From contig CAXGWS010000004.1 of NCBI GenBank assembly GCA_964013535.1, positions 22,854 through 86,853 on the forward strand: a stretch of DNA of 64,000 nt, in the 5' to 3' direction. This document shows, in pieces, positions 1-64,000 of this stretch. This stretch comes from an uncultured Candidatus Poseidoniales archaeon. Lineage in GTDB: Archaea > Thermoplasmatota > Poseidoniia > Poseidoniales > Poseidoniaceae. Positions within the stretch are counted from its first letter, which is position 1; the number at the start of each line of letters is the position of its first letter. The notes beneath the pieces were generated by a model. It worked only from the letters and a program-made list of their open reading frames with translations. It did no database searches and was not told where the DNA came from. A program made the translations under genes and the position numbers.

Positions 1-1908
1 TCAGCAAATCCAGAAATTTGGCAATCCTCCTCTACAGGCCCAACCGAAGCAGGAGGGTTTGGAATATTTGCCGTAGCGCCGGGAGTATCGATTAATTCTG
101 CCAAAGCGGATGGGTTTGATGATTCAATGAATAATGCCTTGCGCGCATCAAGCGGGACGAGTATGGCCACACCAATCGCTGCCTCATTTACTGGAATTAT
201 TCAGCAGATGGTAGAACAAGGTTGGATCCTGTCTTCTAATGAAGTCGTCAACCAGTACAACTTGTCAACAATATCACCTTCTTGGTCTGCATTGCCCAAC
301 GAAAGTATTGGGCTTGGCGAGGGTTTTACTCCTTCGGGCCCGTTACTCCGTTCCTTGCTTGCAATAGCAACTAAGGACATTACCCAAGATGAGGGATACT
401 TTGTCAGAAATAATGAGGCTGGATGGGGTGTATTGTCTCTTGAGGAGTTGATTGACTTCGGCCAACTTGAAACATCTTTAGGCCAAGAGAATTTAACACC
501 GACTTCAAACGTATGGATTCATGACAGTTTTCGCAACTCGTTTGATGTTGGTGAGTGGTTAACCGAGCGTATTGTTGCATCATCGACAGGAAATATAGCC
601 GATAGCCCATGGAATGGAGGAGGTGCAGAAGGTCCATTTTTGGGTACTGGTGAGGTATGGACTAAACGATTGGTGCCAACTCAAACCGAAGATTTTGAAG
701 TTGTTTTATCGTTCGCTGCAAAACCAGAACCGTTCTTAGTTGACGATTTACGACTAGTGGTGAAGTTGTCTGACGGTGATATGGCATCGGGAGGCGTCTA
801 TGATGCTGATGGATTTTCATCCATATTTTCTAACGAAAGTCTCGAGTTCGCCAACATACAGAAATCAAACGAAACAAGTGTCTCGGTGAAAATACCAATG
901 AGTGAATTGGTCGATATATCGTGGTTAGATATAGAAGTACATGCTAACTATGTTGCTCCTGGAAATACTCCCGGAAGTGTTGGTGTTGACGGCGACAGAG
1001 TGGGTTTCGCATTAGCGGCAAAAGGCGTTATCAGAGATTCTCAGAATTGGGAAGATTCGGATGGAGATGGTATTGCTAACGCTGTTGATCTATGTCCAAA
1101 TCAACATTCACAGAATTATGATTTAGATTTAGATGGGTGTCCTGACGATACTGATGGAGATGGTATTGATGACCAATATGATCTTTGTCCATCAATTAAT
1201 TCCCAAGGCTACGACAGTGATTTAGATGGTTGCATAGATGATTCGGACAGTGATGGTGTGGGTGACAATATTGATTTGTGTTTCACAGAAATAATATCTC
1301 TAGAGTACCCTGTTGATAATGCCGGCTGTCGTCCTATCGATTCCCCAATTTCGATTGCTCAAATTGATATTTTTGGCTTAGAAAATCAAATATGGTCTTC
1401 TGAATTAGATGTTCGATGGAAGATAATTGATGATGATTTTGACCCGTATTTGACCGGAGCTAGAATAATGATTAATCAAACAGGAAACAACTCATTCTTC
1501 CCGATTTCCACCTGTACCGCCCAAGACATTACTATCGAGGGTGATGTGCACAAATGCTCGTGGAATGTTATTGATGATTTACCGATATTTGATGTGACTG
1601 GTTTTGGCTTACATGTCCAGTTTTTCGCCCAAAGCCTCAATCAATCGCCTGAAGCAAATAACGCGTTGATATACTATGATTCTGAAATTTATTTTTCCGT
1701 TGATAACTATGATAATACTCTTACTACTGATAATTCAAATCCCGGTGCTGCAAATTCTGTGCGTTCGCTCGGATGGGGAATAATCACAATTTTTTCAATT
1801 GCGTTAATCTGTCGTAAATTGTGGTCGGTGGCTCAAGAAAAAGACGTTCGTTATGAAAATGGGAATGATTTGATAAATAATCCCTTTATTGACCAAGAAA
1901 CCGAGTGA
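1..1908 (+). CDS. S8 (subtilisin-like) serine peptidase, 5'-truncated by the window edge, with thrombospondin type-3-like Ca-binding repeats and a C-terminal membrane anchor
   Basis: Frame is open from base 1 (SSTGPT...AVAPGVSINSA). Catalytic-Ser motif GTSMATP; DxDGDG..D.CP repeats; hydrophobic C-terminal segment (LGWGIITIFSIALIC) followed by a basic stop-transfer. Confidence 0.85.
   Translation, partial: SANPEIWQSSSTGPTEAGGFGIFAVAPGVSINSAKADGFDDSMNNALRASSGTSMATPIAASFTGIIQQMVEQGWILSSNEVVNQYNLSTISPSWSALPNESIGLGEGFTPSGPLLRSLLAIATKDITQDEGYFVRNNEAGWGVLSLEELIDFGQLETSLGQENLTPTSNVWIHDSFRNSFDVGEWLTERIVASSTGNIADSPWNGGGAEGPFLGTGEVWTKRLVPTQTEDFEVVLSFAAKPEPFLVDDLRLVVKLSDGDMASGGVYDADGFSSIFSNESLEFANIQKSNETSVSVKIPMSELVDISWLDIEVHANYVAPGNTPGSVGVDGDRVGFALAAKGVIRDSQNWEDSDGDGIANAVDLCPNQHSQNYDLDLDGCPDDTDGDGIDDQYDLCPSINSQGYDSDLDGCIDDSDSDGVGDNIDLCFTEIISLEYPVDNAGCRPIDSPISIAQIDIFGLENQIWSSELDVRWKIIDDDFDPYLTGARIMINQTGNNSFFPISTCTAQDITIEGDVHKCSWNVIDDLPIFDVTGFGLHVQFFAQSLNQSPEANNALIYYDSEIYFSVDNYDNTLTTDNSNPGAANSVRSLGWGIITIFSIALICRKLWSVAQEKDVRYENGNDLINNPFIDQETE
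1054..1284 (+). repeat. Three tandem TSP3-like protein repeats inside the subtilase
   Basis: DSDGDGIANAVDLCP / DTDGDGIDDQYDLCP / DSDSDGVGDNIDLC, with intervening YDxDLDGC units. Confidence 0.8.
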
Positions 1909-2021
1909 CTGAGTTGGTATTTGCCGGTTTTTTTGTTAGTTTTATTGCGTTTATGACAAGGTGAACCTTGAAGTTCAATGTCGTTTTGGGTCAAATATCC
2001 CCAAGGGGGATGGTGAATATT

Positions 2022-3026
2022 ATGAGTGACCGCCTTTATGTTGGAATTGACCTAGGAACATACCAATCTACAATCTCTTCGAGTGCTGGTGCAAGCCACA
2101 CTATTGAGACTATTGTAGGTAGACCGAAAGACCCTGTCGCAAGGAATTTCCTTGGACGTGATGTGCTATTTGGCAACGATGCGTTGAAGAATAAGTTGGC
2201 TTGTAATTTATACCGGCCAATGGCCGCCGGTGTTGCCCAAGATGATGAGGCAAACTTGGCAGCTGCTAAGGCATTCGTTTCTCATCTACTAGAAACAGTA
2301 GATCCTGAAGAGTATGACGAAGTTTTCGGAGTCATATGCTCTCCAAGCCACGTCTCGTTCACTGATAAGTCAAACCTTGTTGCAACACTCAGAGGCCAAG
2401 TAAACGCAATCATGGTCGTCACAGAACCCTTTGCAACAGCGTATGGGATTGAAGAAATTGCCGGTTCAATTGTTGTTGATATTGGTGCTGGAACCACTGA
2501 TATCGCTCGTATTCACGGCACCTTCCCTTCCGATGAAGACCAAATCACAATCCAAGAAGCTGGCGATTGGTTAGACTTGGAACTTATGGGATTAGTCGAA
2601 AAGAAATACACTGGTGCTCAAGTTACCAAAGACATGGTACGTCGCTGGAAAGAAGCATCATCATATGTCGGTAGTGAAACAAAAGAAGTCATGGTAGAAC
2701 TTTCAGTAGAAGGCAAGAAACAAGTTGTTGACATTGGCGATTTAATTGTCGAGGCTTGTGAATCTATTGTGCCGCTTATTGCCAATGCGATAAAGAAGAT
2801 TGTTGCGACAGCAGACCCAGAATATCAACCAGTCCTCAGAAACAACATCATTCTCTCTGGTGGCGGCTCTTTAATCGACGGTATTGCTGCAAGAATGGCA
2901 GAGGAAATTTCTGATATCGGTGATGTCAATGTTTGGTGTGTTGAAGATGCAATCAATAGCGTTGCTAACGGCGCACTAAAACTCGCCGGTGAAATGCCAG
3001 ATGATATGTATACTGCAATTAACTAA
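2022..3026 (+). CDS. Actin-family ATPase, MamK/salactin-like
   Basis: Actin-fold motifs GIDLGT, TEPFATAYG, VDIGAGTTD and LSGGGS. Segments resemble MamK (VGxPKD, EDQITxxxAGxxLD, PEYQxxxxxNI). Start moved to ATG 2022, which follows GGGGGATGGTGA. Confidence 0.85.
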   Translation: MSDRLYVGIDLGTYQSTISSSAGASHTIETIVGRPKDPVARNFLGRDVLFGNDALKNKLACNLYRPMAAGVAQDDEANLAAAKAFVSHLLETVDPEEYDEVFGVICSPSHVSFTDKSNLVATLRGQVNAIMVVTEPFATAYGIEEIAGSIVVDIGAGTTDIARIHGTFPSDEDQITIQEAGDWLDLELMGLVEKKYTGAQVTKDMVRRWKEASSYVGSETKEVMVELSVEGKKQVVDIGDLIVEACESIVPLIANAIKKIVATADPEYQPVLRNNIILSGGGSLIDGIAARMAEEISDIGDVNVWCVEDAINSVANGALKLAGEMPDDMYTAIN

Positions 3027-3079
3027 AGTTAGTTGTGGATTTTGAATTTAGGTCGACAATACGGCCTAATTGACCCAAA

Positions 3080-4390
3080 ATGATTGGGAAAGTTCAAGAG
3101 TGGTTGATTACCGATAGGCGTCGTATGACAGTCGGCTCTTCGTCACCCAGCGGGATAAAACGTGTTGGTGATACCTCATCTGAAGAGCGAGCCGCATTAG
3201 AAGGAATGTTGCAAGGTTACCCTGTTGAGCAACTTGTTGAGGAAGTGTTAATCGCTTGGGACGAGTTGGCAAAAAGAAATGATGAGATGGTTTCGGTCAA
3301 ACAGCGGTTGCGCGTACTTGAATTGGATTTGGCGGAAAGAGAGGATATGGTCGCACCAGAAGTCGCTCGAATGAATGATTTAGAAACTGAGCTTGAAGAG
3401 CGTAGAAGTCAAATGGTTCACCTTGAAAGATTATTATCCGATGCTAGGCAGGACTTAGCCGCTCAGCAGTCTTCATTATCAAATGAAGAAAAAATACGCC
3501 TTGAAGACGAAGTTGATGCTTTGAAAGGTCTGACCTCTGAACAAGATGAAGTAATAGGTGAAATGGAGGGGAGAATTTCTCAAATGGTTGAAGCGCTTGA
3601 GAGGGCTGCTGATGCTGGTTTAACCTCTGTCACGGCTGACGAGGTAAGGAATTTAAAGTCTCAAGTTGACAATATGACCAAACAATACGAGGTCGAAGCG
3701 TCAGCAAATAAGGCACTTGAGGAAGAGCGCCAGCGACTACGAGATATTGCAGATCGCTTAAGAGGCCTCTTAGATGCCCGTGATAACAGATTAACTGAGC
3801 TTGAAGAACAATTGGAGCGCGTTATGCAGGGACCACGTTCGGTCTCTGCGGAACATGATTACTTAGTCGAGCAAATTGAAGAATTAAAACGCAGGCTGCT
3901 TGAAAGAAATCGAGAATATGAATCCCTACGTCGAAGGGAAAGACGCCTACACAGTGATGTCTTTGAAAGAGATGAAAGAATACAACAAATGTCTCTAACA
4001 ATGAGTGATTTGGAGTCTGCACTTCAAGATAGGACTGCTGAATTAAGAGAGTTGGAAAATATCAGAGAGACAATGTCAAACGAATTAGACTCGGTCCGAA
4101 GAGGGGAGCGTACTCGAGAAGTCGTTGGAAGAGTATTTGCCGATTCATTGTCCTTAGTTAGAGGCCATGATGAGCGTGAAATGATGAGAGAGGCTTATGC
4201 TAATTCTCCAGATGTTGAAAGGAAGTTAGCAACACCAGAACTTGACGATATGGCAAGTTTGGCTGAGGGTGGTAGAGTAGAACTCAATGTTGAAGAAACG
4301 GTAATTGAGCCTGGAATGGAAGTAGATACTAATCGTCCATCTGCTCCAGGTGGCAGTGGTGATCCTGTTATCTTCGAAGATGAAGATTGA
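3080..4390 (+). CDS. Long coiled-coil protein with an acidic C-terminal tail, function unknown
   Basis: About 290 aa of E/R/L-rich heptad-like sequence; no Walker A motif; 53 bp downstream of the actin gene on the same strand. Confidence 0.75.
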   Translation: MIGKVQEWLITDRRRMTVGSSSPSGIKRVGDTSSEERAALEGMLQGYPVEQLVEEVLIAWDELAKRNDEMVSVKQRLRVLELDLAEREDMVAPEVARMNDLETELEERRSQMVHLERLLSDARQDLAAQQSSLSNEEKIRLEDEVDALKGLTSEQDEVIGEMEGRISQMVEALERAADAGLTSVTADEVRNLKSQVDNMTKQYEVEASANKALEEERQRLRDIADRLRGLLDARDNRLTELEEQLERVMQGPRSVSAEHDYLVEQIEELKRRLLERNREYESLRRRERRLHSDVFERDERIQQMSLTMSDLESALQDRTAELRELENIRETMSNELDSVRRGERTREVVGRVFADSLSLVRGHDEREMMREAYANSPDVERKLATPELDDMASLAEGGRVELNVEETVIEPGMEVDTNRPSAPGGSGDPVIFEDED

Positions 4391-4497
4391 ATATTGGCGA
4401 ACCGCCTTTTTCAATGGCGTTAGTTTATACAATAATTCATATCATTGGGTATTTGGTTGTTACATCTAGTTGCCAATGGCCGCCATGGGGTTTGGAA

Positions 4498-6105
4498 GTG
4501 GGAAAATATAGGTTTGATATTGGTAATCTCGTTATGTGTAACCTCGGAGAAAGGGGTTGGAAACTTGGTAGGGTTATCGCCCTCGATTACCGTGAAAGCA
4601 ACTGGGAAGATGGCGATGTTGCCCCATACCAAGTGGCCCTTGAAGAAGACCGCACACTGATTTATGTCCCAATCGATGATGCCCGCTTCTGTCGACAAGC
4701 AACGGAAGAAGATTTGAATATTCTAATTAGAAAAGATGCCTTAGCACGTAATGATTCCAAAATTGATAAATCTGGAGAAGTGGATTTAACCAATAATCAG
4801 CTAATATGCAACGAATCAATTGATTTTTCTAACTACAGAAACGGGCGTTGTGATTGCTGTAACGATTGCCCAAAGGCATGGACTTATGCCGAATTGTACA
4901 GTGAGCATTACCGTTGTGCAACCCGCAATGGTTTGAAGATTACAAGATTCGAAGATAACCTTGGAACTATATCTGTTGGAGATAACATAAACCATGAGCG
5001 TAATGAGTCGATACCTTGTGAAAGTGGTTTCCTCCAAGCGCCTACTTTGGTAAGGTTGCCTCCAGGGATTATATTCTCAGATGATGGTTCCATACAAGGA
5101 GAGGTATTATATGACCCGCATCGAGAAGAAAATTATGATGTTAGATTCGTCGCAGTAAGTACATTGATGTGGGATTCTGCTGCTGTTGGGATTGTTCGTT
5201 ATGAAATTTCATTCAGTGTTCAAAATAACCGCCCTCCGGCTGAATTCGATAAACAAGCTTTCGAATCTGACCAAGCGAAATCTCGTAAGGTTGCTAGAAA
5301 ACTCGTTGATTCATTGAATAGTGATTGGTTGAAATGGGAAAATGGCACTTTAGATAATTTATCCACTTGCCAAACCATGGGAAATACCCTGCGTGAGTTG
5401 AGGGTTTTATTGGAAGACAATCCAAGACTGGATAACGGTAAGTGGTGGGGCCACCTTGGTGGCTATCACATGAATGTTCACAAATTGTTAGATAATGCCC
5501 TATTTGAATGTGAATTATACTTAGGGTATGCGCTAACCTTTGGTGATGATGATGTCAAGTATTATGCCGAGCAGAATCTAAAAGGTTGCTACAATAAACG
5601 ATTATTGGAAGCTGCGCGATTCATGTGGATGGATGGCATAGAGTATATGTTACAGGAACAATGGACTCAAGCAATAGAACTGTTTCGTCTCGCAGCCAAA
5701 AAGAAGGAGGGTTGGGGATGGGCGGTCAATTATGGTGATATTTGGTTAAGTGAGGCTGTAGCAACGATAATACAGAATTGTGAAATTGATGGTGTTGGCT
5801 TAACTAAAGAAGTATTAGAAAGAGTAAACCAACTCATTTTGCAATGTGTGAAGAGAACAAATGATTCAAGGGTTTTTGGCTCTTATGGCCATCCTTGGGC
5901 TAGTGAAATAGAGGTTGCTCTCAAATCATATGGTGAATTGACTCAAGAAAGCAAGGATACCGAAAATTGGCTGAAAGAATTGAAGGCCCGGACTGTTTAT
6001 TGGTGCTCCCAAGTATTAGCCGGCATGTCACCATTTCCCCCACAAGAGAGGCCGCGAAGGGAATCTGCTGAAGCACTTATCGACCGCTTACCAAAGCACA
6101 ACTAA
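4498..6105 (+). CDS. Hypothetical multidomain protein (SH3-like N-terminal module, Cys cluster, Ig-like segment, helical C-terminus)
   Basis: ORF 4387-6105, with a probable GTG start at 4498. N-terminal YRFDIG..V.C..G..GW..G.V....Y.E..W......PYQV.L module; CDCCNDC cluster; LPPGIIFSDDGSIQG resembles He_PIG Ig repeats. Confidence 0.6.
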   Translation: MGKYRFDIGNLVMCNLGERGWKLGRVIALDYRESNWEDGDVAPYQVALEEDRTLIYVPIDDARFCRQATEEDLNILIRKDALARNDSKIDKSGEVDLTNNQLICNESIDFSNYRNGRCDCCNDCPKAWTYAELYSEHYRCATRNGLKITRFEDNLGTISVGDNINHERNESIPCESGFLQAPTLVRLPPGIIFSDDGSIQGEVLYDPHREENYDVRFVAVSTLMWDSAAVGIVRYEISFSVQNNRPPAEFDKQAFESDQAKSRKVARKLVDSLNSDWLKWENGTLDNLSTCQTMGNTLRELRVLLEDNPRLDNGKWWGHLGGYHMNVHKLLDNALFECELYLGYALTFGDDDVKYYAEQNLKGCYNKRLLEAARFMWMDGIEYMLQEQWTQAIELFRLAAKKKEGWGWAVNYGDIWLSEAVATIIQNCEIDGVGLTKEVLERVNQLILQCVKRTNDSRVFGSYGHPWASEIEVALKSYGELTQESKDTENWLKELKARTVYWCSQVLAGMSPFPPQERPRRESAEALIDRLPKHN

Positions 6106-6138
6106 TCACTGTTTTAGCAACCTTAGGTTGTATCGGAT

Positions 6139-6951
6139 TTAGTTACCAAGCACCGAGCAAATAGATGATATTCGGTCTGATAAGTCTGCCAAATCCGCAG
6201 CATCTTCCGTCAAAGTTCCCGTGACTATCCAATCTGCCCCTGCATCAGCAGCAATCTTCGCCTGTTCTGCAGTTCTTATGCCGCCACCAACAATTAGGGT
6301 AAGTCCTTCAGTGCTTCGAGCAGAGCGTATCAGCTCTGGACTTACTTGTCTGTCAGCGCCGCTTCCTGCTTCGAGATATAATAGTTTGAAGCCATACATT
6401 GCGGCTGTCAATGAATAAGCCTGCACCAGTTCTGTATCATTTGGCATGATTAATTCGGCACTACCGACCTCTCCTACTTTGCCTCCAGGGTGGCACACAA
6501 GGTAACCTGTAGGCAGCGCATCGACGCCAAACTTAGCGAGATATGGCGCTCCGCGCACCTGTTCGCCAACCAAAAATCTTCGATCTGTTGAATTCATTAA
6601 CATCATGAAAGTTATTGCGTCTGCTGCGGGAGAAAGCGCATGTGAACCTCCTGGGAACAAGACTACTGGTACCTTCCAGTAATCTTCGTCGCTATCCGGA
6701 GATTGACTGGCTGCGAAGGCGCGTAATTCGAGACTTTCTTGTATTGCAACGCATGTAGCATGTACTTCTTCATCAGGAGTATCTGTTGAACCACCTACGA
6801 AAATCATTGATGAGCCTGCCTCAATGGCGACACATGCTCGGTCTGCTGCGACTTGTGGGGATTGTTTATCTGGGTCAATTAACGTAATGTGTCTAGTATG
6901 ACCACGTTTTTTTGTGACATAAGACAGAATGGTTTCATCATCCCTACGCAT
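6139..6951 (-). CDS. Geranylgeranylglyceryl phosphate (GGGP) synthase, PcrB family group II
   Basis: HITLIDPDK, FVGGST, VVLFPG, GYLV..PGG.VG.VG, YLEAGSGA, IVGGGIR and GADWIVTG motifs. Confidence 0.93.
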   Translation of the reverse strand: MRRDDETILSYVTKKRGHTRHITLIDPDKQSPQVAADRACVAIEAGSSMIFVGGSTDTPDEEVHATCVAIQESLELRAFAASQSPDSDEDYWKVPVVLFPGGSHALSPAADAITFMMLMNSTDRRFLVGEQVRGAPYLAKFGVDALPTGYLVCHPGGKVGEVGSAELIMPNDTELVQAYSLTAAMYGFKLLYLEAGSGADRQVSPELIRSARSTEGLTLIVGGGIRTAEQAKIAADAGADWIVTGTLTEDAADLADLSDRISSICSVLGN

Positions 6952-7049
6952 GCCAATCGTCTACTCCTTCAACTCACAACGCATATTTATTGCGGAGGTT
7001 AATTTGGTTAAGGTGCCAATCACACAGTTATCAATAAGCACCGTTTGGA

Positions 7050-8828
7050 ATGGTTATGGGCGAGATTGGGCCTTTCAGAAGACTGTTGTCTCACATGAAA
7101 GGGCATAGAAAGACTATCCGGCTTGCATCATTTTGTTCAGTTACTAACAAAATTTGGGACCTAGCTCCCCCGCTACTTATTGGCTTGGCTGTAGATGTAG
7201 TGGTGCTAAAAGAGGATTCATTTCTTGCGGGGTTGGGGTATTCTGACCCTTGGAATCAACTGATATTGCTGTCTGTATTGACATTTTTAATTTGGGGGCT
7301 TGAGTCACTGTTCGAATATTTCTATGGGGTTTTGTGGCGAAATCTAGCACAAAGCGTGCAGCATGAGTTACGACTTGATACCTTCAACCACGTTCAAAAG
7401 CAAGGTATGGGTTGGTTTGATGAACGGCAAAAAGGAGATATTCTTGCCATCTTAAATGATGATATCAATCAATTAGAAAGATTCCTTGATAAGGGTGCTA
7501 ATGATCTATTACAAGTATCAACTACTGTGATAGTGGTCGGGGCAGTATTCTTATTCATCTCTTGGGAAGTTGCACTTTTAGCTATTATTCCAATACCTCT
7601 AATCGTCTGGGGTTCGTTCAAATATCAAAGAAGCCTTGAACCAAAATATGCTGACGTTCGTAATGCTGCGGGCAAGATGAACGCATTGCTTGAAAATGAC
7701 TTATCGGGTATGTCAACAATTCAATCATTTACGTCCGAAGAAATTGAAGTGAATAGGGTTGAAAAATTGAGTAATGATTATCGCGAAGCAAACCGGAAGG
7801 CTATCCGTCTTTCGGCAGCGTTCACGCCACTAATACGAATGGCGATTCTCTGTGGTTTTACTGCCACATTACTTCTAGGCGGGTGGTTTACTCTCGAAGG
7901 AGAGTTAGCAGTTGGTGCATATTCCGTTTTGGTATTCATGACTCAACGGTTGTTGTGGCCACTAACAAGATTGGGTGAGACATTCGACCTATATCAAAGA
8001 GCGATGGCGTCGTCAACAAGGGTCTTGGATGTCCTAACTTCTGAGATTGAGATTAAGCAAGGCGATTATGAACCAACAAGAGATACCATCGAACAGAGTG
8101 ACATACAATTCAACGATATTGTATTTGCATATTCCAAACGAGATAACACATTTGATGGGTTGTCTTTGACTCTAAAGGCAGGTAAAACTACTGGTGTTGT
8201 TGGATCGACAGGAGCGGGTAAAACAACTCTAACAAGGTTAATGTTGAGATTTGCCCAGCCAGATTCAGGTTCTATTACTTGGGCTGGAAGAGGTATTGAA
8301 GATTGGTCTCTAAAGCACCTGAGATCATCAATTGCTTTAGTGGAACAGCACATCACCCTCTTCCCAACCTCGATTCTTGAAAATATCAGATATGGAAATC
8401 CAGATGCTGATGATGAGCAGGTACATCGCGCCGCAGAGATTGCAGAGGTGACGGAGTTTGTCAAGACTCTACCAAACCAGTGGGAAACCATGGTTGGTGA
8501 GGGGGGATATCGGTTGTCTGGTGGACAGAGGCAGCGATTGGCAATAGCAAGAGCAGTGTTGAAGGATGCCCCTTTGCTTATCCTAGACGAAGCAACCTCT
8601 GCTGTGGATAATGAAACCGAAGCTTCGCTCCAACGCTCAATTGATTATGTGTCAAAGGACCGCACTACGATAATTATTGCTCATAGGTTATCGACCATAC
8701 GTAATTGTGATACGATATTAGTTATGGATAATGGTGGTATTGTTGAGCGAGGCAGTCATAGCGAGTTGATTACAAACGGTGGTATTTACCATCGATTATG
8801 GAAGGTGCAAACTGGTGAAAAGTCGTAA
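7050..8828 (+). CDS. ABC exporter, fused permease and ATP-binding domains (MsbA-like)
   Basis: N-terminal TM domain; Walker A GSTGAGKT; signature LSGGQRQR; Walker B LILDEATSAVD; H-loop IAHRLST. Confidence 0.95.
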   Translation: MVMGEIGPFRRLLSHMKGHRKTIRLASFCSVTNKIWDLAPPLLIGLAVDVVVLKEDSFLAGLGYSDPWNQLILLSVLTFLIWGLESLFEYFYGVLWRNLAQSVQHELRLDTFNHVQKQGMGWFDERQKGDILAILNDDINQLERFLDKGANDLLQVSTTVIVVGAVFLFISWEVALLAIIPIPLIVWGSFKYQRSLEPKYADVRNAAGKMNALLENDLSGMSTIQSFTSEEIEVNRVEKLSNDYREANRKAIRLSAAFTPLIRMAILCGFTATLLLGGWFTLEGELAVGAYSVLVFMTQRLLWPLTRLGETFDLYQRAMASSTRVLDVLTSEIEIKQGDYEPTRDTIEQSDIQFNDIVFAYSKRDNTFDGLSLTLKAGKTTGVVGSTGAGKTTLTRLMLRFAQPDSGSITWAGRGIEDWSLKHLRSSIALVEQHITLFPTSILENIRYGNPDADDEQVHRAAEIAEVTEFVKTLPNQWETMVGEGGYRLSGGQRQRLAIARAVLKDAPLLILDEATSAVDNETEASLQRSIDYVSKDRTTIIIAHRLSTIRNCDTILVMDNGGIVERGSHSELITNGGIYHRLWKVQTGEKS

Positions 8829-8862
8829 AAACCCCTTGATGTTTTATAAATGCTAACACTCT

Positions 8863-8870
8863 TTTATATA
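8863..8870 (+). promoter_or_regulatory. Probable archaeal TATA box of the proteorhodopsin gene
   Basis: TTTATATA at 8863-8870, 30-45 bp upstream of the candidate ATGs at 8901 and 8916. Confidence 0.5.
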
Positions 8871-8915
8871 CTCAACCCAAAAAACAGCCGATTGAGAAAT
8901 ATGTTTAAATCGAAT

Positions 8916-9698
8916 ATGAAGAGAACATCTAGCCTGCTTTTGATCGGAACCCTCGGCCTCTTGGCTTTAGGAAACGCGTCGGCTGCAACTGGGATACTAG
9001 AAACTGATGATATGGTTGGAGTATCTTTTTGGTTGGCAACTGCAATGATGCTTGCATCTACCGTTTTCTTCATCCTTGAGCGCCAAAATGTAGCGCCAAA
9101 GTGGCGAACATCAATGACCGTTGCTGCACTAGTAACTGGTGTTGCATGGTACCACTACACCTACATGAGAGGACATTGGATCTCCACTGGAGAGTCCCCA
9201 CTAGTCATGAGATACATTGACTGGTTGATTACTGTCCCTCTACAAGTTGCTGAATTCTACCTAATTCTAGCTGCTATCGGTGCTGCAACTGCTGCACTAT
9301 TCTGGAGACTCTTCGGTGCCTCCATTGTTATGCTAGTTGCTGGTTTCCTAGCTGAATCCGGAGAAATGTCCGATGGACTAACCTGGCCATTGTTCGCTGT
9401 TGGTGTAGCCGCATGGATTTACATCATCTACGAGGTCTGGGCTGGTGAAGCAAAGGAAAATGTCAGCGGTGCAAGCGAAGGTACACAATTCGCTTTCAAG
9501 GCAATGGCAATCATTCTAACAGTTGGTTGGGCAATCTACCCAATTGGATTCATCATGGGCGAAGGTGGCGACGCTGGCGATGTAGAGAACCTAAACATCC
9601 TCTACAACATTGCTGACGTAGTCAACAAGACTGCCTTTGGTATGATGGTTTGGTATGCAGCAACAATGGATACCAAGGCATCTGGATCTGAAGAGTGA
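8916..9698 (+). CDS. pop: Proteorhodopsin (DTE proton pump, Q at the spectral-tuning site, predicted blue-absorbing)
   Basis: Signal peptide plus 7 TM helices; RYIDWLITVPLQVAEF (D97/T101/Q105/E108 equivalents); WYHY His75 equivalent; retinal-binding Lys in ADVVNKTAFG. Confidence 0.96.
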   Translation: MKRTSSLLLIGTLGLLALGNASAATGILETDDMVGVSFWLATAMMLASTVFFILERQNVAPKWRTSMTVAALVTGVAWYHYTYMRGHWISTGESPLVMRYIDWLITVPLQVAEFYLILAAIGAATAALFWRLFGASIVMLVAGFLAESGEMSDGLTWPLFAVGVAAWIYIIYEVWAGEAKENVSGASEGTQFAFKAMAIILTVGWAIYPIGFIMGEGGDAGDVENLNILYNIADVVNKTAFGMMVWYAATMDTKASGSEE

Positions 9699-10730
9699 TT
9701 ACCTACTGGAAAGTTTGCGAATAAGGTATTCAATGGTTAGCCATTGATATCTATTCCAAACATATGCGAAGATGGGCCAGGTAGTGGTGAATAATACCAC
9801 TGCCTGGCTCGCTTCCATAACCGTCCAATCTTTTTCATTTTCGAGATTGGACATTATCGATAAAGGAATAAAATGAATGACGTAAATGGTTAACGAAAGC
9901 CTTCCGCAACCCTCGAATATCGTTATTCTAAACTCCTGAATAATTAACCAGAAAATGAAAACCCCTGTCATTGATGCAATGATGAAACCAATGTTAACTG
10001 GAAAGAAATTGAGCTCTCCTCCTTGTGTTGGATGAGCCCATATACTTCCATCGATATTGGATCGAATCAATGTAAACAGACAGTAGCACATTCCTATCAT
10101 TATCAGTAAGGTGGTGCTATTCCTTGGGAGTGTTTTCCCCCCCTCCGTAATGGAACTTCCAAGGAATGCACCAACCACTGCATAACATATCCACGGTAAT
10201 ACTGGATATGTCCCTGTTAATATCAAATGCGAAATTACCGTTGAGAGGTTTTCCGTATTTGTCCTGAAATCCCAATTATTCTCGCCCTGAATATTGAATA
10301 ACATACTATTTACACCGTAAAAAAGTAAAATCGACAGCCAAAATAATAGAAATATTGTTCGGTTAGTCGTTATCTTAACAATTAGAGGTTTTAGGATAAT
10401 TAGTAGAGCAAATAGTGATAATATTCCTGGACTGAACGGTTGGTATAACTGAGGCGAGGAAAGGTTGACTAAAATTTGCAGAATCAGTAATATAATTGCC
10501 TTGATAATATTAGCACGATTACTACTTCGTGATTTTATTAGACCCCAACCAAATATTGTGATAAATAAAGGTGCAGCTAAACCACCGAGGCCAGCAACAA
10601 TATATGACAGACTAGAGGTATCGGAAGATTGTGTTGGGCTCCATATTGCGGCCGCATGCACCATAACCATGAGCAATACCGCTAATCCACGAAGTGAATC
10701 GATTTCACGGTACCTAAACTCTGCCACCAT
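9699..10730 (-). CDS. DUF1624 / HGSNAT-like membrane acyltransferase family protein
   Basis: N-terminal RxxxIDSLRGLAVLLMVMVH, YPVLPW and GRLSLTIYVIH motifs; multiple TM helices. Confidence 0.75.
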   Translation of the reverse strand: MVAEFRYREIDSLRGLAVLLMVMVHAAAIWSPTQSSDTSSLSYIVAGLGGLAAPLFITIFGWGLIKSRSSNRANIIKAIILLILQILVNLSSPQLYQPFSPGILSLFALLIILKPLIVKITTNRTIFLLFWLSILLFYGVNSMLFNIQGENNWDFRTNTENLSTVISHLILTGTYPVLPWICYAVVGAFLGSSITEGGKTLPRNSTTLLIMIGMCYCLFTLIRSNIDGSIWAHPTQGGELNFFPVNIGFIIASMTGVFIFWLIIQEFRITIFEGCGRLSLTIYVIHFIPLSIMSNLENEKDWTVMEASQAVVLFTTTWPIFAYVWNRYQWLTIEYLIRKLSSR

Positions 10731-10735
10731 TTCAA

Positions 10736-11569
10736 TCAGTTTTTTGAAATGACATATTCAACTGCATTTCTGAAAATTTGTAACCCTTGACCTTCCCACT
10801 CGATTTCACTTTCAACATTAGGTATAGTTCCTCTAGTATAATCAGGATGTAACCATTGCGCATAAATTGCCTCGGGATGAGGCATTAATCCGAATACCAA
10901 ACCTGTCTGATCTGAAATACCTGCAATATTCATCATACTACCATTAGGAGATTTAGGGAATGGTAAAACTTCGTCGCGATTAGCATCAATGTTATCTGGA
11001 TCAATATATCTAACAGCGATTTGATTATTGTCTGATAGTTGTCTTAAACTTTCTTTGTTTGGCATTACGTATTTACCCTCACCGTGTCTTACAGGACAAT
11101 CAATAGTAGTCATTCCTCTAGTCCAAATACAATTACTATGTTGGTTAAATTCTAATGTAACCCAACGGTCTTCATACCTACCAGTATCGTTGAGTGTAAG
11201 GCTTGCTCGTTGAATGAAATCTGGTTCATTGCCGTCAGGTCCGGGAAGTAATCCGGTTTTCACCAAAACTTGAAATCCGTTACATATGCCTATTATCGGT
11301 TTACCATTTTGAATAAAATTACTCAATTCTTCTCTTAAAGAAAAACGCATTCTATTACCCATCAGCCTACCGCTACCAAGATGGTCGCCAAACGAAAACC
11401 CTCCTGGGACTGCAAGAATATCATAATTTGATAACTTGTCATCACCAGAGATAAATGAATTCAAATGAACCCTGGTGGCCTTGCCACCGACCATCTCAAA
11501 CACAGCTGCTGTTTCATGGTCGCAGTTTATTCCAAAGCCAAATAATACGGCTACTTTAGGCATATACAT
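10736..11569 (-). CDS. purQ: Phosphoribosylformylglycinamidine synthase, glutaminase subunit
   Basis: GFGINCDHET, VPGGFSFGD, catalytic GICNGFQ, HGEG and GLMPHPE motifs; ATG overlaps the purL stop codon. Confidence 0.95.
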   Translation of the reverse strand: MYMPKVAVLFGFGINCDHETAAVFEMVGGKATRVHLNSFISGDDKLSNYDILAVPGGFSFGDHLGSGRLMGNRMRFSLREELSNFIQNGKPIIGICNGFQVLVKTGLLPGPDGNEPDFIQRASLTLNDTGRYEDRWVTLEFNQHSNCIWTRGMTTIDCPVRHGEGKYVMPNKESLRQLSDNNQIAVRYIDPDNIDANRDEVLPFPKSPNGSMMNIAGISDQTGLVFGLMPHPEAIYAQWLHPDYTRGTIPNVESEIEWEGQGLQIFRNAVEYVISKN

Positions 11570-14500
11570 CAAACGCCACCTCCAGTCATATCGAGAGTTC
11601 TTTGCCATGAATTTACCATTGTAGATACATCAACTGAGATAATTTCTTCATAGCCATCAATGATATTCAATAATTGTGAATCTTCAACATTTCCGAGGTA
11701 TGTAACAGTACTGCCAGACATACCGTTTAGGAAAGTTGATTCATGTTGTGGAGATACCGCTACTACGATTCTACCAAGAGATTCACCCCATAGCCTCGAC
11801 CATAAAGAGCAATTTCCTGTGCCATCTATGTCTACATTAGCCCCTATTCTACCCCCAATACACATCTCCGCCAGGGTGACTCCAAGGCCTCCTTCTGAAC
11901 AATCGTGAGCAGTTTTTACAATTCCCGAATTAATCAACGAGCTCAACGCTCGATATGATTGGAATAATTTCTCGGGATTGTCAAGAGATGGTACTGAACC
12001 TCCAATTCCATTCGTGGATGCCTTTTCTCTTAGCATGAAAGATACTTCTGAAGCCCCGAGTTCTTCGAGTGATTCGCCTACTAAGTAGATTTTATCACCG
12101 GAGTTTTTGAAATCACTAGTTGCGGTATTTCTAACATCTGGATGATCCCCAAATAACGAAAATAGAAGTGTTGGAGGTATCGAAATCTTATCTACGCCTT
12201 TTCCATAATCATTCTTCATCGAATCCTTGCCACTCACGCACGGTAGTCGATAAGCTCGACAAATACGCTCAAGTTCCCTATTTGCCCTGACTAATTGAGC
12301 AAGTTTGAATTTGCCATCTGGGGTCTTTTCTGATTGGATTGGGTCTGGCCAGCAAAAATTGTCTAGCCCCGCAATTTTATCGACATCGACCCCTACACAG
12401 ACAGCATTTCTAACCGCTTCATCTATTGCTGCAGCAGCCATTGCTCCAGCATCGATATCTGAATATCTAGGTGCAATGCCATTAGAGACTACTAAGCCGC
12501 GCGGATTGCCATGTATCGGAGCGATTACTCCTGCATCAGCAGGCCCGTCTCTCTCTACACCGACAAAGGGTTTCACTGCAGTTTGAGCAATGACTTCGTG
12601 GTCATACTGCCTAACCCAGGTTTCCTTACTAGCAATGTTAGGACGGGCCAATAAATCGATGAGTATGTTGTTGTGATTCGAATCTTGTGGTGCTTTGAAC
12701 ATAGTATGTTCGGGTGGATTCCACTCTGATTCAAGTTGTAGTTGTGGCACCCCATCGTGTAAAAATTCAATTGGTAAGTAAGCTACTGTATCATCATTAT
12801 ATTCAACATGGAACATGCCCGTTGATGTGAATTCGGCGACTGCGGTTGCTTCAACCTCATGCAGATTGGCTAATTTCTCGAACCTATCGACATCCTCGGG
12901 TTTAACTGCAACAGTCATCCGTTCTTGACTTTCTGAAACAAGAATTTCCCAAGGCGATAAGCCTGATTGTTTGAGTGGTACTTTTGCTAAATCTATTTTG
13001 CAGCCATTAGTGTACTCAGCCATTTCCCCAATTGACGATGATAGCCCGCCTGCACCATTATCAGTGATACAAGTAATCAGCCCCATGTCTCTCGCTTCGA
13101 GGAGCATATCAAGCATTTTTTTCTGAGTGATTGGATCACCGATTTGGACAGCACTTGATGGTGATTCATCAGTTAGTTCAAGTGAGGAAAAAGTGGCTCC
13201 ATGAATGCCATCATATCCAACTCTACCACCTACCATGTAGACAACATCGCCCGCACTTGGTGTTTTGATGTGAGATTCTCTGCCATCTGGTAATCGTCTC
13301 GGCATTAGCCCTACTGTACCACAATAAACCAGCGGCTTACCAAGATACCGTTCATCAAATATTATTGCACCATTAATTGTTGGGATTCCTGATTCGTTAC
13401 CTCCGACGCGTACTCCAGAGTGTACTCCACGTAATACTCGAGATGGATGAAATAAATTCTCAGGGATATGGCCTTTCCAATCCGGCGGACCGAAACAAAA
13501 TACATCTGTATTTGCGATTGGGCGAGCGCCGAGACCTGTGCCAAGGATGTCTCGATTTACTCCGACAATACCTGTCATGGCGCCTCCGTATGGGTCTAAA
13601 GCCGATGGAGAATTATGGGTTTCAGCCTTCATACAAACGCTCCATTCATCATCCCAGGCAATTACTCCGGAATTGTCATGGAACACGGATAACAACCAAT
13701 CCACTTCTTTTTGCATGTCGTGAGTTGGTTTCATAATATGGGTTTTGAAAATAGAATCGACTACCGATTCTTCTCCCGTTTCTAGGTCTTTATGGTGTAT
13801 TTTTGATGCGAAAATCTTGTGTTTACAGTGCTCGCTCCATGTTTGAGCTAAACACTCTAATTCGACATCAGTTGGCTGATTTTCAACAATACCTGCTGCT
13901 CTTCGAGATTGTTGGATAGATTCGTTGCGGTAGTGCGATTGTATCGCTTTCATTTCCTCAAGGTTGAGTGCTAATAATCCGGCCTCTGAGATTTCTATTA
14001 GTTCATCATCAGAAATTTCGAGATTAATATGTGCTGGCTGCTTGAAATGCTGAGGGGGTTTATCGGGATACTCTAACATTGGCCAACTACCTTGCTGGCA
14101 CATTGTTTGGTTGGATATTACCGCCCTTTCAATTAGATTATTGTACAACGTTGATGCAATGAATTCTGGTGCCGCCTGCTCACCAATACCATAGAAAGCG
14201 TAGGTGATATATGTCGAAATGTCTGATTCGGTATTTGCTTCGGGAAATATTGTTCTAAAGCCGTCTAAGGCAGCCTTACCTGGATTATCGGTTACGCCTG
14301 GTTTGAAGCCGACGGATATTACAACGTCGGGTGTGGTGTCGAAAATATCCTTATTTGCGAGAAATGATTGGTTGGTTATAGAATGTTCAATTATAGGATC
14401 GGCGAATAAATCATCAGCTCTAGCGGCAATTCTTTCTGAGTCTATGTCGGAATTTATGAGGAAGCCGACGATGCTCCGAACACTGGAAAATGTTAGATTA

Positions 14501-14595
14501 TGGTCTGCTAACAATCGTCTTCTAACAACATCGCCTCTAACATCACTAAGCCCTTCTCCAGACTTTGGTGTTGCCTCAACTCTAGTTACCTGCAT
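11569..14595 (-). CDS. purL: Phosphoribosylformylglycinamidine synthase, synthetase subunit (long form with N-terminal PurS-like domains)
   Basis: QTWSEHCKHKIF, KAETHNSPSALDPYGGAMTG, DNGAGGLSS, SESQERM, SGKDSMKN and HDCSEGG motifs. Confidence 0.96.
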   Translation of the reverse strand: MQVTRVEATPKSGEGLSDVRGDVVRRRLLADHNLTFSSVRSIVGFLINSDIDSERIAARADDLFADPIIEHSITNQSFLANKDIFDTTPDVVISVGFKPGVTDNPGKAALDGFRTIFPEANTESDISTYITYAFYGIGEQAAPEFIASTLYNNLIERAVISNQTMCQQGSWPMLEYPDKPPQHFKQPAHINLEISDDELIEISEAGLLALNLEEMKAIQSHYRNESIQQSRRAAGIVENQPTDVELECLAQTWSEHCKHKIFASKIHHKDLETGEESVVDSIFKTHIMKPTHDMQKEVDWLLSVFHDNSGVIAWDDEWSVCMKAETHNSPSALDPYGGAMTGIVGVNRDILGTGLGARPIANTDVFCFGPPDWKGHIPENLFHPSRVLRGVHSGVRVGGNESGIPTINGAIIFDERYLGKPLVYCGTVGLMPRRLPDGRESHIKTPSAGDVVYMVGGRVGYDGIHGATFSSLELTDESPSSAVQIGDPITQKKMLDMLLEARDMGLITCITDNGAGGLSSSIGEMAEYTNGCKIDLAKVPLKQSGLSPWEILVSESQERMTVAVKPEDVDRFEKLANLHEVEATAVAEFTSTGMFHVEYNDDTVAYLPIEFLHDGVPQLQLESEWNPPEHTMFKAPQDSNHNNILIDLLARPNIASKETWVRQYDHEVIAQTAVKPFVGVERDGPADAGVIAPIHGNPRGLVVSNGIAPRYSDIDAGAMAAAAIDEAVRNAVCVGVDVDKIAGLDNFCWPDPIQSEKTPDGKFKLAQLVRANRELERICRAYRLPCVSGKDSMKNDYGKGVDKISIPPTLLFSLFGDHPDVRNTATSDFKNSGDKIYLVGESLEELGASEVSFMLREKASTNGIGGSVPSLDNPEKLFQSYRALSSLINSGIVKTAHDCSEGGLGVTLAEMCIGGRIGANVDIDGTGNCSLWSRLWGESLGRIVVAVSPQHESTFLNGMSGSTVTYLGNVEDSQLLNIIDGYEEIISVDVSTMVNSWQRTLDMTGGGV

Positions 14596-14660
14596 AGTGT
14601 TCGCCTTCTTGGGTTATATTGATGGCTGTCAATACGCTCTTTGAACAATACGGAAGAATG

Positions 14661-17591
14661 TCAAAGCATGTCTTTGAGATATTTGCCGGTAAAACTGTGT
14701 TCATTCTGAGCAATTTTCTCCGGTGGACCGTATGCAATAAGTTGCCCGCCACGATCTCCACCCTCAGGACCTAAATCGATTACCCAGTCGCTGGATTTGA
14801 CAACATCTAAATGGTGTTCGATGACAATTACTGTGTGCCCTTTGCCGCGTAATTCGAGAAGCACATCGATTAGCATTTGAACATCTGATAAGGCCAAACC
14901 TGTGGTTGGCTCATCGAGGATGTAAACAGTATGTTTGTTAGGTGGACGGCGTAATTCGCTGGCTAATTTTACTCGCTGTGCTTCGCCCCCAGATAATGTT
15001 GTAGCAGGTTGGCCAAGTCTGACGTATGAAAGCCCAACCGCCCTTAAAGTGTCTAAAGTTCGGTGTATTTTTCTATGATTTTCAAAGAACTTCACTGCCT
15101 CGCCGATTGGCATTTCTAAAACATCATGAATCGTTTTACCTTTCCAAGTAACTTCCAAGCATTCTCTTGTGTATCGCTTACCATTACACACATCGCAAGT
15201 AATCCACACATCAGGTAGGAAATTCATTTCCAACTTGATTGACCCTGCGCCGCTACATGCCTCGCAGCGACCACCTTTCACGTTGAAACTAAAATGTCCT
15301 GGAGTGTAACCTCGTTCCTTAGCTAAGGTTGTCTGAGAAAATAGTTTTCTGATTTCATCGAAAACTTTGGTGTATGTGGCGGGATTTGACCTTGGGGTTC
15401 TTCCAATTGGTGATTGGTCGATAATTATCGTCTTGTCGATTTTATCGATGCCTTCTATTGTCTTATGTTTGCCGGGAGTCGTATCTGCGTTGTGTAGGGC
15501 TCTCTGTAGTGCAGGTGCTAATATTCCTGAGACTAATGATGATTTTCCGGAACCAGAAACTCCACAAACAGCGGTCATACATCCAAGTGGAAATTCAACG
15601 TTGACTGATTGTAAATTATTATGCTGGGCGCCTTTAATTTTTATTTTCTCTTTAGTCGGCTTCTTCCTTTTATCGGGTATTTCTATGGCTTTTTTGCCGC
15701 TAAGATATGCTCCAGTGATAGATTCTGAACTATTCATGACCTCTTCGGGAGGCCCATTTGCAACTACGATCCCTCCCTCTAAACCGGCACCGGGGCCGAG
15801 ATCGCAAAGCCAATCTGCCTGTCTCAAAGTATCTTCATCGTGCTCAACTACGATGAGTGTATTACCTAAATCACTTAATTCACGAAGAGTAGACAATAAT
15901 CTAGAATTATCTCTTTGATGTAATCCGATTGAGGGTTCGTCTAAGACATACATTACGCCGGTAAGTCGACTGCCAATTTGTGTTGCGAGTCTAATCCTTT
16001 GGCTCTCTCCACCAGATAGGGTATTGGCTTTTCTGTCTAAAGTTAAGTAATCAAGTCCAACGCTGTTCAAGAAATCCAGTCGACTTTCAATTTCCTTTAA
16101 GATCTCATTACCGATGAATAAACTCTTCTCATCAAGAATTTCTAACTGGTCAGCGTACAATTCTGGAGGTCCTTTGTTGCTGTCCGGTCGCCAGGCTCTA
16201 ACCAGTTCTAGACTGTCGTGAATAGAACATGAGGATACTTCAGGCAGCCTGATTCCACCTACTGTAACATGTCTTGCTGCAGCGTTCAGTTTTTCCCCGT
16301 TGCATGCGGAACAAGGTAAATCCGTCATGCAATTTATCAAACGATTTCTCGTTCTATCGGAAGAGGTTTCTGTATAGGTTTTCTCCAATCTTGGAATTAT
16401 TCCTTCCCAAGGCCTATTCATTTTGTAAACTGAACCATTATCTGATTCGAAATGGAAATTTATTACAGTTGAACCCGAGCCGTGGAGCAATATATCTTGC
16501 TCATCGTCAGACAGTAATTTGAATGGAACATGAGTTGGAATGTTGTAATAATCCGCGACCTGTTCTAACAATCTGCGATACCAGGAAGGTGACATTGAGC
16601 GTTTCCAAGGTCTTACACAACCATTGCTAATCGACATTTCATAATCGACAACCAGTTCGGTATTGAACTGTCTCTGAACGCCTAGACCTTGGCAGCTGCT
16701 GCAAGCACCCAGTGGGGAATTGAATGAAAATACTCTCGGAGAGAGTTCAGGCATGAATGCTCCGTGTTCAGGACAAGCGAAGTCTTCCGACCATGATATT
16801 ATATCTCCAGCACTATGTTCTCTTGATTTACTTCCATTAGGTAGCGGTAAATTTTCTGAAGGTTGTTTGAGAGATTCAATGGCAAGTGCCCCTCCACCCA
16901 ATCTGAGAGCTGACTCAACGGCTTCAGTAAGCCTTTGACGTGACTTCCTGCGACAGACAAAACGATCGATTCTAACATCGATATCATGACGAAAGTTCTT
17001 GTCGAGATTTGGGGGTGTTTCGAATTCAGCATCATGCCCATTGACTTTTCCGTTAAGGAATCCCTGTTCCATTAATTGGCGAAATAAATCTTGATGTGTG
17101 CCTTTTCTCGCTCTAATTACAGGAGACCAAACAGCGATAGTGTGTTCTTCTAAATTCCAAAGAATATCATCGACAATTTCCTGCACAGTTCGTCTAGCAA
17201 CTTCTACTCCACAAGTCGGGCAATGTGGTTTACCAATGCGCGCCCACAATAATCTAAGATAATCTTGGATTTCAGTGACGGTGGCAACTGTAGAACGAGG
17301 GTTATGGCTACCTTGTTTTTGGTCTATTGAAATAGCAGGTGATAACCCTTCAATACCGTCACAATCAGCCTTTTTCATTTGACCGATAAACTGTCGAGCG
17401 TAAGAAGATAGGCTTTCGACATATCTCCGCTGACCTTCAGCATAAAGGGTATCAAAAGCTAGACTGGATTTACCCGAGCCTGATACACCAGATACCACTA
17501 CGAATTTTCCGCGTGGTAATTTAACATCGATATTTTTTAGATTATGAGTTCTTGCACCACGAACGGTAATCCAGTCTTGATCATCGCTCAT
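14661..17591 (-). CDS. uvrA: Excinuclease ABC subunit A
   Basis: Two ABC modules (GVSGSGKSS twice; LSGGESQR and LSGGEAQR), Zn fingers, and GRTPRSNPATY. Confidence 0.98.
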   Translation of the reverse strand: MSDDQDWITVRGARTHNLKNIDVKLPRGKFVVVSGVSGSGKSSLAFDTLYAEGQRRYVESLSSYARQFIGQMKKADCDGIEGLSPAISIDQKQGSHNPRSTVATVTEIQDYLRLLWARIGKPHCPTCGVEVARRTVQEIVDDILWNLEEHTIAVWSPVIRARKGTHQDLFRQLMEQGFLNGKVNGHDAEFETPPNLDKNFRHDIDVRIDRFVCRRKSRQRLTEAVESALRLGGGALAIESLKQPSENLPLPNGSKSREHSAGDIISWSEDFACPEHGAFMPELSPRVFSFNSPLGACSSCQGLGVQRQFNTELVVDYEMSISNGCVRPWKRSMSPSWYRRLLEQVADYYNIPTHVPFKLLSDDEQDILLHGSGSTVINFHFESDNGSVYKMNRPWEGIIPRLEKTYTETSSDRTRNRLINCMTDLPCSACNGEKLNAAARHVTVGGIRLPEVSSCSIHDSLELVRAWRPDSNKGPPELYADQLEILDEKSLFIGNEILKEIESRLDFLNSVGLDYLTLDRKANTLSGGESQRIRLATQIGSRLTGVMYVLDEPSIGLHQRDNSRLLSTLRELSDLGNTLIVVEHDEDTLRQADWLCDLGPGAGLEGGIVVANGPPEEVMNSSESITGAYLSGKKAIEIPDKRKKPTKEKIKIKGAQHNNLQSVNVEFPLGCMTAVCGVSGSGKSSLVSGILAPALQRALHNADTTPGKHKTIEGIDKIDKTIIIDQSPIGRTPRSNPATYTKVFDEIRKLFSQTTLAKERGYTPGHFSFNVKGGRCEACSGAGSIKLEMNFLPDVWITCDVCNGKRYTRECLEVTWKGKTIHDVLEMPIGEAVKFFENHRKIHRTLDTLRAVGLSYVRLGQPATTLSGGEAQRVKLASELRRPPNKHTVYILDEPTTGLALSDVQMLIDVLLELRGKGHTVIVIEHHLDVVKSSDWVIDLGPEGGDRGGQLIAYGPPEKIAQNEHSFTGKYLKDML

Positions 17592-17658
17592 GGCCTTACC
17601 CACCCTTGATTGGATGTCAATAGTTCAATAAGTCCTCTATTTGAATTAATGGTTTTTA

Positions 17659-18531
17659 TCACAATATATTGAATGGGTGAGGTGATTCAAACCTCATTGG
17701 TTCATCAGAATGAGGGTGAAGAAATTCTAACGATGTCGCATGGAGACAAATCCTCGAAAGTGGATTGGTTTGAGCGCCGTGTAATGAGTCCCCAATTATT
17801 GGATGGCCGATGGATTTCAAGGCCATGCGTATTTGATGTCGTCGGCCGGTTTCAATCATAAGGCGGAGCAGTGATGTTTTATCTGTAGATTGTAATAGTT
17901 CCCAGTGGGTGATTGCTTGTTTAGCATATTTGTTAGATTTCGTAGTGAATTTGATGTTGAGTTGCTTATCTTCAACAAGAAATTGTTCGATAGTCCCTTT
18001 GTCATCGGTTAATTCTCCCTCAACCATTGCGTGATATGTTCGGTATACAGACCTTTGAGCAAATTGTTCTTGGAGATATTCTTTGGATTTTTTATCCTTT
18101 GCAAGCAGCATAATTCCTGATGTTTCTTTGTCAAGTCGGTGTACTATGTAGGCCCATGCCTTTGCATTATTCTGTTTAACATAGTCAACGCATTTTGAAT
18201 GGAGGGTTTTTATTTCTAATTTATCAGTGGCGACAGATAATAATTTAGCGGGTTTTTCGACAATTAAAATATAATCATCTTCGTAAATTATGTTAATTGA
18301 GTAGTTACTGAATTTAATTTCAGTCTGTGGTTCTATCTCTTTCTTAGGTTTGTCAAGTAGTTCAAAGGTGTCATCAACACTGAGTAAATATTTAGCTTGA
18401 TGAATTGTTTTTCCATTAATCTCAATACGGCCAATAGAGAGCATTTTTCTTAGTTTATTTGTCGAAGTCTTTGGGAAATTCTGTTTTAGAAATTGGAGTA
18501 ATTCAATTTCCTTAACAATGATTTTCTTCAT
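17659..18531 (-). CDS. RluA-family RNA pseudouridine synthase with an S4-like N-terminus
   Basis: VEKPAKLLS, catalytic HRLDKETSG, TGRRHQIR, GHPIIGDSLHG and LHA motifs; GGTGA SD upstream of ATG 18531. Confidence 0.92.
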   Translation of the reverse strand: MKKIIVKEIELLQFLKQNFPKTSTNKLRKMLSIGRIEINGKTIHQAKYLLSVDDTFELLDKPKKEIEPQTEIKFSNYSINIIYEDDYILIVEKPAKLLSVATDKLEIKTLHSKCVDYVKQNNAKAWAYIVHRLDKETSGIMLLAKDKKSKEYLQEQFAQRSVYRTYHAMVEGELTDDKGTIEQFLVEDKQLNIKFTTKSNKYAKQAITHWELLQSTDKTSLLRLMIETGRRHQIRMALKSIGHPIIGDSLHGAQTNPLSRICLHATSLEFLHPHSDEPMRFESPHPFNIL

Positions 18532-18539
18532 TATTTCAC

Positions 18540-19745
18540 CTACAAGAGTATAATTCTGCAAATATCGCCTTGCCGACCTTTTGCTTCGGGTTCAATAAAT
18601 GTCAAACCATCACTCATGGCAATACCTGCAATATTACCTGATCCTTGGTGACCTTTTAGTCTGGCATAGGTTTTACCGGATTTTTGAAAAAGTTGGACTC
18701 GTCTAAAGGTAGTAAAATCGTCTTGAGTCTTTATGTCTTCATCAAGTATTGCAAAGGTGTATTTATTGTGAATATCTTTTGAATTGGTTATTGCTGTTAA
18801 CCATTTTGCTACTATCGCTCTAAACACTACGTGACTGCTCACTGGGTTTCCCGGCAAACCAAAAATAGGTGTATTATTCCAAGTCCCGAAAATCGGTGGT
18901 GAACCTGGTCGCATCTTAACACGCCAAAATTTGATCTCGCCTTCTTGCTCCATTAAAATCCTAACAAAATCTCGGTCACCCATAGAAACACCACCTGATG
19001 TAATGATGCAATCATATTCTGCTGAGGCTTTGTTTAGGACAGCGCGTAGTGTATCTACATCATCTACTACACTTGGAAATCTTATTGCTTCATGCCCATA
19101 TAGTTGCACTAATGCAGATAAACCATAAGAGTTTGATTCATAGATTTGCCCATATTCTAACTCCTCAGTTAAACTTTTCAGCTCATCTCCTGTTGATATT
19201 ATAGCAATTCTTAATTTGCAATAGACCGTTACTTCCGCAACGCCTGCAGCAGCACTGAGAGAGATTCTCTCTGGAGTCATTATATCGCCTTGAGAAAAAA
19301 TGGTTTCGTTTTCAGCAAAATTCTCGCCGAGTCTTCTGATAAAATGCGGCTTAGAGGGTTCTGACAAAGTTACTGTTTCACCTTCAACGGAACACGCTTC
19401 TATTGGTAATATCGAATCAGCCCCTTTTGGTATGGGTGCGCCAGTCATAATTCTAACCGCTTCGCCATCAGAGATTTGTTTAAAATCGTGAGAACCAGCA
19501 TTAGATGTCCCAACGATAGTAAGTTTTGTTGGTGGATTTAATGTGTTTTCATAAATAACTGCAAAACCATCCATGGAAGAATTATCAAAACTAGGATCAT
19601 TGACTCTTGCTTTTACTTCGGATGATAAAATACGGTTTAGGGATTGTTCAATAGGAATTGTTTCCGATGGAAGTGAAATTAAGGAATTTTTGCATAAGTC
19701 ATTTGCTTCACCCAAAGAGATGTAGTATGGGTATGGTTTGACCAT
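18540..19745 (-). CDS. moeA: Molybdopterin molybdotransferase (gephyrin-like)
   Basis: PSFDNSSMDGFAV, RIMTGAPIPKGADS, STGDEL, YESNSY, TSGGVSMGDRD and GLPGNPVS motifs. Confidence 0.93.
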   Translation of the reverse strand: MVKPYPYYISLGEANDLCKNSLISLPSETIPIEQSLNRILSSEVKARVNDPSFDNSSMDGFAVIYENTLNPPTKLTIVGTSNAGSHDFKQISDGEAVRIMTGAPIPKGADSILPIEACSVEGETVTLSEPSKPHFIRRLGENFAENETIFSQGDIMTPERISLSAAAGVAEVTVYCKLRIAIISTGDELKSLTEELEYGQIYESNSYGLSALVQLYGHEAIRFPSVVDDVDTLRAVLNKASAEYDCIITSGGVSMGDRDFVRILMEQEGEIKFWRVKMRPGSPPIFGTWNNTPIFGLPGNPVSSHVVFRAIVAKWLTAITNSKDIHNKYTFAILDEDIKTQDDFTTFRRVQLFQKSGKTYARLKGHQGSGNIAGIAMSDGLTFIEPEAKGRQGDICRIILL

Positions 19746-19770
19746 GTGTCCCCCCAAAACCAAATTTACT

Positions 19771-20559
19771 TTGATATTATGGACTGGATTAGGGATAAAT
19801 CTGCAATATGAGTTATATTTGCTGTTTGCTGGATTGGTAATAATCGCAGCATTATACTCAAGTGTTGGACATGGTGGAGCATCTGGATATTTGGCACTGC
19901 TTTCGCTAACATCGTATGGAGTTATGAGTCATGTATGGTTGAAACAACATGTTTGGGTGATGAATTTAGTTGTTGCATCTATTGCTTTTTATCACTATAA
20001 TAAATTGGGTTATCATAATACTAAACTTACCTTTCCATTCATAATTGCTAGCATTCCAATGGCCTTTATTGGTGGTGCAATAGCAGTTGATGCTGAGATC
20101 TATGATATCTTACTGTCACTAACATTGATTTGGGCATCATATAAAATTCTCAATATAAGTGATTTTTCTAACATTAAAGCGAGCCATCCTGGGAGTTTAG
20201 AATCGTATCTTTGGGGCGGTGGAATTGGGTTTTTTAGTGGGATTATTGGTGTTGGTGGGGGTATCTTTCTTTCCCCAATTATACTATTGAAGGGTTGGGC
20301 TGACGTTAAAACTGCTGCAGCTACGGCAGCAATTTTCATCTTTGTTAACTCGCTTTCTGGATTATTTGGAATGGCAGCAGCAGCACAATTACAAATTGAT
20401 TATTCTCTACTATCAATCCTAATAATTGCGATAATTATTGGTGGATTTTTGGGTTCGTTATATGGTGCTAAATATGCCGGTAATAAGAGGGTGAGGAGTT
20501 TATTGGCGGTGGTTTTGATAGTTGCTGCTATGAAGCGTGTGATCGAATTAGTTGTTTAA
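19771..20559 (+). CDS. Sulfite exporter TauE/SafE family membrane protein (start uncertain)
   Basis: SSVGHGGASGY and GFFSGIIGVGGGIFLSP repeats; about 8 TM helices. Confidence 0.85.
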   Translation: MILWTGLGINLQYELYLLFAGLVIIAALYSSVGHGGASGYLALLSLTSYGVMSHVWLKQHVWVMNLVVASIAFYHYNKLGYHNTKLTFPFIIASIPMAFIGGAIAVDAEIYDILLSLTLIWASYKILNISDFSNIKASHPGSLESYLWGGGIGFFSGIIGVGGGIFLSPIILLKGWADVKTAAATAAIFIFVNSLSGLFGMAAAAQLQIDYSLLSILIIAIIIGGFLGSLYGAKYAGNKRVRSLLAVVLIVAAMKRVIELVV

Positions 20560-20566
20560 TGATTAA

Positions 20567-21796
20567 TTAATTTTGAAAAATGTTGTGTAGTTTTTCCGCT
20601 TGTTGCTGTGGTGAAAGTTTCAATTCTTCGATTCTTTTTCTACCAAACTCGGTCCATGATTTTCGAATCTCAGGTAACTTTGCTTGTGATAAGGCTTGAT
20701 GCCAACTTCTCACATCGTTGCGTTCGAGTAATCGACCACATTTTCCATCAATAATAGAATCTCTGAAGCCACCGTCGTTAACAAAAATGGCGGGGGTTCC
20801 AATTGAAAATGCCTCTATTGGACTCAAGCCAAATGGTTCTTTATGAGCCATACTTACAACCGCCAATGATTGTTGGATTAATATCGATAATTGCTGAGAA
20901 GATAATCTTGGTGCAATCCAAAGTTCAACTCCATTATCATCTGCATGGGATCTTAAGATTTGAAGCGATTCTGTAGTTCCGCCGCCTACATGAGCAACGG
21001 ATATTTTGCTGTCTGATAACATAGAAATCACCTCCATGGTGCCTTTTGCCCAGTTAGCGGTACCGATAGTAACAACATAATTCATTTCTATTGAGTTGGT
21101 AAAGGGGTTCTCGACGCCGTTTATGTTATCTGAATATTCTTTAGAATCGACGCAAGGATGTAAGTATGAGCAGTCGATTCCATAGACTTGTTTAATCCGT
21201 GCTGAAGTGTATGAGGAATTACCAGATATTACTGATTTTTTCCGGTTTGAGAACTTCTTGACAATTTTCAAATCGTTTTTCCTTCCTTTAGAAAGTAGTA
21301 TATTTGTTAATATCTTAGGTCTTTTCAAATTCCCATATAAGTCCCTGTGTAATGAATCCTCGTGATATCCTCGATGTGGTTCTAACAGATGTAAGTGCGC
21401 TTTTTTATCATAAGGGATCATTTCTAAAAAACCCAAATACCCATCGCCGCTAACAACATGAAAATAGTCGAATTTGGGTATGTCTGATATTAAATTCGGA
21501 CAGCTCTTCCACGCTTTAATCGATGTTGTATGGATTTTATCGAGGATTTGTGATAAACTGGTGTTAGGTGGTTGCCATGGTTGATTTGGTTGGTATAATC
21601 TGATTCCATTTTTATTACAAACGGATTCTAAATCTTGGCATGATGATAGTGTTGCAACTGATATGTCGTACCAATTTGTCAAATGAGGTAATACGCGCAA
21701 TAAATCTCGCTCTGCACCCCCCATCCTCGATATGATGCCTTTGGCAATTAGTAGCGATGGTTTTCCACTAGGCACATTTGTAGGGTGGGGTTTCAA
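20567..21796 (-). CDS. Glycosyltransferase family 4 (GT-B fold)
   Basis: GGAER N-terminal motif; EPFGLSPIEAFSIGTP donor-binding motif. Confidence 0.88.
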   Translation of the reverse strand: MKPHPTNVPSGKPSLLIAKGIISRMGGAERDLLRVLPHLTNWYDISVATLSSCQDLESVCNKNGIRLYQPNQPWQPPNTSLSQILDKIHTTSIKAWKSCPNLISDIPKFDYFHVVSGDGYLGFLEMIPYDKKAHLHLLEPHRGYHEDSLHRDLYGNLKRPKILTNILLSKGRKNDLKIVKKFSNRKKSVISGNSSYTSARIKQVYGIDCSYLHPCVDSKEYSDNINGVENPFTNSIEMNYVVTIGTANWAKGTMEVISMLSDSKISVAHVGGGTTESLQILRSHADDNGVELWIAPRLSSQQLSILIQQSLAVVSMAHKEPFGLSPIEAFSIGTPAIFVNDGGFRDSIIDGKCGRLLERNDVRSWHQALSQAKLPEIRKSWTEFGRKRIEELKLSPQQQAEKLHNIFQN

Positions 21797-21941
21797 CTAT
21801 ATTTCAACAACTGCACAATGTATGAAAAATTGTTGAAATAATGGAGGATATAGGTTTATATTGTAGACTGGGAAGAAAATAACAATACAAAATTATACCC
21901 GCTTTGGAAAGTAGGTTCGTGTAATAGGAAGTTGTGGAAGA

Positions 21942-22667
21942 ATGACTAGGCTAGTGTATATTGGAAACGATAAATGGCACAGTTGTTTCGATTCGTTGAT
22001 TAAAGATGAAGGTTTAGAAATCGTTCATTCCTTCATACCAAATGATTCATTCTACCTGAAGAATATGTGTGAGCAAAATAATTTAAATTACACATTAACG
22101 GAAAATGTAAACCATAATTTTGAAATTATCTCGACGTTGGATTTTGATATTTACTTGGTAATAGGCCACCCATTTCTACTTGATGAAAGGCTACTAAATC
22201 ATAAACAAGGAATTGGTTTCCATCCCTCACTATTACCAAAGAGGCGAGGGCGGGCACCCATAAATTGGGCCATTATTGACGGACTGAAAGAATCGGGAGT
22301 TACCCTTTTTTATCTGGCTGAAGGAATCGATAATGGTGGTATAATTTTTCAGGAAAAGTTCGCTATTAATGACCAGGATACTGCCGCGATTTTGATCAGG
22401 AAGATTTGTGCAATTTTGGTTAACAATTTGAAAAATATTCTGCATAGTTGGCCTGAATTACAAGTTATTCAACAAGACGAAAAAGAAGCAACTTATACAA
22501 TTAAACGAAATCCTAGCGATGGTGAGATAACCAGAGATATGAGTGCAAAGGATGCAGAAAGGATGGTTAGAGCGCTTAACGGACCTTACCCATCGGCTTA
22601 CATCACTATGAATAATGGAGAACGACTATACATTAACGAGGCGTCAATAAATGAGTTCGAAGAGTAA
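21942..22667 (+). CDS. Formyltransferase (Fmt/ArnA-N-terminal-like), probably a sugar N-formyltransferase
   Basis: GFHPSLLPKRRGRAPINW, SGVTLF and GIDNGGI motifs; C-terminal RALNGPYPSAY; sits inside a glycan cluster. Confidence 0.8.
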   Translation: MTRLVYIGNDKWHSCFDSLIKDEGLEIVHSFIPNDSFYLKNMCEQNNLNYTLTENVNHNFEIISTLDFDIYLVIGHPFLLDERLLNHKQGIGFHPSLLPKRRGRAPINWAIIDGLKESGVTLFYLAEGIDNGGIIFQEKFAINDQDTAAILIRKICAILVNNLKNILHSWPELQVIQQDEKEATYTIKRNPSDGEITRDMSAKDAERMVRALNGPYPSAYITMNNGERLYINEASINEFEE

Positions 22668-23436
22668 TTTTCCCTATACCCCATTCTCATATGATGAATA
22701 TAGACATATTCTACAACAATTGTTAGATAACTTACCGATATTAGACTATGCTGAGATAAATAATGAAACTGGTAGTTTCTGTATCATTAGGCATGATGTT
22801 GAATTTTCTTTAGAAAGAGCTTTGAAACTAGCAATTATTGAACATGAAATGGATGTTAAGGCTAGTTATTTTATTCAACTTAACAACAGTACATACAATG
22901 CAATATCTCATGAAAGTCTTAACATAATAAGAAAAATTAGTGAATTAGGACATAAGATTGGTATTCATTTTTCTCCAAGTAGTAGCAACGTAGATTTAGT
23001 TAAACAAGAGTTTTACTTTTTCAGAGATTTGTTTGAGAATAGATTGAATACGACAATTGACCGTTTCTCATTTCATAGACCCAATTTAAATCCACAATTA
23101 TTACAAAATAACATAAAAATTGACGGTGTGATAAATGCTTACGGTGATTTATATTTCGAATATTTCGATGGTAATGTTCCAAAAAATCCGGCGATAAAAT
23201 ATATTTCTGATTCAAATCATCAGTGGAAGTACGGTCATCCATTAGATGTAATTGAATCTGATTGTAAAAAAGTTCATATCTTAATACATCCATTTTCTTG
23301 GTCAAAGATTGGAGGGGATAATTTGGCTAATTATCAGTCTTTATTGGAAGAAAAAAATAATAGTTTAATGATTTCAATTAATTCAGAAATATCAAATTTT
23401 CCATTTGATGAAATAATGAAAAATAATGATATTTGA
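22651..23436 (+). CDS. Polysaccharide deacetylase-like (NodB/CE4-related) protein
   Basis: RHDVEFSLERAL, ASYFI, GHKIGIHF, FSFHRP and LIHPFSW motifs, typical of deacetylase-like proteins in glycan clusters. Confidence 0.65.
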   Translation: MSSKSNFPYTPFSYDEYRHILQQLLDNLPILDYAEINNETGSFCIIRHDVEFSLERALKLAIIEHEMDVKASYFIQLNNSTYNAISHESLNIIRKISELGHKIGIHFSPSSSNVDLVKQEFYFFRDLFENRLNTTIDRFSFHRPNLNPQLLQNNIKIDGVINAYGDLYFEYFDGNVPKNPAIKYISDSNHQWKYGHPLDVIESDCKKVHILIHPFSWSKIGGDNLANYQSLLEEKNNSLMISINSEISNFPFDEIMKNNDI

Positions 23437-23447
23437 ACAGTTTAAAT

Positions 23448-24287
23448 TTAGTTATGAAAAATTATCCCATCATCACCATGTCCTGAATTAAACATTTGTT
23501 CGAGTGTGGCAACGCCAACAGTGATTGGGTATGTAGAATCCTTTGATGGAATGGTGAGTTGGGTCAAATGTTTTGGTATGTTGTCGACAAAATCTGTTAA
23601 AGTAACACCTGCTACATTAGTTATGTGATGGGGGAGAAATTCAACAATTAGGGTGTTTGTATTTGAGAGAATTTCTTTCATCCCCCGCATGGCAAAATAT
23701 TCTGAACCTTCTATATCTATGAGTACTAGATCAAAATTTTTGTTTGAAAGATATGAATCGAGTGAATAGGCTTCTACACCTATAACCTCTGGATTGTCAT
23801 ATGTATACATGTAGTTATTGTTTACTGGGACTCTTTTACTGCCGCCAGAATTGACTGTATTCAACTGAAATTGTATTATCTCTTCCTTTTCACTTGCGGC
23901 TATATTATGGGCAACAATGTTTGAAACATTATTTAATTTTATATTCGTTTCAAATAGTTTGAAATTATTTGGGTTTGCTTCTATTGCAGTTACTTCTGAA
24001 CATATTTTAGCGACTGGTATTGCTAAGGAACCAATATGAGCACCAACAATCAATACCTTAGAATCATTGTCAATATAATTTGATATTCGATTGATTTCGT
24101 CGATTCCATACTCGCCTTTTGTCCTTAGTTTAGCGCCTACTTCAAGATCTGCGGCGTCAACAAGAAAGGTCCCGTTTTTTGTGTTTACAGTTAGTGCCGA
24201 AACATTACCATCAAGGCGTTTTTTTAACCGTTTAGATTTTCTATTTTTCAAGAAAAAATTTACTCGCCAATAAAGCGATTTAAGCAT
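23448..24287 (-). CDS. FkbM-family methyltransferase
   Basis: VGAHIG SAM motif, IEANPNNF and LIDIEGSEY motifs. Confidence 0.88.
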   Translation of the reverse strand: MLKSLYWRVNFFLKNRKSKRLKKRLDGNVSALTVNTKNGTFLVDAADLEVGAKLRTKGEYGIDEINRISNYIDNDSKVLIVGAHIGSLAIPVAKICSEVTAIEANPNNFKLFETNIKLNNVSNIVAHNIAASEKEEIIQFQLNTVNSGGSKRVPVNNNYMYTYDNPEVIGVEAYSLDSYLSNKNFDLVLIDIEGSEYFAMRGMKEILSNTNTLIVEFLPHHITNVAGVTLTDFVDNIPKHLTQLTIPSKDSTYPITVGVATLEQMFNSGHGDDGIIFHN

Positions 24288-24296
24288 TATAAATCC

Positions 24297-24602
24297 TCAA
24301 TCGAATTTCATTACGTGATTGCATTCAGGATATGAACAGCTCACTGTGTATCTCTGTTTCTTGGGTTTAGGAATTTTTAGACGGCAGCCACACATATCAC
24401 ATTGAACAACAAGAGTTTCGGGTTCTGATGGTTTCGGAGCATCTTCTAATACTCGTCCAGCTGCAGATTTTGACCAGCCTAATGAATCAGTATAATCGTC
24501 GGTCTTCTTGATTTTATTTTGTCTTAATGACAGGCGCATCTTTCTCTTCTTTTTACGTGGTTTTTGGTTACCGCCACTTCGAGTTGGTCTTTTCCTTGCC
24601 AT
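24297..24602 (-). CDS. Small basic protein with a C-terminal zinc ribbon
   Basis: K/R-rich N-terminus; CDMC...CSYPEC Cys pairs. Confidence 0.7.
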   Translation of the reverse strand: MARKRPTRSGGNQKPRKKKRKMRLSLRQNKIKKTDDYTDSLGWSKSAAGRVLEDAPKPSEPETLVVQCDMCGCRLKIPKPKKQRYTVSCSYPECNHVMKFD

Positions 24603-24705
24603 GCCAATCGAATACCGGTAAGGGTATAACTATTCAATCGCTTCGCAATATAGGTTGTATGATATTTTACATTATTTGATAAACTAAAGCGATTAATTCA
24701 TCTTC

Positions 24706-25227
24706 ATGCTAAAACGATTAGTTGTCTTGCTTGTATTCGCAGTCACAATGTCTGGAGATATTGGTCTGTTGCAGGATGAAGGAGAAGTACACACTGTTAC
24801 AGTAGATGGTTTTGGCACAAATATTAGGTTCGTCCCTGATACTTTAACAATAAATGAAGGTGACACTGTTAGGTTTCTTTGGAGTGGTCAGTTATTACCA
24901 CACAATGCTATTGAAGTAAATGAGTTGTTCAATTCTGGAGACGCAATGAGAAATGTTGACTATACATACACATTCAATTATACTCAATCTGGAGTGTATG
25001 AGTTTTACTGTGAGCCTCATAGAGACCTTGGAATGCTTGGTCAAATTACCGTTAATGATGTACAATTAAACAACACCACTGTAGAAACTGGGATTGAAAC
25101 TAAAAATGATGATGTGTTAAATCAAAATGATTCAAAAATTAGTACGAATTTACTATTGGCCGCTGGTGTATGTGTTATTGGTTTGATTTATTTTAGAACA
25201 AGAATTGATGATATTGCTAAAATTTAA
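24706..25227 (+). CDS. Plastocyanin/halocyanin-like type-1 blue copper protein, membrane anchored
   Basis: Signal peptide; PHNA His ligand; YCEPHRDLGM Cys/His/Met ligands; C-terminal TM helix. Confidence 0.9.
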   Translation: MLKRLVVLLVFAVTMSGDIGLLQDEGEVHTVTVDGFGTNIRFVPDTLTINEGDTVRFLWSGQLLPHNAIEVNELFNSGDAMRNVDYTYTFNYTQSGVYEFYCEPHRDLGMLGQITVNDVQLNNTTVETGIETKNDDVLNQNDSKISTNLLLAAGVCVIGLIYFRTRIDDIAKI

Positions 25228-25229
25228 CA

Positions 25230-26543
25230 TTATTCAATGATGTATGAATGACCATTCTCTGGTGAATGGGTGTTGATTCCATTGCTCTCCAATTCCTCTA
25301 CTAAGTGGGGTCTGGAATTATTGGGATCTGTGTGGTAAATTATAACGTCTTGTGGATCACATGAATAAACGAATTCAGTTATTTCTTTGTGACCTGCGTG
25401 GGTTGAGAATGAAAATTTTTCCCAATTAAGGGGTATGTTAACTTCTTTACCAAAAATGTCTAAACGTGACTTGGTTTGCAGTTTTCTACCTCCTGTGTCT
25501 TTTGCCTGATAACCAGTAAAGAAAATTTCATTTTCCATATTATGCCTTAGCCTGTTGAGATACCATATTGCTGGGCCGCCTTGCAACATACCTGATGTTG
25601 ATATGATTACATCGGCTTCAAGGGCTTTTTTCCTATCAGATTTACTTGATACTCTTTTTGACCAGTTCCAAGCATCATTAAGTGCAGATGGGTTACGTAA
25701 AAATTGATTGTGTTCAAGGTGTAATTTGGTTATTCTTTTACCCATACCATCAATGTGAACATCAAGCTCGGGACAATTCTGGTGGAGTCGCATCATCATA
25801 TCTTGCGTTCTACCGTTGGCAAAGGCTGGAATTAGAATAGTACCACCATTATCTGTTACTCTTATTACATTGTCAATAAACCTGGATAGTTCCAATTCTT
25901 GGTCTGCATGGTTCCTCCCGCCATAAGTTCCTTCAATGAATAATATATCTACATCCTCGGGTTTTGCTCCTTTTGTTAATGGAGAGTTTCTAGTATCAAA
26001 ATCGCCAGTGAAAAGAATATTTTTGTCATCAGTTTCTACCTTTAACATACCTGCACCAGGAATGTGACCGGCGTTGAGTAATGTTAATTTCCAATTTTCT
26101 TGTATCCATGAATCGTTAAAATCATGGGTAATCCATGAATCCATAGCAATATCAATGTCTCTTTTATCCCAAGGAAGGGGATATTTTTCAATACTGCTTA
26201 TTTTGTAACAATCATTCCACATCATACGAGATATTTCTGCAGTGAGCTCTGTACCATGTAAATTGGTGTTATAATTAGCAGGCAGCCATGGTGCCATTCC
26301 TAAATGATCAACATGTGAATGAGTGATAATTGCATTTTTTACAAATGGTGCTTCTTTTGGATATTTTGGAGGTGAAGTGGGAGCAATTCCATAATCTAGA
26401 AGCAGTCTATTTTTCGTTTTATCTTCTAAGACTACACCAACGTTACCTACTTCATTTCCACCACCAAGATAGTGATAGCGATACCCTGAATTAATCTGAT
26501 CTTCAGAATATTCTGAGGTCCTACCTGGGTTGTAAAATACCAT
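25230..26543 (-). CDS. MBL-fold beta-CASP ribonuclease (aCPSF-like)
   Basis: GGGNEVG, LLDYG, THSHVDH, GHIPGA, FTGD, EGTYG, TSGMLQGG and FSTHAG motifs. Confidence 0.9.
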   Translation of the reverse strand: MVFYNPGRTSEYSEDQINSGYRYHYLGGGNEVGNVGVVLEDKTKNRLLLDYGIAPTSPPKYPKEAPFVKNAIITHSHVDHLGMAPWLPANYNTNLHGTELTAEISRMMWNDCYKISSIEKYPLPWDKRDIDIAMDSWITHDFNDSWIQENWKLTLLNAGHIPGAGMLKVETDDKNILFTGDFDTRNSPLTKGAKPEDVDILFIEGTYGGRNHADQELELSRFIDNVIRVTDNGGTILIPAFANGRTQDMMMRLHQNCPELDVHIDGMGKRITKLHLEHNQFLRNPSALNDAWNWSKRVSSKSDRKKALEADVIISTSGMLQGGPAIWYLNRLRHNMENEIFFTGYQAKDTGGRKLQTKSRLDIFGKEVNIPLNWEKFSFSTHAGHKEITEFVYSCDPQDVIIYHTDPNNSRPHLVEELESNGINTHSPENGHSYIIE

Positions 26544-26600
26544 TCTGTATCATTATTGCTAAATTGTCATGTAACATTTAGTTGATGGATGAATAATAGA

Positions 26601-26843
26601 TCCCACCCCTTTATTTCTACTGGAAAAAAATTTTACAGATTGAGTATCTAATTTCTATTTGTTGACGTAATAATTTATAGACTACTTTCAAGATAAAACA
26701 GATGCCGTTTTCACTATTTCTTATTTTTTTACCATTTTCACTCTTAGTAAATTACAGTATCATTTTCAGTGGAAATAGGGGGGTCTTAACTTGTATACAT
26801 CCAATAATAGAAAAATCGGAAAAAACGTTTCCAGTGGGATAAA
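26601..26843. other. Candidate chromosomal replication origin (oriC): inverted ORB pair flanking an AT-rich DUE-like spacer, plus a mini-ORB
   Basis: Minus-strand TTCCAGTAGAAATAAAGGGGT at 26605-26625; plus-strand TTTCAGTGGAAATAGGGGGGT at 26764-26784; TTCCAGTGGGATAAA at 26829-26843; 138 bp spacer with 33 G+C (hand count). Confidence 0.75.
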
Positions 26844-26918
26844 TTTTCAATCAAAAATCGATTATTGTTTCTTTAGGAACCACATAAAATCAAAATGTAA
26901 TTGATTGTTAGCGGTTTT

Positions 26919-27125
26919 ATGGCAAGAGTTGTCGACCATGTCTTTCACGTTGACGAAGACAAATGCTATGGCTGCGGTGCCTGCATAGCTCTATGTCCAG
27001 TCAATGTTCTAGATCTTCATAACAGAATAGCTGTCGTTGATGAAAGTAATTGTACTCACTGTGAACTCTGTATCCCATCATGTCCAGTATTTGCATTAGA
27101 CATAATACCGGAGATTACCGTATGA
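26919..27125 (+). CDS. 2x[4Fe-4S] dicluster ferredoxin
   Basis: CYGCGACIALCP and CTHCELCIPSCP motifs. Confidence 0.93.
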   Translation: MARVVDHVFHVDEDKCYGCGACIALCPVNVLDLHNRIAVVDESNCTHCELCIPSCPVFALDIIPEITV

Positions 27126-27847
27126 CCACTATTGCTATTATTGGTAACAATCTAGTTGGCTTGTTTTGTGCAGGAATACTATCAGATAATAATGAAGTAT
27201 TGATAATAAATTCGGAATTAGAGTTGGGTTTTCCGGCAAGTTTTCCAGGCTCATCTAATGATATAAATTTTCTAAAAAACTTTCTTTCAGATCAACAAAT
27301 TGATCAATTATTTATCAAAGATTCTCTAGATTCTAGTAATTTTAGGTCTGAGTGGTTCAGTAAACTAGTTACTCATAAATTAGCAAAAAAAGGGGTATTG
27401 ATTGCCAATAGAACAAGAATATCTGATATCAATAATGTCGATGGCAACTTAATATTATCAACAACTGGAGGCTATCTTAATGTTGAAAATTTTGAATGTA
27501 AAACAATTCTAGATTTTTCTGAATATAGTTACAATCCACTTGCAAGTAAAACTCATCAATACAAATTAACTGATCGTAATATTATCAAACCAAAAATTGA
27601 TACTAAACAATTTTTTGTCGGAATATGTTTGGAAAGCGAAGCACATAACCTTTCAAAATATCAGTTAAAACTTCCAAGAAATGATGGTTTGGTAGAAACT
27701 TGGTATGACAAAGATAACTTAGAATCACCAAATAAAGGATGGATAGAATCAAAAACCGTCAAAGCTTATTTTGAATCTAAGATTATGCTTGTAGAAGATT
27801 ACTTTATCAAAGCCCAAGAAATATGTAAAAATATGGTGATACAATGA
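27122..27847 (+). CDS. Divergent, short FAD-oxidoreductase (geranylgeranyl-reductase-like) homolog
   Basis: Degenerate Rossmann start IAIIGNNLVG; ELGFPASFPG; R..F.K.......KKGV.I...TRISDI segment; ATGA overlap with the ferredoxin. Confidence 0.5.
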   Translation: MTTIAIIGNNLVGLFCAGILSDNNEVLIINSELELGFPASFPGSSNDINFLKNFLSDQQIDQLFIKDSLDSSNFRSEWFSKLVTHKLAKKGVLIANRTRISDINNVDGNLILSTTGGYLNVENFECKTILDFSEYSYNPLASKTHQYKLTDRNIIKPKIDTKQFFVGICLESEAHNLSKYQLKLPRNDGLVETWYDKDNLESPNKGWIESKTVKAYFESKIMLVEDYFIKAQEICKNMVIQ

Positions 27848-28608
27848 ATACTGAAAAATTATACATGAACGATATTGAATCAGCCTATTTCACAAAATTC
27901 AACGCCAAGGTTATTTCAGTTGAAGGCAATAAAATAGGCTTAGATAGGACCTTATTTTATCCACTTGGCGGTGGTCAAAACTGGGATTTTGGGCATTTTA
28001 ATACAGATAATGGATCTGTTAACGTTACCGAGGTTAGAGGTAGAAATCTAATTGAGCATCAAGTAGACGCGGATCATCAGTTGTCAATAGGTGATGAAAT
28101 AACTGGAGAAATTGACTGGGATAGGAGATACTCACACATGAGAATGCATACTTCTCAACACTTGATGTCTGGACTTGCATACGAAATGTTCAATGGCGTT
28201 AGGACTGTTGGAAATCAAATACATACATCACATTCTAGAATAGATTTCAATCCAATTAGTTTTACTGAAGAAATGATGGATAAACTTTCACAAAAGGCAA
28301 ATCAAATAATTAAACAAAACCTCGAGGTATCAGATTGTATAATGACTAGAGAACAAATAAATTCCATCATGCCGGAAGATAGGACAAATATGGATTTGTT
28401 ACCTAAATCCATAACAGATCTTAGGGTTGTAAAGATAGGTGATAATGTTGATTTGTGCCCATGTGCAGGAACCCACATATCAAATCTGTCAGAGCTTGGT
28501 GAAATTTCTATAATCGGTAAGAAGTCAAAAGGTAAGGGGACTCAAAGAATAACTTATGAATTAATCAACAATCCAAAGATTATAACCCCAAACTCACAAA
28601 TCATCTAA
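27844..28608 (+). CDS. alaX: Alanyl-tRNA editing protein (AlaXp)
   Basis: DRTLFYPLGGGQ, RYSHMRMHTSQHL (HxxxH) and DLCPCAGTH (CxGxH) motifs. Confidence 0.92.
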   Translation: MNTEKLYMNDIESAYFTKFNAKVISVEGNKIGLDRTLFYPLGGGQNWDFGHFNTDNGSVNVTEVRGRNLIEHQVDADHQLSIGDEITGEIDWDRRYSHMRMHTSQHLMSGLAYEMFNGVRTVGNQIHTSHSRIDFNPISFTEEMMDKLSQKANQIIKQNLEVSDCIMTREQINSIMPEDRTNMDLLPKSITDLRVVKIGDNVDLCPCAGTHISNLSELGEISIIGKKSKGKGTQRITYELINNPKIITPNSQII

Positions 28609-29256
28609 TATTTCGTCTAATTCATCGATTAAATTATCCCACTTCTTACGAGCTAAATTTTTATTTTGTACTTCCAACCCATCTTCAATAGAAGATCTAA
28701 CTCCAATTAATCTATCCTCACCAACTCTTTCGTTTTTATCAGTGGGGTTTATTGTTTTACTTGGGATAGTTCGCTTACCGTCGTAATTCTGCATTGCTAA
28801 TTCTTCATCAGTCCATGTTTCATCTCCAATCATCTTGGCAATCTCATTACTCGGCGGGTTATTTTTCCAAACATTTTTACTACCTAAATCTTGTAACAAA
28901 CGTTTTGATTGAGATTCATTTTTGTTATATAATTCACTAATATCTTCAGGATAAACATAACCACCATCAAAACTCACACTACCGATTAACGATTGTTGAT
29001 AGGTCAATTCTTCTCCATGAATCTCGTCATTGTCAAACATTTCTGGTTTTGACAACATAGAATATAATTCCCTCATATGTTGAATCAAGACAGAATCATC
29101 ATTACCGATTATAATATTTTTAATTTTTTTATGATAATCTATACATATTTTACATCGAAGCAAACCACTTTTATCAACAGCATCGCAACGTAAACAACAC
29201 CCTTGAAATCCTAAAGATTTCATTGCTTTGCGTGGCTGCGCCATTATATCAACCAT
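28594..29256 (-). CDS. Hypothetical protein with an N-terminal Cys4 motif
   Basis: CCLRC...CKIC near the N-terminus; 222-aa ORF filling the gap between flanking genes. Confidence 0.65.
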   Translation of the reverse strand: MVDIMAQPRKAMKSLGFQGCCLRCDAVDKSGLLRCKICIDYHKKIKNIIIGNDDSVLIQHMRELYSMLSKPEMFDNDEIHGEELTYQQSLIGSVSFDGGYVYPEDISELYNKNESQSKRLLQDLGSKNVWKNNPPSNEIAKMIGDETWTDEELAMQNYDGKRTIPSKTINPTDKNERVGEDRLIGVRSSIEDGLEVQNKNLARKKWDNLIDELDEILDDL

Positions 29257-29315
29257 ATTCACCTAAACTCTCATCATATAATAGGATTCAATAAACTGGA
29301 GGCTTTGTAACCATC

Positions 29316-30239
29316 ATGGCGAGTCGTGACCCAAGAGCCGACATCGTCGATAACAATCCATTTCCTAAACCAAAAATCCAACGAATACATTCTGGAGGCA
29401 GCAGTAGTAAAAATACAGTTTACACCATGGATGATTTGAAAAATATGTTTACTAGTAAAACCCAGAAAAAACCTCAGTTAAAGCAAGTTTGGGAATTCAG
29501 TGATATAGAAAAACAGAATCTTCTATTAGCAACTGCAGCCTTCACGCTCGCCTTAGGATTTGTCTCTGTTAGGGGTTTTTGGGGAATTAATGAATTGGGG
29601 GCTACAGAATGGATATTGATGTTATTACTATCTATGCCTGTAATGCTGCTTGCTGTCGGACCCGCTTTTCTATTACACGAAATCGGCCACAAAATTATCG
29701 CTAAACGTAACGGCTGTTGGGCTGAGTTTAGAGCCGATCCAGGTGGTTTGAGGTTCGGTCTCTTACTATCGTTTTTCTTCGGATTTTTATTTATGGCTCC
29801 AGGTGCGGTAATGTGCCAAGGCCTAGTTACTAGAAGGGAAAACGGGCATATCGCAGTAGCTGGCCCATTGACTAATTTAGGATTATTTCTTATCGGTACG
29901 CCAATATGGATACTTATTATTGGATTATCCGGGGCTTTAGACTCAAACCCCCCCTCTATGTTTAGTGGGGACTTCGATGGAGTTTACTTAGATGGTAATT
30001 CAATTGTATGGCAGGCAATGGTTGTTGATGCTGGTGTTGTTTGGTTAGGCGCTAACTTAGTTCTAGGATTATTCAATATGATACCATTTGGACCGTTGGA
30101 CGGTGCTAAAGTTAAGGATTGGAGCGAACAAGCATTTTACACAGTGTTTCTGATATTCCTAATTCCTCTGTTATGCTGGTTCCTTAAGATTTGGTCTCCA
30201 AAGCAATTATTAGTTTCAGGTGTAGCGTTTTTATTCTAA
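29316..30239 (+). CDS. Site-2 protease (M50 family membrane Zn metallopeptidase)
   Basis: LLHEIGHK (HExxH), IAVAGP and FNMIPFGPLDG motifs; multiple TM helices. Confidence 0.92.
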   Translation: MASRDPRADIVDNNPFPKPKIQRIHSGGSSSKNTVYTMDDLKNMFTSKTQKKPQLKQVWEFSDIEKQNLLLATAAFTLALGFVSVRGFWGINELGATEWILMLLLSMPVMLLAVGPAFLLHEIGHKIIAKRNGCWAEFRADPGGLRFGLLLSFFFGFLFMAPGAVMCQGLVTRRENGHIAVAGPLTNLGLFLIGTPIWILIIGLSGALDSNPPSMFSGDFDGVYLDGNSIVWQAMVVDAGVVWLGANLVLGLFNMIPFGPLDGAKVKDWSEQAFYTVFLIFLIPLLCWFLKIWSPKQLLVSGVAFLF

Positions 30240-30287
30240 TTATTCATATTGAATAGAAACCAAACCAAACTGGGTAAATAGTTAAAT

Positions 30288-32054
30288 TCACAAATATGCA
30301 TTCCTAATTGGTTGTTCATCCAAATGGAAGAACGAATAAGTTGCCCACCAAGTAATCGTATCTAGAGCATCAACCAAATTACTAGTACCACTCCTCTCAT
30401 CACCATAGTCCTTACCAGTTGTATCCATCCAATCTATCATCTCATCAATAGTATCACATGTTTGATGGTAACACCAATATCCATCAACTAAACCACCAAA
30501 ACCCATCGTAACAGTACCTAAATTATCTTGGAAAGTAGCATGGTCAGACCTTGCAGTAGTATCTTCATACACTATAATTTCAGGACGGTCTTTAGCTAAC
30601 CAATCATCAACTTTCCAAGTTGAAGCATCATAACCTTCCCCAAGTAGCGGAGACATCTGTTCTTCAACACCAATCGCATCCGAACCTATCCACATTGCTA
30701 GTCCGACCATACCGGGTTGATTCATCACATCATGATCAAGACTCGGACCGATGTACACCCTCATAGGCCACACTTCAGAATCCTTTGGATACCCATCAGG
30801 GTCTATCTGTGGTTCGGGGTCACAATTACCATCGCCACCACCATGACCATTGCCACATGGAGCCCCACCTCCACCAGGCCAGTTAACTCCAGCCATATCC
30901 AAATTAACATAATTTGTAACTTCTACATCAGGATTGTCTTCTTTAACCCAATAATCTGTCCAGAAATCACTTCCTCTCTTACCCCCTTCCTCACCAGACC
31001 AGAGACAAAATACCATTGTGTTTCGTGTACTATATGCTGCCATAGCTTCAGCAACAGTGAGCACCATACTAGTTCCAGCAGTGTTATCATAAGCCCCGAC
31101 GCGAGTTCCATAGGTTCTTCCAAACAAATGGGGATCAAGCATTCCACCATTTACGGGCGGCGCGATATCGAAATGAGCACCAAAAACCATCCATTTGTTT
31201 GGGTCAACCTCACCAAAACGATATCCACAGACATTGTAAGCTTCAGGGTTTTGAGCTCCTGTCATTAAAGAATCATAGACAAACCGCTGTACTATAACCT
31301 CTAAACCAAAACCCTCGAGAGTCGTAATCAAATATTGAGCAGCATCTTCGTAGGCAAGATTACCTTGTCCAGCCCACCTATCCAAATAACCAACCGCACC
31401 ATCAGCAGGGTCATCCAAATCAGGGGTTTCATCAGACATCACGTTAATGTAATTGAATACCGTTCTTCCATCTACTAAACCCATAGAATGCCTTCCACCT
31501 TCAGATTCACTGAACGCTGCCGCCATTTGACGCTTAACAGATAATTTCACCACTGCTACAGCGTCTGCAGAATTGTTAGAGTAATCAATCGTATTCAATG
31601 AACCGTTGACCCCCTCAATCTTTTGGACGGCTGGATTGTTATCACTATCATACCCTCTCCTGTCAAACCATGTATTCCATGATTCATCAGTTGACCTTAC
31701 AGGCCAGACTTCTCTACCATACTCGCCAAGCAATACAACCGCAACCTCAGTTCGTGGTGGCGCGAGGACATTCAGTTGAATGGACTCTCCAGACTTAAGG
31801 TCGACAACAGTAGAATTTTGTACAAAACCACTATCTTCATTTAGAATTAAATAAGGTACAAATGCTGATAGATCAGCTTTTGCAGTTATCGTAACTGGTT
31901 GAAATACTCCTCCAGAAAGAGTTTGTGGAGTAATAACAACATCTCTTTCTGAATTAATCTCTGAGTTATCAGTTTCTCCAAAACATCCAGAGAAGGCAGC
32001 ACTAAACATTACTAGAACTAAGAATAGCGCTCGTAAAGGCCCCCTGCCCGCCAT
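30288..32054 (-). CDS. M28-family aminopeptidase, probable lipoprotein
   Basis: Lipobox-like FSGC; GAHFD, GAYDNTAG, SGEEGG, NLDMAG, RSDHATF and YHQTCDT motifs. Confidence 0.9.
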   Translation of the reverse strand: MAGRGPLRALFLVLVMFSAAFSGCFGETDNSEINSERDVVITPQTLSGGVFQPVTITAKADLSAFVPYLILNEDSGFVQNSTVVDLKSGESIQLNVLAPPRTEVAVVLLGEYGREVWPVRSTDESWNTWFDRRGYDSDNNPAVQKIEGVNGSLNTIDYSNNSADAVAVVKLSVKRQMAAAFSESEGGRHSMGLVDGRTVFNYINVMSDETPDLDDPADGAVGYLDRWAGQGNLAYEDAAQYLITTLEGFGLEVIVQRFVYDSLMTGAQNPEAYNVCGYRFGEVDPNKWMVFGAHFDIAPPVNGGMLDPHLFGRTYGTRVGAYDNTAGTSMVLTVAEAMAAYSTRNTMVFCLWSGEEGGKRGSDFWTDYWVKEDNPDVEVTNYVNLDMAGVNWPGGGGAPCGNGHGGGDGNCDPEPQIDPDGYPKDSEVWPMRVYIGPSLDHDVMNQPGMVGLAMWIGSDAIGVEEQMSPLLGEGYDASTWKVDDWLAKDRPEIIVYEDTTARSDHATFQDNLGTVTMGFGGLVDGYWCYHQTCDTIDEMIDWMDTTGKDYGDERSGTSNLVDALDTITWWATYSFFHLDEQPIRNAYL

Positions 32055-32283
32055 GAGCAATCCTATACTCGTCTATTTCTCAAACCATCGGTTGAATGTA
32101 AATAATCTCAGCAATTGATTTATTTACTAGCAGATACAATATATAATTGATAATATGATAGTTGTATCAACTAAATTTTATTGCCAGAAACCCAAACAAG
32201 CCCCGAAGAGAAATCAGTACATTTGGGCGAATTCGTTATTCATTGACGAAATAGATGAAAAGTGCCCAGTTATCGAAGGATAA

Positions 32284-32943
32284 TCATTCCTCTTGAAGAT
32301 ATTTTTTATCTTCTTGACTGGTTTTTTCAGTAATTAGGCTTAGTGCTACACCAATCAATCCAATAGCAGAAATAACCATTAGTATTGAAATATATTTTCG
32401 GGTATTATCATTATCACTTTCAACAACACTTTCTTGTTCATCACATCCCGAACCAAAACATTCACCGATACCAGGTAATCCAACGGGTTCTTCATGGATA
32501 TCAACCCCGACAAAAATGGTATGAATCCAGAAATCAGTATGACTGTCATTAACCATTTTCTCAACTTGATAATCATAGATTCCTGTACCATTACTACCAT
32601 TAAAGTAGAATACATCAGATTCTGCACATTCAGAATCTAATAACGTACCGTTACTATCGTATTCACAATCATACACCATCCAAGGAGAGAAGTAATCTAT
32701 ACTTTCATTGAAAACCCCATCCCCATCTAAATCAATACTAACTCTCAAAGTAGAATTATTTGTACTATCCCCAATTTTGAACTTTATACCATCACCTGCT
32801 ACGAAACCAGCGGTTTCCAACACATCCTCAGGAAGTGGGCCATCCTCAGTTAAAATTGACATCATAACATTGGGCGTGTGTGCCTGCACACCCATTATTG
32901 GTGAAAGTAATAATAACATCACAAACAGAACCCTAGTTCGCAA
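32284..32943 (-). CDS. Hypothetical secreted protein with a C-terminal membrane anchor
   Basis: Signal peptide, acidic body and C-terminal TM helix; GGAGGT SD before TTG 32943. Confidence 0.7.
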   Translation of the reverse strand: MRTRVLFVMLLLLSPIMGVQAHTPNVMMSILTEDGPLPEDVLETAGFVAGDGIKFKIGDSTNNSTLRVSIDLDGDGVFNESIDYFSPWMVYDCEYDSNGTLLDSECAESDVFYFNGSNGTGIYDYQVEKMVNDSHTDFWIHTIFVGVDIHEEPVGLPGIGECFGSGCDEQESVVESDNDNTRKYISILMVISAIGLIGVALSLITEKTSQEDKKYLQEE

Positions 32944-33017
32944 ATTACTACCTCCGATTGTTTGATTCCAAACTATCATCACATAAAGTCAAAACGGACA
33001 ATAGATTGGGCTAAATC

Positions 33018-34808
33018 ATGCGGGGCAAGGAAATCGCTCTCACCTTCTTTCTGGTTTTACTAATGGTATCCAGTGCGATGTATGTTTTTTCTGATGACGA
33101 TGAACCATCATCAGTTGGCAATTCAATAATATTTGACAGTGAAGACCCCCTCTTTCAACACGAAGGACACGACCATTCAAATGCTTCACAACACATGGTT
33201 GGAACTGATAATATTGAGCAGTTAGATTTCAATCCACTAACAACAAACGGCAATGCTGAGGTACAGGTCGCAACAACTCCCGACGGTGAAACCTATGCTT
33301 ATTTGGCTGGGTGGAACGACATGCACATAGTCGATGTTACAGACCCAGAAAATACGGTTGTAATGGGCAAGTACACCGACCCTAACACCCAAGTTCTCGA
33401 CGTCAAATATATTGAATACAACGGCAGAGAATATATTGTTCAGCAAAATCAATTGATAGACCCTGGTTATGCCGATCCAAATGTTGGCCAGTGGAGCGAC
33501 CCAGCTCAAGTATCAGTAACTCTAATCGATGTTACAGATAAGGAGAATCCTACTTGGGTAGATTCATGGTATGATGTAGATCATCCAAGCGGACCACACA
33601 ATCTATACACACAAATGATTGACGGTGAATGGTATTTATTCGTTGCTAACCCCGATTACGAAAATTGCAACGATGCAATTGATGAGGCATGTGGTGGAGT
33701 TACGATTGCCCACCTAAACTTGGACGGCTCTGCAGCGAGAAATATACCCGGAGTGCCTGGATCAGGTCTTGGACACACAATCATCAAAGTTGGCGAATAT
33801 GAAGTCGCATGGGAGCATACTAGGGGTGGCTGGATATACATTCACGATATGACCGTTCAACTATGGCCCGGTGAAGACCCAAACGACCCAAGGTATGGTA
33901 GAACATTCATTTATGGAAGTTATTGGGAAGCAGGTCTGCGAATCGCAGATGTAACAGACGTACCTCACCCAGTCAATTCCCCAGAGGAATATGCTATACA
34001 CGCTACTCTTTGTAAGACTGGTCAAGGCAATCCTGTACAGTGCAGGTGGCGAGCCGAAGAAGTTGGATTGTGGATGGATTTCCTTGACTTAGATGGCGAT
34101 GGACAGCCTGATAGTGGCACTACTGGTAATGAGAATGGCGGTCGAGTTTCCTACATTCACTATGCGGAACCATTCCCTAACATGCTTGATTTATCACATC
34201 TGGGATACTCTGATGAACCTGTACACATTACAACTGCAGCTGTTGAAGTATTATCAACATCAGTTGGTACAGGAATAATCTATCTCTTGGACACCACAGA
34301 CTATACTTACATAGATGGCCAACTTAAATTTCAACCCAAATTAATCAGAGATTGGGAAATTCCTTGGGCTGAGGACCATTGTTATGGCGCAGATTGTGAG
34401 ATAAATCCAGATCCCGATGAGTGGCTATTATTTTCACCACACAACTTAGATAGCGCATATTTTGAAACCGATGAAACAACAGACCAAAGTCATGGTGGTG
34501 GCTGGGATGGTAGACTTTATGTTTCACATTACCATGCTGGTTTGTGGGTCTTAGATATTGAGACTCTAGTCTCTCCAACCAATCCAGATGACAGAATTGG
34601 CACCTATGCTGAAGCTACTGTGGGGTGGTTCTTGCCGCATGGGGATGACGGAATTATCCTCGAATCAGACTTCTATGAATTTTCATGGGTTCCATTTTTG
34701 TGGGCGGTAGAACATCATAATGGACTAACATATGCATCATGTATCTCTACTGGACTTTACGTTGTTCAGTTAGATATTGATATACCGTATTTAGGGACAA
34801 ATGTATGA
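33018..34808 (+). CDS. LVIVD-repeat beta-propeller protein, secreted or anchored, His-rich
   Basis: MHIVDVTDP, VTLIDVTDK, LRIADVTD and LWVLDI repeats; spaced His motifs PHN, IHD, IHY and SPHN; N-terminal HEGHDH. Confidence 0.72.
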   Translation: MRGKEIALTFFLVLLMVSSAMYVFSDDDEPSSVGNSIIFDSEDPLFQHEGHDHSNASQHMVGTDNIEQLDFNPLTTNGNAEVQVATTPDGETYAYLAGWNDMHIVDVTDPENTVVMGKYTDPNTQVLDVKYIEYNGREYIVQQNQLIDPGYADPNVGQWSDPAQVSVTLIDVTDKENPTWVDSWYDVDHPSGPHNLYTQMIDGEWYLFVANPDYENCNDAIDEACGGVTIAHLNLDGSAARNIPGVPGSGLGHTIIKVGEYEVAWEHTRGGWIYIHDMTVQLWPGEDPNDPRYGRTFIYGSYWEAGLRIADVTDVPHPVNSPEEYAIHATLCKTGQGNPVQCRWRAEEVGLWMDFLDLDGDGQPDSGTTGNENGGRVSYIHYAEPFPNMLDLSHLGYSDEPVHITTAAVEVLSTSVGTGIIYLLDTTDYTYIDGQLKFQPKLIRDWEIPWAEDHCYGADCEINPDPDEWLLFSPHNLDSAYFETDETTDQSHGGGWDGRLYVSHYHAGLWVLDIETLVSPTNPDDRIGTYAEATVGWFLPHGDDGIILESDFYEFSWVPFLWAVEHHNGLTYASCISTGLYVVQLDIDIPYLGTNV

Positions 34809-34818
34809 GGTGCAGAAA

Positions 34819-35496
34819 ATGAAACGAACAATTCTAACTTTATTTCTCAGCATAATGTTTATTCTTCCTGGCTGTGTCAATAATGACGGAGATTCTGAAT
34901 CAATTTACCATGGAGAAATAATTTCTTCAGGCAATTCTATATCTGAATTTACCTTACTCACAAGCGACAATACCTCTTACAATTTTCAAGAAAATACGGA
35001 AGGAAAAGTGACAGTAATTGCGTTTTTATTCACTAATTGTTATGACATTTGTCCAGTTGTTACCTATAATCTACGTCATATTCATGAGAGCCTAAACCAA
35101 ACAATGCTCGATAAAATCGAGTTTATCACGATAACAGTGGACCCATGGCGCGACAATACTACAGTATTAGAAGAATGGAAGGAGTCTACAAAATCAAATT
35201 GGACTCATTTAACAGTTTTAGACACCCAACAAAATTCCCAAGATATGGCTACATTAACTCAAGTGTGGAATGACTTCGAAGTCGGTTTTAAAATCGAAGA
35301 AAACACTACTGAATCCAATACATCAGGACGCCACCATCCATCTTCATACGACTACAACATCGCTCATTCTACAGGAACTGTGTTACTTGATCATAAAGGA
35401 AATCAGCGAATTTGGTGGGGAGATTATGATTGGATTATCGATTTAGTTAAGGAAGACATTCTAAATTTAGTAGCCGAAGCAGACGCTGATAGTTAA
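34819..35496 (+). CDS. SCO1/SenC family copper chaperone, lipoprotein
   Basis: Lipobox LPGC; FTNCYDICP (CxxxC); ITVDPWRD; IAHS His ligand; GAGGTG SD. Confidence 0.92.
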   Translation: MKRTILTLFLSIMFILPGCVNNDGDSESIYHGEIISSGNSISEFTLLTSDNTSYNFQENTEGKVTVIAFLFTNCYDICPVVTYNLRHIHESLNQTMLDKIEFITITVDPWRDNTTVLEEWKESTKSNWTHLTVLDTQQNSQDMATLTQVWNDFEVGFKIEENTTESNTSGRHHPSSYDYNIAHSTGTVLLDHKGNQRIWWGDYDWIIDLVKEDILNLVAEADADS

Positions 35497-35571
35497 CCAA
35501 TTTCCGGATTCAAGAAATCGATTTCCTGTATTGGGCTAAGCATTAAGTGGTGTTAACTTCGGGATTTAATC

Positions 35572-36381
35572 ATGGCAACGGTTCGTTTGGACCAAAAAGC
35601 GAGGGCGCTGATAAGAGCCATACCCGATTCTTATCATTCCGCTTTAGCCAAATTCTTCGGAACCGGGCCCAAAGATATCGAGACTGCACGAAAACAGCAC
35701 AACGCGTATAAATCAGCATTAGAATCTGCAGGTATCGAAGTTTTCATGCTCGAAGCAGACCATAACCACCCGGATTGTCTGTTTGTTGAAGATCAAGCTG
35801 TGATAATTGATGGCCACGTTTTGTTACCAGTTCCCGGACATCCGTCAAGGGTAAATGAACAACCTCCAATTGCAGACTTCCTTGTTAGAGAAATGGGGGG
35901 CGCTCAAATTTGCCGTATGAGTGGTGATGCAAGAATGGATGGTGGAGACATACTTCGATTAGGCGATATTTTCTTTGTAGGGCGTTCCACAAGAACTAAT
36001 GATTTAGGAATTGAAGAATTAAGAGATTTATTATCCCACTTAGGTCATGAACTAAGAGTAATAGATATTCCCGAGCAGGCATTGCACTTAACCAGTATAG
36101 CCTCAACTCCAACAGACGAGATAATATTAGCTCCAGAAGGATATCTTCCTAAGGATGCCTTCGGAGATTTACCAAATGGATGTAAAGTGATATGGATGCC
36201 ACCCGAGGAAACCTATGGATGTAATACAATTGGCCTGCCAGGGCAAAAAGTATTGGTTGCTGAAGGCTATCCCGAGGTTGAGAAAACCCTTACCAATTTA
36301 GGCCTTGAAACTATCAAACTAGATTTTAGTGAAATTAGGGCTGCAGACGGTTCGCTGACTTGCTGTTCATTGTTTTACTGA
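35572..36381 (+). CDS. Dimethylarginine dimethylaminohydrolase (amidinotransferase superfamily)
   Basis: HPDCLFVEDQAV, DGGDIL, VGRSTRTN, LHLTS and DGSLTCCS motifs. Confidence 0.85.
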   Translation: MATVRLDQKARALIRAIPDSYHSALAKFFGTGPKDIETARKQHNAYKSALESAGIEVFMLEADHNHPDCLFVEDQAVIIDGHVLLPVPGHPSRVNEQPPIADFLVREMGGAQICRMSGDARMDGGDILRLGDIFFVGRSTRTNDLGIEELRDLLSHLGHELRVIDIPEQALHLTSIASTPTDEIILAPEGYLPKDAFGDLPNGCKVIWMPPEETYGCNTIGLPGQKVLVAEGYPEVEKTLTNLGLETIKLDFSEIRAADGSLTCCSLFY

Positions 36382-36755
36382 CTGAAGACCAAACTCAACC
36401 ACAAATTGAGGTTTGATTGCAAATCTTTTTTGCTACTACAATTTATTAAGTCACCATCAAAACACGATTGGTTTAACAAATCTTTGAGTATAATTTCATT
36501 ATTATCACAGATTAACTCTAATGTTTTCTCATGATTCGAGTATATTCCAACCTCAAAAACGAAGCCGATATTTTGCTTATTTAGTTCAATGAATTTTTCG
36601 GAAAATATGAAAGAACAGAAATCATCAACGCTTAGGAACGAACAAAGCATTGAGAGGGTATTTACTAATGGCGTAAATTGTTCATTTATCGATGCTATTG
36701 CATCATTTGGCGATTTTATCACCATTGTTAGCAGTGGTGTACCCTCATTCACCAC
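36375..36755 (-). CDS. Hypothetical protein
   Basis: 126-aa ORF overlapping the SDR stop codon on the same strand; no recognised motif. Confidence 0.5.
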   Translation of the reverse strand: MVNEGTPLLTMVIKSPNDAIASINEQFTPLVNTLSMLCSFLSVDDFCSFIFSEKFIELNKQNIGFVFEVGIYSNHEKTLELICDNNEIILKDLLNQSCFDGDLINCSSKKDLQSNLNLWLSLVFSQ

Positions 36756-37426
36756 GGTAAATCAACACCATCATATTGCACAAATCTACCAGAATTCTCG
36801 ATATCATGAGAATCGATCAAATCTAGCATTCCTTGTACACTATCAGTTAGTTCAACCGGGGCATGCTCACCACCCATTCGAGTTTTTACCCAACCTGGAT
36901 GCAAAATTAAAAATGATATATTGTCCTCTATTGCTTCTTTTTTCATCGCTACACTAAGCATGTTTAGTGCTGTTTTTGAAGCTCGGTAAGCATAAGAACG
37001 GCCCGAATGACAATCATCAATCGAACCCATTAAACTACTAATCATGGCAACAGTAGTCATAGAATCATGACTCATTTTATCATATAGCGCCTTAACCATA
37101 CGTACAGGACCCACAGAGTTGATATTCAACACCTCTAACATCCATTCATCATCAATTTCCTTCAAATTACGCCAGCGCCCATCTGGAACACCAGCATTAT
37201 TAATTAATAAATCCACATTTCCATCAATTCGCTTAACAAAATCGTTTATTGAATCGTTATTTGTAACATCAAGCTGGTGACAAATCAAATTTTTGTTTTG
37301 AATTAATTCAAGCCTGTGCATATCCGATCTGTATCCCGCATATACACACCAACCAGCATCAAGTAGTCTAACAACAAATTCAGAACCGATTCCTCTACTA
37401 GCGCCTGTTACTACGGCAGTTCGCAT
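36749..37426 (-). CDS. Short-chain dehydrogenase/reductase (CsgA/C-factor-like)
   Basis: TGASRGIG, LINNAG, YRASK and LHPGWVKTRMG motifs. Confidence 0.93.
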   Translation of the reverse strand: MRTAVVTGASRGIGSEFVVRLLDAGWCVYAGYRSDMHRLELIQNKNLICHQLDVTNNDSINDFVKRIDGNVDLLINNAGVPDGRWRNLKEIDDEWMLEVLNINSVGPVRMVKALYDKMSHDSMTTVAMISSLMGSIDDCHSGRSYAYRASKTALNMLSVAMKKEAIEDNISFLILHPGWVKTRMGGEHAPVELTDSVQGMLDLIDSHDIENSGRFVQYDGVDLPW

Positions 37427-37466
37427 GATTTGTTGTCAGCACTAACCATTTTTAATATTGTATAAA

Positions 37467-37844
37467 TTATTTACAATCATTGCATACGCCTTTCCAGGTT
37501 AAATCAATTTCAAAATCTCCGAACGACTCATTCATTGGGGCAAAATCACGAATTTCTGCCGGCAGTTCTACATCCCAAATTCTGTTGCACTTCGAGCATA
37601 CTATGTGAGCGTGAGGTTGCATTACTGGGTCGTAACGTACTTCACCTTGAAACTCAAAACTTCCAATCTTGCCATCTTCTACAAGGTTTGAAAGTTGCCG
37701 ATAGATTGTTGCGATTCCTATTCCGGAGTCAGCAAGAATTGCATATATGTCGCCCGCAGAGGGATGGGAGTCGCTATTCATAACGGCCTCGAAAACCATC
37801 TCTTTTTGCCATGTTAAACGGCGCTTTTTCTGTTTATTCATCAT
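37467..37844 (-). CDS. Fur-family transcriptional regulator with PerR-like metal ligands
   Basis: HPSAGDIY, ATIYRQL, RYD, HAHIVCSKC, IWD and CNDC motifs; 9 bp downstream of katG. Confidence 0.9.
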   Translation of the reverse strand: MMNKQKKRRLTWQKEMVFEAVMNSDSHPSAGDIYAILADSGIGIATIYRQLSNLVEDGKIGSFEFQGEVRYDPVMQPHAHIVCSKCNRIWDVELPAEIRDFAPMNESFGDFEIDLTWKGVCNDCK

Positions 37845-37853
37845 TTTCGAACC

Positions 37854-40067
<2,214 letters not shown>

Positions 40068-40412
40068 TTACCATTCCACTACTATATCATCACCAATTTT
40101 TGATACAGGGGAATCAACAATCTCGGGAGCAGGACTTACTTCATTCTCCTCATGTACAACATCAACAGTTTCTTCTTTTACATCATGTGGCTTCTCAATC
40201 AGTTTTTTTGTGGCGCTTATTGGCTTAGCAACAAAACTACCCGTCTGATTGTCAGCAGAATAACGCTCTTGGTAGATTATTTTTCTTTTTTCCGGAGCAA
40301 CCGTTTCACTTGCAACCACGACGTCTTCGAACTTTTCCTCACCAATTTTTAATTCCGCGAAATTTTTGTCAAGAACATCCTTTAGGTTGGGGGGCGAATC
40401 ACCACTGCTCAT
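40068..40412 (-). CDS. Hypothetical acidic protein
   Basis: ORF filling the gap; E/V/K-rich, with a conserved-looking C-terminal VVEW; start moved to ATG 40412. Confidence 0.55.
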   Translation of the reverse strand: MSSGDSPPNLKDVLDKNFAELKIGEEKFEDVVVASETVAPEKRKIIYQERYSADNQTGSFVAKPISATKKLIEKPHDVKEETVDVVHEENEVSPAPEIVDSPVSKIGDDIVVEW

Positions 40413-40504
40413 ATACCTACATCGATTAATGACAAATGAAATCTTTGTCAAATTGCTCAACTGTTGAGACAGAACTTCATGAAGTATCAGTAATACGAAC
40501 AGAC

Positions 40505-41638
40505 ATGCGTGTTGGCATTGTTGTCAATCCTGATGCCGGATTGGGTGGCAAACTTGGCTTCAAGGGTAGTGATGGACGAGCCAAAGAAGCGAGAAAAGCA
40601 GGTGCACAAGACCGGGCAGGGCCTAGAATGGCCCTCTGCTTAGATAGGTTTGCTGAACTACTAAATTCGTCGCTGAATAGAGCGGGGATGTCTCCAACAT
40701 TATTGGCATGGGACGGTCGAATGGGTGGCGATTGGATTACCAATGATTACACCTCATTGGGAGAAACTCCCGACTCAACAAGTGCCGATGATACCAGCAG
40801 TCTAGTGTCGCAACTGATTGAGCACGAGGTTGACGTCATCCTGTACGCTGGTGGCGACGGAACAACTAGGGATATTGTCAACACCTTAGGAGAGGTTAAA
40901 ATCCCATTAATTGGTGTCCCAGGGGGCGTAAAAATGCACTCAGGTTGCTTTGCAACCACTCCAAATGCAGCCGCAGAGGTCCTTTTTTCATTTGTTATTG
41001 GTGATTTAATGTCATCTATTACCGAAGTTATGGATTTGGATGAAGAAATTTATCTAACTGGTCAATGGAAAGTTCGAATGTATGGTGAAGCATTAACCCC
41101 AGCAAGCCCCCGATTCATGCAAGGTGCTAAACAGCAGGTTGAGAGGTCGTCGGAAGCAGAAATTATCGAAGGGTTGGCCAGCCATATTAATGAATTAATC
41201 ATCAATGATCCCGAACTCATGGTAGTTTGGGGTAGCGGTGGTACACTTCGACTAATTGGTGAGCTGATAGGTCAAGAACTAACTCTTCTCGGCATTGATA
41301 TCCAATATCAAGACAAAGTGTATAATGACCTTAACGAACAAGAATTAATCAAAATCTTATCAACACACAGCGGGAACAAACTTCTCCTTCTTTCACCAAT
41401 GGGTGGCCAAGGATTTTTGATTGGTCGCGGCAACTTGCAATTATCTCCTGAGGTACTGAGAATAATTGGTATTGAGTCTATTTTAGGCGTTGCGACGCCG
41501 GGTAAACTGACTGGGCTATCAAATGTTAGAATCGATACTGGAGAGGAATCCTTGGACAATGAATTTAAGCAACGTAAATTCGTTAAAATGTTACAGGGAT
41601 ATCGTACAACAAGAGTAATTCGCGTAGCAGATATCTAA
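40505..41638 (+). CDS. ATP-NAD/AcoX kinase family protein
   Basis: GIVVNPDAGLGG, GGDGTTRD, GVPGGVKMHSGCFA and GGQGFLIGRGNLQLS motifs. Confidence 0.85.
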   Translation: MRVGIVVNPDAGLGGKLGFKGSDGRAKEARKAGAQDRAGPRMALCLDRFAELLNSSLNRAGMSPTLLAWDGRMGGDWITNDYTSLGETPDSTSADDTSSLVSQLIEHEVDVILYAGGDGTTRDIVNTLGEVKIPLIGVPGGVKMHSGCFATTPNAAAEVLFSFVIGDLMSSITEVMDLDEEIYLTGQWKVRMYGEALTPASPRFMQGAKQQVERSSEAEIIEGLASHINELIINDPELMVVWGSGGTLRLIGELIGQELTLLGIDIQYQDKVYNDLNEQELIKILSTHSGNKLLLLSPMGGQGFLIGRGNLQLSPEVLRIIGIESILGVATPGKLTGLSNVRIDTGEESLDNEFKQRKFVKMLQGYRTTRVIRVADI

Positions 41639-43297
<1,659 letters not shown>

Positions 43298-43414
43298 TTA
43301 CCACCGATGACCCCTTAATCAACATATCCGAAAAATCACTGCTTGAAGAATTTATTTTGGCACTTTCATAGCGAATTATCAATAGGTGCCGATATTAACA
43401 GTAGATTGACGAGG

Positions 43415-44467
43415 ATGAATGACATACCTGACACTATGATGGCTTGGAAAAAAACCAAGCCTCAAACAGGAGGTTTCGAACTATTAGAGTCGAAAGTTCC
43501 GAAGGTCAAGGCCGATGAAGTTCTGGTCAAAACCCACTCAACCTCGATTTGCGGCACTGATATCCATATTTGGAAATGGGATGATTGGGCAGCAGAAAAT
43601 GTTCCGATGGGAACTATTACCGGGCACGAAACTTGTGGTGTAGTTGTTGCCATCGGCAGCGATGTTACAACTCATAAAATCGGTGACAAGATCGCTGTTG
43701 AATGCCACTTAGCCTGCTGGGATTGCGATAGATGTAATGAGGGAAACGCCCACATTTGTGAGGAAGGGAAAATTTTCGGTGTACACTCAGACGGTGCATT
43801 CGCACCATATTTCACTATTCCAGCAGTTAATGCCAGACATTTGCCGGATAATTTAACACTTGATTTAGCCTCTATTCAAGACCCGTTAGGTAATGCAATT
43901 CACACATTGACTGGAGGGCCTGTTGACGGCGCTACGGTGGCAATTCACGGCCTTGGACCGATTGGGCTATTCGCAGTGAATGCGGCTAAAGCAATGGGCG
44001 CAAAATTAGTTATTGCGATTGACTGGGACAATCAGACAAGAATGAATCTTGCTAAGAAACTGGGCGCAGATGTGGTTCTTGGTAAAGATGATGATATTGT
44101 CCAGTCAATTCTAAGCCATACCAATAATCAGGGGGTTGACAATAGTTGTGAATTTTCTGGCTCACCAAATGCCCTTTCCAATACTATTTACTCAACTCGA
44201 ATGGGCGGCTACGTTAACGTATTATCGGTGTACGGGAAGCGATTAACCGAGGTGCCGATGAATGATATTGTATTCCGTTACCTACATGTTAAGGGGATTA
44301 ACGGCCGAAAGATGTGGTCAACTTGGGACAAAATGCATGAACTACTCAGCGCAGGGAAAATCGATATTGATACCCTCGTGACTCATCGCATGTCTTACTT
44401 AGAGTATCCACAGGGCATAGAACTGGCAATGAGTGGAGACTGCGGGAAAGTCGTGGTTGATTTCTAA
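43415..44467 (+). CDS. tdh: L-threonine 3-dehydrogenase (Zn-dependent MDR family)
   Basis: SICGTDIHI, GHETCG, ECHLACWDCDRC..GNAHIC, QDPLGNAIHT, GLGPIG and GRKMWSTW motifs. Confidence 0.88.
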   Translation: MNDIPDTMMAWKKTKPQTGGFELLESKVPKVKADEVLVKTHSTSICGTDIHIWKWDDWAAENVPMGTITGHETCGVVVAIGSDVTTHKIGDKIAVECHLACWDCDRCNEGNAHICEEGKIFGVHSDGAFAPYFTIPAVNARHLPDNLTLDLASIQDPLGNAIHTLTGGPVDGATVAIHGLGPIGLFAVNAAKAMGAKLVIAIDWDNQTRMNLAKKLGADVVLGKDDDIVQSILSHTNNQGVDNSCEFSGSPNALSNTIYSTRMGGYVNVLSVYGKRLTEVPMNDIVFRYLHVKGINGRKMWSTWDKMHELLSAGKIDIDTLVTHRMSYLEYPQGIELAMSGDCGKVVVDF

Positions 44468-46035
44468 GATTCAATCCACTTGTATCTTCTTGCGCCTTCT
44501 TGGACACCAGATTCGCCAATTTCCACCAGGGCAAACTCGCCTTCAGGGGCGACTACACTTCCACTCTGCAGACCCTTGTGCAGGTTCTCATATGTGATGT
44601 GGTCAATTGCGACTCTGCCAGCCAACCTTTCAAACAAATTCCATCTTGATACAACTTCTCGCCATCGCGGCGACACCTTTCCTTCGAATACCTTCGCTTT
44701 AGCACCTGAACCATATCCACACAAACCAAATAACATGTCATCTAGATTGACATTTTCTTCCAAATCAGATTCAAATGTTGACATTAGGGCTAGGAAGATT
44801 GAACCAGTATATTGATTGCCAATCAAACTACTCGCTCGCTGTCCCTTTTCAATGCGACTAGCATGGAAATCCATATACTGCGGAGTTTTTGAAATTGCTC
44901 GTCTATATCCATCCATTGCTTTTTCCCATATTTCAATGATAACAGGATCATCAGAATTGTGAGGTTCAGGGGCTGGGCCGAGTTGTTCTGCCACTTCTTG
45001 CCACATCTCAGTATCTTCTCTATCGTGTCTAAAGACATCGGGGAACATTCGTTTTGCTTGATATGCATAAGGGAGGTGCATGATGATACGCCCCCATTGT
45101 TCGGTAAATCGTTCATCGTCTTCATTATTATAACGACCAGAGCGTTCGGCTTTTTGGACAAAGTTATGGAATGCTTGCCTGACAGCCTGTTGGTAGCAAC
45201 GATTAGAGAATTGACCGTCAAAGACAGGTTCATCCCTATGGACACTAACCTTTTCTTCCCCGTGAGCAAAAATACCTAATTTTCTCACGGTCGAAGCAGG
45301 CAAGTGCCTAATCATTCGTTCAACAATACCTTTCTTGATAGACTGCCCAGCTTCTTGAGCCAGCGTCATAACATTGGTAATAATCGACTTAACAGAAACC
45401 TCTCTACGCGGCTTGAAGAAATCATGCACGGGAGTGGTAGAGACACCAATGATGTCCGGTATTTCCAATAAACGTGGATTTCTTCGTATCAATATTGCAC
45501 CGCCACCCGCTCCTTGGGTATATTCACCTGCAGATTCAAGTGCATATTTTGCATTGTCAGAGAAAATAACAATACCGATTCTCTCATCTTCATCAGTAGA
45601 TCGTGCAGCCCAATCCAATGTGTTATGCATTGCATCAACCGCACCAATACAAGCAAAGGTCATATCAACGACATCACAGTTTCTAAAGCAGTCTGCACCA
45701 TATCGTTCTGAATATCTTTGTGTTAACATATCAACAATATAGGTAGCAGTTGGTTTAGCACCATCGAGTGCTGATTCAGTGCCTAAGTACATTCTACCGA
45801 TATTGCGAGGATTTAATCCATTTCTATCTATCAACTTCATCACTGCGTTGGCACCCATTGTTGCAGTATCTTCGTGGACATCCGGTATCGACATTGCTTT
45901 GAGTCCGAGTCCTTTGTTTAATTTACCATAATCTTCGCCTCTTAGGTCGGCAAAATCCTTCATATCCATGTACAATCTTGGAAAGTGGATTGCAACATCA
46001 TCAATGCCAACGCACACCGAATTACTAGTCCCCAT
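44464..46035 (-). CDS. Hydroxymethylglutaryl-CoA synthase, bacterial (Bacteroidetes-like) type
   Basis: GTESALD (Glu), FACIGA (Cys), EYTQGAG, DFFKP, HLPY (His) and GNQYTGSI motifs. Confidence 0.9.
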   Translation of the reverse strand: MGTSNSVCVGIDDVAIHFPRLYMDMKDFADLRGEDYGKLNKGLGLKAMSIPDVHEDTATMGANAVMKLIDRNGLNPRNIGRMYLGTESALDGAKPTATYIVDMLTQRYSERYGADCFRNCDVVDMTFACIGAVDAMHNTLDWAARSTDEDERIGIVIFSDNAKYALESAGEYTQGAGGGAILIRRNPRLLEIPDIIGVSTTPVHDFFKPRREVSVKSIITNVMTLAQEAGQSIKKGIVERMIRHLPASTVRKLGIFAHGEEKVSVHRDEPVFDGQFSNRCYQQAVRQAFHNFVQKAERSGRYNNEDDERFTEQWGRIIMHLPYAYQAKRMFPDVFRHDREDTEMWQEVAEQLGPAPEPHNSDDPVIIEIWEKAMDGYRRAISKTPQYMDFHASRIEKGQRASSLIGNQYTGSIFLALMSTFESDLEENVNLDDMLFGLCGYGSGAKAKVFEGKVSPRWREVVSRWNLFERLAGRVAIDHITYENLHKGLQSGSVVAPEGEFALVEIGESGVQEGARRYKWIES

Positions 46036-46103
46036 CAAAAAATCGGGTTTTTTTCGAGTATTTGAATATCTGTCTAATGTTGCTACCTTAAGTTCGCCTT
46101 TTG

Positions 46104-47681
46104 TTACATATCATCATTTGGCAACTCTGGCATTTCCATATCCTGCTTCGCCCATAATACATCATCTATTCTCAAAATAGCAATAGCGACTTCTGTAGCA
46201 CCAATTAATGCCTGCTTAACTATGCCCAATGGTTCTAATACGCCCGTATCAAACATATCCTCTGGTTTTCCAGTGGCTAAGTCCACTCCAAAGCGGTCGG
46301 AATCAGTATTGGTTTGTTTAGCTACAACATCGAGAAGGGTCGTAATCGGGTCAATTCCAGCATTTTCTGCCAATACTCTGACTATTACCTCAATCGCATC
46401 AGCATATGCTTCAACCGCTAATTGTTCTCGTCCAGGTATGGTTTCTGCAAACCGCCTTAAACGGCGTGCTAATGCTACATAGGACGCACCTCCACCACAT
46501 ACTACAGCACCATCTTCAATCAACTGGACACTAACTCCAAGAGAGTCATCAAAACATCGTTCCACTTCACCGACAATGTCAACAGTACTTCCTTTAGCAA
46601 TGATTGTTGCAGCCTTCCCTTCACCTTCGACTACCCAGAAGTCCTTTGCGTCAATAGCAATATTGTTGCTTGAAATAAAATCTCCTAAATCACTGGGGGT
46701 GCTTGCAGTAATTGAGTTAACCAACCTTGCTCCACAGGATTTAGCAAGCATGTTTAGATCATTTCTTGAAACTCTCCGGAAAGCTTGAATTCCGTGTTTA
46801 ACCAGATAATTCTTGACATCATCATCAATACTTTCTCGGCACGCTAATACGTTAACACCATACTCAACAAGTCGGTCAACCTGAACCATCAGCATATGTC
46901 GCTCCTCTTGCCTGAAAGATTCCAAGACGCCGATACTTGTTACATTCAATTTTAGGTCTGTAGAGACATTTTTCTTCTCAAGCCCCCCATCTATCAAAAT
47001 TATTTTTCCGTTACTAACTTCTTTTGCCATATCACTTGAGATGCGCTTTTTTGGCAACATTAAACCTTGAAACACTTTAGAATCTTCAACTGTACCTCCG
47101 GTTTGCGATATTAGTTTAATCTTTGAAATATCTACTGAATTATCTTCATCAGCGACCATTTTTACAGCATCCAATGATAAGTCCGCAATTTTTTGTTGCA
47201 TTGAGGCATGTCCTTTACCCGCTAAAGAAGTCTTGACAACGGTCTTTCTCATTTCTTCATCTGAGTCCAATTTAATCTCGTCAATACAGTTTAGGATATA
47301 CTGTTCAGCGTTTCTGTAGCCCCTTGCGATGGTTGATGGGTGAATACCTTGCAGTACTAACTGCCACGCATTCTGCAACATTTCTCCTGCAAGAATTACT
47401 GTACTTGTGGTACCGTCCTTAGCAATTCTGTCTTGTGTCGATGAAGCATTAATCATCATTTTTGCCACAGGGTGTTCAACTTTGGCCGTTTCCAGTACCG
47501 TAACACCGTCATTGGTCACTAAAGTCCTTCCTTCATCATCGATCAATAGTTTATCCAAACCTTTCGGACCTAATGTCGAACGTATGGCTTCAGACAGAGC
47601 CATTGCTGCTTGAATGTTTTTTTGTAGAGCCTCTCTCCCACTTGAGCGTGCCGTATCTTTGAGAATTGGGGCTTCGCTCAT
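46104..47681 (-). CDS. Thermosome (group II chaperonin) subunit, divergent
   Basis: STLGPKGLDK, TNDGVTVL, VEHPVAKM, KDGTTS, GGGA and ILRIDD motifs. Confidence 0.92.
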   Translation of the reverse strand: MSEAPILKDTARSSGREALQKNIQAAMALSEAIRSTLGPKGLDKLLIDDEGRTLVTNDGVTVLETAKVEHPVAKMMINASSTQDRIAKDGTTSTVILAGEMLQNAWQLVLQGIHPSTIARGYRNAEQYILNCIDEIKLDSDEEMRKTVVKTSLAGKGHASMQQKIADLSLDAVKMVADEDNSVDISKIKLISQTGGTVEDSKVFQGLMLPKKRISSDMAKEVSNGKIILIDGGLEKKNVSTDLKLNVTSIGVLESFRQEERHMLMVQVDRLVEYGVNVLACRESIDDDVKNYLVKHGIQAFRRVSRNDLNMLAKSCGARLVNSITASTPSDLGDFISSNNIAIDAKDFWVVEGEGKAATIIAKGSTVDIVGEVERCFDDSLGVSVQLIEDGAVVCGGGASYVALARRLRRFAETIPGREQLAVEAYADAIEVIVRVLAENAGIDPITTLLDVVAKQTNTDSDRFGVDLATGKPEDMFDTGVLEPLGIVKQALIGATEVAIAILRIDDVLWAKQDMEMPELPNDDM

Positions 47682-47716
47682 GGCATTCCCACAACCATCA
47701 TAGAAATAAGTGCGTC

Positions 47717-49603
47717 TCAATCTTCGTCGACTACTTCAAAATCAGCGTCAACCACATCGTCACCGCCAACATCGATATTTCCTTCATCTTGGGAACCTTC
47801 TTGCTCAGCCATTTCAGCCGATGCCGCCTCGTATAGTTTAGCCGATACACCATGCATTGCTTCTTCGATCTCTTTCACCTTAGCTTGTATCGCTGCATCA
47901 TCTACAGCATCAATTTCCAATGGTTTTCCATCTTCGTCTTGGACCAACTTCTCTAACTCATCTAAGCGTTCTTTGACAGGGTTTACATCATCATCTTCTA
48001 GTTTGTCAGCGGACTCATCAAGCGTTCTTCTGGTTTGATATAGCACTTGGTCAGCCATATTTCTTAATTCAACCTTAGCCTTTCGCTGCTTATCTTCTTC
48101 GGCAAAGTTTTCTGCTTCTGCGATCTTTGCTTGGATTTCATCTTCTGAAAGGGATGTCTGCGCTTCAATCTTGACCGATTGCTCTTTTCCTGTACCCATA
48201 TCTTTGGCACTAACGTTGACAATTCCGTTGGCGTCGATATCGAAGGTAACTTCGATTTGCGGCACACCACGCGGGGCAGCCGGAATACCCATGAGAGTAA
48301 ATTCACCCAGAGTTACATTGTCTTTAGCAAATTCTCTCTCGCCTTGCAAAACATGTATGGTAACTGCAGGCTGGTTATCAGATGCAGTTGAGTAAATTTC
48401 AGATCGTCGAGCAGGAATTGTAGTATTCCTTTCAATCATAGTTGTCATAACGCCTCCGAGGGTTTCTATTCCCAAAGTCAGTGGGGTTACATCAAGCAGT
48501 AGAACATCTGAAACACCCTCATCTCCGGCAATTATGCCCGCTTGCAAAGCTGCACCCATGGCAACCGCCTCATCTGGATTAATTCCTTTGTAGGGAGCCT
48601 TACCTGCCTCGTTTTCAACGGCTTCTTGAACTGCCGGAACTCTTGTTGAGCCGCCGACTAGAATCACTTTGTCAACGTCACCTTTCTTGACACCAGCATC
48701 CTTCATTGCTTGCCTGGTAGGAGTCATGGTTTTTTCAATGAGTTTGGCAATTAGGCTTTCAAACTTGGCTCGAGTCAAGGTCATGTCCAAGTGTTCAGGT
48801 TGCCCGTCAACCATTGTTATGAACGGCAAATTGATTTGCGTTTGTTGAGTGCCTGACAACTCAATTTTAGCCTTTTCAGCAGCTTCCTTCAGTCTTGACA
48901 TAGCAGTCAAATCCTTTGACAAATCTATACCTGTGTCCTTTTTGAAATCCTTAACTAACCAATCAATCACTTGCTCATCGAAATCATCGCCGCCCAATTT
49001 GTTGTTTCCTGCAGTTGCTTTAACCTCAATTTGAGGCTGACCATCTACTTGGTAAATTTCCAAAATAGAGACGTCAAAAGTACCACCGCCTAGGTCGTAA
49101 ACAAGTATGGTTTGGTCGTCTTCCTTGTCTACTCCATAAGCTAACGCAGCCGCTGTCGGCTCGTTGATGATTCTCAGAACCTCAAGTCCGGCAATACGAC
49201 CAGCATCCTTGGTCGCTGTTCTTTGTGCATCGGTGAAGTATGCTGGACAGGTAATTACTGCTTGCTTGACTTCTGAGCCAAGATATGCTTCCGCATCTGC
49301 CTTCAGTTTTTGCAAAATAAACGCTGAAATCTCTTGAGGAGTGTATTCTTTTTCGTCAATTTTAGTATTCCAATCTGTGCCCATGTGGCGTTTAACGGAG
49401 AGCAGTGTTCGCTGAGAATTTGTCACAGCCTGCCTTTTCGCAGTCACTCCGATTAATCTCTCGCCGCCATCTTTAGCAAATGCGACAACAGACGGAGTCG
49501 TTCTCGCTCCTTCTGCGTTTGCAATTACTACTGCTTCTCCGTTCTCAATTGTTGCTACACAACTATTCGTTGTTCCCAAATCTATTCCTATTACTTTACC
49601 CAT
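47717..49603 (-). CDS. dnaK: Hsp70 chaperone DnaK
   Basis: [54 protein letters not shown] and [16 protein letters not shown] motifs; GGAAG SD-like motif upstream. Confidence 0.98.
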
Positions 49604-49620
49604 TTTTTCACTTCCTTTTC

Positions 49621-50310
49621 TCAAAATATTGGAATTCCACCATCATCTTCATCTTCATCATCATCACCAAAGTCTAGACTGACCTCAGCGTTAGGGGAAT
49701 CATCTTCAATATCCTCTAGAGCCGAGCCTTGAGGCGTCAACTTCAGTGTAATATCGAGGATTCCGTTATTCAGCGACCAGCCTACAACATCCTCACAAGG
49801 ATGCGGTAGTTTGATTCTGGCCATTGGTTTAAGTTGCGTTTCTTTCATAATTTCCAGCAGCGATCCACCCTTTGAAAGGTTCATTTCCATTTGCATTTCT
49901 TTGACGTCGCCTTTCAATGCGAAATCAATAGTGATTGACATGTTCCATCCATCGAGGTAGAAATCGTCACTTGGCAGCTTGAGAATTTCATCGTCATCGT
50001 CATCCTCAATCTCTGGAGTTTTTATTTCCATAGGCGCGGCATCGACTTTGACATCCATACCTAGATTACTGAGGATGTCTTCCATAGATTGGCCAGATTG
50101 GAACATTTTACTAAGGTTCGAAAGGTCAAAATTGAAGTTTACATCACCACTGTTTAACTTATCAGCATCTAAACCCATTTTTTCGAATTGTGATTTGAAT
50201 TGGTTCATTAGCCCTTTAATTTGTTCTTTATTCAGCGACATACCCATGCTTCTAAACATCTCAACCAAGCGGTCAATCATCTGTTCTTCCCAGTCGTCCC
50301 CGTCACTCAT
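49621..50310 (-). CDS. Hsp20/alpha-crystallin-like protein, divergent
   Basis: Met-rich N-terminal region; C-terminal RIKLP...[10 protein letters not shown] resembles the alpha-crystallin motif; directly upstream of dnaK. Confidence 0.6.
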
Positions 50311-50390
50311 ATTACCACTACTTAACCATCGGTTACATAGTGGCCAACGAGTCAACATATATCAACATCACGAAGAAAAAATATACAAAA

Positions 50391-50660
50391 TCAGGTATGT
50401 TTTCTCACTCTTACGACGCCAATAATGATAATTGCAATTACGCTAAGTGTTAGGATATTGGCAAAAATCATTGCCGTTGACCTTATTGCGATTCCATAAA
50501 TTAGCCACAGAGATAGGGAAAAAGCTACGATCGAAAAAGTCGGTAATGAGATTCCATCATGTCGTTTATGTTTCCATACCTCAATGATTTGTGGACCCCA
50601 TGCTAGAACGCCAATTATCCCAGCTGCAATTCCAATGCCTTCAATCAATACTGAAGCCAT
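50391..50660 (-). CDS. SemiSWEET (PQ-loop / MtN3) transporter
   Basis: 89 aa, 3 TM helices; GPQIIEVWK...GIS and WLIYGI..N motifs. Confidence 0.88.
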   Translation of the reverse strand: MASVLIEGIGIAAGIIGVLAWGPQIIEVWKHKRHDGISLPTFSIVAFSLSLWLIYGIAIRSTAMIFANILTLSVIAIIIIGVVRVRKHT

Positions 50661-50664
50661 TCAC

Positions 50665-51576
50665 TCACCTATTTCGGTTCCACTCCGCTGCAGGCTTGGA
50701 CAATACTATTTTGTCGATACATGCCCAAGGAATGTTCCTTGGTGAACTCTCACCCACTACATGCATTTCTAAGCTGGCATTTTGACCAATTCTCAGTTCA
50801 GCATTTTTACTGCCGATCTTAATGGCAGCTGATGATGGTTGTTTATCAAAAATAGAAAACCAGCCACGCTTGTGAGTGGTTTGCCCAGTCACCTGACAAT
50901 TTCTCGTCTCAAAAATATCTTCTAATTGAGGGCCAAGTCCGAGTGAGAGGACATCTCCTTTGTTCATCAAACCCCCATGCATGTGTACTTCATCCCAGGT
51001 ATTGAAGCCACCCAATGTCTCGGTAAGTTGTTCGTTTAACTCACCGGGATCAACCGTTTTTAGTATATCGAGAAAACCCTTCTCATTGACCATTTCAGCC
51101 GCTAAATCATTAGGTATTTTCGGCCATTCAAGTTTGTGATGAGTCATCGCTACTATGACTCTCAATTCTGGCATTTGTTCATCGGTAAGTTCAGCACGAG
51201 TTTTGTGCAATTCCATCAATAATCTTGCCTTTCTTGCAATTCTGTCGGCGACTCCAGCATGACTATGTTCTTGCCCATTCTTACGTCGCTGAATAAAGTG
51301 ATGTTCCTTGTTTATACGAAATGAACCAGCCCAGTGTTTTTGTTCGACAACCAGCATTGTATTGCCGCCAATAATTACCATATCGATTTCTCTTCTCCCT
51401 CCATCAGGGTCGGGGATTCTGACCGATTCATGAATTTTCCATCCGTTGTTCTTTCCAGCTGCCCTCGATAGTTTTGCTAAGCGCATTTCCGCTAATTCAC
51501 CCGCTCTGTGAATATCATCGTGTGGAAATTTCTTCCGGCGTTGTAAAAGCCAAGTAACACGTTTAATGATACTCAT
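50665..51576 (-). CDS. NERD (nuclease-related domain) protein
   Basis: AGELAE, EIDMVII and VVEQKHWAG (PD-(D/E)xK-like) motifs. Confidence 0.78.
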   Translation of the reverse strand: MSIIKRVTWLLQRRKKFPHDDIHRAGELAEMRLAKLSRAAGKNNGWKIHESVRIPDPDGGRREIDMVIIGGNTMLVVEQKHWAGSFRINKEHHFIQRRKNGQEHSHAGVADRIARKARLLMELHKTRAELTDEQMPELRVIVAMTHHKLEWPKIPNDLAAEMVNEKGFLDILKTVDPGELNEQLTETLGGFNTWDEVHMHGGLMNKGDVLSLGLGPQLEDIFETRNCQVTGQTTHKRGWFSIFDKQPSSAAIKIGSKNAELRIGQNASLEMHVVGESSPRNIPWACIDKIVLSKPAAEWNRNR

Positions 51577-51585
51577 CGTGACACC

Positions 51586-52389
51586 TTACAATAACTCAGC
51601 AACGCTATTCACAATTATGTGCGGATACTGTTCCGCGCCATCCTCTAAATCATTGACATCATCCATTGTCGCTTCTCCAGATAATACAAGTATGCCAACA
51701 CAACCTGCGCGGTTAGCCATTGCAATATCAGTGTACAATCTATCACCAACCATTGCACAACGTTCTGGCAATAAGCCCAATTCCTCAATCTTGTGTAGTA
51801 TCATTCCAGCATTGGGTTTGCCAGTAATGTGCTCAGGGTCTTTACCTGTCGTTGCTTTGAACATCGCAAGGTAGGCGCCAACATCGGGTAAACCTCCATC
51901 GGGTGAAGGACATACCATGTCTGGGTGGCTGGCAACCAAAGGTACTCCAGCATGCATGTGAACACTTGCGACGGCTATTTTTTCGTAGTTGATTTCAGTA
52001 TCATATCCTAAAACGACGTATTCAGGTTTTTCACTACGTGTGGCTATTCCACGGCTTTCTAACATATTTCTCATACCTTCTGTGCCTACTAGCCAAGTTT
52101 GTGTGATGTTGTTGGCTGCGAGCCACGATAACAAATCATGAGTAGAAAGTAAGACATCTTCCTCAGTAGCCGAAATATCGAAAGCACGTAGTTTTCCAAG
52201 ATATTGTTCAACCGAGCGACTTGAATTATTGGACAGAAAGAATCGTTTAATTCCTCTTTGCTTGCAACGTTCAAGAAATTCTAACGCACCGGGAATAAGC
52301 TCGCCGCCAAGATAAATAGTCCCATCTAAATCTAGAAAAACAGCATCAATCTCTTCAAGTTGTTTTGAACGTTCGAATGTGTTATCCAT
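51586..52389 (-). CDS. HAD-IIA family phosphatase (NagD-like)
   Basis: DLDGTIY, LSNNSS, HPDMVCP, GKPN and GDRLYTDI motifs; GGTGA SD before ATG 52389. Confidence 0.92.
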   Translation of the reverse strand: MDNTFERSKQLEEIDAVFLDLDGTIYLGGELIPGALEFLERCKQRGIKRFFLSNNSSRSVEQYLGKLRAFDISATEEDVLLSTHDLLSWLAANNITQTWLVGTEGMRNMLESRGIATRSEKPEYVVLGYDTEINYEKIAVASVHMHAGVPLVASHPDMVCPSPDGGLPDVGAYLAMFKATTGKDPEHITGKPNAGMILHKIEELGLLPERCAMVGDRLYTDIAMANRAGCVGILVLSGEATMDDVNDLEDGAEQYPHIIVNSVAELL

Positions 52390-52397
52390 GTTATCAC

Positions 52398-53765
52398 CTA
52401 AAACATCAGGGTCTTGAACATAAACCATGGTGAGTGTAGGTTTTCTTGAGCTTCTTTAGAAGCGATCATTTCTGTCATCATCTCTTGGATTTGAGGCTTC
52501 TTACTCGCCTTGCCGACAAACCAATTCAGCAACCACTTCTTACGACTTAATTTCTGCATACGATAAGAATTAGTCAATTCGGGCCCTAACATCTTCCACA
52601 TTTCGGCTTGGTATTCTTCAGGTGATTTACCAGCGATAATGTGCTGAGCGGCTAACTCTCCGGTGACTAGCGCGTTTCCAACACCTTCACCTGAAAAGGG
52701 GTCAACCAGTGACGCTGAGTCGCCTACTAAGCGGATTCCATTCATACTCGCTCTGCGTGGTTGATTCTTTTCCTTTTTCCGCGGCGAGCCAAATGGCAGT
52801 GCCCAACCTCTGCCACTGCCTCTTATCATCTCAGCTTCTGCGAATCGCTCTTTGAACATCGGATGATTTTCAATAACATCCTTTTGTAGCGCACGGAGTT
52901 TTTTCTTTTCCTTTTTCAATAGACTGACAACCATGCCAATTCCAACATTTACTACATCCTCGGAAACGGGGAAAATCCAGAAATATCCTGGTACAACGGA
53001 GTCTACAAAGTGAATTTCTATGTCTCCAACTCCATCACCGCATCCCTTGACATTACGCCAATATTCTCGGTAACCATCGCAGAAATGCGTGTTGTCAATC
53101 AATTCTTCCTCGAACGAATCACGAACAACGGCTTTTGCAACAGGGCATTGATATCCTGCAGCGCCAACAATTTCTGTTGAGTAATAGGTTCTTTCTTCAC
53201 CTTTGCGGCCGCCAATTTTGACAGTTACTCCCTTGGCATGGCGGAGAGCACCACTACCATTCCCTGGGTCGATTCCACCTTTGCCGTCATCGAACAAAAC
53301 CCCCGTAACCAAACAATCTTGGATAACTTTTCCACCATTGTCTCTTACTAATTGTTGACACCTGTCAAATAACAAGTGATCAAATTGCTTCCTTGGTAGT
53401 GAGTATCCAGCTTCAAGTCGTTGAACGTCTTCTTCTGGCAAAGCAACTCTGACGGTGTTCCCTTTTGGCGAAGAGAATTTTATTCCAGTCACACGGAAGT
53501 GTGGTGATTTCTCCAAGGTTTCTTTTACCCCTAATGCTTTGACATGGCCGAGTGATTTACCACCAACAGCATCGCCACAAATTTTGTCTCTTGGCCACAA
53601 GCCCTTTTCGAGTAATAAAACGGATTTGCCCGCCATGGCCAGATAGCCTGCTGCGGAAGAACCACCCGGGCCACCTCCGACAACTATAGCATCAAATTCC
53701 TGATTGGTTGGAGGTATTTCACCAGTGTCTATTGGCAACTCCCACGAATTTGCTGATTGAGCCAT
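52398..53765 (-). CDS. Geranylgeranyl reductase family flavoprotein
   Basis: GGGPGG, PRDKICGDA, RKQFD, PGYFWIFP and GDSASLVDPFSGEGV motifs. Confidence 0.9.
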   Translation of the reverse strand: MAQSANSWELPIDTGEIPPTNQEFDAIVVGGGPGGSSAAGYLAMAGKSVLLLEKGLWPRDKICGDAVGGKSLGHVKALGVKETLEKSPHFRVTGIKFSSPKGNTVRVALPEEDVQRLEAGYSLPRKQFDHLLFDRCQQLVRDNGGKVIQDCLVTGVLFDDGKGGIDPGNGSGALRHAKGVTVKIGGRKGEERTYYSTEIVGAAGYQCPVAKAVVRDSFEEELIDNTHFCDGYREYWRNVKGCGDGVGDIEIHFVDSVVPGYFWIFPVSEDVVNVGIGMVVSLLKKEKKKLRALQKDVIENHPMFKERFAEAEMIRGSGRGWALPFGSPRKKEKNQPRRASMNGIRLVGDSASLVDPFSGEGVGNALVTGELAAQHIIAGKSPEEYQAEMWKMLGPELTNSYRMQKLSRKKWLLNWFVGKASKKPQIQEMMTEMIASKEAQENLHSPWFMFKTLMF

Positions 53766-53867
53766 GGGTTAACGAGTTGAAAGCACTCTTTGAGGCTTAT
53801 CTTTCAAATGGTCGGTTCCATCTGATTTGACCACCATCATAATGCACTCGAAATTATTGGCAATATC

Positions 53868-54890
53868 ATGTCCGATGGCCAGTTTGTTCAGTCATCGGAT
53901 ATACTCGAGAGTACAGATAAACAAAGAAAAATAGCGATTTTGGCCTTACTTGCTGTGACCTTAGTCTGGGGCGCTACTTTCATTTGGATGAAACAGGCTT
54001 TAGATTCACTGGATGAGCAAAAGGCAGCATTTGGGACAAATGGCGTAGTTGCAACCCTTGTTTTCGCTCGTTTTGCAATAGCAGCACTCATGATGCTCGC
54101 CTTCTTCAATAAAGCACGTACATCCCTTATTGATCGTCAAATCTGGCAAGACGGCATAGTATTAGGGGTGTTGATGTACATTGCTTACTTATCGCAGATG
54201 ATTGGTCTTGATGATATAGATCCTTCAGTTTCTGCCTTTTTGACATCGCTTTATGTCGTATTTACCGCAATTATTTCATCGATTTACAACCTTCGGCTGC
54301 CAACAAAGGTAATGATTTTGGGAGTTGGTTTAGCAACCTTTGGTGCCGGATTTATTCAAGGCCCTCCTCACTTAACTTGGGGTGTTGCTGAGTTCATAAC
54401 GGTGTTTTGTGCACTGTTGTTTGCACTTCATATTTTGTTCACACAACATATTACAACCCGCAGAGATCCCGTTGCGGTTTCCACAACTTCATTCATTGTC
54501 GTTGCTATTTGCTCAGCAATAACGGTATTATTTGTTGGTGACGGTTTAAATCCCGAACAATGGGGACTTGTCTTTTCTGATGGAGTTTTAATTCCAGTTC
54601 TATTGCTTGGTATTGGAGGTTCATTCTTTTGCTTGCTATTTTTGAATTTGTATCAAAGGTACTTACACCCAATCCAAGCAGCAATAATCTATGCATTGGA
54701 ACCGGTATGGGCGACAATATATGGGTTACAATTAGGGATGGTTGATTGGAGCATTTGGATTTTGGTTGGTGGCGGCTCTCTCTTCATTGGGAATGTAATA
54801 GTAGAGTTACTATCAAGTCAAAAAACCATGGAACCCAGTAAAAATTCCAAAACGCATCGTTCAAAGTCCTCCTCGTACTCGGAAGAATGA
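53868..54890 (+). CDS. DMT/EamA family transporter
   Basis: LVWGATF, RFAIA, SAFLTSLYVVF and IYALEPVWA motifs; about 10 TM helices. Confidence 0.9.
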   Translation: MSDGQFVQSSDILESTDKQRKIAILALLAVTLVWGATFIWMKQALDSLDEQKAAFGTNGVVATLVFARFAIAALMMLAFFNKARTSLIDRQIWQDGIVLGVLMYIAYLSQMIGLDDIDPSVSAFLTSLYVVFTAIISSIYNLRLPTKVMILGVGLATFGAGFIQGPPHLTWGVAEFITVFCALLFALHILFTQHITTRRDPVAVSTTSFIVVAICSAITVLFVGDGLNPEQWGLVFSDGVLIPVLLLGIGGSFFCLLFLNLYQRYLHPIQAAIIYALEPVWATIYGLQLGMVDWSIWILVGGGSLFIGNVIVELLSSQKTMEPSKNSKTHRSKSSSYSEE

Positions 54891-54899
54891 GGGGAAGAT

Positions 54900-56084
54900 T
54901 TGACAGGAGAAAAATCACCTAAATTTACTCGTTTCGCAAGCAAAGCAGTACACTCTGGAACCAATCATGTCGGGGATGCAGTAAATACCCCGATTTTTCA
55001 ATCATCTACGTATAAATTAACTGATGAGCGATACGCTGGGTGGGCTGCAGGGGCGCACCACGCATTGCTTTACACTCGAATAACTTCAGTCAATGCCGAA
55101 GCGGTAATCGACAAGATTTGTGCCTTGGAGGGTGCTGAAGACGGAGAGGTATTTTCCTCAGGCATGGCGGCAATATCTTCAACTTTGATGGCATTTCTTT
55201 CAACGGGCGACCACGTAGTGGCTTCGGCCGATGTTTATGGCGGAACTTACGGCCTTATGACTGAGGAATTCCCACGATTCGGTATTGAGGTGACAATGGC
55301 AGATATGACAGACGTTTCATCCTATGCAGCAGCTATACAACCGAATACCAAAATTCTGTACATTGAAACACTTACTAACCCTGTGTTGAAGGTTTGCGAC
55401 ATTGAAGCGATGGCATCCTTAGCTAAGGAACACAATCTTCTGTGCATAATCGACAATACATTTGCATCACCGTGGGCGTGCAATCCACTCACACTCGGTG
55501 CGGACCTCGTTATTCACTCGACGACAAAGTATCTTGGTGGCCATTCAGATATAATTGGAGGAGCTGTAGTCGGCTCAAGGGAGCACATTGAGAACATATT
55601 CCACCGAAAGGTACACTTTGGAGGTAATGCGGATCCTAATTCATGTTTCCTTCTTGAGCGCGGAATGCGAACACTACATGTCAGGATGCCGCAGATTTGC
55701 GATAACGCGGCTGAATTAGCCAAACGTCTTGATGCTCACCCGTTGATTGAGCGAGTCAACCATCCAACTTTACCTTCTCATCCACAATTTGAAGTGGCTC
55801 AGCGAATTATTCCAAGAGGAACTGGTATGATTGGATTTGTGGTCAAAGGTGGGGACGATGCAGCTCTTTCGTTCATGCGAGGTCTTGAGATGATTTACGA
55901 AGCAACGAGTCTCGGGGGAGTTGAATCTTTAGTCGAATGCCCATTCAACTCTAGTCACATGATGATTCCTGAGGATGTTAGACATGCTGCAGGTTTAGTT
56001 CCCGGCTATGTTCGTATGAGTATTGGAATCGAGGATATTGAGGATCTTTGGGCAGATATTGAGAGAGGTTTTGCCAATATCTAA
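54900..56084 (+). CDS. PLP-dependent Cys/Met metabolism enzyme (methionine gamma-lyase / cystathionine gamma-synthase family)
   Basis: PIFQSSTY, FSSGMAAI, ETLTNP, DNTFASP, HSTTKYLGGHSD (PLP Lys), SLGGVESL and RMSIGIED motifs. Confidence 0.92.
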   Translation: MTGEKSPKFTRFASKAVHSGTNHVGDAVNTPIFQSSTYKLTDERYAGWAAGAHHALLYTRITSVNAEAVIDKICALEGAEDGEVFSSGMAAISSTLMAFLSTGDHVVASADVYGGTYGLMTEEFPRFGIEVTMADMTDVSSYAAAIQPNTKILYIETLTNPVLKVCDIEAMASLAKEHNLLCIIDNTFASPWACNPLTLGADLVIHSTTKYLGGHSDIIGGAVVGSREHIENIFHRKVHFGGNADPNSCFLLERGMRTLHVRMPQICDNAAELAKRLDAHPLIERVNHPTLPSHPQFEVAQRIIPRGTGMIGFVVKGGDDAALSFMRGLEMIYEATSLGGVESLVECPFNSSHMMIPEDVRHAAGLVPGYVRMSIGIEDIEDLWADIERGFANI

Positions 56085-56085
56085 A

Positions 56086-57834
56086 TCAAGATTCTCCAGT
56101 ATCTTGTTTCAACTGAGTTAATTGTTCAAACCATTGATTTTGCAATTTTTCCACTTCATTATCATCGGCACTGAGTAAGGCTTTACCAGTCTCAAGTAGA
56201 TATTTCGTGGTAGTCATCCATGCGCTGGCCTTGTTTCTTGCATCACTATCGAAGTGCCATTCTTGCCCAGATGAACGGTCAGCTGCTAGCAACCACGCCC
56301 ATGCGGCCGCGGCTTCTGAAATTGTAGAATGTCTTGAGGTCGCTAAGCGCTCAGCCTTGCCTAGACCCTCTAGTAAACCAACCCGAATTAGATCAGTAAT
56401 GTGCCCACACGCGCCCGATAACTCACCCTGTTTGGTGGGTATTAGCGAAGATAATTTGGCTTTTTCTCGAGCAGAATCAAGGCTTTTTAGGAATTTTCCA
56501 AAGGGCTTTGGTTTCGTATTCTGCTTGGACCATATCTCTTCAGCTTCGTCGCCGTAAATGCCGATTTTTTCTAATGCTTCTAGACCGAAGTCCTCCCATA
56601 AGACGCCCAATACGTCACCGCAACTTGCTCCTTCGATAATTTCTAGTGAGGGGGTTTTTCGTTCCGAGGTTTCTCCACGAGTGTTTATTCTAAGTCCCAT
56701 GTCATCTTCGAATCCGGAATTGTAGCATGCGAGTAGAATGTGAGCCGTAAGCTCCTTCTCATCGTTAGAGCCGGCGGTATCACTCAGAGCGCTCTTGACT
56801 TCCTCAAAAGACTCACATCTATACCATTTTGAGTTGACAATCAACCCCTCATCAATAGAATCCAGCACCGAACGTCTAATTGCTTGGGCCACCATTCCTT
56901 CATTCATTACAAGTCCTTGCCACGCATCGAGTATTTTGTTAACACCTTCTTCGGCGTTTTGAGCCAAACCTACACCCTCTGGCCAACCTTGAGGAATCCA
57001 TTTAGCCTTAATATCAACAATTGACGGCAAGAATGGCGGTAGCATCGATAGCGCGAGATGCTGGATGAATGACGTGTCTTTTTTGTCGCCGAGTTCCAAA
57101 TCGTTAAATCCGATATACAGCGAAGCACCTTGTTTGAAAGAGAAAGATATACATTCGTTAGGTTGAGTATCTTGGGTGATACTTTCTATGTCGACACTCT
57201 TGGTATGCCAGAATTTTCTCCCATCCATTTCGGTTTTCTTAAAGTCAAATCTAGAACGCGCAACAACATCTTCAATCCATTCAGTAGGCGGAGAAGGGTC
57301 TGGTCCTGTACAAACAAATCCACCTTTCCACGAAAAGAAGTACATCCCCCGTTTAGCATGCTCTTCCCACGGCAACATGCGCAAGGTCACATTGGAGAAA
57401 TTTTGCAATCCAGCCAAATAACCCTGCTTCCCATCTCCTCTTCTGACGAATGATGCTGAACCAAATGATGGTGAGGAAAACTTTCCTACCGTGGTAAATT
57501 CTTCATCATGACAAGCATGCAATGAGCCGGCAAAAGCCTTGGCAACGGGATCTCCTCGCTTTGCCATCATTCGTTTTGAGAGCCATTTTAGATCATATTT
57601 TTTGGCTATTATCCTGTCTAATTCTTTCAGAGTTTTTGTCACTGGATCGGTTCTGCCCCAGCGCATTTTACCTTTCCACAACATTTCGGGAAGGTGAGCG
57701 TTGGGATTGTCCAAAAGCTTGGTTAAATCTTTCTTCAATTTTTTCGCAGTTGCTTCGTTTGCGTGTTTTGTACCTCGCAGCCGAACTCTTTGCTTTTTTT
57801 GTCCGGGGAACTCTACTTGTGCAGGTCTTGCCAT
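56086..57834 (-). CDS. Hypothetical protein, 582 aa, with a basic N-terminus
   Basis: Long uninterrupted ORF with a GAGGGG SD; no recognised family. Confidence 0.8.
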   Translation of the reverse strand: MARPAQVEFPGQKKQRVRLRGTKHANEATAKKLKKDLTKLLDNPNAHLPEMLWKGKMRWGRTDPVTKTLKELDRIIAKKYDLKWLSKRMMAKRGDPVAKAFAGSLHACHDEEFTTVGKFSSPSFGSASFVRRGDGKQGYLAGLQNFSNVTLRMLPWEEHAKRGMYFFSWKGGFVCTGPDPSPPTEWIEDVVARSRFDFKKTEMDGRKFWHTKSVDIESITQDTQPNECISFSFKQGASLYIGFNDLELGDKKDTSFIQHLALSMLPPFLPSIVDIKAKWIPQGWPEGVGLAQNAEEGVNKILDAWQGLVMNEGMVAQAIRRSVLDSIDEGLIVNSKWYRCESFEEVKSALSDTAGSNDEKELTAHILLACYNSGFEDDMGLRINTRGETSERKTPSLEIIEGASCGDVLGVLWEDFGLEALEKIGIYGDEAEEIWSKQNTKPKPFGKFLKSLDSAREKAKLSSLIPTKQGELSGACGHITDLIRVGLLEGLGKAERLATSRHSTISEAAAAWAWLLAADRSSGQEWHFDSDARNKASAWMTTTKYLLETGKALLSADDNEVEKLQNQWFEQLTQLKQDTGES

Positions 57835-57938
57835 GGTTTCCCCTCAAACTAACCCAATCACAGGTATGGTTTGAGTTCTTCGCGAGTCTGACTTAACCAA
57901 TGAAACAGATTCATGATGCAGAGTAATGTGGCCATAGC

Positions 57939-58784
57939 ATGGCAGAGGTCGTTTTGCTTGGAATCGCCCAAGACGGTGGCCGGCCTCAACCAGGGTGTAG
58001 TAAGCCATGTTGCATCGGACTCTCACCTGCTGAGCATAGTTATCCGACATCTTTGGGAATTATTGAACAAAATAAGTTACACATAATTGATGTAACGAGG
58101 CATTTGGGCGATCAGTTACAATACTTGGATAATCGTATTCCAAGCGATGTCTGGCTCACACATGCTCATTTTGGCCATGTCGATGGGCTGGGATTATTTG
58201 GGCGCGAAACAATAAATGCACGCGGGATAAATCTTCACGTATCCCAGCAAATGATAGAACTCATCGAGCTAACACCGCATTGGAAAATAATGCTAGACCA
58301 AGGGGTATTTGTGGTCAATGAAATACGAGATTCCCAACCCAAAGAAAGCGATGAATTTACCATGGTTCCGCTTCAAGTACCGCACCGAAACGAATTGTCT
58401 GATATGCATGCATTCGTTTTACGAGGGCCGAATAAATCACTTCTATACCTGCCAGACCACGATACTTGGAATGAGACCTTATCGATGCATAATGCTGAGA
58501 CAATAAGGCAATTTCTTAGTGATTTAGCCATTGATATTGCGCTGATTGACGGAACATTTTGGTCCAATAATGAATTGAAATCCCGCAGCCAAGATGTAGT
58601 TCCTCATCCACCAATTAAGCAAACCCTAGAAATGCTGGGTTACAAGCAACAAGGCGATCCAGACATCTTCTTCTTTCATCTAAATCATACTAATCCGGTT
58701 TACGATGAATGGAGCGAAGAACATACTCAAGTAGTAGAAATGGGTTGGAAAATCGGAAAGCAGGGTATGAAATTCAAACTGTAG
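57939..58784 (+). CDS. MBL-fold metallo-hydrolase, PqqB/PhnP-like
   Basis: LGIAQDGGRPQPGC..PCC, THAHFGHVDG, VPHRNE, YLPD, IDGTF, PHP and HLNHTNP motifs. Confidence 0.85.
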   Translation: MAEVVLLGIAQDGGRPQPGCSKPCCIGLSPAEHSYPTSLGIIEQNKLHIIDVTRHLGDQLQYLDNRIPSDVWLTHAHFGHVDGLGLFGRETINARGINLHVSQQMIELIELTPHWKIMLDQGVFVVNEIRDSQPKESDEFTMVPLQVPHRNELSDMHAFVLRGPNKSLLYLPDHDTWNETLSMHNAETIRQFLSDLAIDIALIDGTFWSNNELKSRSQDVVPHPPIKQTLEMLGYKQQGDPDIFFFHLNHTNPVYDEWSEEHTQVVEMGWKIGKQGMKFKL

Positions 58785-58796
58785 ATTGAAGTGGTT

Positions 58797-60899
58797 TCAA
58801 ACTTCAGCAATAGTGTAATCTAGTGAAACCAACTCAATCAAATAGTTCACTTCTTGACCATCATCATCACTTTGACAACCGGCTCCACCACCAGTCTCAA
58901 CAGTAACTCCCATGACTAAGTCATGATTTCCAATACCAATTCCTCCACCATCCAACATCATTTCTATCTGTGATTTGGTCATGTTGCTGACAGTGGTATC
59001 CAAAATTGAAGAATTGTGCCAGTTTAATTGGAACTCAAACGCACCGGAACTCGAATCTGATAAACTCAAATCTTGATGTGTAATACTTGCATCAACCGTA
59101 TCATCTTGCGGACCTGCAGCTAGGAAGCAACCAGGCCCACTGACCGTTTCATCGTCTTGGTGTTCTATTGTCACTAATACTCCAACGAGATTTAATTCAT
59201 CTAATGAATCATCAGCGCCATCAGAGTTGGCATTAATCTCGACAGTACCTCCATCTCCGATAAATTCAGAACCTTCTGCAATTTCATGGAATGAGTAGGT
59301 ACCAGTTACACTGTACGTACTGACCTTGTCAGAAGAATCGCTGGAGCTTGGAGAGAATGCTTGGTAAGATCCCTCAACCACTCCAACAAAGGCAAGCAAG
59401 ACAACAACTCCTATTGCCGCGAATTTGTTAGTAGAGGTTTCGTCTCGTGCAAAAGGATTAGCATATTTCCCAAACGGATTTGGATTCGATTCCTCACGCT
59501 TCCAACAATAAACAAAATGAACAGCAAAAGCGGCACCCATGCCCGGGACTGATGGAAAGACGTATTCTCCAAAGCCTAAAACAGTCCAAATCAAGACACC
59601 CAGTAGTGCAGCAATCATCATTGAAATCGTATGCCTAGAATCTGGCTCATAACCAGCCATCCTAATCAGAATTAATGGAACGAAAATACCTCCTAACCCG
59701 TACACTGCGAAGACGACAAGCGCGAAAACCGAATCGCCAAATCCGGGAAACTGTTGACCAATTAATGAAATTCCTGTTGCAAATGCGGCGATTGCAAGCG
59801 TAACTCTCTTGGTCTTACCATGGTCTTGATTCCATTCAGGTTTGATATCATCAGTTATTGCTGCCGTACAGGCCAATACTTGACTGTCCGCAGTGGACAT
59901 AGTGGCAGCAAAAATCGATGCCAAAATCACACCACCTAAGATTGGATTGAGGCTTTGAGCGAGCATTGGCAAACCTTCCTCGGCGTCCTCCGGAGCAAGG
60001 GTGCCGTCGAAAATAGCACGGCACGCCAAACCTATCAAAAACATCAGTGCAATAAATGGAGTTTGCCAAACAAAGAACCATACCATTGCCTGCTTTCTAT
60101 CTTTATCATCTTTCAAAGTCATAACTCGAGAAACAACTTGCGGTTGCCCAGCAACACCAAGTCCACCGAGGAAAAATGCCGCAATCCATAGAGTAGCTCC
60201 GAATTTTAATCCGGAGGGGTAAATATTAACCATGTTTGAATCGATTGTTGATAGAGAATCATGTAGCCCTGACAGGCCCCCAACTTCACCAAGGGCTACC
60301 AAACAAAGAATGGTTGAACCAACTATCATCACACAAGATTGTGCAGCATCTGTCCAAATAGAAGCACGGATTCCACCAGCATAACAATAGGCTACTACAA
60401 GAACAAACCCAATTGCGATTCCAGTAGTTTCAGGCCAATCGAGCATTGAGTTCAATGCTACGCCACCAGCAGTCAATTGTGCAGCAGCATAAATTGCTAA
60501 GAAAAATACCGAAAGCACTGCGGCAATTTTAGCTTCAGGGGCGCCAGTTTTACTAGAAACCAAAGACGATAATGAACGCAGATTCCTCTCACTACCTTCT
60601 TTTTGGATATATTTGTACAGCCACACCCAAGCGACTAATTGTCCTATTGTAGAAACAACAGCAATCCAAATCGCCGAATATCCTTGCAGGAAAATAAAGC
60701 CAATGAAACCAATGAACATGTATCCAGAATTCCACGTACTCACTGCAGACAATGCGGCTAGGGCTGGATGCATGCCTCTGCCCGCAACTAGATAATCATC
60801 AGTAGTGTCTTTTTTCACCCACATCGATGCAAGTCCTACGCCAGCAAAAATGCCCATGAATAACAGGAATGAGAATAAAATTAGAATTTCGTCAGACAA
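58797..60899 (-). CDS. Sodium:solute symporter (PutP-like) with an extra C-terminal extracellular domain
   Basis: YLVAGR, ALSAVSTWNSGYMFIG, GGIRASIWTDAAQ, GQPQVVSRVM and AATMSTADSQ motifs; about 185-aa acidic tail after the last TM helix. Confidence 0.9.
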   Translation of the reverse strand: MSDEILILFSFLLFMGIFAGVGLASMWVKKDTTDDYLVAGRGMHPALAALSAVSTWNSGYMFIGFIGFIFLQGYSAIWIAVVSTIGQLVAWVWLYKYIQKEGSERNLRSLSSLVSSKTGAPEAKIAAVLSVFFLAIYAAAQLTAGGVALNSMLDWPETTGIAIGFVLVVAYCYAGGIRASIWTDAAQSCVMIVGSTILCLVALGEVGGLSGLHDSLSTIDSNMVNIYPSGLKFGATLWIAAFFLGGLGVAGQPQVVSRVMTLKDDKDRKQAMVWFFVWQTPFIALMFLIGLACRAIFDGTLAPEDAEEGLPMLAQSLNPILGGVILASIFAATMSTADSQVLACTAAITDDIKPEWNQDHGKTKRVTLAIAAFATGISLIGQQFPGFGDSVFALVVFAVYGLGGIFVPLILIRMAGYEPDSRHTISMMIAALLGVLIWTVLGFGEYVFPSVPGMGAAFAVHFVYCWKREESNPNPFGKYANPFARDETSTNKFAAIGVVVLLAFVGVVEGSYQAFSPSSSDSSDKVSTYSVTGTYSFHEIAEGSEFIGDGGTVEINANSDGADDSLDELNLVGVLVTIEHQDDETVSGPGCFLAAGPQDDTVDASITHQDLSLSDSSSGAFEFQLNWHNSSILDTTVSNMTKSQIEMMLDGGGIGIGNHDLVMGVTVETGGGAGCQSDDDGQEVNYLIELVSLDYTIAEV

Positions 60900-60903
60900 A
60901 TCA

Positions 60904-61779
60904 TCAATCCTCCTCTACCCACCGAAGTAGTGCCTTATCTTCAACATCACTCGTACTTGCAGGGAAAACCAAACAATTCATTCGCCCACCTTTTTTTAAT
61001 TGTAAGCCAGCCACGTCAGTAGTGACGATCGATTGTTGCGGAGTCCCCATATCGCTGCAAATCACAACCGGTAGAGAGTAAATCTCAGCGCAAATACTCT
61101 CTGCGGCAGCAATCTTCAGTTGCTCAAGCACAGAATCATTCGGCAGGTTTTCTTTTACCTCAACTAGTTTTTCGGCCATTGCAATCAATGATACAACCGC
61201 ATCCTTAGGCTCCATAGGTTTCTGTTCCCCGGTCCCAGCACCAGTTGGGTCAAGGTCGAGAAGTGCGAGGGTATGCAGACCTTGCGCCCGATTAATTGCT
61301 ATTACTTCGAGCGGGGAAGTAGCAATCCAGCCGTTATATGGATATGTTATCGTAGTTTGACGTCCGAATTTGTAATTTGATAATCCGATAGCACCGGTCA
61401 CGAGGTTAGTAATTGAAATTCCGTGTACAATTTTACAGTCTATGCCTTGTTCAGCGGCTTGCATTTGCAAATCAACATGAGTGGTTGCTTGTAAAGGGTC
61501 TCCAACAACCAACAATGCAACGAGATTATCTTTGGCCAAACCAAGAATTTCTTCGGGGTTCTCAACCTCGGGCCGCATAACTTTCTCAATAGGTCCGATA
61601 GCATCAACCAATTTTGCCAATTCATCCTCTGACCACAACGCAGTATATGCTTCATACCTCCGGAAGTCAGCGACTTTAGCAGTCTCGATTGCTTCAGTAG
61701 TCATTGTCTCTACAGTTCCAGGCCCGATGCCGACTAGCACCAATCCGGTTTGTTTTGAGCCATTATTATCTTCCGCCAT
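60904..61779 (-). CDS. dph5: Diphthine synthase
   Basis: LVGIGPG, EAYTA, GDPLQATTH, HGISI, GLSNYKFG.QTTI and HTLALLDL motifs. Confidence 0.92.
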   Translation of the reverse strand: MAEDNNGSKQTGLVLVGIGPGTVETMTTEAIETAKVADFRRYEAYTALWSEDELAKLVDAIGPIEKVMRPEVENPEEILGLAKDNLVALLVVGDPLQATTHVDLQMQAAEQGIDCKIVHGISITNLVTGAIGLSNYKFGRQTTITYPYNGWIATSPLEVIAINRAQGLHTLALLDLDPTGAGTGEQKPMEPKDAVVSLIAMAEKLVEVKENLPNDSVLEQLKIAAAESICAEIYSLPVVICSDMGTPQQSIVTTDVAGLQLKKGGRMNCLVFPASTSDVEDKALLRWVEED

Positions 61780-61816
61780 GCTCAAACCTCAGAGGTGTTT
61801 GGACAGGGCGAAGCGT

Positions 61817-62905
61817 ATGCGACATTTGATAGTGCCGAGTGTGGACACCCAGCATTGGCTTAATCGAATAAAAGCCAATGATTGGATGGAACCAAGCTAT
61901 TCCATATTGTCTTTAGATGATGATAAGAAAGCAATTCCACTAAGCGCTCAAGCGCCAAAGAACACGGATGATATTTGGCAGGGGCTCGAATTTGTCGAAT
62001 TAAACCGGAGAAAGGCTGCGAAACGGTGGACGGATTTACTGGAGGCTGAACTTTATCAGCGGTTTGAAGAATTTTGGCCTAAGTCATATGAAATAATTGG
62101 CGATATTCTAATTGTTAAGTTAGAGGACGAGGTAGTTCCCCATCAACGCGAGATTGCAGAGGCAATGCTGGAAAAACATCCAAGCATCCGTTTAATATGC
62201 GCGGATAAAGGTGTACACGGAGAATTCCGCGTCCGAAACCTCACGCCGATCGACTCTCGAGATGGCGACACAAGCACATTAACGAGAATTAGGGAGGGCG
62301 GTAAAGTAATCTTGATTGATCCAACCAAATCATATTATTCAGCCCGTCTTTCAAACGAGCGATTAGGCAATCTCATATCAGCCAAGAAGTTGGCAAAAAC
62401 ACTTGATAGGCCAATCTCAGTTTGTGATCCGTACGCAGGAGTTGGACCAGCAATGGCCTCGATAATATCGTCTCCGAACCTAGTTGACTACGCGCTTATT
62501 GGAGACCTTAATCCAGATGCAGTGTCACTGCTTGAGCAAAATATTACAAATTTCACAAGAAAAGTAGATACTAAAATGGTGATAAAGTTACTCTGTCAGG
62601 ATGCTAGATTATGGAAAAACACTCATGATTATTTGGCAAAAATTGATTTGTTGTTAGTAAATCTTCCACACGATACGGTAAATCACATTCCAGAATTATT
62701 ACCTCTAATGAGGAAGAATTCGCGCTCTCTTATCCGAGGCTGGGCAATAATTAATCGAGATGAGGTTGCTGAAATAAGAGATACAATAGAACGGCAACTT
62801 AAGCAACACGGTGCTACAGAAATAGACTTACAGTGTACTGAAGTAAAAGGATATTCGACAAGTAGAATATTTGTCCGCATAGAGTCTTGGCAGACCTTCA
62901 ATTAA
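61817..62905 (+). CDS. trm5: tRNA (guanine37-N1)-methyltransferase, Trm5/Met-10+ family
   Basis: SYEIIGDI, GVHGEFRVR, YYSARLSNER, DPYAGVGP, DLNPDA and VNLP motifs; true start at about ATG 61817 (the 61481 extension is antisense to dph5). Confidence 0.8.
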   Translation: MRHLIVPSVDTQHWLNRIKANDWMEPSYSILSLDDDKKAIPLSAQAPKNTDDIWQGLEFVELNRRKAAKRWTDLLEAELYQRFEEFWPKSYEIIGDILIVKLEDEVVPHQREIAEAMLEKHPSIRLICADKGVHGEFRVRNLTPIDSRDGDTSTLTRIREGGKVILIDPTKSYYSARLSNERLGNLISAKKLAKTLDRPISVCDPYAGVGPAMASIISSPNLVDYALIGDLNPDAVSLLEQNITNFTRKVDTKMVIKLLCQDARLWKNTHDYLAKIDLLLVNLPHDTVNHIPELLPLMRKNSRSLIRGWAIINRDEVAEIRDTIERQLKQHGATEIDLQCTEVKGYSTSRIFVRIESWQTFN

Positions 62906-62944
62906 AGCGTGTAATTCATGAATAACCAGTGATTGGGATGTACC

Positions 62945-63073
62945 ATGGGGACTGTTGTAAAGTGTGTTTGTGGGGTTTCAATCGATATTACAGGCATAAC
63001 TCCACGTAAAAGCGGCACAAAGGTATGGTGTCGGGTTTGTGGAGCAACGACCATTCATCATCATGATAGATGA
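62945..63073 (+). CDS. 42-aa zinc-finger microprotein (below the ORF-track cutoff)
   Basis: Read directly from the sequence: MGTVVKCVCGVSIDITGITPRKSGTKVWCRVCGATTIHHHDR*; CxCG and CxxCG knuckles; lies in an otherwise empty gap on the same strand as its neighbours. Confidence 0.7.
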   Translation: MGTVVKCVCGVSIDITGITPRKSGTKVWCRVCGATTIHHHDR

Positions 63074-63165
63074 GAGTTCTTAAGCGCAAATTGATACTCG
63101 TTAATTTCAGTATTAGTTGTAATCCTATCAAGGAGAATGCTATCAATGAGAAACTTTAGGGTCAA

Positions 63166-63933
63166 ATGGGCGTATCAGTGGCAGTCAGTAAATACGGAGA
63201 CGGGAAAGTTACTGACTTATCAGACTGGGGCAGACCGATAGCCAGAATGATAGCGAAAAAACTCATATCAACACCAATTTCTGTTATACAAGTAACGAAT
63301 CTGCATCTAGTCTTGTCGCTAATTTGTTCGTGGTTAATCATCCAAGGCCAAACAATTACTGCATGTGCGCTACTTGTTGTTAAAGGAGTGATTGATGCAG
63401 TTGACGGTGAACTTGCCCGCATGCGCGAGAAACCATCGCATGTTGGAAGATATTGGGATACAGTAGCAGACACTATTGGATTAATTGCCGTAATGTGTGC
63501 TTTCGGTTCACTGTTTGAGTGGGGTCCATTGCTTACTACCGCTCTAATATTAGCTACTTTGATACAGTATTCGTTATTCAATCATTATTCGATAATACTA
63601 CGTTCAAGGAGTTCAGGTGATAGCACAAGTCGTATGGATGAAACCGTCAAACCCACAGCCTATCCATGGGAAAAACAATCTTCTGTGAATTTCTTTCACA
63701 TGATTTACTTAATTTTCTTCAGCTGGCAAGATCGCATAATTGCTTTCTTAGCAGGCAAAGGATCAAACAGTCTTACATTTGAATTGACGGTTTCATCAAC
63801 CCTCGGATTTGGTTTACAATCATTGATTATCATGGTAATGGCAATTACTACTCAACTGATTTATTTGCCTGAATTGATATTAGGGGTTAATTTTGTACTA
63901 ATGTCAGTAGTACTATTGCGCAGTCATCTGTAA
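63166..63933 (+). CDS. CDP-alcohol phosphatidyltransferase family protein (polar head-group attachment)
   Basis: DAVDGELAR....SHVGRYWDTVAD matches DxxDGxxAR...GxxxDxxxD. Confidence 0.9.
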   Translation: MGVSVAVSKYGDGKVTDLSDWGRPIARMIAKKLISTPISVIQVTNLHLVLSLICSWLIIQGQTITACALLVVKGVIDAVDGELARMREKPSHVGRYWDTVADTIGLIAVMCAFGSLFEWGPLLTTALILATLIQYSLFNHYSIILRSRSSGDSTSRMDETVKPTAYPWEKQSSVNFFHMIYLIFFSWQDRIIAFLAGKGSNSLTFELTVSSTLGFGLQSLIIMVMAITTQLIYLPELILGVNFVLMSVVLLRSHL

Positions 63934-64000
63934 ACTAGGACACACGTTTTCATTTTCACCATCTAATCGTGGTATACTATGCCGAAATCAGCATCAAGCA

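Follow-up and report, generated by a model that had tools for sequence, protein, structure and literature searches.

The magnetosome actin MamK polymerizes with ATP (PMC5597319) and works with acidic or coiled-coil accessory proteins, such as MamJ/LimJ, McaB, or Mad20/23/25/26 (PMC13170167, PMC12748827). BeeR, a MamK-related actin from Verrucomicrobiota, also polymerizes with ATP, and it forms three-stranded tubes (PMC11929497). In archaea, salactin from Halobacterium and Methanotecta was placed nearest to MamK by its describers; it has a long, charged, disordered N-terminal tail and aids DNA partitioning (PMC10746226). Another archaeal actin, volactin, is able to control cell shape (PMC10869688).

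The Poseidoniales, or MGII, are uncultured and globally abundant archaea whose cell biology is barely known. We analyzed a 64-kb stretch of DNA from an uncultured member of this group (64,000 nucleotides; "the window"), which encodes an actin-fold ATPase whose nearest characterized family is MamK. We will call this protein and its close homologues type A. Type A turned out to be conserved throughout the Poseidoniales, to be encoded beside a coiled-coil protein that is specific to MGII, and to have a previously unnoticed sister paralogue, which we will call type B. The sequences were already public. What is new is that, in an archaeal host, they form a lineage-specific pair of subfamilies of MamK-like actins, each with a new partner protein of its own. 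The original prediction from this DNA, which described a MamK/salactin-like actin in a marine archaeon with no magnetosome genes, had missed the coiled-coil partner, the second paralogue, and how common MamK-like actins are in non-magnetotactic bacteria. It had also called the protein uncharacterized, which agrees with our literature search: we found no publication on the type A family, and no paper on MGII or Poseidoniales was linked to MamK, MreB, or actin-like proteins.

The actin gene and its relatives

The gene is an intact open reading frame (Table 1). The ATG at 2022 is the probable start codon because of the position of the Shine-Dalgarno-like GGGGGATGGTGA and because homologues in the databases have 334–337 amino acids. 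We also considered a TTG start at 1968, which is possible but unlikely, as it is contradicted by both the homologue lengths and the Shine-Dalgarno position.

Table 1. Features of the actin locus, with nucleotide positions counted from the start of the window
Feature	Residues	Position (nt)	Strand	Basis or remark
Type A MGII MamK-like actin gene	334 aa + stop	2022..3026	+	Intact ORF from ATG at 2022, with the stop codon ending at 3026; HMM, PDB, and fold matches
Shine-Dalgarno-like GGGGGATGGTGA		2005..2016	+	5 nt 5' of ATG 2022; read from sequence
Phosphate-1 motif GIDLGT	8-13	2043..2060	+	Aligns with MamK GIDLGT and MreB SIDLGT
Connect-1 motif EPFATAYG	135-142	2424..2447	+	Alignment with MamK, BeeR, and MreB
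Phosphate-2 motif DIGAGTTDI	153-161	2478..2504	+	Alignment with MamK, BeeR, and MreB
Adenosine-binding motif NNIILSGGGS	274-283	2841..2870	+	Alignment with MamK, BeeR, and MreB
Acidic coiled-coil partner gene	421 aa	3125..4390	+	421 aa from ATG 3125, or 436 aa from ATG 3080
Conserved acidic C-terminal tail of partner (..RPSAPGGSGDPVIFEDED)	402-421	4328..4387	+	AF2 pLDDT <50

The nucleotide-binding and hydrolysis motifs of the actin are intact. Across 42 MGII sequences of types A and B, the invariant residues include G8, D10, L11, G12, and T13 of phosphate 1; E135, P136, and F137 of connect 1; D153, G155, A156, G157, T158, and D160 of phosphate 2; and N275, G280, G281, G282, and S283 of the adenosine motif. 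E135 is aligned to the glutamate of MamK's SEPF motif. The original prediction had listed four intact actin-fold motifs along with several MamK-type strings, and we located every one of them in the reading frame, including VGRPKD (residues 32–37), EDQIT (172–176), AGDWLD (180–185), and PEYQ (266–269).

Family models rank MamK first. The window actin scores 339.6 bits against NCBIfam's MamK model (NF040964; E = 1.7e-101), which is 125 bits above the score for BeeR (NF053558; 214.3 bits, with the cutoff of 530 not reached) and 260 bits above MreB. The specific MreB models TIGR00904 and NF010539 give 79.1 bits (cutoff 293) and 68 bits (cutoff 365.75). Because 339.6 bits is below the curated MamK cutoff of 400, the protein is not a curated MamK. 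With the same model, representatives of the true MamK cluster score 472–508 bits, other MamK-like proteins from non-magnetotactic (non-MTB) lineages score 389–425, type B scores 361, and BeeR scores 226. No member of the MamK-like set diverges more than the window actin, at about 340 bits versus 389–425 for the other non-MTB relatives. Sequence matches in the PDB follow the same order, with MamK (5jyg, E = 5e-64) ahead of BeeR (8r2n, 6e-40), MreB (1e-12), and then the eukaryotic actins. In pairwise alignments, the window actin is 33.7% identical to MamK from AMB-1 (over 329 amino acids), 32% identical to BeeR, and 26% identical to E. coli MreB. So the claim that this protein is closer to MamK than to MreB is borne out.

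The databases label the type A homologues as MreB, as "rod shape-determining protein MreB", or as hypothetical. The only Pfam models that the window actin passes are the broad families MreB_Mbl (PF06723; 79.7 bits vs. a gathering threshold of 27) and Actin, and judging by the scores of the specific models, the MreB label is wrong at the family level. Our results correct a systematic mis-annotation of the type A family.

The other half of the MamK/salactin-like label did not hold up. The window actin scores just 29.9 bits against the salactin model NF053533 (cutoff 400) and 25.6 against Pfam's (PF25229; cutoff 27.1). Scores for ParM (15.8 bits; cutoff 417), HscA (14.6), and Hsp70 (15.8) are also low, and the models for volactin, sugar kinases, and FtsA have no match at E ≤ 0.01. 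We found no relatives of the actin in a scan of IMG/VR, and hence no sign of viral homologues or a viral origin there.

We built neighbor-joining trees with bootstrap from 82 sequences and 333 alignment columns, with E. coli MreB as the outgroup and five different distance corrections. Types A and B each form a clade with 100% support, and the two are sisters with 83% support (80–92% across the five corrections). A derived motif that is common to both types, KDP[VI]ARNFL, agrees with this grouping. Together, A and B are nested within a large MamK-like radiation, in which the true MamKs form a separate subclade; BeeR lies outside. A phylogeny was among the checks proposed with the original prediction, and with MamK, BeeR, and MreB sampled, it places the protein within the MamK-like radiation but not among the true MamKs. 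(We exclude salactin, crenactin, and Ta0583 on the basis of the HMM scores, and because none of them is among the top matches in the PDB.) The window actin also has the motifs of the radiation, namely xPKD, a connect 1 of the SEPFA type, DIGAGTTD, and a C-terminal aromatic motif. By alignment and phylogeny, then, it belongs to a broad, non-curated, MamK-like clade of prokaryotic actins. The MGII clade is apart from the clade of AMB-1 MamK, P0166, and P0195. It is plausible that the ancestor of A and B was transferred from bacteria, with the deep nodes of these trees at under 60% support.

Besides MGII, the radiation includes Planctomycetota, Thermoanaerobaculia, Gemmatimonadota, Nitrospirota, Rokubacteria, Rhodothermales, Gammaproteobacteria, and Ca. 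Methanoperedens; the window actin is nested among relatives from Planctomycetota, Acidobacteriota, and Methanoperedens. Since so many non-magnetotactic lineages have these genes, MamK-like actins without magnetosomes are common, a point that was already made for Verrucomicrobiota (PMC11929497). The title of the original prediction implied that a MamK without magnetosomes is an oddity; it is less of one than that. Our results extend the picture from BeeR and salactin, in which the lineage of the "magnetosome actin" is a widespread, general-purpose family of filaments.

The predicted structure agrees with the family assignment. The AlphaFold2 (AF2) model has a pLDDT of 79 and a pTM of 0.80, with low confidence at residues 31–70, in subdomain IB. 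The top Foldseek match of this model is a subunit of the MamK filament (5ljv_A; TM 0.85/0.87, E = 1.2e-31), followed by BeeR (TM 0.76) and MreB (about 0.75), and all of the top matches form filaments. The protein has four residues before its first beta-strand, with no N-terminal extension, amphipathic or otherwise, and no transmembrane or hydrophobic segment. In type A, the tryptophan of the C-terminal aromatic motif is replaced by tyrosine (..MY instead of ..YW). We also looked at the position of MamK's A278, where the A278D change in 5ljw blocks polymerization. This position is proline in type A and aspartate in type B, and it varies across the clade, so it is uninformative as a marker for polymerization and we dropped it. 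The low-confidence region of the model includes subdomain IB, which makes longitudinal contacts in actin-like filaments (PMC11929497).

Conservation across Poseidoniales and a second paralogue

All type A homologues with a named host are from Poseidoniales, including both Poseidoniaceae and Thalassarchaeaceae. The genes in the window include those for GGGP synthase (GGGPS), the thermosome, geranylgeranyl reductase, HMG-CoA synthase, and proteorhodopsin. The homologues' names, together with the archaeal housekeeping genes and proteorhodopsin, confirm that the host is a marine MGII archaeon, as originally supposed. Eleven related loci are flanked by the same housekeeping genes as in the window. 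Next to type A are the genes for an MsbA-like ABC exporter and, on the other strand, GGGPS. At every type A locus that we fetched, there are also nearby genes for an S8 peptidase, GGGPS, the ABC transporter, and rhodopsin. An Rfam scan of the window found no structured RNAs.

Across the two families, type A proteins are on average 87% identical to each other (range 80–100%). All of them fall into one cluster at 50% identity, and the next relatives, from a search of 1.84 billion representatives at 50% identity, are 43–45% identical. In the nearest locus, which is from a North Sea Poseidoniales MAG, the actin is 96% identical. At syntenic loci, the actins are 84–96% identical, as compared to 55–82% for GGGPS, 67–85% for the ABC transporter, and 68% for PurQ. 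The actin is the most conserved gene of its neighborhood, and it is under very strong purifying selection. The conservation extends over the whole sequence, not just the active site, which suggests extensive protein-protein interfaces, as in proteins that form filaments.

Given this conservation and the homology to MamK and BeeR, we predict that type A very likely undergoes ATP-dependent polymerization, and the "cytomotive filament" of the original prediction seems a reasonable inference on the same grounds. We also considered that type A might be an actin-fold ATPase that does not polymerize, such as a chaperone-like or regulatory enzyme, with an unrelated neighbor. Many enzymes that do not form filaments share the actin fold, and the window actin is the most divergent of its set. 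However, this seems inconsistent with the low scores for Hsp70 and HscA, the lack of matches to sugar kinases or FtsA, the filament-forming top matches to its fold, and the apparent interfaces over the whole sequence. We consider it very unlikely. More broadly, neither the HMM scores nor the PDB and Foldseek matches group type A with FtsA, Hsp70, or sugar kinases, which the original prediction had named as one result that would count against it.

When we scanned the genomes of GTDB species, many Poseidoniales loci turned out to carry a distinct copy, type B, which is 46–48% identical to the window actin. Type B proteins have 341–345 amino acids, are found in both MGII families, and are on average 81% identical to each other. 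Between types A and B there are 53 fixed differences and 105 shared invariant positions. No indels are common to the two types; in our alignment, B alone has a two-residue insertion. Type B passes Pfam's Salactin model with 57 bits (the salactin models give 57–65 bits, above type A), and it scores 32 bits against the Volactin model, where 35 are needed. Ca. Poseidonia alphae has both types (A is P0390 and B is on UBA255 contig L014), which is co-occurrence at the level of the species. Taken together with the trees, these comparisons indicate that A and B are sister paralogues that are specific to Poseidoniales.

Type B has a different neighbor. In 26 of 27 loci, the gene immediately upstream encodes an acidic protein of 338 amino acids with zinc ribbons at both its N and C termini. 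The gene order is thiolase, a DUF35-like gene, the zinc-ribbon protein, and type B. Genes resembling isopentenyl phosphate kinase and polyprenyl synthase are also nearby.

The coiled-coil partner and the proposed role

At all 11 loci where downstream sequence exists, type A is followed directly, on the same strand, by a gene for an acidic coiled-coil protein (the partner). At type A loci, its homologues have 421–436 amino acids and are 65–95% identical, with 65–91% identity to the protein from the window. We found 1,377 relatives in the databases, and those with an organism name are all from Poseidoniales, Poseidoniaceae, or "Euryarchaeota archaeon". Among the 97 loci that we fetched, homologues of the partner are confined to these 11, with none outside of MGII or beside bacterial MamK-like genes. 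The gap between actin and partner is 53–98 nt. An AT-rich, TATA-like stretch within it might serve as a separate promoter for the partner.

The partner has a net charge of -40 and is rich in glutamate, arginine, and leucine; residues 205–375 are nearly invariant. Its heptad signal, at a period of 3.5 residues, is 14.5, while the 95th percentile for shuffled sequences is 7.6. AF2 predicts three long helices at residues 34–163, 166–235, and 241–359; after these come a short element near the C terminus and then a tail that is disordered. The tail (..PGGSGDPVIFEDED) is acidic, and it is conserved even though it is disordered: R404, P405, P408, G409, G410, G412, D413, P414, V415, D419, and E420 are invariant in our alignment. 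It may be a peptide that docks onto the actin. We also considered that the partner might bind along the side of the filament, as tropomyosin does, but in a Fourier analysis of charge and of acidic or basic residues, no long-period repeat exceeds the shuffled sequences, and the heptad signal alone is significant. The partner has no transmembrane segment. Its relatives belong to no established Pfam family: some list PF24161 or PF28422 in a precomputed Pfam column, but a direct hmmscan did not reproduce these hits.

We propose that type A and its partner probably form an ATP-driven filament system with a housekeeping role in positioning or scaffolding, unrelated to magnetosomes. The actin would bind and hydrolyze ATP and polymerize, as MamK and BeeR do. 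The partner, with a predicted coil of about 330 residues, would act as the adaptor, scaffold, or regulator of this nucleotide-driven polymer, perhaps by docking onto the actin via its conserved acidic tail (compare MamJ/LimJ, the Mad proteins, and ParR). The cargo might be the nucleoid, or else the membrane and cell shape. A second, parallel system, diverged from this one, would consist of type B and the zinc-ribbon protein. We infer the functional pairing of actin and partner from their synteny, in a group where synteny is conserved generally. An actin-plus-adaptor module is the most economical reading because MamK is known to work with accessory proteins that are acidic or form coiled coils.

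By HMM, the partner resembles nothing but the coiled coils of SMC and Rad50. JGI names it "chromosome segregation ATPase", which reflects only this similarity: the SMC matches are at 35–38 bits, far below the cutoffs of 567–729, and cover only the coiled-coil arm, and the Pfam ATPase families SMC_N, AAA, and ABC_tran do not match. Still, the name and the similarity fit with another role for the actin, in partitioning DNA. Like salactin or ParM, type A would form dynamically unstable filaments that move copies of the chromosome, with the coiled-coil protein linking them to the DNA. That salactin, an archaeal family that was placed nearest to MamK, aids partitioning is a precedent (PMC10746226). 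However, Pfam and NCBIfam scans recognize no DNA-binding domain (RHH or HTH) in the partner, and between 1700 and 4600 in the window, we found no centromere-like iterons, just short chance repeats within coding sequence. Furthermore, the actin's scores for salactin and ParM are remote, and the gene sits on the chromosome among housekeeping genes rather than on a plasmid. DNA partitioning seems to us an unlikely role.

Alternatively, type A might organize the membrane or the cell's shape, like MreB or volactin, and guide the biogenesis of the envelope or of lipids. The actin does pass MreB_Mbl and is annotated as MreB, and volactin is an archaeal precedent (PMC10869688). The only hint of this role in our data is that both paralogues adjoin genes for isoprenoid lipids, but this may simply mirror the conserved synteny of MGII, and GGGPS is encoded on the other strand. 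The actin falls far short of the specific MreB models, and the Volactin model does not match type A and is narrowly missed by type B. Also, we found no mreC, mreD, or rodZ among the window's ORFs that we scanned, and the actin lacks an amphipathic extension or a transmembrane or hydrophobic segment. So a role in shape or lipid biogenesis is improbable as well.

A third possibility is that type A has MamK's own function, the positioning of a magnetosome or of a similar membrane organelle. MamK is its best match by both family and fold, and an acidic, coiled-coil neighbor is reminiscent of MamJ and the Mad proteins (PMC13170167, PMC12748827). We scanned 45 ORFs from the 64-kb window with Pfam and found no magnetosome-type domains: among these ORFs, there is no CDF transporter, magnetochrome, LemA/MamQ, MamA-type TPR, or MamE/O protease. 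Within the window, then, the original claim that there are no magnetosome genes is correct. Besides MGII, the only MamK-like genes that we found beside a coiled-coil gene are at probable magnetotactic loci from Desulfamplus and Omnitrophota, and the coiled-coil ORFs that adjoin the Desulfamplus gene are not similar to the partner. The neighbors of MamK-like genes from non-MTB bacteria and Methanoperedens do not include a coiled-coil gene. Type A also misses the MamK cutoff and lies outside of the true MamK clade, and we know of no magnetotactic archaeon that has been described. A true MamK function is extremely improbable.

If the housekeeping filament system that we favor is correct, it may be half of something larger. 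We suggest, tentatively, that the Poseidoniales have an actin cytoskeleton with two filaments, both derived from a bacterial-type, MamK-like ancestor that was acquired once and then duplicated. Each filament would have its private partner, the acidic coiled-coil protein for A and the double zinc-ribbon protein for B, and together they would organize an unseen intracellular structure or, as the lipid-pathway genes beside both paralogues might suggest, the biogenesis of membranes and isoprenoid lipids. This is a doubtful extension of our proposal; if it were true, this archaeal cytoskeletal system and its accessory proteins would be new, and the architecture of the filaments might be as well. 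Either way, a nearly invariant actin, its partner, and its paralogue are a concrete way into the biology of MGII, since the proteins could be made recombinantly for electron microscopy, with no need for culturing.

Comparison with known systems

MreB shares the actin fold and a similar size with the MGII actin, which passes the broad Pfam family. But the MGII actin lacks the mreCD/rodZ context and a membrane-binding element, and it has MamK-specific motifs instead. As compared to the ParM/ParR/parC cassette, the MGII locus has an actin that barely scores as ParM, no adaptor with a DNA-binding domain, and no iterons around the gene pair.

The partner resembles MamJ/LimJ, Mad20/23/25/26, and ParR in being acidic, non-enzymatic, elongated, and encoded beside an actin. 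It has no sequence similarity to them, in the loci that we tested. Unlike MamJ, with its hypervariable acidic repeats, the partner is highly conserved, and unlike ParR, it has no DNA-binding fold (nor a transmembrane segment).

Salactin is, like type A, an archaeal actin homologue with MamK as the nearest bacterial family and no role in magnetosomes. However, type A lacks the long, charged N-terminal tail, its hosts are Thermoplasmatota rather than Methanotecta, and its scores against the salactin models are remote. BeeR is MamK-related, found in non-magnetotactic hosts, and conserved within one lineage, and it is the second-best match to type A by both sequence and fold (214 bits; TM 0.76). 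BeeR differs in having a disordered N-terminal extension of 30–50 amino acids and an insertion after EPF, both of which type A lacks.

The closest system is MamK itself (NF040964; 5ljv, 5jyg), which is the best match by HMM, sequence, and fold, and which has the same length and order of domains. MamK assembles with ATP into filaments that are two-stranded and non-staggered. Both proteins have W/Y/R-PKD, EPF, DxGAGTTD, and GGGS, neither has an N-terminal extension, and both have an acidic accessory protein. Unlike MamK, the MGII actin is from an archaeal host, belongs to a separate clade, has ..MY in place of ..YW, and lies in a window without a magnetosome cluster; and its partner is an unrelated coiled-coil protein, not MamJ. 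If the architecture of its filaments or the binding of its partner proves to be new, then type A would add another archaeal cytoskeleton beside those of crenactin, salactin, volactin, and the Asgard actins.

Apparently variable genes in the window

Between the gene for the acidic coiled-coil partner of the type A actin (the MamK-like actin in the window) and the GGGP synthase gene, we found an ORF whose 572-aa product is rich in cysteine and has a single hydrophobic segment near its N-terminus. The product has no match in Pfam or NCBIfam, and there is no database record of the exact protein. None of the 11 other type A loci has this ORF at the syntenic site, not even the locus of the strain with the 96% identical actin. 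It has the appearance of an insertion specific to this strain.

The window's rhodopsin shares only 33–37% identity with its positional counterparts in other MGII loci, one of which is from L087, a near-identical strain. By eye, its sequence contains RYIDWLITVPLQVAEF, which is a DTE-type proton-pump motif with glutamine at the spectral-tuning site. This suggests that the type of rhodopsin has been swapped at a fixed locus. Further along, positions 18000–30000 have low G+C (0.33–0.38, versus 0.42–0.45 elsewhere) and carry glycosyltransferase, formyltransferase, and FkbM-type methyltransferase genes, along with several ORFs that have no Pfam match. This stretch looks like a variable surface-glycan island.

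Features discussed in the text (L-numbers are loci fetched from other genomes)
Feature	Location	Strand	Remark
572-aa ORF	window 4387-6105	+	TTG start overlaps the partner's stop
Rhodopsin gene	window 8850-9698	+	conserved syntenic position
Type B actin	L050:5986-7011; L014:~6013-7035; L090:7001-8038		outside the window
Zinc-ribbon protein gene	L090:5888-6904	same as actin B	directly upstream of actin B
Ca. Methanoperedens MamK-like actin	L017:5953-7002; L078:511-1509		
P0122-P0136 family			protein representatives without window coordinates; 523-1232 aa

A second MamK-like actin in Poseidoniales

Poseidoniales also have a paralogous MamK-like actin, type B (341–345 aa), which is 46–48% identical to the window protein and is kept in both MGII families. 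In neighbor-joining trees, types A and B are sisters (80–92% support). Directly 5' of actin B, and on the same strand, 26 of the 27 type B loci encode a conserved acidic protein of 338 aa with CxxC zinc ribbons at its N- and C-terminal ends; this protein could be a partner private to actin B. Before this pair lie genes for a thiolase and a DUF35-like OB-fold protein, with IPK-like and polyprenyl synthase genes close by, so both actin paralogues adjoin isoprenoid-lipid genes.

We also noticed the MGII type B actin and its zinc-ribbon neighbor on two contigs that are assigned to bacteria: L019, from a "Yoonia sp." MAG, and L021, from the "Deltaproteobacteria" SAG AH-558-G13. These actins are 84–87% identical to other type B proteins, and the contigs probably represent Poseidoniales DNA that was mis-binned or co-sorted in public assemblies.

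MamK-like actins beyond MGII

The archaeon Ca. Methanoperedens has a MamK-like actin that scores 395 bits with the MamK model. Because it branches apart from the MGII clades, archaea may have gained MamK-like actins more than once.

Another family (the protein representatives P0122–P0136) appears to be a fusion between an uncharacterized actin and an adaptor-like extension of its own. The N-terminal part has a conserved domain of about 100 amino acids (..KKxRFREWTKSLG..) and then a long linker of low complexity in which K, E, S, and P are abundant. Among the fetched loci, the closest relatives are from Planctomycetota (46–50%). The MamK-like domain, at the C-terminal end, is 43–45% identical to the window protein and scores 414 bits with the MamK model.

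Follow-up and report, generated by a model that had tools for sequence, protein, structure and literature searches.

A candidate cytoskeletal module in Poseidoniales: a MamK-family actin gene beside the gene of a long coiled-coil protein

The actin gene and its coiled-coil neighbor

The window analyzed here, a 64,000-nucleotide stretch of DNA from an uncultured Candidatus Poseidoniales archaeon, carries two adjacent genes on the plus strand. The first (2022..3026, +) encodes a 334-aa actin-like ATPase of the MamK family, paralog 1, assigned by NCBIfam score, structure matches, and motifs. The second (3125..4390, +) encodes a protein of 421 aa from its conserved start, with a head, a three-segment rod, and an acidic tail. 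Neighbors of the pair include genes for an S8-like protease, GGGP synthase (GGGPS), an ABC transporter, and a rhodopsin-like membrane protein. Marine Group II (MGII) archaea, although uncultured, are numerous in surface seawater, and their cell biology is almost wholly undescribed; within the library searched, no paper mentioned an actin system in them.

The ATG of the actin gene, at 2022, is preceded by a Shine-Dalgarno-like GGTGA at 2012-2016. The NCBIfam MamK model NF040964 matched the product over its full length (5-333) with 339.6 bits (E=1.7e-101), below the curated cut-off of 400 but by far the top family match, as the BeeR and MreB models scored 214 and 79 bits, respectively. The closest solved structures were MamK 5JYG and 5LJV (E=5e-64, residues 3-330), and alignment with 5JYG placed the phosphate-1 (GIDLGT), phosphate-2 (DIGAGTTD), adenosine (SGGGS), and catalytic-Glu (TEPF) motifs in the protein. 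By these comparisons it is a bacterial-type MamK-family actin-fold ATPase with intact nucleotide-binding motifs, and the actin gene named in the original prediction is confirmed. The ParM and crenactin families were rejected (15.8 bits versus a cut-off of 417 and 14.7 bits versus 630, respectively), and no mam genes were found in the stretches scanned. Identity was 81-98% among MGIIa actins and 68-74% between these and MGIIb. Public records name the actin "hypothetical protein" or "MreB." A second Poseidoniales actin paralog, 45-48% identical to paralog 1, also exists and has a zinc-ribbon partner of its own.

A long coiled-coil open reading frame on the same strand, ending at 4390, had been proposed to follow the actin gene, and this part stands; the proposed length of 436 aa and spacer of 53 bp do not. 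The codon at 3080 is ATA or ATT in most of ~80 relatives, so the ATG found there in the window is not conserved, and in several relatives an in-frame stop follows this codon ahead of the next Met. All relatives share the Met at 3125 as their start; therefore, the protein has 421 aa and a head of ~33 aa, and a spacer of 98 bp separates its gene from the actin stop. A crude heptad scan placed 54% of residues above threshold, compared with 1% in 20 shuffles, with a coiled coil spanning approximately residues 46-326. In the AlphaFold2 model (mean pLDDT, 79.6), helices occupy residues 34-163, 171-234, and 240-359, and the N terminus and tail are disordered. Tail residues 360-421 have a net charge of -13 and a pI of 4.05; the pI of the whole protein is 4.56. 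Heptad scan, model, and tail charge agree with the coiled coil of ~290 aa, short head, and acidic tail foreseen from the sequence.

The expectation that the protein lacks ATPase motifs and is not an SMC protein also held, as a search for a Walker A motif found none and SMC models scored 35-38 bits versus 567-729. ASRP (22 versus 300 bits) and Rad50 (≤17 versus 1000 bits) were likewise rejected, and all of these matches were restricted to the coiled-coil arms. Pfam, NCBIfam, PADLOC, and PHROGs returned compositional coiled-coil matches only, a PDB sequence search returned zero matches, a Foldseek search with the AlphaFold2 model gave no match below E=0.6, and no DNA-binding domain was detected by family searches. 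An anti-phage defense or viral module was rejected: JetC (25 bits, on a coiled-coil arm) and tape-measure matches were all weak, and a scan of viral contigs (IMG/VR) revealed no relative. Judged by these searches, the protein is a long, acidic, non-SMC member of a family without an earlier name. Its entries in public records read "hypothetical protein" or "chromosome segregation ATPase."

The coiled-coil protein is strongly conserved and has several landmark segments. MGIIb orthologues are 383-388 aa long and 47-56% identical to it, yet residues 20-356 contain zero indels across sequences down to 45% identity, and length variation is confined to residues 1-20 and 357-407. A non-helical break, AGLTSVT (residues 164-170; 3614..3634, +), separates rod helices 1 and 2 in the AlphaFold2 model; here A164, G165, L166, T167, S168, A171, E173, V174, R175, and L177 are invariant in 31 diverse sequences. 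The most conserved rod block by column identity, SAEHDYLVEQIEELKRRLLERNREYESLRRRERRLHSDVFERDERIQQMSLTM (residues 241-293; 3845..4003, +), contains the sole net-basic patch (residues 250-280, pI 10.6), and 87% of the columns for residues 241-270 are ≥90% identical in both families. A variable-length disordered linker ends in a conserved C-terminal peptide (4346..4387, +), for which 307 family members give the pattern PGG[ST]-x(3-5)-hydrophobic pair-acidic run, exemplified by PGGSGDPVIFEDED in MGIIa and PGGTAPATMIDIDDDPE in MGIIb. Mean pairwise distance was 0.225 for the coiled-coil protein, 0.228 for the ABC transporter, and 0.288 for GGGPS. Such strong, enzyme-like constraint on the partner, as read from these alignments, supports a functional link to the actin. 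A representative search also returned fragments of 61-69% identity, most of them broken by frameshifts; through one of these, P0186, the MGIIb orthologues were reached.

Gene order and upstream elements across the order

Synteny was compared in 141 species-level genomes of Poseidoniaceae and Thalassarchaeaceae, counting loci that reached far enough. The actin gene followed by the coiled-coil gene on the same strand was found at 124 MGIIa and 17 MGIIb loci; order and orientation were thus kept in 141/141, and the two genes, whose linkage the original prediction had assumed, were not found unlinked. Adjacency by itself says little, given that synteny extends to the flanking genes and that the pair has in places been split by unrelated genes. 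Throughout the order, the S8-like protease gene, the pair, and GGGPS form one collinear block, which in MGIIa takes in the ABC transporter gene. Insertions of plastocyanin-like protein, membrane protein, and unknown genes split the pair at one MGIIa locus (L092) and at 7/16 MGIIb loci. In MGIIa, the actin/coiled-coil junction was nevertheless the most stable of the neighborhood, broken at 1/122 loci, compared with 32/108 for coiled-coil/GGGPS and 5/99 for GGGPS/ABC. Since a separate conserved element lies upstream of the coiled-coil gene and insertions occur between the two genes, they probably do not form a tight operon. Mirror-tree co-evolution was rejected as an argument: the partial r for actin and coiled-coil protein was 0.747, and this signal reflects physical linkage because the adjacent, functionally unrelated GGGPS-ABC pair correlates nearly as highly (0.689). 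As far as the searches reach, both proteins are confined to Poseidoniales.

A similar short element precedes each gene. Upstream of the actin gene, a promoter-proximal element recognized by conservation and position weight matrix (PWM) match, GGTGAACCTTGAA (1960..1972, +), lies ~50-60 nt 5' of the ATG and is conserved in 64 non-redundant upstream regions from both families; its MGIIb form, GGTGAACCTTCAA, is a TGAA-NN-TTCA palindrome. The element upstream of the coiled-coil gene, GGGAAAGTTCAAG (3086..3098, +), lies 27-39 nt 5' of the start and follows the order-wide consensus G[GT]GAA[AG]GTTCAAG. Its core, GAARGTTCAAG, was present in 140/236 loci, nearly always singly, on the plus strand, and just 5' of the coiled-coil gene, with only 2 extra matches across the 236 loci. 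The element occurs once in the 64-kb window, moves with the coiled-coil gene where genes have been inserted (L092 and MGIIb), and has no relevant match in Rfam. In an unbiased PWM-PWM comparison, the actin-side element was the best match to the coiled-coil-side element in both families, exceeding all 300 column-permuted nulls in each. In 1.47 Mb, the pattern GKGAANNTTSAA was found 113 times 5' of the coiled-coil gene and 94 times 5' of the actin gene, with only 18 further occurrences at other places, and the genes neighboring the pair lack an element of the TGAA-NN-TTCA type. The shorter pattern GAANNTTCAA was not enriched in the window (8 matches versus 5.8 expected), and a comparison of 27 upstream regions in the window showed no clear general promoter consensus. 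The TGAA-NN-TTCA element could represent a special promoter type instead of an operator.

Hairpins may accompany these elements. In the probable 5' leader of the actin gene, the hairpin ATCCCC-AAG-GGGGAT (1997..2011, +) adjoins the 5' side of the Shine-Dalgarno-like sequence. Across 24 diverse sequences, 68.8% of cells were paired compared with 55% in shuffled alignments, and covariation was 0.283 versus 0.106 (0/500 shuffles as high for either measure); four of the six pairs vary on both sides. Pairing and covariation together give this predicted hairpin moderate support. A further possible hairpin, AGGTCGACAATACGGCCT (3050..3067, +), lies in the spacer between the two genes. By eye, its arms differ between clades yet stay complementary, and the MGIIb counterpart, GGACCCC-ATA-GGGGTCC, remains beside the coiled-coil gene despite insertions. 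RNAalifold found no consensus pairs in the coiled-coil gene leader across the order, and in a crude comparison of minimum free energy with shuffles the signal was weak for the actin-leader hairpin, with a small gain for the spacer hairpin. Support for the putative spacer hairpin is weak.

Comparison with related systems

The nearest known parallels are the MamK systems of magnetotactic bacteria, i.e., MamK with MamJ/MamY and McaA/McaB in Magnetospirillum and with Mad20/23/25/26 and Mad28 in Desulfovibrio magneticus RS-1. In D. magneticus, the coiled-coil proteins Mad20/23/25/26 act together with MamK and Mad28 and interact with both in two-hybrid assays (PMC12748827). Like these systems, the Poseidoniales locus combines a MamK-family actin of the filament-forming type with an acidic and/or coiled-coil accessory protein encoded nearby. 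Unlike them, it belongs to a non-magnetotactic archaeon and has no magnetosome genes in the stretches scanned, its actin scores below the MamK cut-off, and its coiled-coil protein matches no family in Pfam, NCBIfam, PADLOC, or PHROGs beyond compositional similarity.

Among the nearest actins outside the Poseidoniales paralog-1 clade are MamK-like actins of Planctomycetota, Brocadiia, and Omnitrophota (36-45% identical). At 19 Planctomycetota-type loci, a coiled-coil gene lies directly 5' of the MamK-like actin gene on the same strand, and in metagenomic relatives an N-terminal coiled coil is fused to a MamK-like actin. Same-strand adjacency of the two genes is thus common to the Planctomycetota-type and Poseidoniales pairs; in contrast to the latter, the Planctomycetota-type partner, of 170-350 aa, lies upstream and carries a C-terminal motif of its own. 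Comparison by hhalign of the Poseidoniales coiled-coil protein with the Planctomycetota partner and with the fused domain gave probabilities of <1%, and profile comparison revealed no relation between the Planctomycetota upstream partner and the fused N-terminal domain. Sequence comparison therewith points to a recurring pattern in which MamK-like actins outside magnetotactic bacteria are paired with mutually non-homologous coiled-coil partners, which bears on the evolution of accessory proteins.

Other actin systems offer partial likenesses. Crenactin is bound by arcadin-2 via a C-terminal peptide, and arcadin-4 belongs to the coiled-coil proteins. In the Poseidoniales protein, the peptide at the end of the linker would, by analogy, fit an arcadin-2-type binding mode. 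Crenactin and the arcadins form the "arcade" cluster of Thermoproteales (PMC5173319); here, too, an archaeal actin has a lineage-specific accessory gene alongside, although actin family and phylum both differ. ParM-ParR-parC, AlfA-AlfB, and Alp7A-Alp7R share with the locus the order of actin and then partner on the same strand and an adjoining conserved DNA element. Unlike in these type II partition systems, however, the partner, an acidic coiled coil of 421 aa, is not a small ribbon-helix-helix DNA binder, repeat arrays are lacking, the locus is chromosomal and conserved across the order, and ParM models are unmatched. The fixed-length segmented rod beside an actin-family protein may finally be likened to crescentin, to MreB-associated coiled-coil-rich proteins, and to tropomyosin, and heptad scan and AlphaFold2 model both indicate the head-rod-tail layout with a long segmented rod that crescentin and intermediate filament (IF)-like proteins have. 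The crescentin-like partner that had been suggested does not emerge at the sequence level: Pfam Rod_CreS gave no match to the window protein and 14.7 bits with a 76%-identical relative, compared with a cut-off of 100.

Explanations for the pairing

The actin and the coiled-coil protein may together form a single cytoskeletal module peculiar to the order Poseidoniales, a reading to which we would give an even chance. The two probably belong to one filament system, since their genes lie side by side in all MGII archaea examined and share an upstream motif. The actin would polymerize with ATP into MamK-like filaments, and the coiled-coil protein would dimerize into a rod of ~45-50 nm whose exact length matters. 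This rod could bind the filament, or tie it to cargo or to the envelope, through its invariant blocks (in the head, residues 22-48; at the break, 164-177; and at 241-293) or through the conserved C-terminal peptide on its flexible linker. The two genes would have separate but co-regulated promoters rather than constitute a strict operon. Of what the original prediction proposed, an actin with a dedicated coiled-coil partner gained support from gene order, element, constraint, and analogues, whereas a ParR-like adaptor and a role in segregation gained none. A MamK-family actin with a constrained coiled-coil partner also makes a concrete, expressible pair for studying the MGII cytoskeleton.

Alternatively, the pairing may be inherited synteny only, with the coiled-coil protein working alone, perhaps in a structural or scaffolding role independent of the actin, and the similar elements representing a promoter class. 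The S8-like protease, GGGPS, and, in MGIIa, ABC transporter genes are syntenic as well; the coiled-coil gene has an upstream element of its own and tolerates insertions on its 5' side; linkage accounts for the mirror-tree signal; and the protein has no homology to known actin-binding proteins. We nevertheless consider this explanation somewhat doubtful, given that the element is private to these two genes within 1.47 Mb of Poseidoniales sequence, that, of the neighborhood's junctions in MGIIa, actin/coiled-coil is interrupted least often, that related actins repeatedly have coiled-coil partners, and that both genes apparently have the same narrow phyletic range. An IF-like, nucleotide-free polymer of the crescentin/CCRP type, which the actin only places, as MreB does for crescentin, or to which it is unrelated, seems to us decidedly unlikely. 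An invariant rod length and conserved rod ends are typical of IF rods. The coiled-coil protein shows both, with a strictly constant rod length and highly conserved rod-end blocks, and is laid out as head, rod, and tail with conserved breaks. The weak match of a relative to the crescentin rod model is compositional, however, and the terminal peptide on its variable linker would be more like a partner tether than an IF tail.

A segregation machine resembling ParMRC, in which the coiled-coil protein would bind DNA, perhaps via the basic patch at residues 250-280, and act as adaptor between a chromosomal site and the growing actin filament, is very improbable in our estimation. Salactin, an archaeal actin, reportedly has a role in chromosome partitioning. 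At the present locus, the actin-first, partner-second order matches that of parM-parR, a conserved palindromic DNA element adjoins both genes, and the coiled-coil protein contains a conserved basic stretch, KRRLLERNREYESLRRRERRLH; salactin has moreover been discussed alongside DNA-segregating actin homologues (PMC10746226). Against these points, the ParM score of the actin is far below its cut-off, the conserved element occurs in one copy per gene with no centromere-like repeat array near the pair, and the partner is acidic with no DNA-binding domain detected, so the ParR-like adaptor once proposed finds no footing. A candidate origin ~23 kb away had been thought to suit a segregation role and gained no support. 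The open reading frames at 20.5-32 kb, among which Orc1/Cdc6 was sought and not found, encode glycosyl-, formyl-, and methyl-transferases, a beta-CASP nuclease, a tRNA-synthetase-like protein, and peptidases; no convincing origin repeats were found in the region, and the sole origin-type signal was a turn of the cumulative GC skew near 27 kb.

The Poseidoniales-specific module, as the preferred reading, can also be cast in a bolder form, which we think unlikely. Poseidoniales rank with the most numerous archaea of the plankton. Bacterial MamK-type actins would have been taken up at the root of the order, and one of them would have given rise to a new two-part cytoskeleton, in which a coiled-coil "ruler" of fixed length, from a new family, decorates or caps the filament and a private palindromic operator co-regulates both genes. 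The motif G-hydrophobic-S/T-S-hydrophobic ... E-V, found also in the Planctomycetota partners, would then be a common or convergent actin-binding site. The underlying resemblance is short: GLTSVTADEVRxL in the Poseidoniales protein aligns with GISSIYREVQGL in the Planctomycetota partner at P=0.11.

The actin gene and its coiled-coil neighbor

The pair formed by the actin gene and its downstream coiled-coil neighbor is real, order-specific, and unstudied. The host of the window is a Poseidoniaceae (Marine Group IIa, MGIIa) archaeon, and its actin-like product shares 98% identity with proteins on contigs of 'Candidatus Poseidoniaceae' genomes. As originally predicted, two open reading frames (ORFs) were found on one strand. 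The actin ORF (2022..3026, + strand; 334 amino acids [aa]) starts at an ATG after a GGTGA whose sequence and spacing are kept in relatives. For the coiled-coil gene, the predicted start at 3080 had to be replaced: the matching codon is not ATG in most relatives, some of which have an in-frame stop ahead of the next Met, and the Met at 3125 is the protein start in ~80 species representatives and most database clusters (421 aa long). Because the conserved start is 3125, the ORF (3125..4390, + strand) encodes 421 aa and the spacer measures 98 bp instead of 53 bp.

The actin scored 339.6 bits in a full-length match to the MamK family model (curated cutoff, 400), compared with 214 bits for BeeR and 79 bits for MreB, the next best models. 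The closest solved structures were MamK 5JYG and 5LJV (E=5e-64), with all nucleotide-binding motifs aligning. Among 1.84 billion representatives, the next matches beyond the actin's own 50% cluster were proteins at 43-48% identity of three kinds: Planctomycetota-type MamK-like actins, a second Poseidoniales paralog from a separate genomic locus, and long metagenomic proteins with an N-terminal coiled coil, a low-complexity linker, and then the actin domain. In a neighbor-joining tree, window-type actins of Poseidoniaceae and Thalassarchaeaceae (MGIIb) formed one group (99% bootstrap), as did the second paralogs (73%) and the fused forms (100%); relations between groups were not resolved by this tree. 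Since the family is mostly bacterial, an ancestor of the Poseidoniales likely acquired the MamK-like actin.

A simple heptad scorer placed 54% of the residues of the coiled-coil protein above threshold, versus 1% in shuffles. An AlphaFold2 model built from 31 sequences, down to 45% identity (mean pLDDT, 79.6), predicted helices at residues 34-163, 171-234, and 240-359, separated by breaks at AGLTSVT and QGPRS, with a short helix at 18-29 and a disordered tail from 360. With a pI of 4.56, the protein is acidic overall; it has an acidic tail and one basic patch (250-280) and contains no Walker A motif. The original suggestion of a ParR-like adaptor was not supported, as the protein is acidic and lacks a DNA-binding domain and the locus lacks repeat arrays. 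Searches of Pfam, NCBIfam, PADLOC, PHROG, PDB, and Foldseek returned nothing beyond coiled-coil composition.

Across 78 MGIIa species, the coiled-coil protein had a mean pairwise distance of 0.225, equal to that of the neighboring ABC transporter (0.228) and lower than that of GGGP synthase (GGGPS; 0.288). Such conservation is uncommon among coiled coils. Residues 22-48, 58-79, 143-177, 203-293, and 327-348 are nearly invariant across both families, and residues 20-356 contain no insertions or deletions in 114 sequences. Length variation is confined to the first 20 residues and to the linker before the C-terminal peptide, which is conserved as PGG[ST] followed by a few residues, two hydrophobic residues, and an acidic run.

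Linkage of the pair and a common upstream element

The predicted pairing held across Poseidoniales in that the actin to coiled-coil order on one strand was kept in 124 MGIIa loci and in 17 MGIIb loci, the latter found via a divergent fragment, but the flanking genes are syntenic too. Conserved order alone is therefore weak evidence, since the upstream gene for an S8-like protease and the downstream GGGPS gene are also syntenic in both families. This collinearity favors the main rival explanation, which we consider rather unlikely, namely, inherited synteny of genes without functional coupling. A mirror-tree correlation between the two proteins (partial r, 0.747) also fits this rival; it was dropped as evidence of coevolution and attributed to linkage because the adjacent GGGPS-ABC pair was almost equally correlated (0.689). 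In MGIIa, the actin/coiled-coil junction was interrupted in 1/122 loci, compared with 32/108 for coiled-coil/GGGPS and 5/99 for GGGPS/ABC. In MGIIb, unrelated genes separated the pair in 7 of 16 loci; their products include a plastocyanin-like protein, a membrane protein resembling DUF4190, and unknowns. The interrupted MGIIa locus (L092) had two inserted genes, encoding a multipass membrane protein and a 228-aa protein without assigned function. Thus, the pair is not a strict operon; the largest distance between the two genes was ~3.2 kb in all loci found.

Within the spacer, an element conserved as nucleotides, not protein (G[GT]GAA[AG]GTTCAAG, 3086-3098), has a core present in 140 loci, essentially one copy each and always directly 5' of the coiled-coil gene, and it remains beside this gene where other genes are inserted. 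A conserved element, AAGGTGAACCTT[GC]AA, lies upstream of the actin gene (1958-1972). The MGIIb versions of the two elements, GGTGAACCTTCAA and GGTGAAGGTTCAA, have the same palindrome, TGAA-NN-TTCA. When one degenerate pattern was used for both elements, 113 matches fell upstream of the coiled-coil gene, 94 upstream of the actin gene, and 18 elsewhere in 1.47 Mb, the last being approximately chance level. Because this pattern was defined post hoc, the two upstream regions were also compared as position weight matrices, with no element chosen beforehand; the top-scoring 12-column match in each family was the TGAA-NN-TTCA-type element, above all 300 column-permuted nulls. The element is absent from loci of the second paralog. 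It reads as a putative operator or special promoter common to both genes. On balance, we give an even chance that the pair represents a MamK-type actin with a dedicated, coregulated coiled-coil accessory protein. An actin with an accessory protein is a known kind of system; here the partner family is new, and a cis element is common to both genes. Within the reach of the tools used, a viral or defense origin of the pair was excluded.

In the actin leader, a hairpin (1997-2011, + strand) directly 5' of the Shine-Dalgarno-like GGTGA has arms that vary in a compensatory manner between clades (ATCCCC/GGGGAT, ATCCGC/GCGGAT, GTCCGC/GCGGAC, and ATCCGG/CCGGAT) and could affect translation or stability.

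Coiled-coil partners of related actins

In 19 bacterial loci (Planctomycetota, Brocadiia, and Omnitrophota), a coiled-coil gene lies just upstream of the MamK-like actin match (at ~7001) on the same strand, and its product carries a conserved C-terminal motif. These Planctomycetota-type systems resemble the Poseidoniales pair in that a coiled-coil partner gene adjoins a MamK-like actin on the same strand but differ in that the partner is upstream and nonhomologous. In the metagenomic relatives (P0123-P0137; 523-1232 aa), coiled coil and actin are joined in one protein; no GTDB genome holds these proteins, the best genome match being only 49% identical. No homology was found between any two of the Poseidoniales protein, the bacterial upstream partner, and the fused coiled coil. 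The recurrence of unrelated coiled-coil partners in this actin family supports the partnership by analogy, as does the published network that coiled-coil Mad proteins form with MamK and Mad28 (PMC12748827).

The bacterial partner (L127, L136, L141, L158, L160, L162, L163, L173, L177, L188, L190, and other loci) ends in G[IVL][SA]S[IV]Y[RK]xVQG[LV]...KKKELMxxIFxANLxLQKK, with an N-terminal GGDEF-like domain in some cases. The fused proteins begin with a conserved coiled-coil domain of ~110 aa, continue with a low-complexity linker of 100 to 800 aa, and end in the MamK-like actin domain. The invariant break motif AGLTSVTA[DE]EVRxL of the Poseidoniales protein (residues 164-177; 3614-3655) resembles GISSIYREVQGL of a Planctomycetota partner (L163, 6783-6818); this was the top hhalign alignment, but with P=0.11, and a post hoc regular expression covering both motifs had no further match among six-frame ORFs totaling 1.9 million residues. 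The likeness may possibly reflect a shared actin-binding motif or chance.

Neighboring genes and the second paralog

Upstream of the pair, the ORF at 127-1908 (+ strand), which probably extends past the window start, encodes a large protein conserved across the order. Its N-terminal edge matches subtilase (S8) weakly, its Asp-rich repeats resemble thrombospondin type 3, and it has a hydrophobic segment at the C terminus. The slot between the coiled-coil and GGGPS genes is variable, with inserts in 32/108 MGIIa loci. In the window it holds an ORF (4387-6105, + strand; 572 aa, or at most ~538 aa by where homologues begin aligning) found only here and in L005, L009, and L040; its product has Cys-rich stretches and no match in Pfam, NCBIfam, PADLOC, or PHROG.

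The proposed tie to a replication origin was not upheld: the low-GC stretch at 20-28 kb of the window contains no Orc1/Cdc6, and glycosyl-, formyl-, and methyltransferase genes lie there among unrelated genes. Given its glycosyltransferase, formyltransferase, and FkbM-type methyltransferase genes, the stretch (GC, 0.33-0.38) probably represents an island for surface glycans. It is adjoined by a gene for a plastocyanin-like copper protein, of the same family as the insert between the pair in one MGIIb locus (L207); this region, adjoining gene included, covers 20567-24287 and 24706-25227.

Both Poseidoniales families have the second MamK-like actin paralog, outside the window and 45-48% identical to its actin (e.g., L145, 5844-6860 and 6995-8020; L176; L137). 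All 24 paralog-2 loci have a conserved same-strand ORF before the actin, 332-373 aa long when complete and separated from it by 28-135 bp in the nine loci inspected closely. Its product combines an N-terminal zinc ribbon (CPRCGG...C..C) with a C-terminal Cys cluster and lacks a coiled coil; the arrangement resembles a second actin-partner pair. The Poseidoniales-type pair also occurs on contigs labelled bacterial (L002, Microthrix; L095, Rhodobiaceae; L098, Salipiger; L196, Verrucomicrobiales), and a contig labelled Yoonia (L150) carries the second paralog; such actins in bacterial-labelled public bins are most likely binning errors.

Follow-up and report, generated by a model that had tools for sequence, protein, structure and literature searches.

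A candidate replication origin of the archaeal ORB type, conserved across the Poseidoniales and lying apart from orc1/cdc6

Judging from its sequence, the intergenic gap between a ferredoxin gene and a beta-CASP ribonuclease gene of a Poseidoniales (Marine Group II, MGII) archaeon very probably serves as an origin of chromosomal replication, one of the canonical archaeal ORB type. The gap lies within a stretch of 64,000 nucleotides, all of which was analysed and which we call the window; position 1 is its first letter. A sequence-only reading of this DNA had already suggested an origin here, and that suggestion is now supported, as both conservation of the boxes among relatives and an inflection of the strand composition were found. 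Comparison with relatives makes a well-supported case for an origin candidate that is conserved throughout the order and is not accompanied by an initiator gene. Marine Group II ranks with the most abundant archaeal groups of the surface ocean, and to our knowledge it has no cultured representative; a full-text search of the literature found no paper describing an MGII origin. The gap and its flanks contain the following features.

25230..26543, minus strand: beta-CASP metallo-beta-lactamase ribonuclease gene (Pfam Lactamase_B, Beta-Casp, RMMBL)
26567..26589, minus strand: conserved block between ORB-1 and the beta-CASP ATG, reverse complement CCATCAACTAAATGTTACATGAC
26601..26625, minus strand: ORB-1, the beta-CASP-proximal box, TTCCAGTAGAAAT-AAA-GGGGTGGGA, G-string directed away from the spacer
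26626..26763, no strand: spacer between the ORB cores, 138 nt, 76% AT, partly conserved and partly variable
26673..26716, minus strand: central non-ORB block, conserved, reverse complement ...GAAAACGGCATCTGTTTTATCTTGAAAGTAGTCTATAAAT
26705-26715 and 26732-26742, minus strand: two direct repeats AGTGAAAA(C/T)GG, 27 nt apart, found by a repeat search and by exact matching
26764..26784, plus strand: ORB-2, the distal box on the ferredoxin side, TTTCAGTGGAAAT-AGG-GGGGT, G-string directed away from the spacer
26785..26828, no strand: AT-rich stretch of 44 nt from ORB-2 to the mini-ORB
26829..26843, plus strand: mini-ORB, dyad core TTCCAGTGGGA without a G-string
26880..26902, plus strand: conserved block CCACATAAAATCAAAATGTAATT, 17-39 nt before the ferredoxin ATG, from the alignment of the window's clade
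26919-27125, plus strand: ferredoxin gene, 2x[4Fe-4S] (Pfam Fer4 and NCBIfam)
27080-27847, plus strand: gene for a FAD/NAD-binding-like protein, overlapping the ferredoxin gene

The three boxes that the sequence-only reading had reported were all recovered on re-reading, with the same sequences at the same positions: the reverse complement of 26605-26625 is TTCCAGTAGAAATAAAGGGGT, followed by GGGA at 26601-26604, while 26764-26784 reads TTTCAGTGGAAATAGGGGGGT and 26829-26843 reads TTCCAGTGGGATAAA. The arrangement it had described was likewise measured as claimed, with ORB-1 and ORB-2 inverted, their G-strings outward, and 138 nt of 76% AT between the cores, and so was the length of the gap: 375 nt separate the start codon of the minus-strand beta-CASP gene (ATG at 26543) from that of the ferredoxin gene (ATG at 26919). 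Both full boxes fit the published ORB consensus in its variant with a 3-nt linker; the consensus given for Methanomassiliicoccales is GTTCCAGTGGAAATGG-AGGGGTA, and that for archaea in general is CTTCCAGTGGAAACGAAAGGGGT (PMC4153887). When the 21-nt ORB pattern was searched for with up to three mismatches, the 64 kb yielded two matches against 0.01 expected by chance (from 100 shuffles). Both of these fall in the gap, with one and two mismatches to the consensus, and an origin of this type has at least two ORBs. The bare dyad core matched five times in the window against 4.1 expected, and three of the five matches lie within 230 bp at the gap. Because this core by itself is not above chance, the third box needs comparative support, which it has: a TTC-A-nnn-GAAAT core is kept 43-60 nt outside the distal ORB both in the window's clade and in MGIIa, and the mini-ORB, though not significant alone, is supported by this positional conservation.

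The identity of the flanking genes, given earlier as a beta-CASP nuclease and a ferredoxin, was confirmed by Pfam and NCBIfam. The beta-CASP protein corresponds to an aCPSF1-like catalytic core without KH domains, as it matches only positions 176-627 of the NCBIfam aCPSF1 model, and its gene adjoins the ORB pair in all 34 of the genome loci compared below. On the other side of the gap, the pair of ferredoxin and FAD-like genes also adjoins the ORBs in MGIIa loci, where the counterpart of the FAD-like protein has weak matches to Pfam NAD_binding_8/DAO. Alignment of the window's clade showed the block at 26567-26589 to be nearly invariant, and its MGIIa equivalent, CCGACATATTCAT, has a pairwise identity of 0.81 (25 genomes). 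As it lies 28-40 nt ahead of the ATG, this block is presumably the BRE/TATA promoter of the beta-CASP gene; the block at 26880-26902, again judged by position, would be the promoter of the ferredoxin gene.

The boxes have a wide distribution among Poseidoniales. We gathered 34 species-representative genomes of this order through their beta-CASP protein (62-85% identity), labelled as Poseidoniales, Poseidoniaceae, Poseidonia, or as generic Methanobacteriota/euryarchaeote MAGs. The proximal ORB was present at the same ferredoxin/beta-CASP site in 34 of 34 genome loci, its end lying 38-63 nt from the beta-CASP ATG, and wherever the upstream sequence reached far enough (33 loci), both ORBs were present. 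In the relatives the distal ORB has the opposite orientation and an outward G-run, and the two cores are separated by a spacer that varies only from 133 to 143 nt (mean 135.2, sd 2.0, n = 33 genomes). Conservation of the boxes at the orthologous site had been named by the sequence-only reading as a check on its proposal, and every relative with enough sequence shows it. At least nine metagenome contigs, among the matches listed in the scan described below, carry ORBs at the ferredoxin/beta-CASP site as well; the metagenome contigs include a high-GC member and more distant ones whose beta-CASP identity is 53-54%. Within the site, conservation is uneven. Among 25 MGIIa genomes, mean pairwise identity is 0.89 for the proximal ORB, 0.81 for the distal ORB, 0.80 for the central 42-nt block, 0.78 for the first direct repeat and 0.69 for the mini-ORB, and it is 0.39-0.42 in the segments interleaved with them.

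These patches of conservation bear on the part played by the spacer, which had earlier been read as the unwinding element. The AT content of 76% behind that reading stands for the window, but the spacers of relatives are 60-71% AT against a background of 55-61% and have conserved motifs inside them, and the 138-nt spacer is probably not simply an unwinding element. Its best-conserved part in the window's clade is the central block, which occurs as a single copy per locus and whose MGIIa homologue, CGAAGTAAGACCCATTGATGTTTnTCGCGTCTAGTCC, has 0.80 identity. This block is a candidate site for a second factor, such as a second Orc1 paralogue, and, given its TAGTCTATAA sequence, it is also a candidate internal promoter. 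Where the window has the AGTGAAAA(C/T)GG repeats, the MGIIa spacer contains two copies of GAAGTAAGA. An ORF of 47 codons that starts at 26702 and extends across ORB-2 was considered and rejected, since it meets a stop after 4-7 codons in the relatives L004-L007 and in MGIIa; the conservation is therefore at the DNA level, and the central block is non-coding. A C/D-box sRNA in the MGIIa spacer was also rejected, as the order and spacing of its boxes are unfit by eye and the window's clade is without boxes, and Rfam, run over the entire window with gathering thresholds, gave no RNA family.

In 30 of 33 genomes the most AT-rich 30-mer is found beyond the ORB pair, towards the ferredoxin gene, and the unwinding element may therefore be the stretch at 26785-26828 that separates ORB-2 from the mini-ORB. 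AT content averages 77% over the 50 nt that adjoin the distal ORB on its outer side, where the loci as a whole have 58.5%, and the sequence of the stretch is not conserved (0.40 identity).

A further claim of the sequence-only reading, that the candidate is not linked to cdc6/orc1, was borne out by searches of the window, the relatives and the source contigs. No Orc1/Cdc6 was found in the window, whether by Pfam (essentially all genes) or by tblastn, nor within +-10 kb of the site in the 34 relatives, nor on the source contigs, which in window coordinates extend from about -6.9 kb to +74 kb; the tblastn query was Sulfolobus Cdc6-1, verified as PDB 2QBY_A, a protein distant from MGII. As there is no Orc1 match along these contigs, the initiator gene must lie at least 33 kb to the left or at least 47 kb to the right of the site. 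The site therefore departs from the usual criterion of orc1/cdc6 adjacency, which is common but not universal at archaeal origins (PMC3528665). Marine Group II sequences fall in both the Orc1-1 and the Orc1-2 clades (PMC3914693; PMC4153887), and an Orc1 protein would presumably act on the Poseidoniales boxes in trans.

The same pattern can be followed in other archaea. An exact scan of metagenome contigs for YTCCANTGGAAAYNNNGGGGT gave at least 120 loci, and in ~40 of those listed an Orc1 gene adjoins the ORB (tblastn with Sulfolobus Cdc6-1), so the pattern marks real origins in other archaea. Among the at least 120 metagenome loci listed, none was an Orc1-linked ORB locus assignable to MGII. 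The Thaumarchaeota-like loci L106, L171 and L174 each have an outward-facing pair directly upstream of orc1, with the starts of the boxes 163-168 nt apart, and the beta-CASP gene of MGII occupies the position that orc1 has in these three loci.

Strand composition provides a second line of evidence. The total GC skew of the window mostly tracks gene orientation, and for this reason we used 4-fold degenerate sites, with skews referenced to the plus strand and split by gene strand. To the left of the gap the plus strand has more G than C and more T than A at these sites, and to the right it has more C than G and more A than T, in each case in genes of both strands; the GC and AT skews so measured are roughly 0.1-0.4 on each side. 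A single-breakpoint likelihood scan placed the best break at 27.0 kb for GC skew (2dLL 19.7) and at 26.0-27.0 kb for AT skew (2dLL 34.1). While the AT-skew effect extends over the whole window, the GC-skew effect is strongest within ~15 kb of the gap. The skew analysis that had been proposed along with the origin thus located an inflection of strand composition at the boxes. The switch is also present in the pooled relatives, and its sign is identical in 28 of 28 MGII loci. A segment of ~18 kb is inverted between the two clades, the far flank in MGIIa consisting of PcrB, hyp436, actin-like and S8 genes, and because the switch also occurs in MGIIa with this different block of genes, it is not a relic of the inversion.

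The skew switch is, in our view, strong evidence that replication has a boundary at the boxes; the evidence that this boundary is an origin comes from the boxes themselves. The polarity of the switch is the reverse of the bacterial rule, in that the strands leaving the site are A+C-rich and the cumulative GC skew has its maximum at ~27 kb, and for a candidate origin in a prokaryote this is unusual. Taken alone, the skew test leaves the direction of the forks unsettled, and the bacterial rule would call the site a terminus. Gene orientation around the site is equivocal: 68% of coding bases within +-15 kb are directed away from it (count from the ORF table), whereas beyond ~15 kb most genes, including those for the thermosome and DnaK, are directed towards it. 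The orc1-linked control loci are short, and skew polarity is heterogeneous among them.

Of the other readings of the site, the one that survives best, and which we still consider unlikely, is that it binds Orc1 but is inactive, either as a dormant or relic origin or as a regulator of the divergent promoters, the firing origin being elsewhere, for example beside orc1. Such a reading would suit the local absence of an initiator gene and the conserved promoter-like block that each ORB abuts, and it has a precedent in the dormant ORB-bearing origins that PMC4595724 reports for haloarchaea. However, an inactive Orc1 site would not give a strand-independent switch in composition centred on it in 28 of 28 loci, and the fixed spacing of 133-143 nt, the extra mini-ORB and the AT-rich flank suit the architecture of an origin.

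Less probable again, and in our judgement improbable, is that MGII follows the bacterial skew rule and the site is a replication terminus or a place of fork convergence, with the boxes serving as an Orc1-bound barrier or in some other role. The peak of cumulative GC skew at ~27 kb speaks for a terminus, and so do the 4-fold sites, at which the plus strand is rich in G and T left of the gap and in C and A right of it, and the direction of most genes far from the site, thermosome and DnaK included, towards it. On the other hand, we know of no system with ORBs at a terminus and of no role for ORBs there; the ORB pattern co-occurs with orc1 in the control scan, and coding bases within +-15 kb are mostly directed away from the site (68%, as above). 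A search of 33 loci for dif-like inverted repeats (11-N(4-10)-11, at least 9/11 matches, with the definition of dif taken from PMC2958812) brought up none whose position is conserved. Moreover, the archaeal termini that have been studied show broad rather than sharp skew features; Thermococcales have a sharp skew feature at oriC and a broad one at the terminus (PMC2958812). Finally, the direction of skew is not universal, as leading strands are A+C-rich in the three yeasts S. cerevisiae, K. lactis and C. albicans (PMC3459929). If the Poseidoniales site is an origin, it has the same skew polarity as these budding yeasts (PMC3459929), although theirs are eukaryotic chromosomes with multiple origins and weak skews, while the skews of Poseidoniales are strong.

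That the inverted repeat arose by chance, or from a mobile element (for instance as terminal inverted repeats), and is unrelated to replication is barely credible: the ORB arms do form a 41-nt imperfect inverted repeat with 73% complementarity, but only 0.01 matches are expected by chance, there is one copy per locus at a fixed syntenic site while the flanking proteins are only 53-85% identical, conservation is limited to the ORB part of the arms, and in viral contigs the pattern occurred at 30 loci with one match each, roughly the estimated chance level, none of the 30 yielding an Orc1 by tblastn.

If the site is a replication origin, as we think very probable, then Orc1/Cdc6, encoded at another place in the genome, would bind the two oppositely oriented full ORBs (26601-26625 and 26764-26784) and, probably, the mini-ORB at 26829-26843 as well. 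Once bound, it would distort the DNA and load MCM onto adjacent DNA that is easily melted, and two forks would then depart from the site in opposite directions. We infer the binding of Orc1, the unwinding and the firing, together with the position of the unwinding element, and the site may be the only origin of the chromosome or one of several, a second perhaps lying beside orc1. Orc1 binding may also affect the beta-CASP and ferredoxin genes, because both promoters sit immediately outside the ORBs. In most archaea, orc1 itself sits where the beta-CASP and ferredoxin promoters flank the ORBs here.

Canonical origins of the oriC1 type (Sulfolobus oriC1, Pyrococcus oriC and Nitrosopumilus) are like the Poseidoniales site in having a dyad core TTCCAGTGGAAA plus GGGGT, and in combining inverted full ORBs with a mini-ORB and AT-rich DNA; the defining features of such canonical origins are given in PMC3528665 and PMC4010727. 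In contrast, orc1/cdc6 adjoins the canonical origins, while in Poseidoniales the beta-CASP gene is found there and there is no orc1 within at least 33 kb to the left and 47 kb to the right. Also unlike them, the Poseidoniales spacer contains non-ORB motifs that are conserved, and the DNA richest in AT usually lies beyond the pair. The predicted origins of Methanomassiliicoccales, a related order of Thermoplasmata, share the inverted pairs and the same 3-nt linker from GGAAAT to GGGGT, a variant that is sometimes extended by a further GGGGGT-like run (PMC4153887). There, however, the ORB pairs flank orc1/cdc6.1 with a spacing of 39-256 nt (PMC4153887), whereas in Poseidoniales there is no orc1 and the spacing is fixed at ~135 nt. 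As for non-ORB elements, Sulfolobus oriC1 contains ucm, which is essential and is bound by the nucleoid protein UBP (PMC12141716); with this as a precedent, the 42-nt block and repeats of Poseidoniales could by analogy act comparably, no relationship in sequence being claimed.

A more specific form of the origin reading can be put forward only tentatively, namely that this is an orc1-unlinked ORB origin with A+C-rich leading strands which also needs a lineage-specific 42-nt element and direct repeats at a fixed distance between the ORBs; the element and repeats may be, for example, a site for a second Orc1 paralogue or for another factor. Were this so, a strong, yeast-like skew polarity would exist in a prokaryote, and the origin of one of the most abundant archaea in the ocean would be overlooked or wrongly placed by origin finders that require orc1 adjacency together with bacterial polarity. 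The polarity of the site is a caution against applying the bacterial skew rule to archaeal MAGs.

A recognizable origin at a fixed place would serve as a physical anchor for coverage-based estimates of growth rate (peak-to-trough, iRep) and as a natural start coordinate from which Poseidoniales MAGs could be closed and oriented, and the boxes define a DNA substrate for the biochemistry of recombinant MGII Orc1. It would also be a natural case of an origin that is conserved across an order while standing apart from its initiator gene, with a beta-CASP gene under a promoter that the ORB overlaps. As to the wider content of the window, it also encodes a rhodopsin, and proteins identical to those of the window occur on TARA Oceans contigs of up to ~95 kb.

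Further outward-facing ORB pairs lie on other metagenome contigs without Orc1, recovered by the ORB-pattern scan; among the matches listed, these are:

L155, 5259-5384: ORB pair
L081, 46-168: ORB pair
L115: ORB pair
L153, 2375-2583: ORB pair
L128/L130: ORB pairs

At L155, no Orc1 lies in the ~5 kb left of the ORB pair or in the ~8.6 kb right of it. In the group to which L155 and L081 belong, the neighbours of the ORBs are a conserved 95-aa protein and enzymes resembling saccharopine or alanine dehydrogenases. It may be common for uncultured archaea to have origins that are not linked to orc1.

A gene for GGGPS/PcrB, directed away from the ORBs, lies 1-6 kb from them in two settings (metagenome loci L091, L106, L107, L149, L152 and L187; in MGIIa, for example, L016 7985-9800). 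The first setting comprises MGIIa and more distant MGII loci, while the second comprises loci that appear, as far as lineage can be read from sequence, to be Thaumarchaeota-like. The order in the latter is a large protein, PcrB, an Elf1-like Zn-ribbon protein, three small genes, the ORB, orc1 and a putative DP1; the large protein, of ~1100 aa, is possibly the PolD subunit DP2, and the assignment of the gene after orc1 to DP1 is likewise a possible one. The proximity of GGGPS/PcrB to the ORBs in both settings could reflect either chance or an ancient linkage between GGGPS and oriC.

The ORB site of the window lies within a ~18 kb segment (9699-27847) whose orientation in the window's clade is opposite to that in the MGIIa majority (loci L008 and L011-L034). 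This segment contains, in order, a FAD-like gene, ferredoxin, the ORB site and beta-CASP, and continues to purQ and an acyltransferase; one of its breakpoints falls ~1 kb from the candidate origin. Past the FAD-like gene, the window's clade carries AlaX/M50/M28, whereas MGIIa carries PcrB, the 436-aa hypothetical protein, the actin-like protein and S8. Other features of the window are as follows:

1968-6105, + strand: actin/MreB-like gene, then two large hypothetical proteins (436 and 572 aa)
8850-9698, + strand: rhodopsin gene
24297-24602, - strand: gene for a 101-aa protein, strongly basic at its N-terminus, with a CxxC...CxxC zinc ribbon at its C-terminus
26702-26845, + strand: 47-codon ORF (MPFSLFLIFLPFSLL...), beginning within the spacer and crossing ORB-2 and the mini-ORB
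37854-40010, - strand: catalase-peroxidase (katG-type) gene adjoining a Fur-family regulator

The 47-codon ORF is probably not a gene, because its frame, similar in L001, meets early stops in L004-L007 (all Poseidoniales genome loci) and in MGIIa.

From ~17000 to 30000, and especially at 20567-24287, GC content is reduced (0.33-0.38 versus 0.42-0.45 elsewhere). The genes here include those for a glycosyltransferase, a formyltransferase, a FkbM-type methyltransferase and one hypothetical protein, and content differs among relatives, some of which have a GDP-mannose dehydratase instead. The region, next to the candidate origin, resembles a small, variable islet of surface-glycosylation genes.

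The 101-aa zinc-ribbon protein had no match in Pfam or NCBIfam. Its gene lies close downstream of beta-CASP in all MGII loci examined; in the window, a cupredoxin gene intervenes.

The actin/MreB-like gene matches Pfam MreB_Mbl and Actin and, weakly, Salactin, and its linkage to the 436-aa gene is kept across MGII clades (68-83% identity). The rhodopsin and katG-type genes are ordinary in surface-ocean MGII and aid placement of the organism.

Follow-up and report, generated by a model that had tools for sequence, protein, structure and literature searches.

Organization of the katG Locus

The stretch of DNA analyzed here (the window, 64 kb in full) carries a catalase-peroxidase gene followed by a gene for a small Fur-family regulator (Table 1). 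This order of katG and regulator, seen directly in the sequences, is conserved in five Marine Group IIa (MGIIa) lineages. The spacer between the two genes, 9 nt in the window and 9–20 nt in the other four lineages, is here so short that a separate promoter has no room, and the regulator is predicted to be co-transcribed with katG. No other Fur-family gene was found in the 64-kb window, nor did scans for Rfam families and tRNAs return anything there.

Among named relatives, those nearest to the regulator and to KatG alike belong to Candidatus Poseidoniaceae (Marine Group IIa), with KatG being 80–90% identical to Ca. Poseidoniaceae KatG proteins. The window also bears archaeal marks, namely a thermosome, an archaeal-type HMG-CoA synthase and a geranylgeranyl (DGGGP-type) reductase, and its contig also occurs in marine assemblies, those of Tara Oceans among them. 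Because the host is archaeal, the regulator is expected to work with TBP/TFB promoters, and the promoter mechanism would differ from the bacterial case.

TABLE 1. Features of the katG–regulator locus, in window coordinates. Distances with a minus sign are counted from the katG ATG.
Feature	Position	Strand	Remarks
SDR-family oxidoreductase gene	36749..37426	-	Pfam adh_short; start 40 nt downstream of the regulator
PerR-type Fur-family regulator gene	37467..37844	-	125 aa; Pfam FUR
Regulator codons C121/C124	37473-37484
Regulator codon D91	37572-37574
Regulator codons C83/C86	37587-37598
Regulator codon H80	37605-37607
Regulator codon H78	37611-37613
Regulator codon D72	37629-37631
Regulator codons Y48-R49	37698-37703
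Regulator codon H27	37764-37766
Regulator codon R9	37818-37820
Spacer, katG stop to regulator start	37845..37853	-	9 nt; GGTTCGAAA after TAA; read directly
katG, catalase-peroxidase HPI	37854..40010	-	718 aa; first gene of the operon; TIGR00198 (1078 bits) and PRK15061 (1150 bits), both past cut-off
TATA-like TTTATG	40034..40039	-	-29..-24; adjoins the operator; assigned by conservation and position
19-bp Fur-box-like palindrome	40040..40058	.	GATAATGAATATCATTATC (- strand); 30-48 nt before the start of katG
Conserved operator core	40042..40059	-	TGATAATGAATATCATTA; family pattern TGATAATNAWWATCATTA; -49..-32
7-1-7 Fur-type site	40045..40059	-	TGATAAT-G-AATATCA; -49..-35; inside the operator core

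The SDR-family oxidoreductase gene downstream of the regulator may be a further member of the operon or may have an AT-rich promoter of its own. It follows the regulator in loci L007, L009, L019, L035, L037, and L039. Together with a 125-aa open reading frame without family assignment (36375..37426, minus strand, for the pair) it was seen after the regulator in every MGIIa lineage examined, and in the Poseidonia sp. locus L041, where the regulator is missing, it still adjoins katG in convergent orientation. A functional tie between the SDR gene and katG is possible.

Sequence and Predicted Structure of the Regulator

The protein encoded at 37467..37844 is a member of the Fur family (Pfam FUR, PF01475, 1.6e-16; 60.9 bits, cut-off 23.1). 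Its top NCBIfam matches are the PerR equivalogs NF047406 (69.3 bits) and NF052545 (65.4 bits), both scores lying far under the curated PerR cut-offs (200 and 180 bits, respectively); Bacillus Fur scored 43 bits, likewise far under its cut-off. In a phmmer search of the PDB the first match was B. subtilis PerR (2fe3/3f8n, 1e-11). The ligand region aligns with that of B. subtilis PerR without gaps, H27 corresponding to H37, D72 to D85, H78 and H80 to H91 and H93, and D91 to D104. The two cysteine pairs, C83/C86 and C121/C124, correspond to C96/C99 and C136/C139. This alignment, with the codons checked, bears out an earlier note on this DNA, which had likened the ligand set and the two CxxC motifs to those of B. 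subtilis PerR. The note had also placed an Arg where PerR has Asn61. In the recognition helix, ATIYRQL is matched to ATVYNNL of B. subtilis PerR, Y48-R49 standing for Y60-N61, and R49 indeed lies opposite N61.

All three His of the protein lie in the predicted regulatory site, and with only these three His the protein lacks the extra, His-rich third metal site that many Fur proteins have. The four Cys make up the two CxxC motifs. Both carboxylate ligands, D72 and D91, are Asp, whereas the Fur structures aligned by phmmer (PDB) have Glu at the D104 position. An Asp at this position predicts H2O2 reactivity without proving it. H78 and H80 do not vary among 140 relatives, and H27, D72, and D91 are each conserved in at least 90% of them; the four Cys are invariant among the relatives aligned. 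R9 belongs to a basic N-terminal tail (KQKKRR) that is conserved across the family.

An AlphaFold2 model built with the 140 relatives as input reached a mean pLDDT of 88. It superposes best on the closed PerR-Zn-Mn structure 3f8n (TM 0.80) and on metal-loaded Fur structures. The top 50 Foldseek matches were all Fur-family structures, a comparison of fold in which PerR cannot be told from Fur, Zur, or Nur.

A Conserved Palindrome Upstream of katG

The spacer upstream of katG is 57 nt long (taatctcttaTTGATAATGAATATCATTATCTTTATGtccctcctcaagttgcgaaaatcATG). The earlier note had reported a Fur box upstream of the operon to which the regulator belongs, and one is found at 40040..40058: the site agrees with the E. 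coli consensus GATAATGATAATCATTATC at 18 of 19 positions on the plus strand and at 17 of 19 on the minus strand (one to two mismatches to a consensus that is E. coli's own). It is the sole Fur-box-like site in the 64 kb, where 0.08 would be expected by chance at three mismatches or fewer.

The upstream regions of katG were compared in five MGIIa lineages, the regulators of the other four being 70, 46, 48, and 49% identical to the protein of the window. The spacer upstream of katG is equally long in all five, and all share TGATAATNAWWATCATTA-NN-TTTAT at a fixed distance to the katG ATG. Within the block TA-TGATAAT-N-A-WW-ATCATTA-NN-TTTAT, 22 of 28 columns are invariant, compared with 4 of 32 outside it. 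The G and C that separate TGATAAT (Fur) from TTATAAT (PerR) half-sites are invariant in the five lineages. In L035 the operator reads GATAATGATAATCATTAT, still nearer the classic Fur box. Each locus having katG and the regulator has one exact operator match upstream of katG. The predicted operator is thus supported by comparative conservation across MGIIa lineages. In a bacterium (L031/L032), an identical operator 18-mer is located between the gene for a catalase and a perR-like gene (Arg-type, 35% identical).

The katG locus of L041 (Poseidonia sp. MAG, GCA_049616625.1) has neither an adjacent Fur-family gene nor a Fur-type box. Box and regulator therefore occur together: the box is observed in 5/5 lineages with the regulator and is absent from L041, which lacks it. 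At the same -29..-24 position L041 has TTATAT. This hexamer and the invariance of TTTAT in the five lineages lead to the TATA assignment by position and conservation; an AT-content profile upstream of 22 genes of the window gave no clear TATA position. We infer that TTTAT is a TATA box, and in that case its place at -29..-25 from the ATG would make the katG transcript leaderless or nearly so. In the otherwise variable katG leader (40011..40033, minus strand), GTT at -15..-13 and T at -19 are invariant in the five lineages.

The upstream region of L041 (2400-2500) contains GAAACTCA, a motif that also adjoins the TATA-like element of an operon with a second type of MGIIa paralogue, P0008 (L014, 2450-2457). 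There are hints here that this other paralogue might control katG in L041.

A Per-type operator was also considered and rejected, as the search for the Per box (TTATAATNATTATAA) gave a single match of chance level in the window, at 29109. Neither a second operator box nor an iron-uptake gene with a box was found in the 64-kb window. A near-palindrome with two mismatches to the operator pattern (TGATATCCAATATCA) was noticed at 41296..41310, within an NAD kinase gene, the count of such matches being at chance level.

Relatives of the Regulator and Their Neighbors

A profile search, run exhaustively, recovered 5443 relatives, and the residues at the N61/D85/D104 positions were tallied in the best 151 of their 50%-identity cluster representatives. 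Among these closest representatives the combination R/D/D occurs in 122/151 and N/D/D in 10/151, and the helix motif YRNL is present in 95/151. All of the 140 aligned relatives match both PerR models. A scan of genome contigs with the single regulator protein found no relative, and the same scan with the family alignment found two MAG loci. Arg with Asp/Asp is the usual pattern of this branch of PerR and no rarity. The earlier note had presented the regulator as a hybrid of PerR and Fur; this special status is not supported, with R/D/D in 122/151 representatives and also in the characterized PerR of C. difficile, and the word should best be dropped for this regulator.

The second MGIIa paralogue, P0008, is 42% identical and has the same YRQL helix (ATVYRQL). 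Its gene is the last of an operon with ferritin/rubrerythrin-like, CCG-domain, and DUF3501 genes, divergent from an AhpC-type peroxiredoxin gene (L014:2480-5384). No TGATAAT-type site was found at the P0008 locus with up to three mismatches allowed. Since P0008 has the same helix and no such box, we gave up the view that the sequence of the helix is by itself enough to set the operator. It follows that the claim that the residues of the regulator predict its operator holds in part: the Arg fits the invariant G, but it accounts for one contact and not for the whole operator. The shared spacer of the P0008 locus (L014:2423-2479) has TGAGAACGAAACTCA (TGAG-N7-CTCA) immediately before TTTATA.

Other relatives also neighbor such genes, P0012 preceding a peroxiredoxin gene and P0014 being divergent from a catalase gene. 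Upstream of a bacterial pair of Arg-type perR-like and peroxiredoxin genes (L029:3955-3990) lies the inverted repeat TAATCATTA-N8-TAATGATTA. Its half-sites are AGTAAT and not TGATAAT, so one common box is not used by all Arg-type regulators. One match of a different kind, P0034 (1971 aa), is a repeat protein in which the CxxC-to-Asp region of the regulator (residues 85-112) is matched ten times, by separate stretches.

Comparison with Characterized Regulators

The actinobacterial pairs furA-katG and furS-cpeB each place a gene of the Fur family on one transcript with that of a catalase-peroxidase, and the Fur-family gene is autoregulated. Compared by gene adjacency alone, the fur gene comes first in those pairs, whereas katG comes first in MGIIa.

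The regulator shares with B. subtilis PerR, its top match among solved structures, the five regulatory ligands and the four Zn cysteines. It differs in having Arg49 for Asn61 and a TGATAAT-type instead of a TTATAAT operator, in lacking the N-terminal helix 1, and in being archaeal and katG-linked, whereas B. subtilis perR stands alone. The rules behind the earlier note, that Asn61 versus Arg61 discriminates Per from Fur boxes and that Asp104 versus Glu sets H2O2 sensitivity, are indeed stated in PMC8638851 and PMC8638967, with reference to Caux-Thang 2015 and Parent 2013. In the same PerR literature one Leptospira protein with Arg and Asp was left unassigned.

The PerR of C. difficile (CD0826) offers a closer precedent. 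Its sequence (PMC8546684, Fig. S1) reads ...SLGTVYRNL...RFD...NHYHIICEVCGEVYD...CNNC, which gives R44/D68/D87. In EMSA it shifts the DNA of its promoter, and in vivo H2O2 releases it (PMC8546684). Both proteins have Arg after the helix-4 Tyr (TVYRNL and TIYRQL), Asp/Asp, HxH, and two CxxC motifs, and both have a short N-terminus without the first helix of B. subtilis PerR and are close in size (129 and 125 aa). Each is also encoded within a peroxide-defense operon, rbr-perR-sor in C. difficile, which is repressed by its PerR, and katG-perR in MGIIa, for which repression is proposed. The C. difficile protein differs in its identity of only 28%, its bacterial host, its sigma-A promoter, and its target, which is rubrerythrin/SOR rather than KatG. 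As C. difficile PerR also has Arg, the Asn61 criterion does not define the entire PerR family; the Asn61 hallmark fits the Bacillus/Staphylococcus/Leptospira type only.

In MgFur-DNA structures, Arg57 makes a bidentate contact to a conserved G, Tyr56 packs on thymine methyls, and Lys15 enters the narrow minor groove (PMC4506495). This triad of Lys15/Tyr56/Arg57 corresponds to R9/Y48/R49 of the MGIIa regulator. Compared with Fur from E. coli, B. subtilis, and Magnetospirillum, the MGIIa protein has Asp for Glu and no third metal site, and its only visible target in the 64-kb window is the peroxide-defense operon.

SisPerR from Saccharolobus islandicus is the only characterized archaeal PerR. 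It is a repressor of its own gene that is responsive to H2O2, and it lacks equivalents of H93, C99, and C139 (PMC11724291). The MGIIa regulator, by comparison, possesses every ligand of the bacterial set and is linked to katG. SisPerR controls dps, mntH, and nirD and not ROS-scavenging enzymes (PMC11724291), which counts against reading the MGIIa regulator as a PerR of katG. PerR homologues were described as scarce in Euryarchaea apart from Methanobacteria and Methanomicrobia (PMC11724291).

Discussion

The characters of PerR and Fur can be set side by side for the MGIIa protein. Of those of PerR, the regulatory site His37/Asp85/His91/His93/Asp104 is present, with Asp and not Glu at 104 (D91). 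The two CxxC motifs (C83/C86 and C121/C124) are predicted to form the structural Zn(Cys)4 site, and control of peroxide-detoxifying genes is suggested by context (katG linkage and the conserved upstream operator). The Bacillus-type combination of Asn61 with a TTATAATNATTATAA operator is not found, the protein having Arg49 and a TGATAAT-type operator. A helix-4 Arg with a Fur-box operator is a character of Fur and is present (R49; 18/19 positions of the E. coli consensus). Glu carboxylate ligands and the further His-rich site of many Fur proteins, also characters of Fur, are absent (D72/D91; three His).

We consider it probable, judging from sequence comparison, that this protein is a clostridial-type PerR with Arg in its recognition helix, which would sense peroxide in a Marine Group IIa archaeon and repress its own katG-perR operon. 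Fe2+ or Mn2+ bound at H27/D72/H78/H80/D91, together with Zn at the Cys4 site, would close the dimer. The closed dimer would then bind the operator TGATAAT-N-AWWATCA in a 7-1-7 arrangement, with Y48 and R49 reading the major groove, R49 on the invariant G, and R9 of the basic N-terminal tail in the narrow AT-rich minor groove. Since the operator ends 3 nt before TTTAT, the BRE position would be covered, and a bound repressor would block TBP/TFB assembly. Reaction of H2O2 with bound Fe2+ would oxidize a ligand His, and the protein would open and leave the DNA, allowing katG and the regulator to be transcribed. The regulator lies on the transcript governed by the box, and the circuit would therefore be autoregulated. 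Release by iron-catalyzed His oxidation, with peroxide and not metal alone as the signal, is suggested by the Asp/Asp ligands, the katG linkage, and the precedents of C. difficile and B. subtilis. Against the assignment to PerR stand the low scores with the curated PerR models, the identity of only 28% to C. difficile PerR, and a fold that fits Fur and Zur equally.

The same Arg49 and near-consensus Fur box would also suit a true Fur that senses iron (or manganese) and represses KatG, a haem enzyme, in line with the supply of metal, with no direct role for peroxide; the model of the protein fits Fur structures as well as PerR structures. KatG requires haem iron, and iron is scarce in the surface ocean, which counts for such a sensor. 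We take it to be unlikely. Both carboxylates are Asp, against Glu at the D104 position in aligned Fur (by the rule of PMC8638967), and there is no His-rich third site. The PerR profiles outscore Fur (69 and 65 versus 43 bits), and the neighbors of the relatives are rubrerythrin-like, AhpC, peroxiredoxin, and catalase genes, with iron transporters not among them. Finally, the 64 kb contain neither another box nor a boxed iron-uptake gene. A joint reading, which we regard as speculative and rather unlikely, would take R/D/D as an undifferentiated ancestral state of Fur and PerR. A single MGIIa protein would recognize an operator of the Fur type and integrate iron status with peroxide at katG, and Asn61 PerR with the TTATAAT box would have arisen only where a separate Fur needed shielding from cross-talk. 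The katG-perR-operator module would have crossed from bacteria to archaea, working there since an AT-rich Fur box can sit on BRE/TATA.

That the box serves a different Fur-family protein encoded elsewhere, for example of P0008 type, with other targets for the katG-linked protein, is conceivable given that P0008-type proteins of Ca. Poseidoniaceae share the ATVYRQL helix and that the visible portion of the genome is 64 kb. The box is nevertheless present in 5/5 lineages with an adjacent regulator and missing in the sole katG locus without one. The P0008 locus has no TGATAAT-type site (three mismatches or fewer), and the regulator is encoded on the box-controlled transcript, a classic layout for autoregulation. 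This pattern of presence and absence, together with the boxless P0008 locus, makes use of the box by the other paralogue very improbable. The four invariant Cys could instead sense oxidants themselves, through oxidation of the Zn-Cys4 site or a disulfide and with no metal-catalyzed His oxidation. Thiol sensing has been proposed for the katG-linked actinomycete Fur homologues FurS, CatR, and FurA, and the katG linkage seen here resembles furA-katG and furS-cpeB. We hold such a switch to be highly unlikely: the His/Asp site, needless for a thiol switch, is conserved across 140 relatives, and the Cys4 site is structural in PerR according to PMC11724291.

As a probable peroxide-sensing PerR with its operon, the locus offers a concrete candidate regulator, operator, and promoter for oxidative defense in Marine Group II (MGII). 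These archaea are uncultured, of ecological importance, and abundant in sunlit seawater, where H2O2 forms daily. Papers on MGII (PMC6336850, PMC10783094) list katG for MGIIa and name no regulator. If the proposed reading is true, the Saccharolobus protein would be joined by a second type of archaeal PerR, one that looks more bacterial. With that protein an archaeal PerR is already known, and what the MGIIa locus adds is a well-delimited PerR of the Arg type, not a novel kind of regulator. For the naming of PerR proteins, a rule of "Asn61 plus Asp104" misses the large Arg-type group. This group adjoins TGATAAT-type operators in at least two unrelated clades, as the N61R experiment would predict, and the comparisons are consistent with a link between Arg and a G-containing operator.

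Other Features of the Window

Two further regions of the window were noticed. At 1968..3026 (plus strand) lies a gene for an actin-like protein that matches the MamK family with 339 bits (cut-off 400), far above MreB. At 46104..50358 (minus strand), a gene for a DnaK of bacterial type (47717..49624) shares 4 nt with the downstream gene for a thermosome subunit (46104..47720, first TTG). A 245-aa open reading frame, to which no identity was assigned, lies upstream of the pair in the same region. DnaK and the thermosome are chaperone systems of different ancestry, here encoded in what appears to be a single operon.
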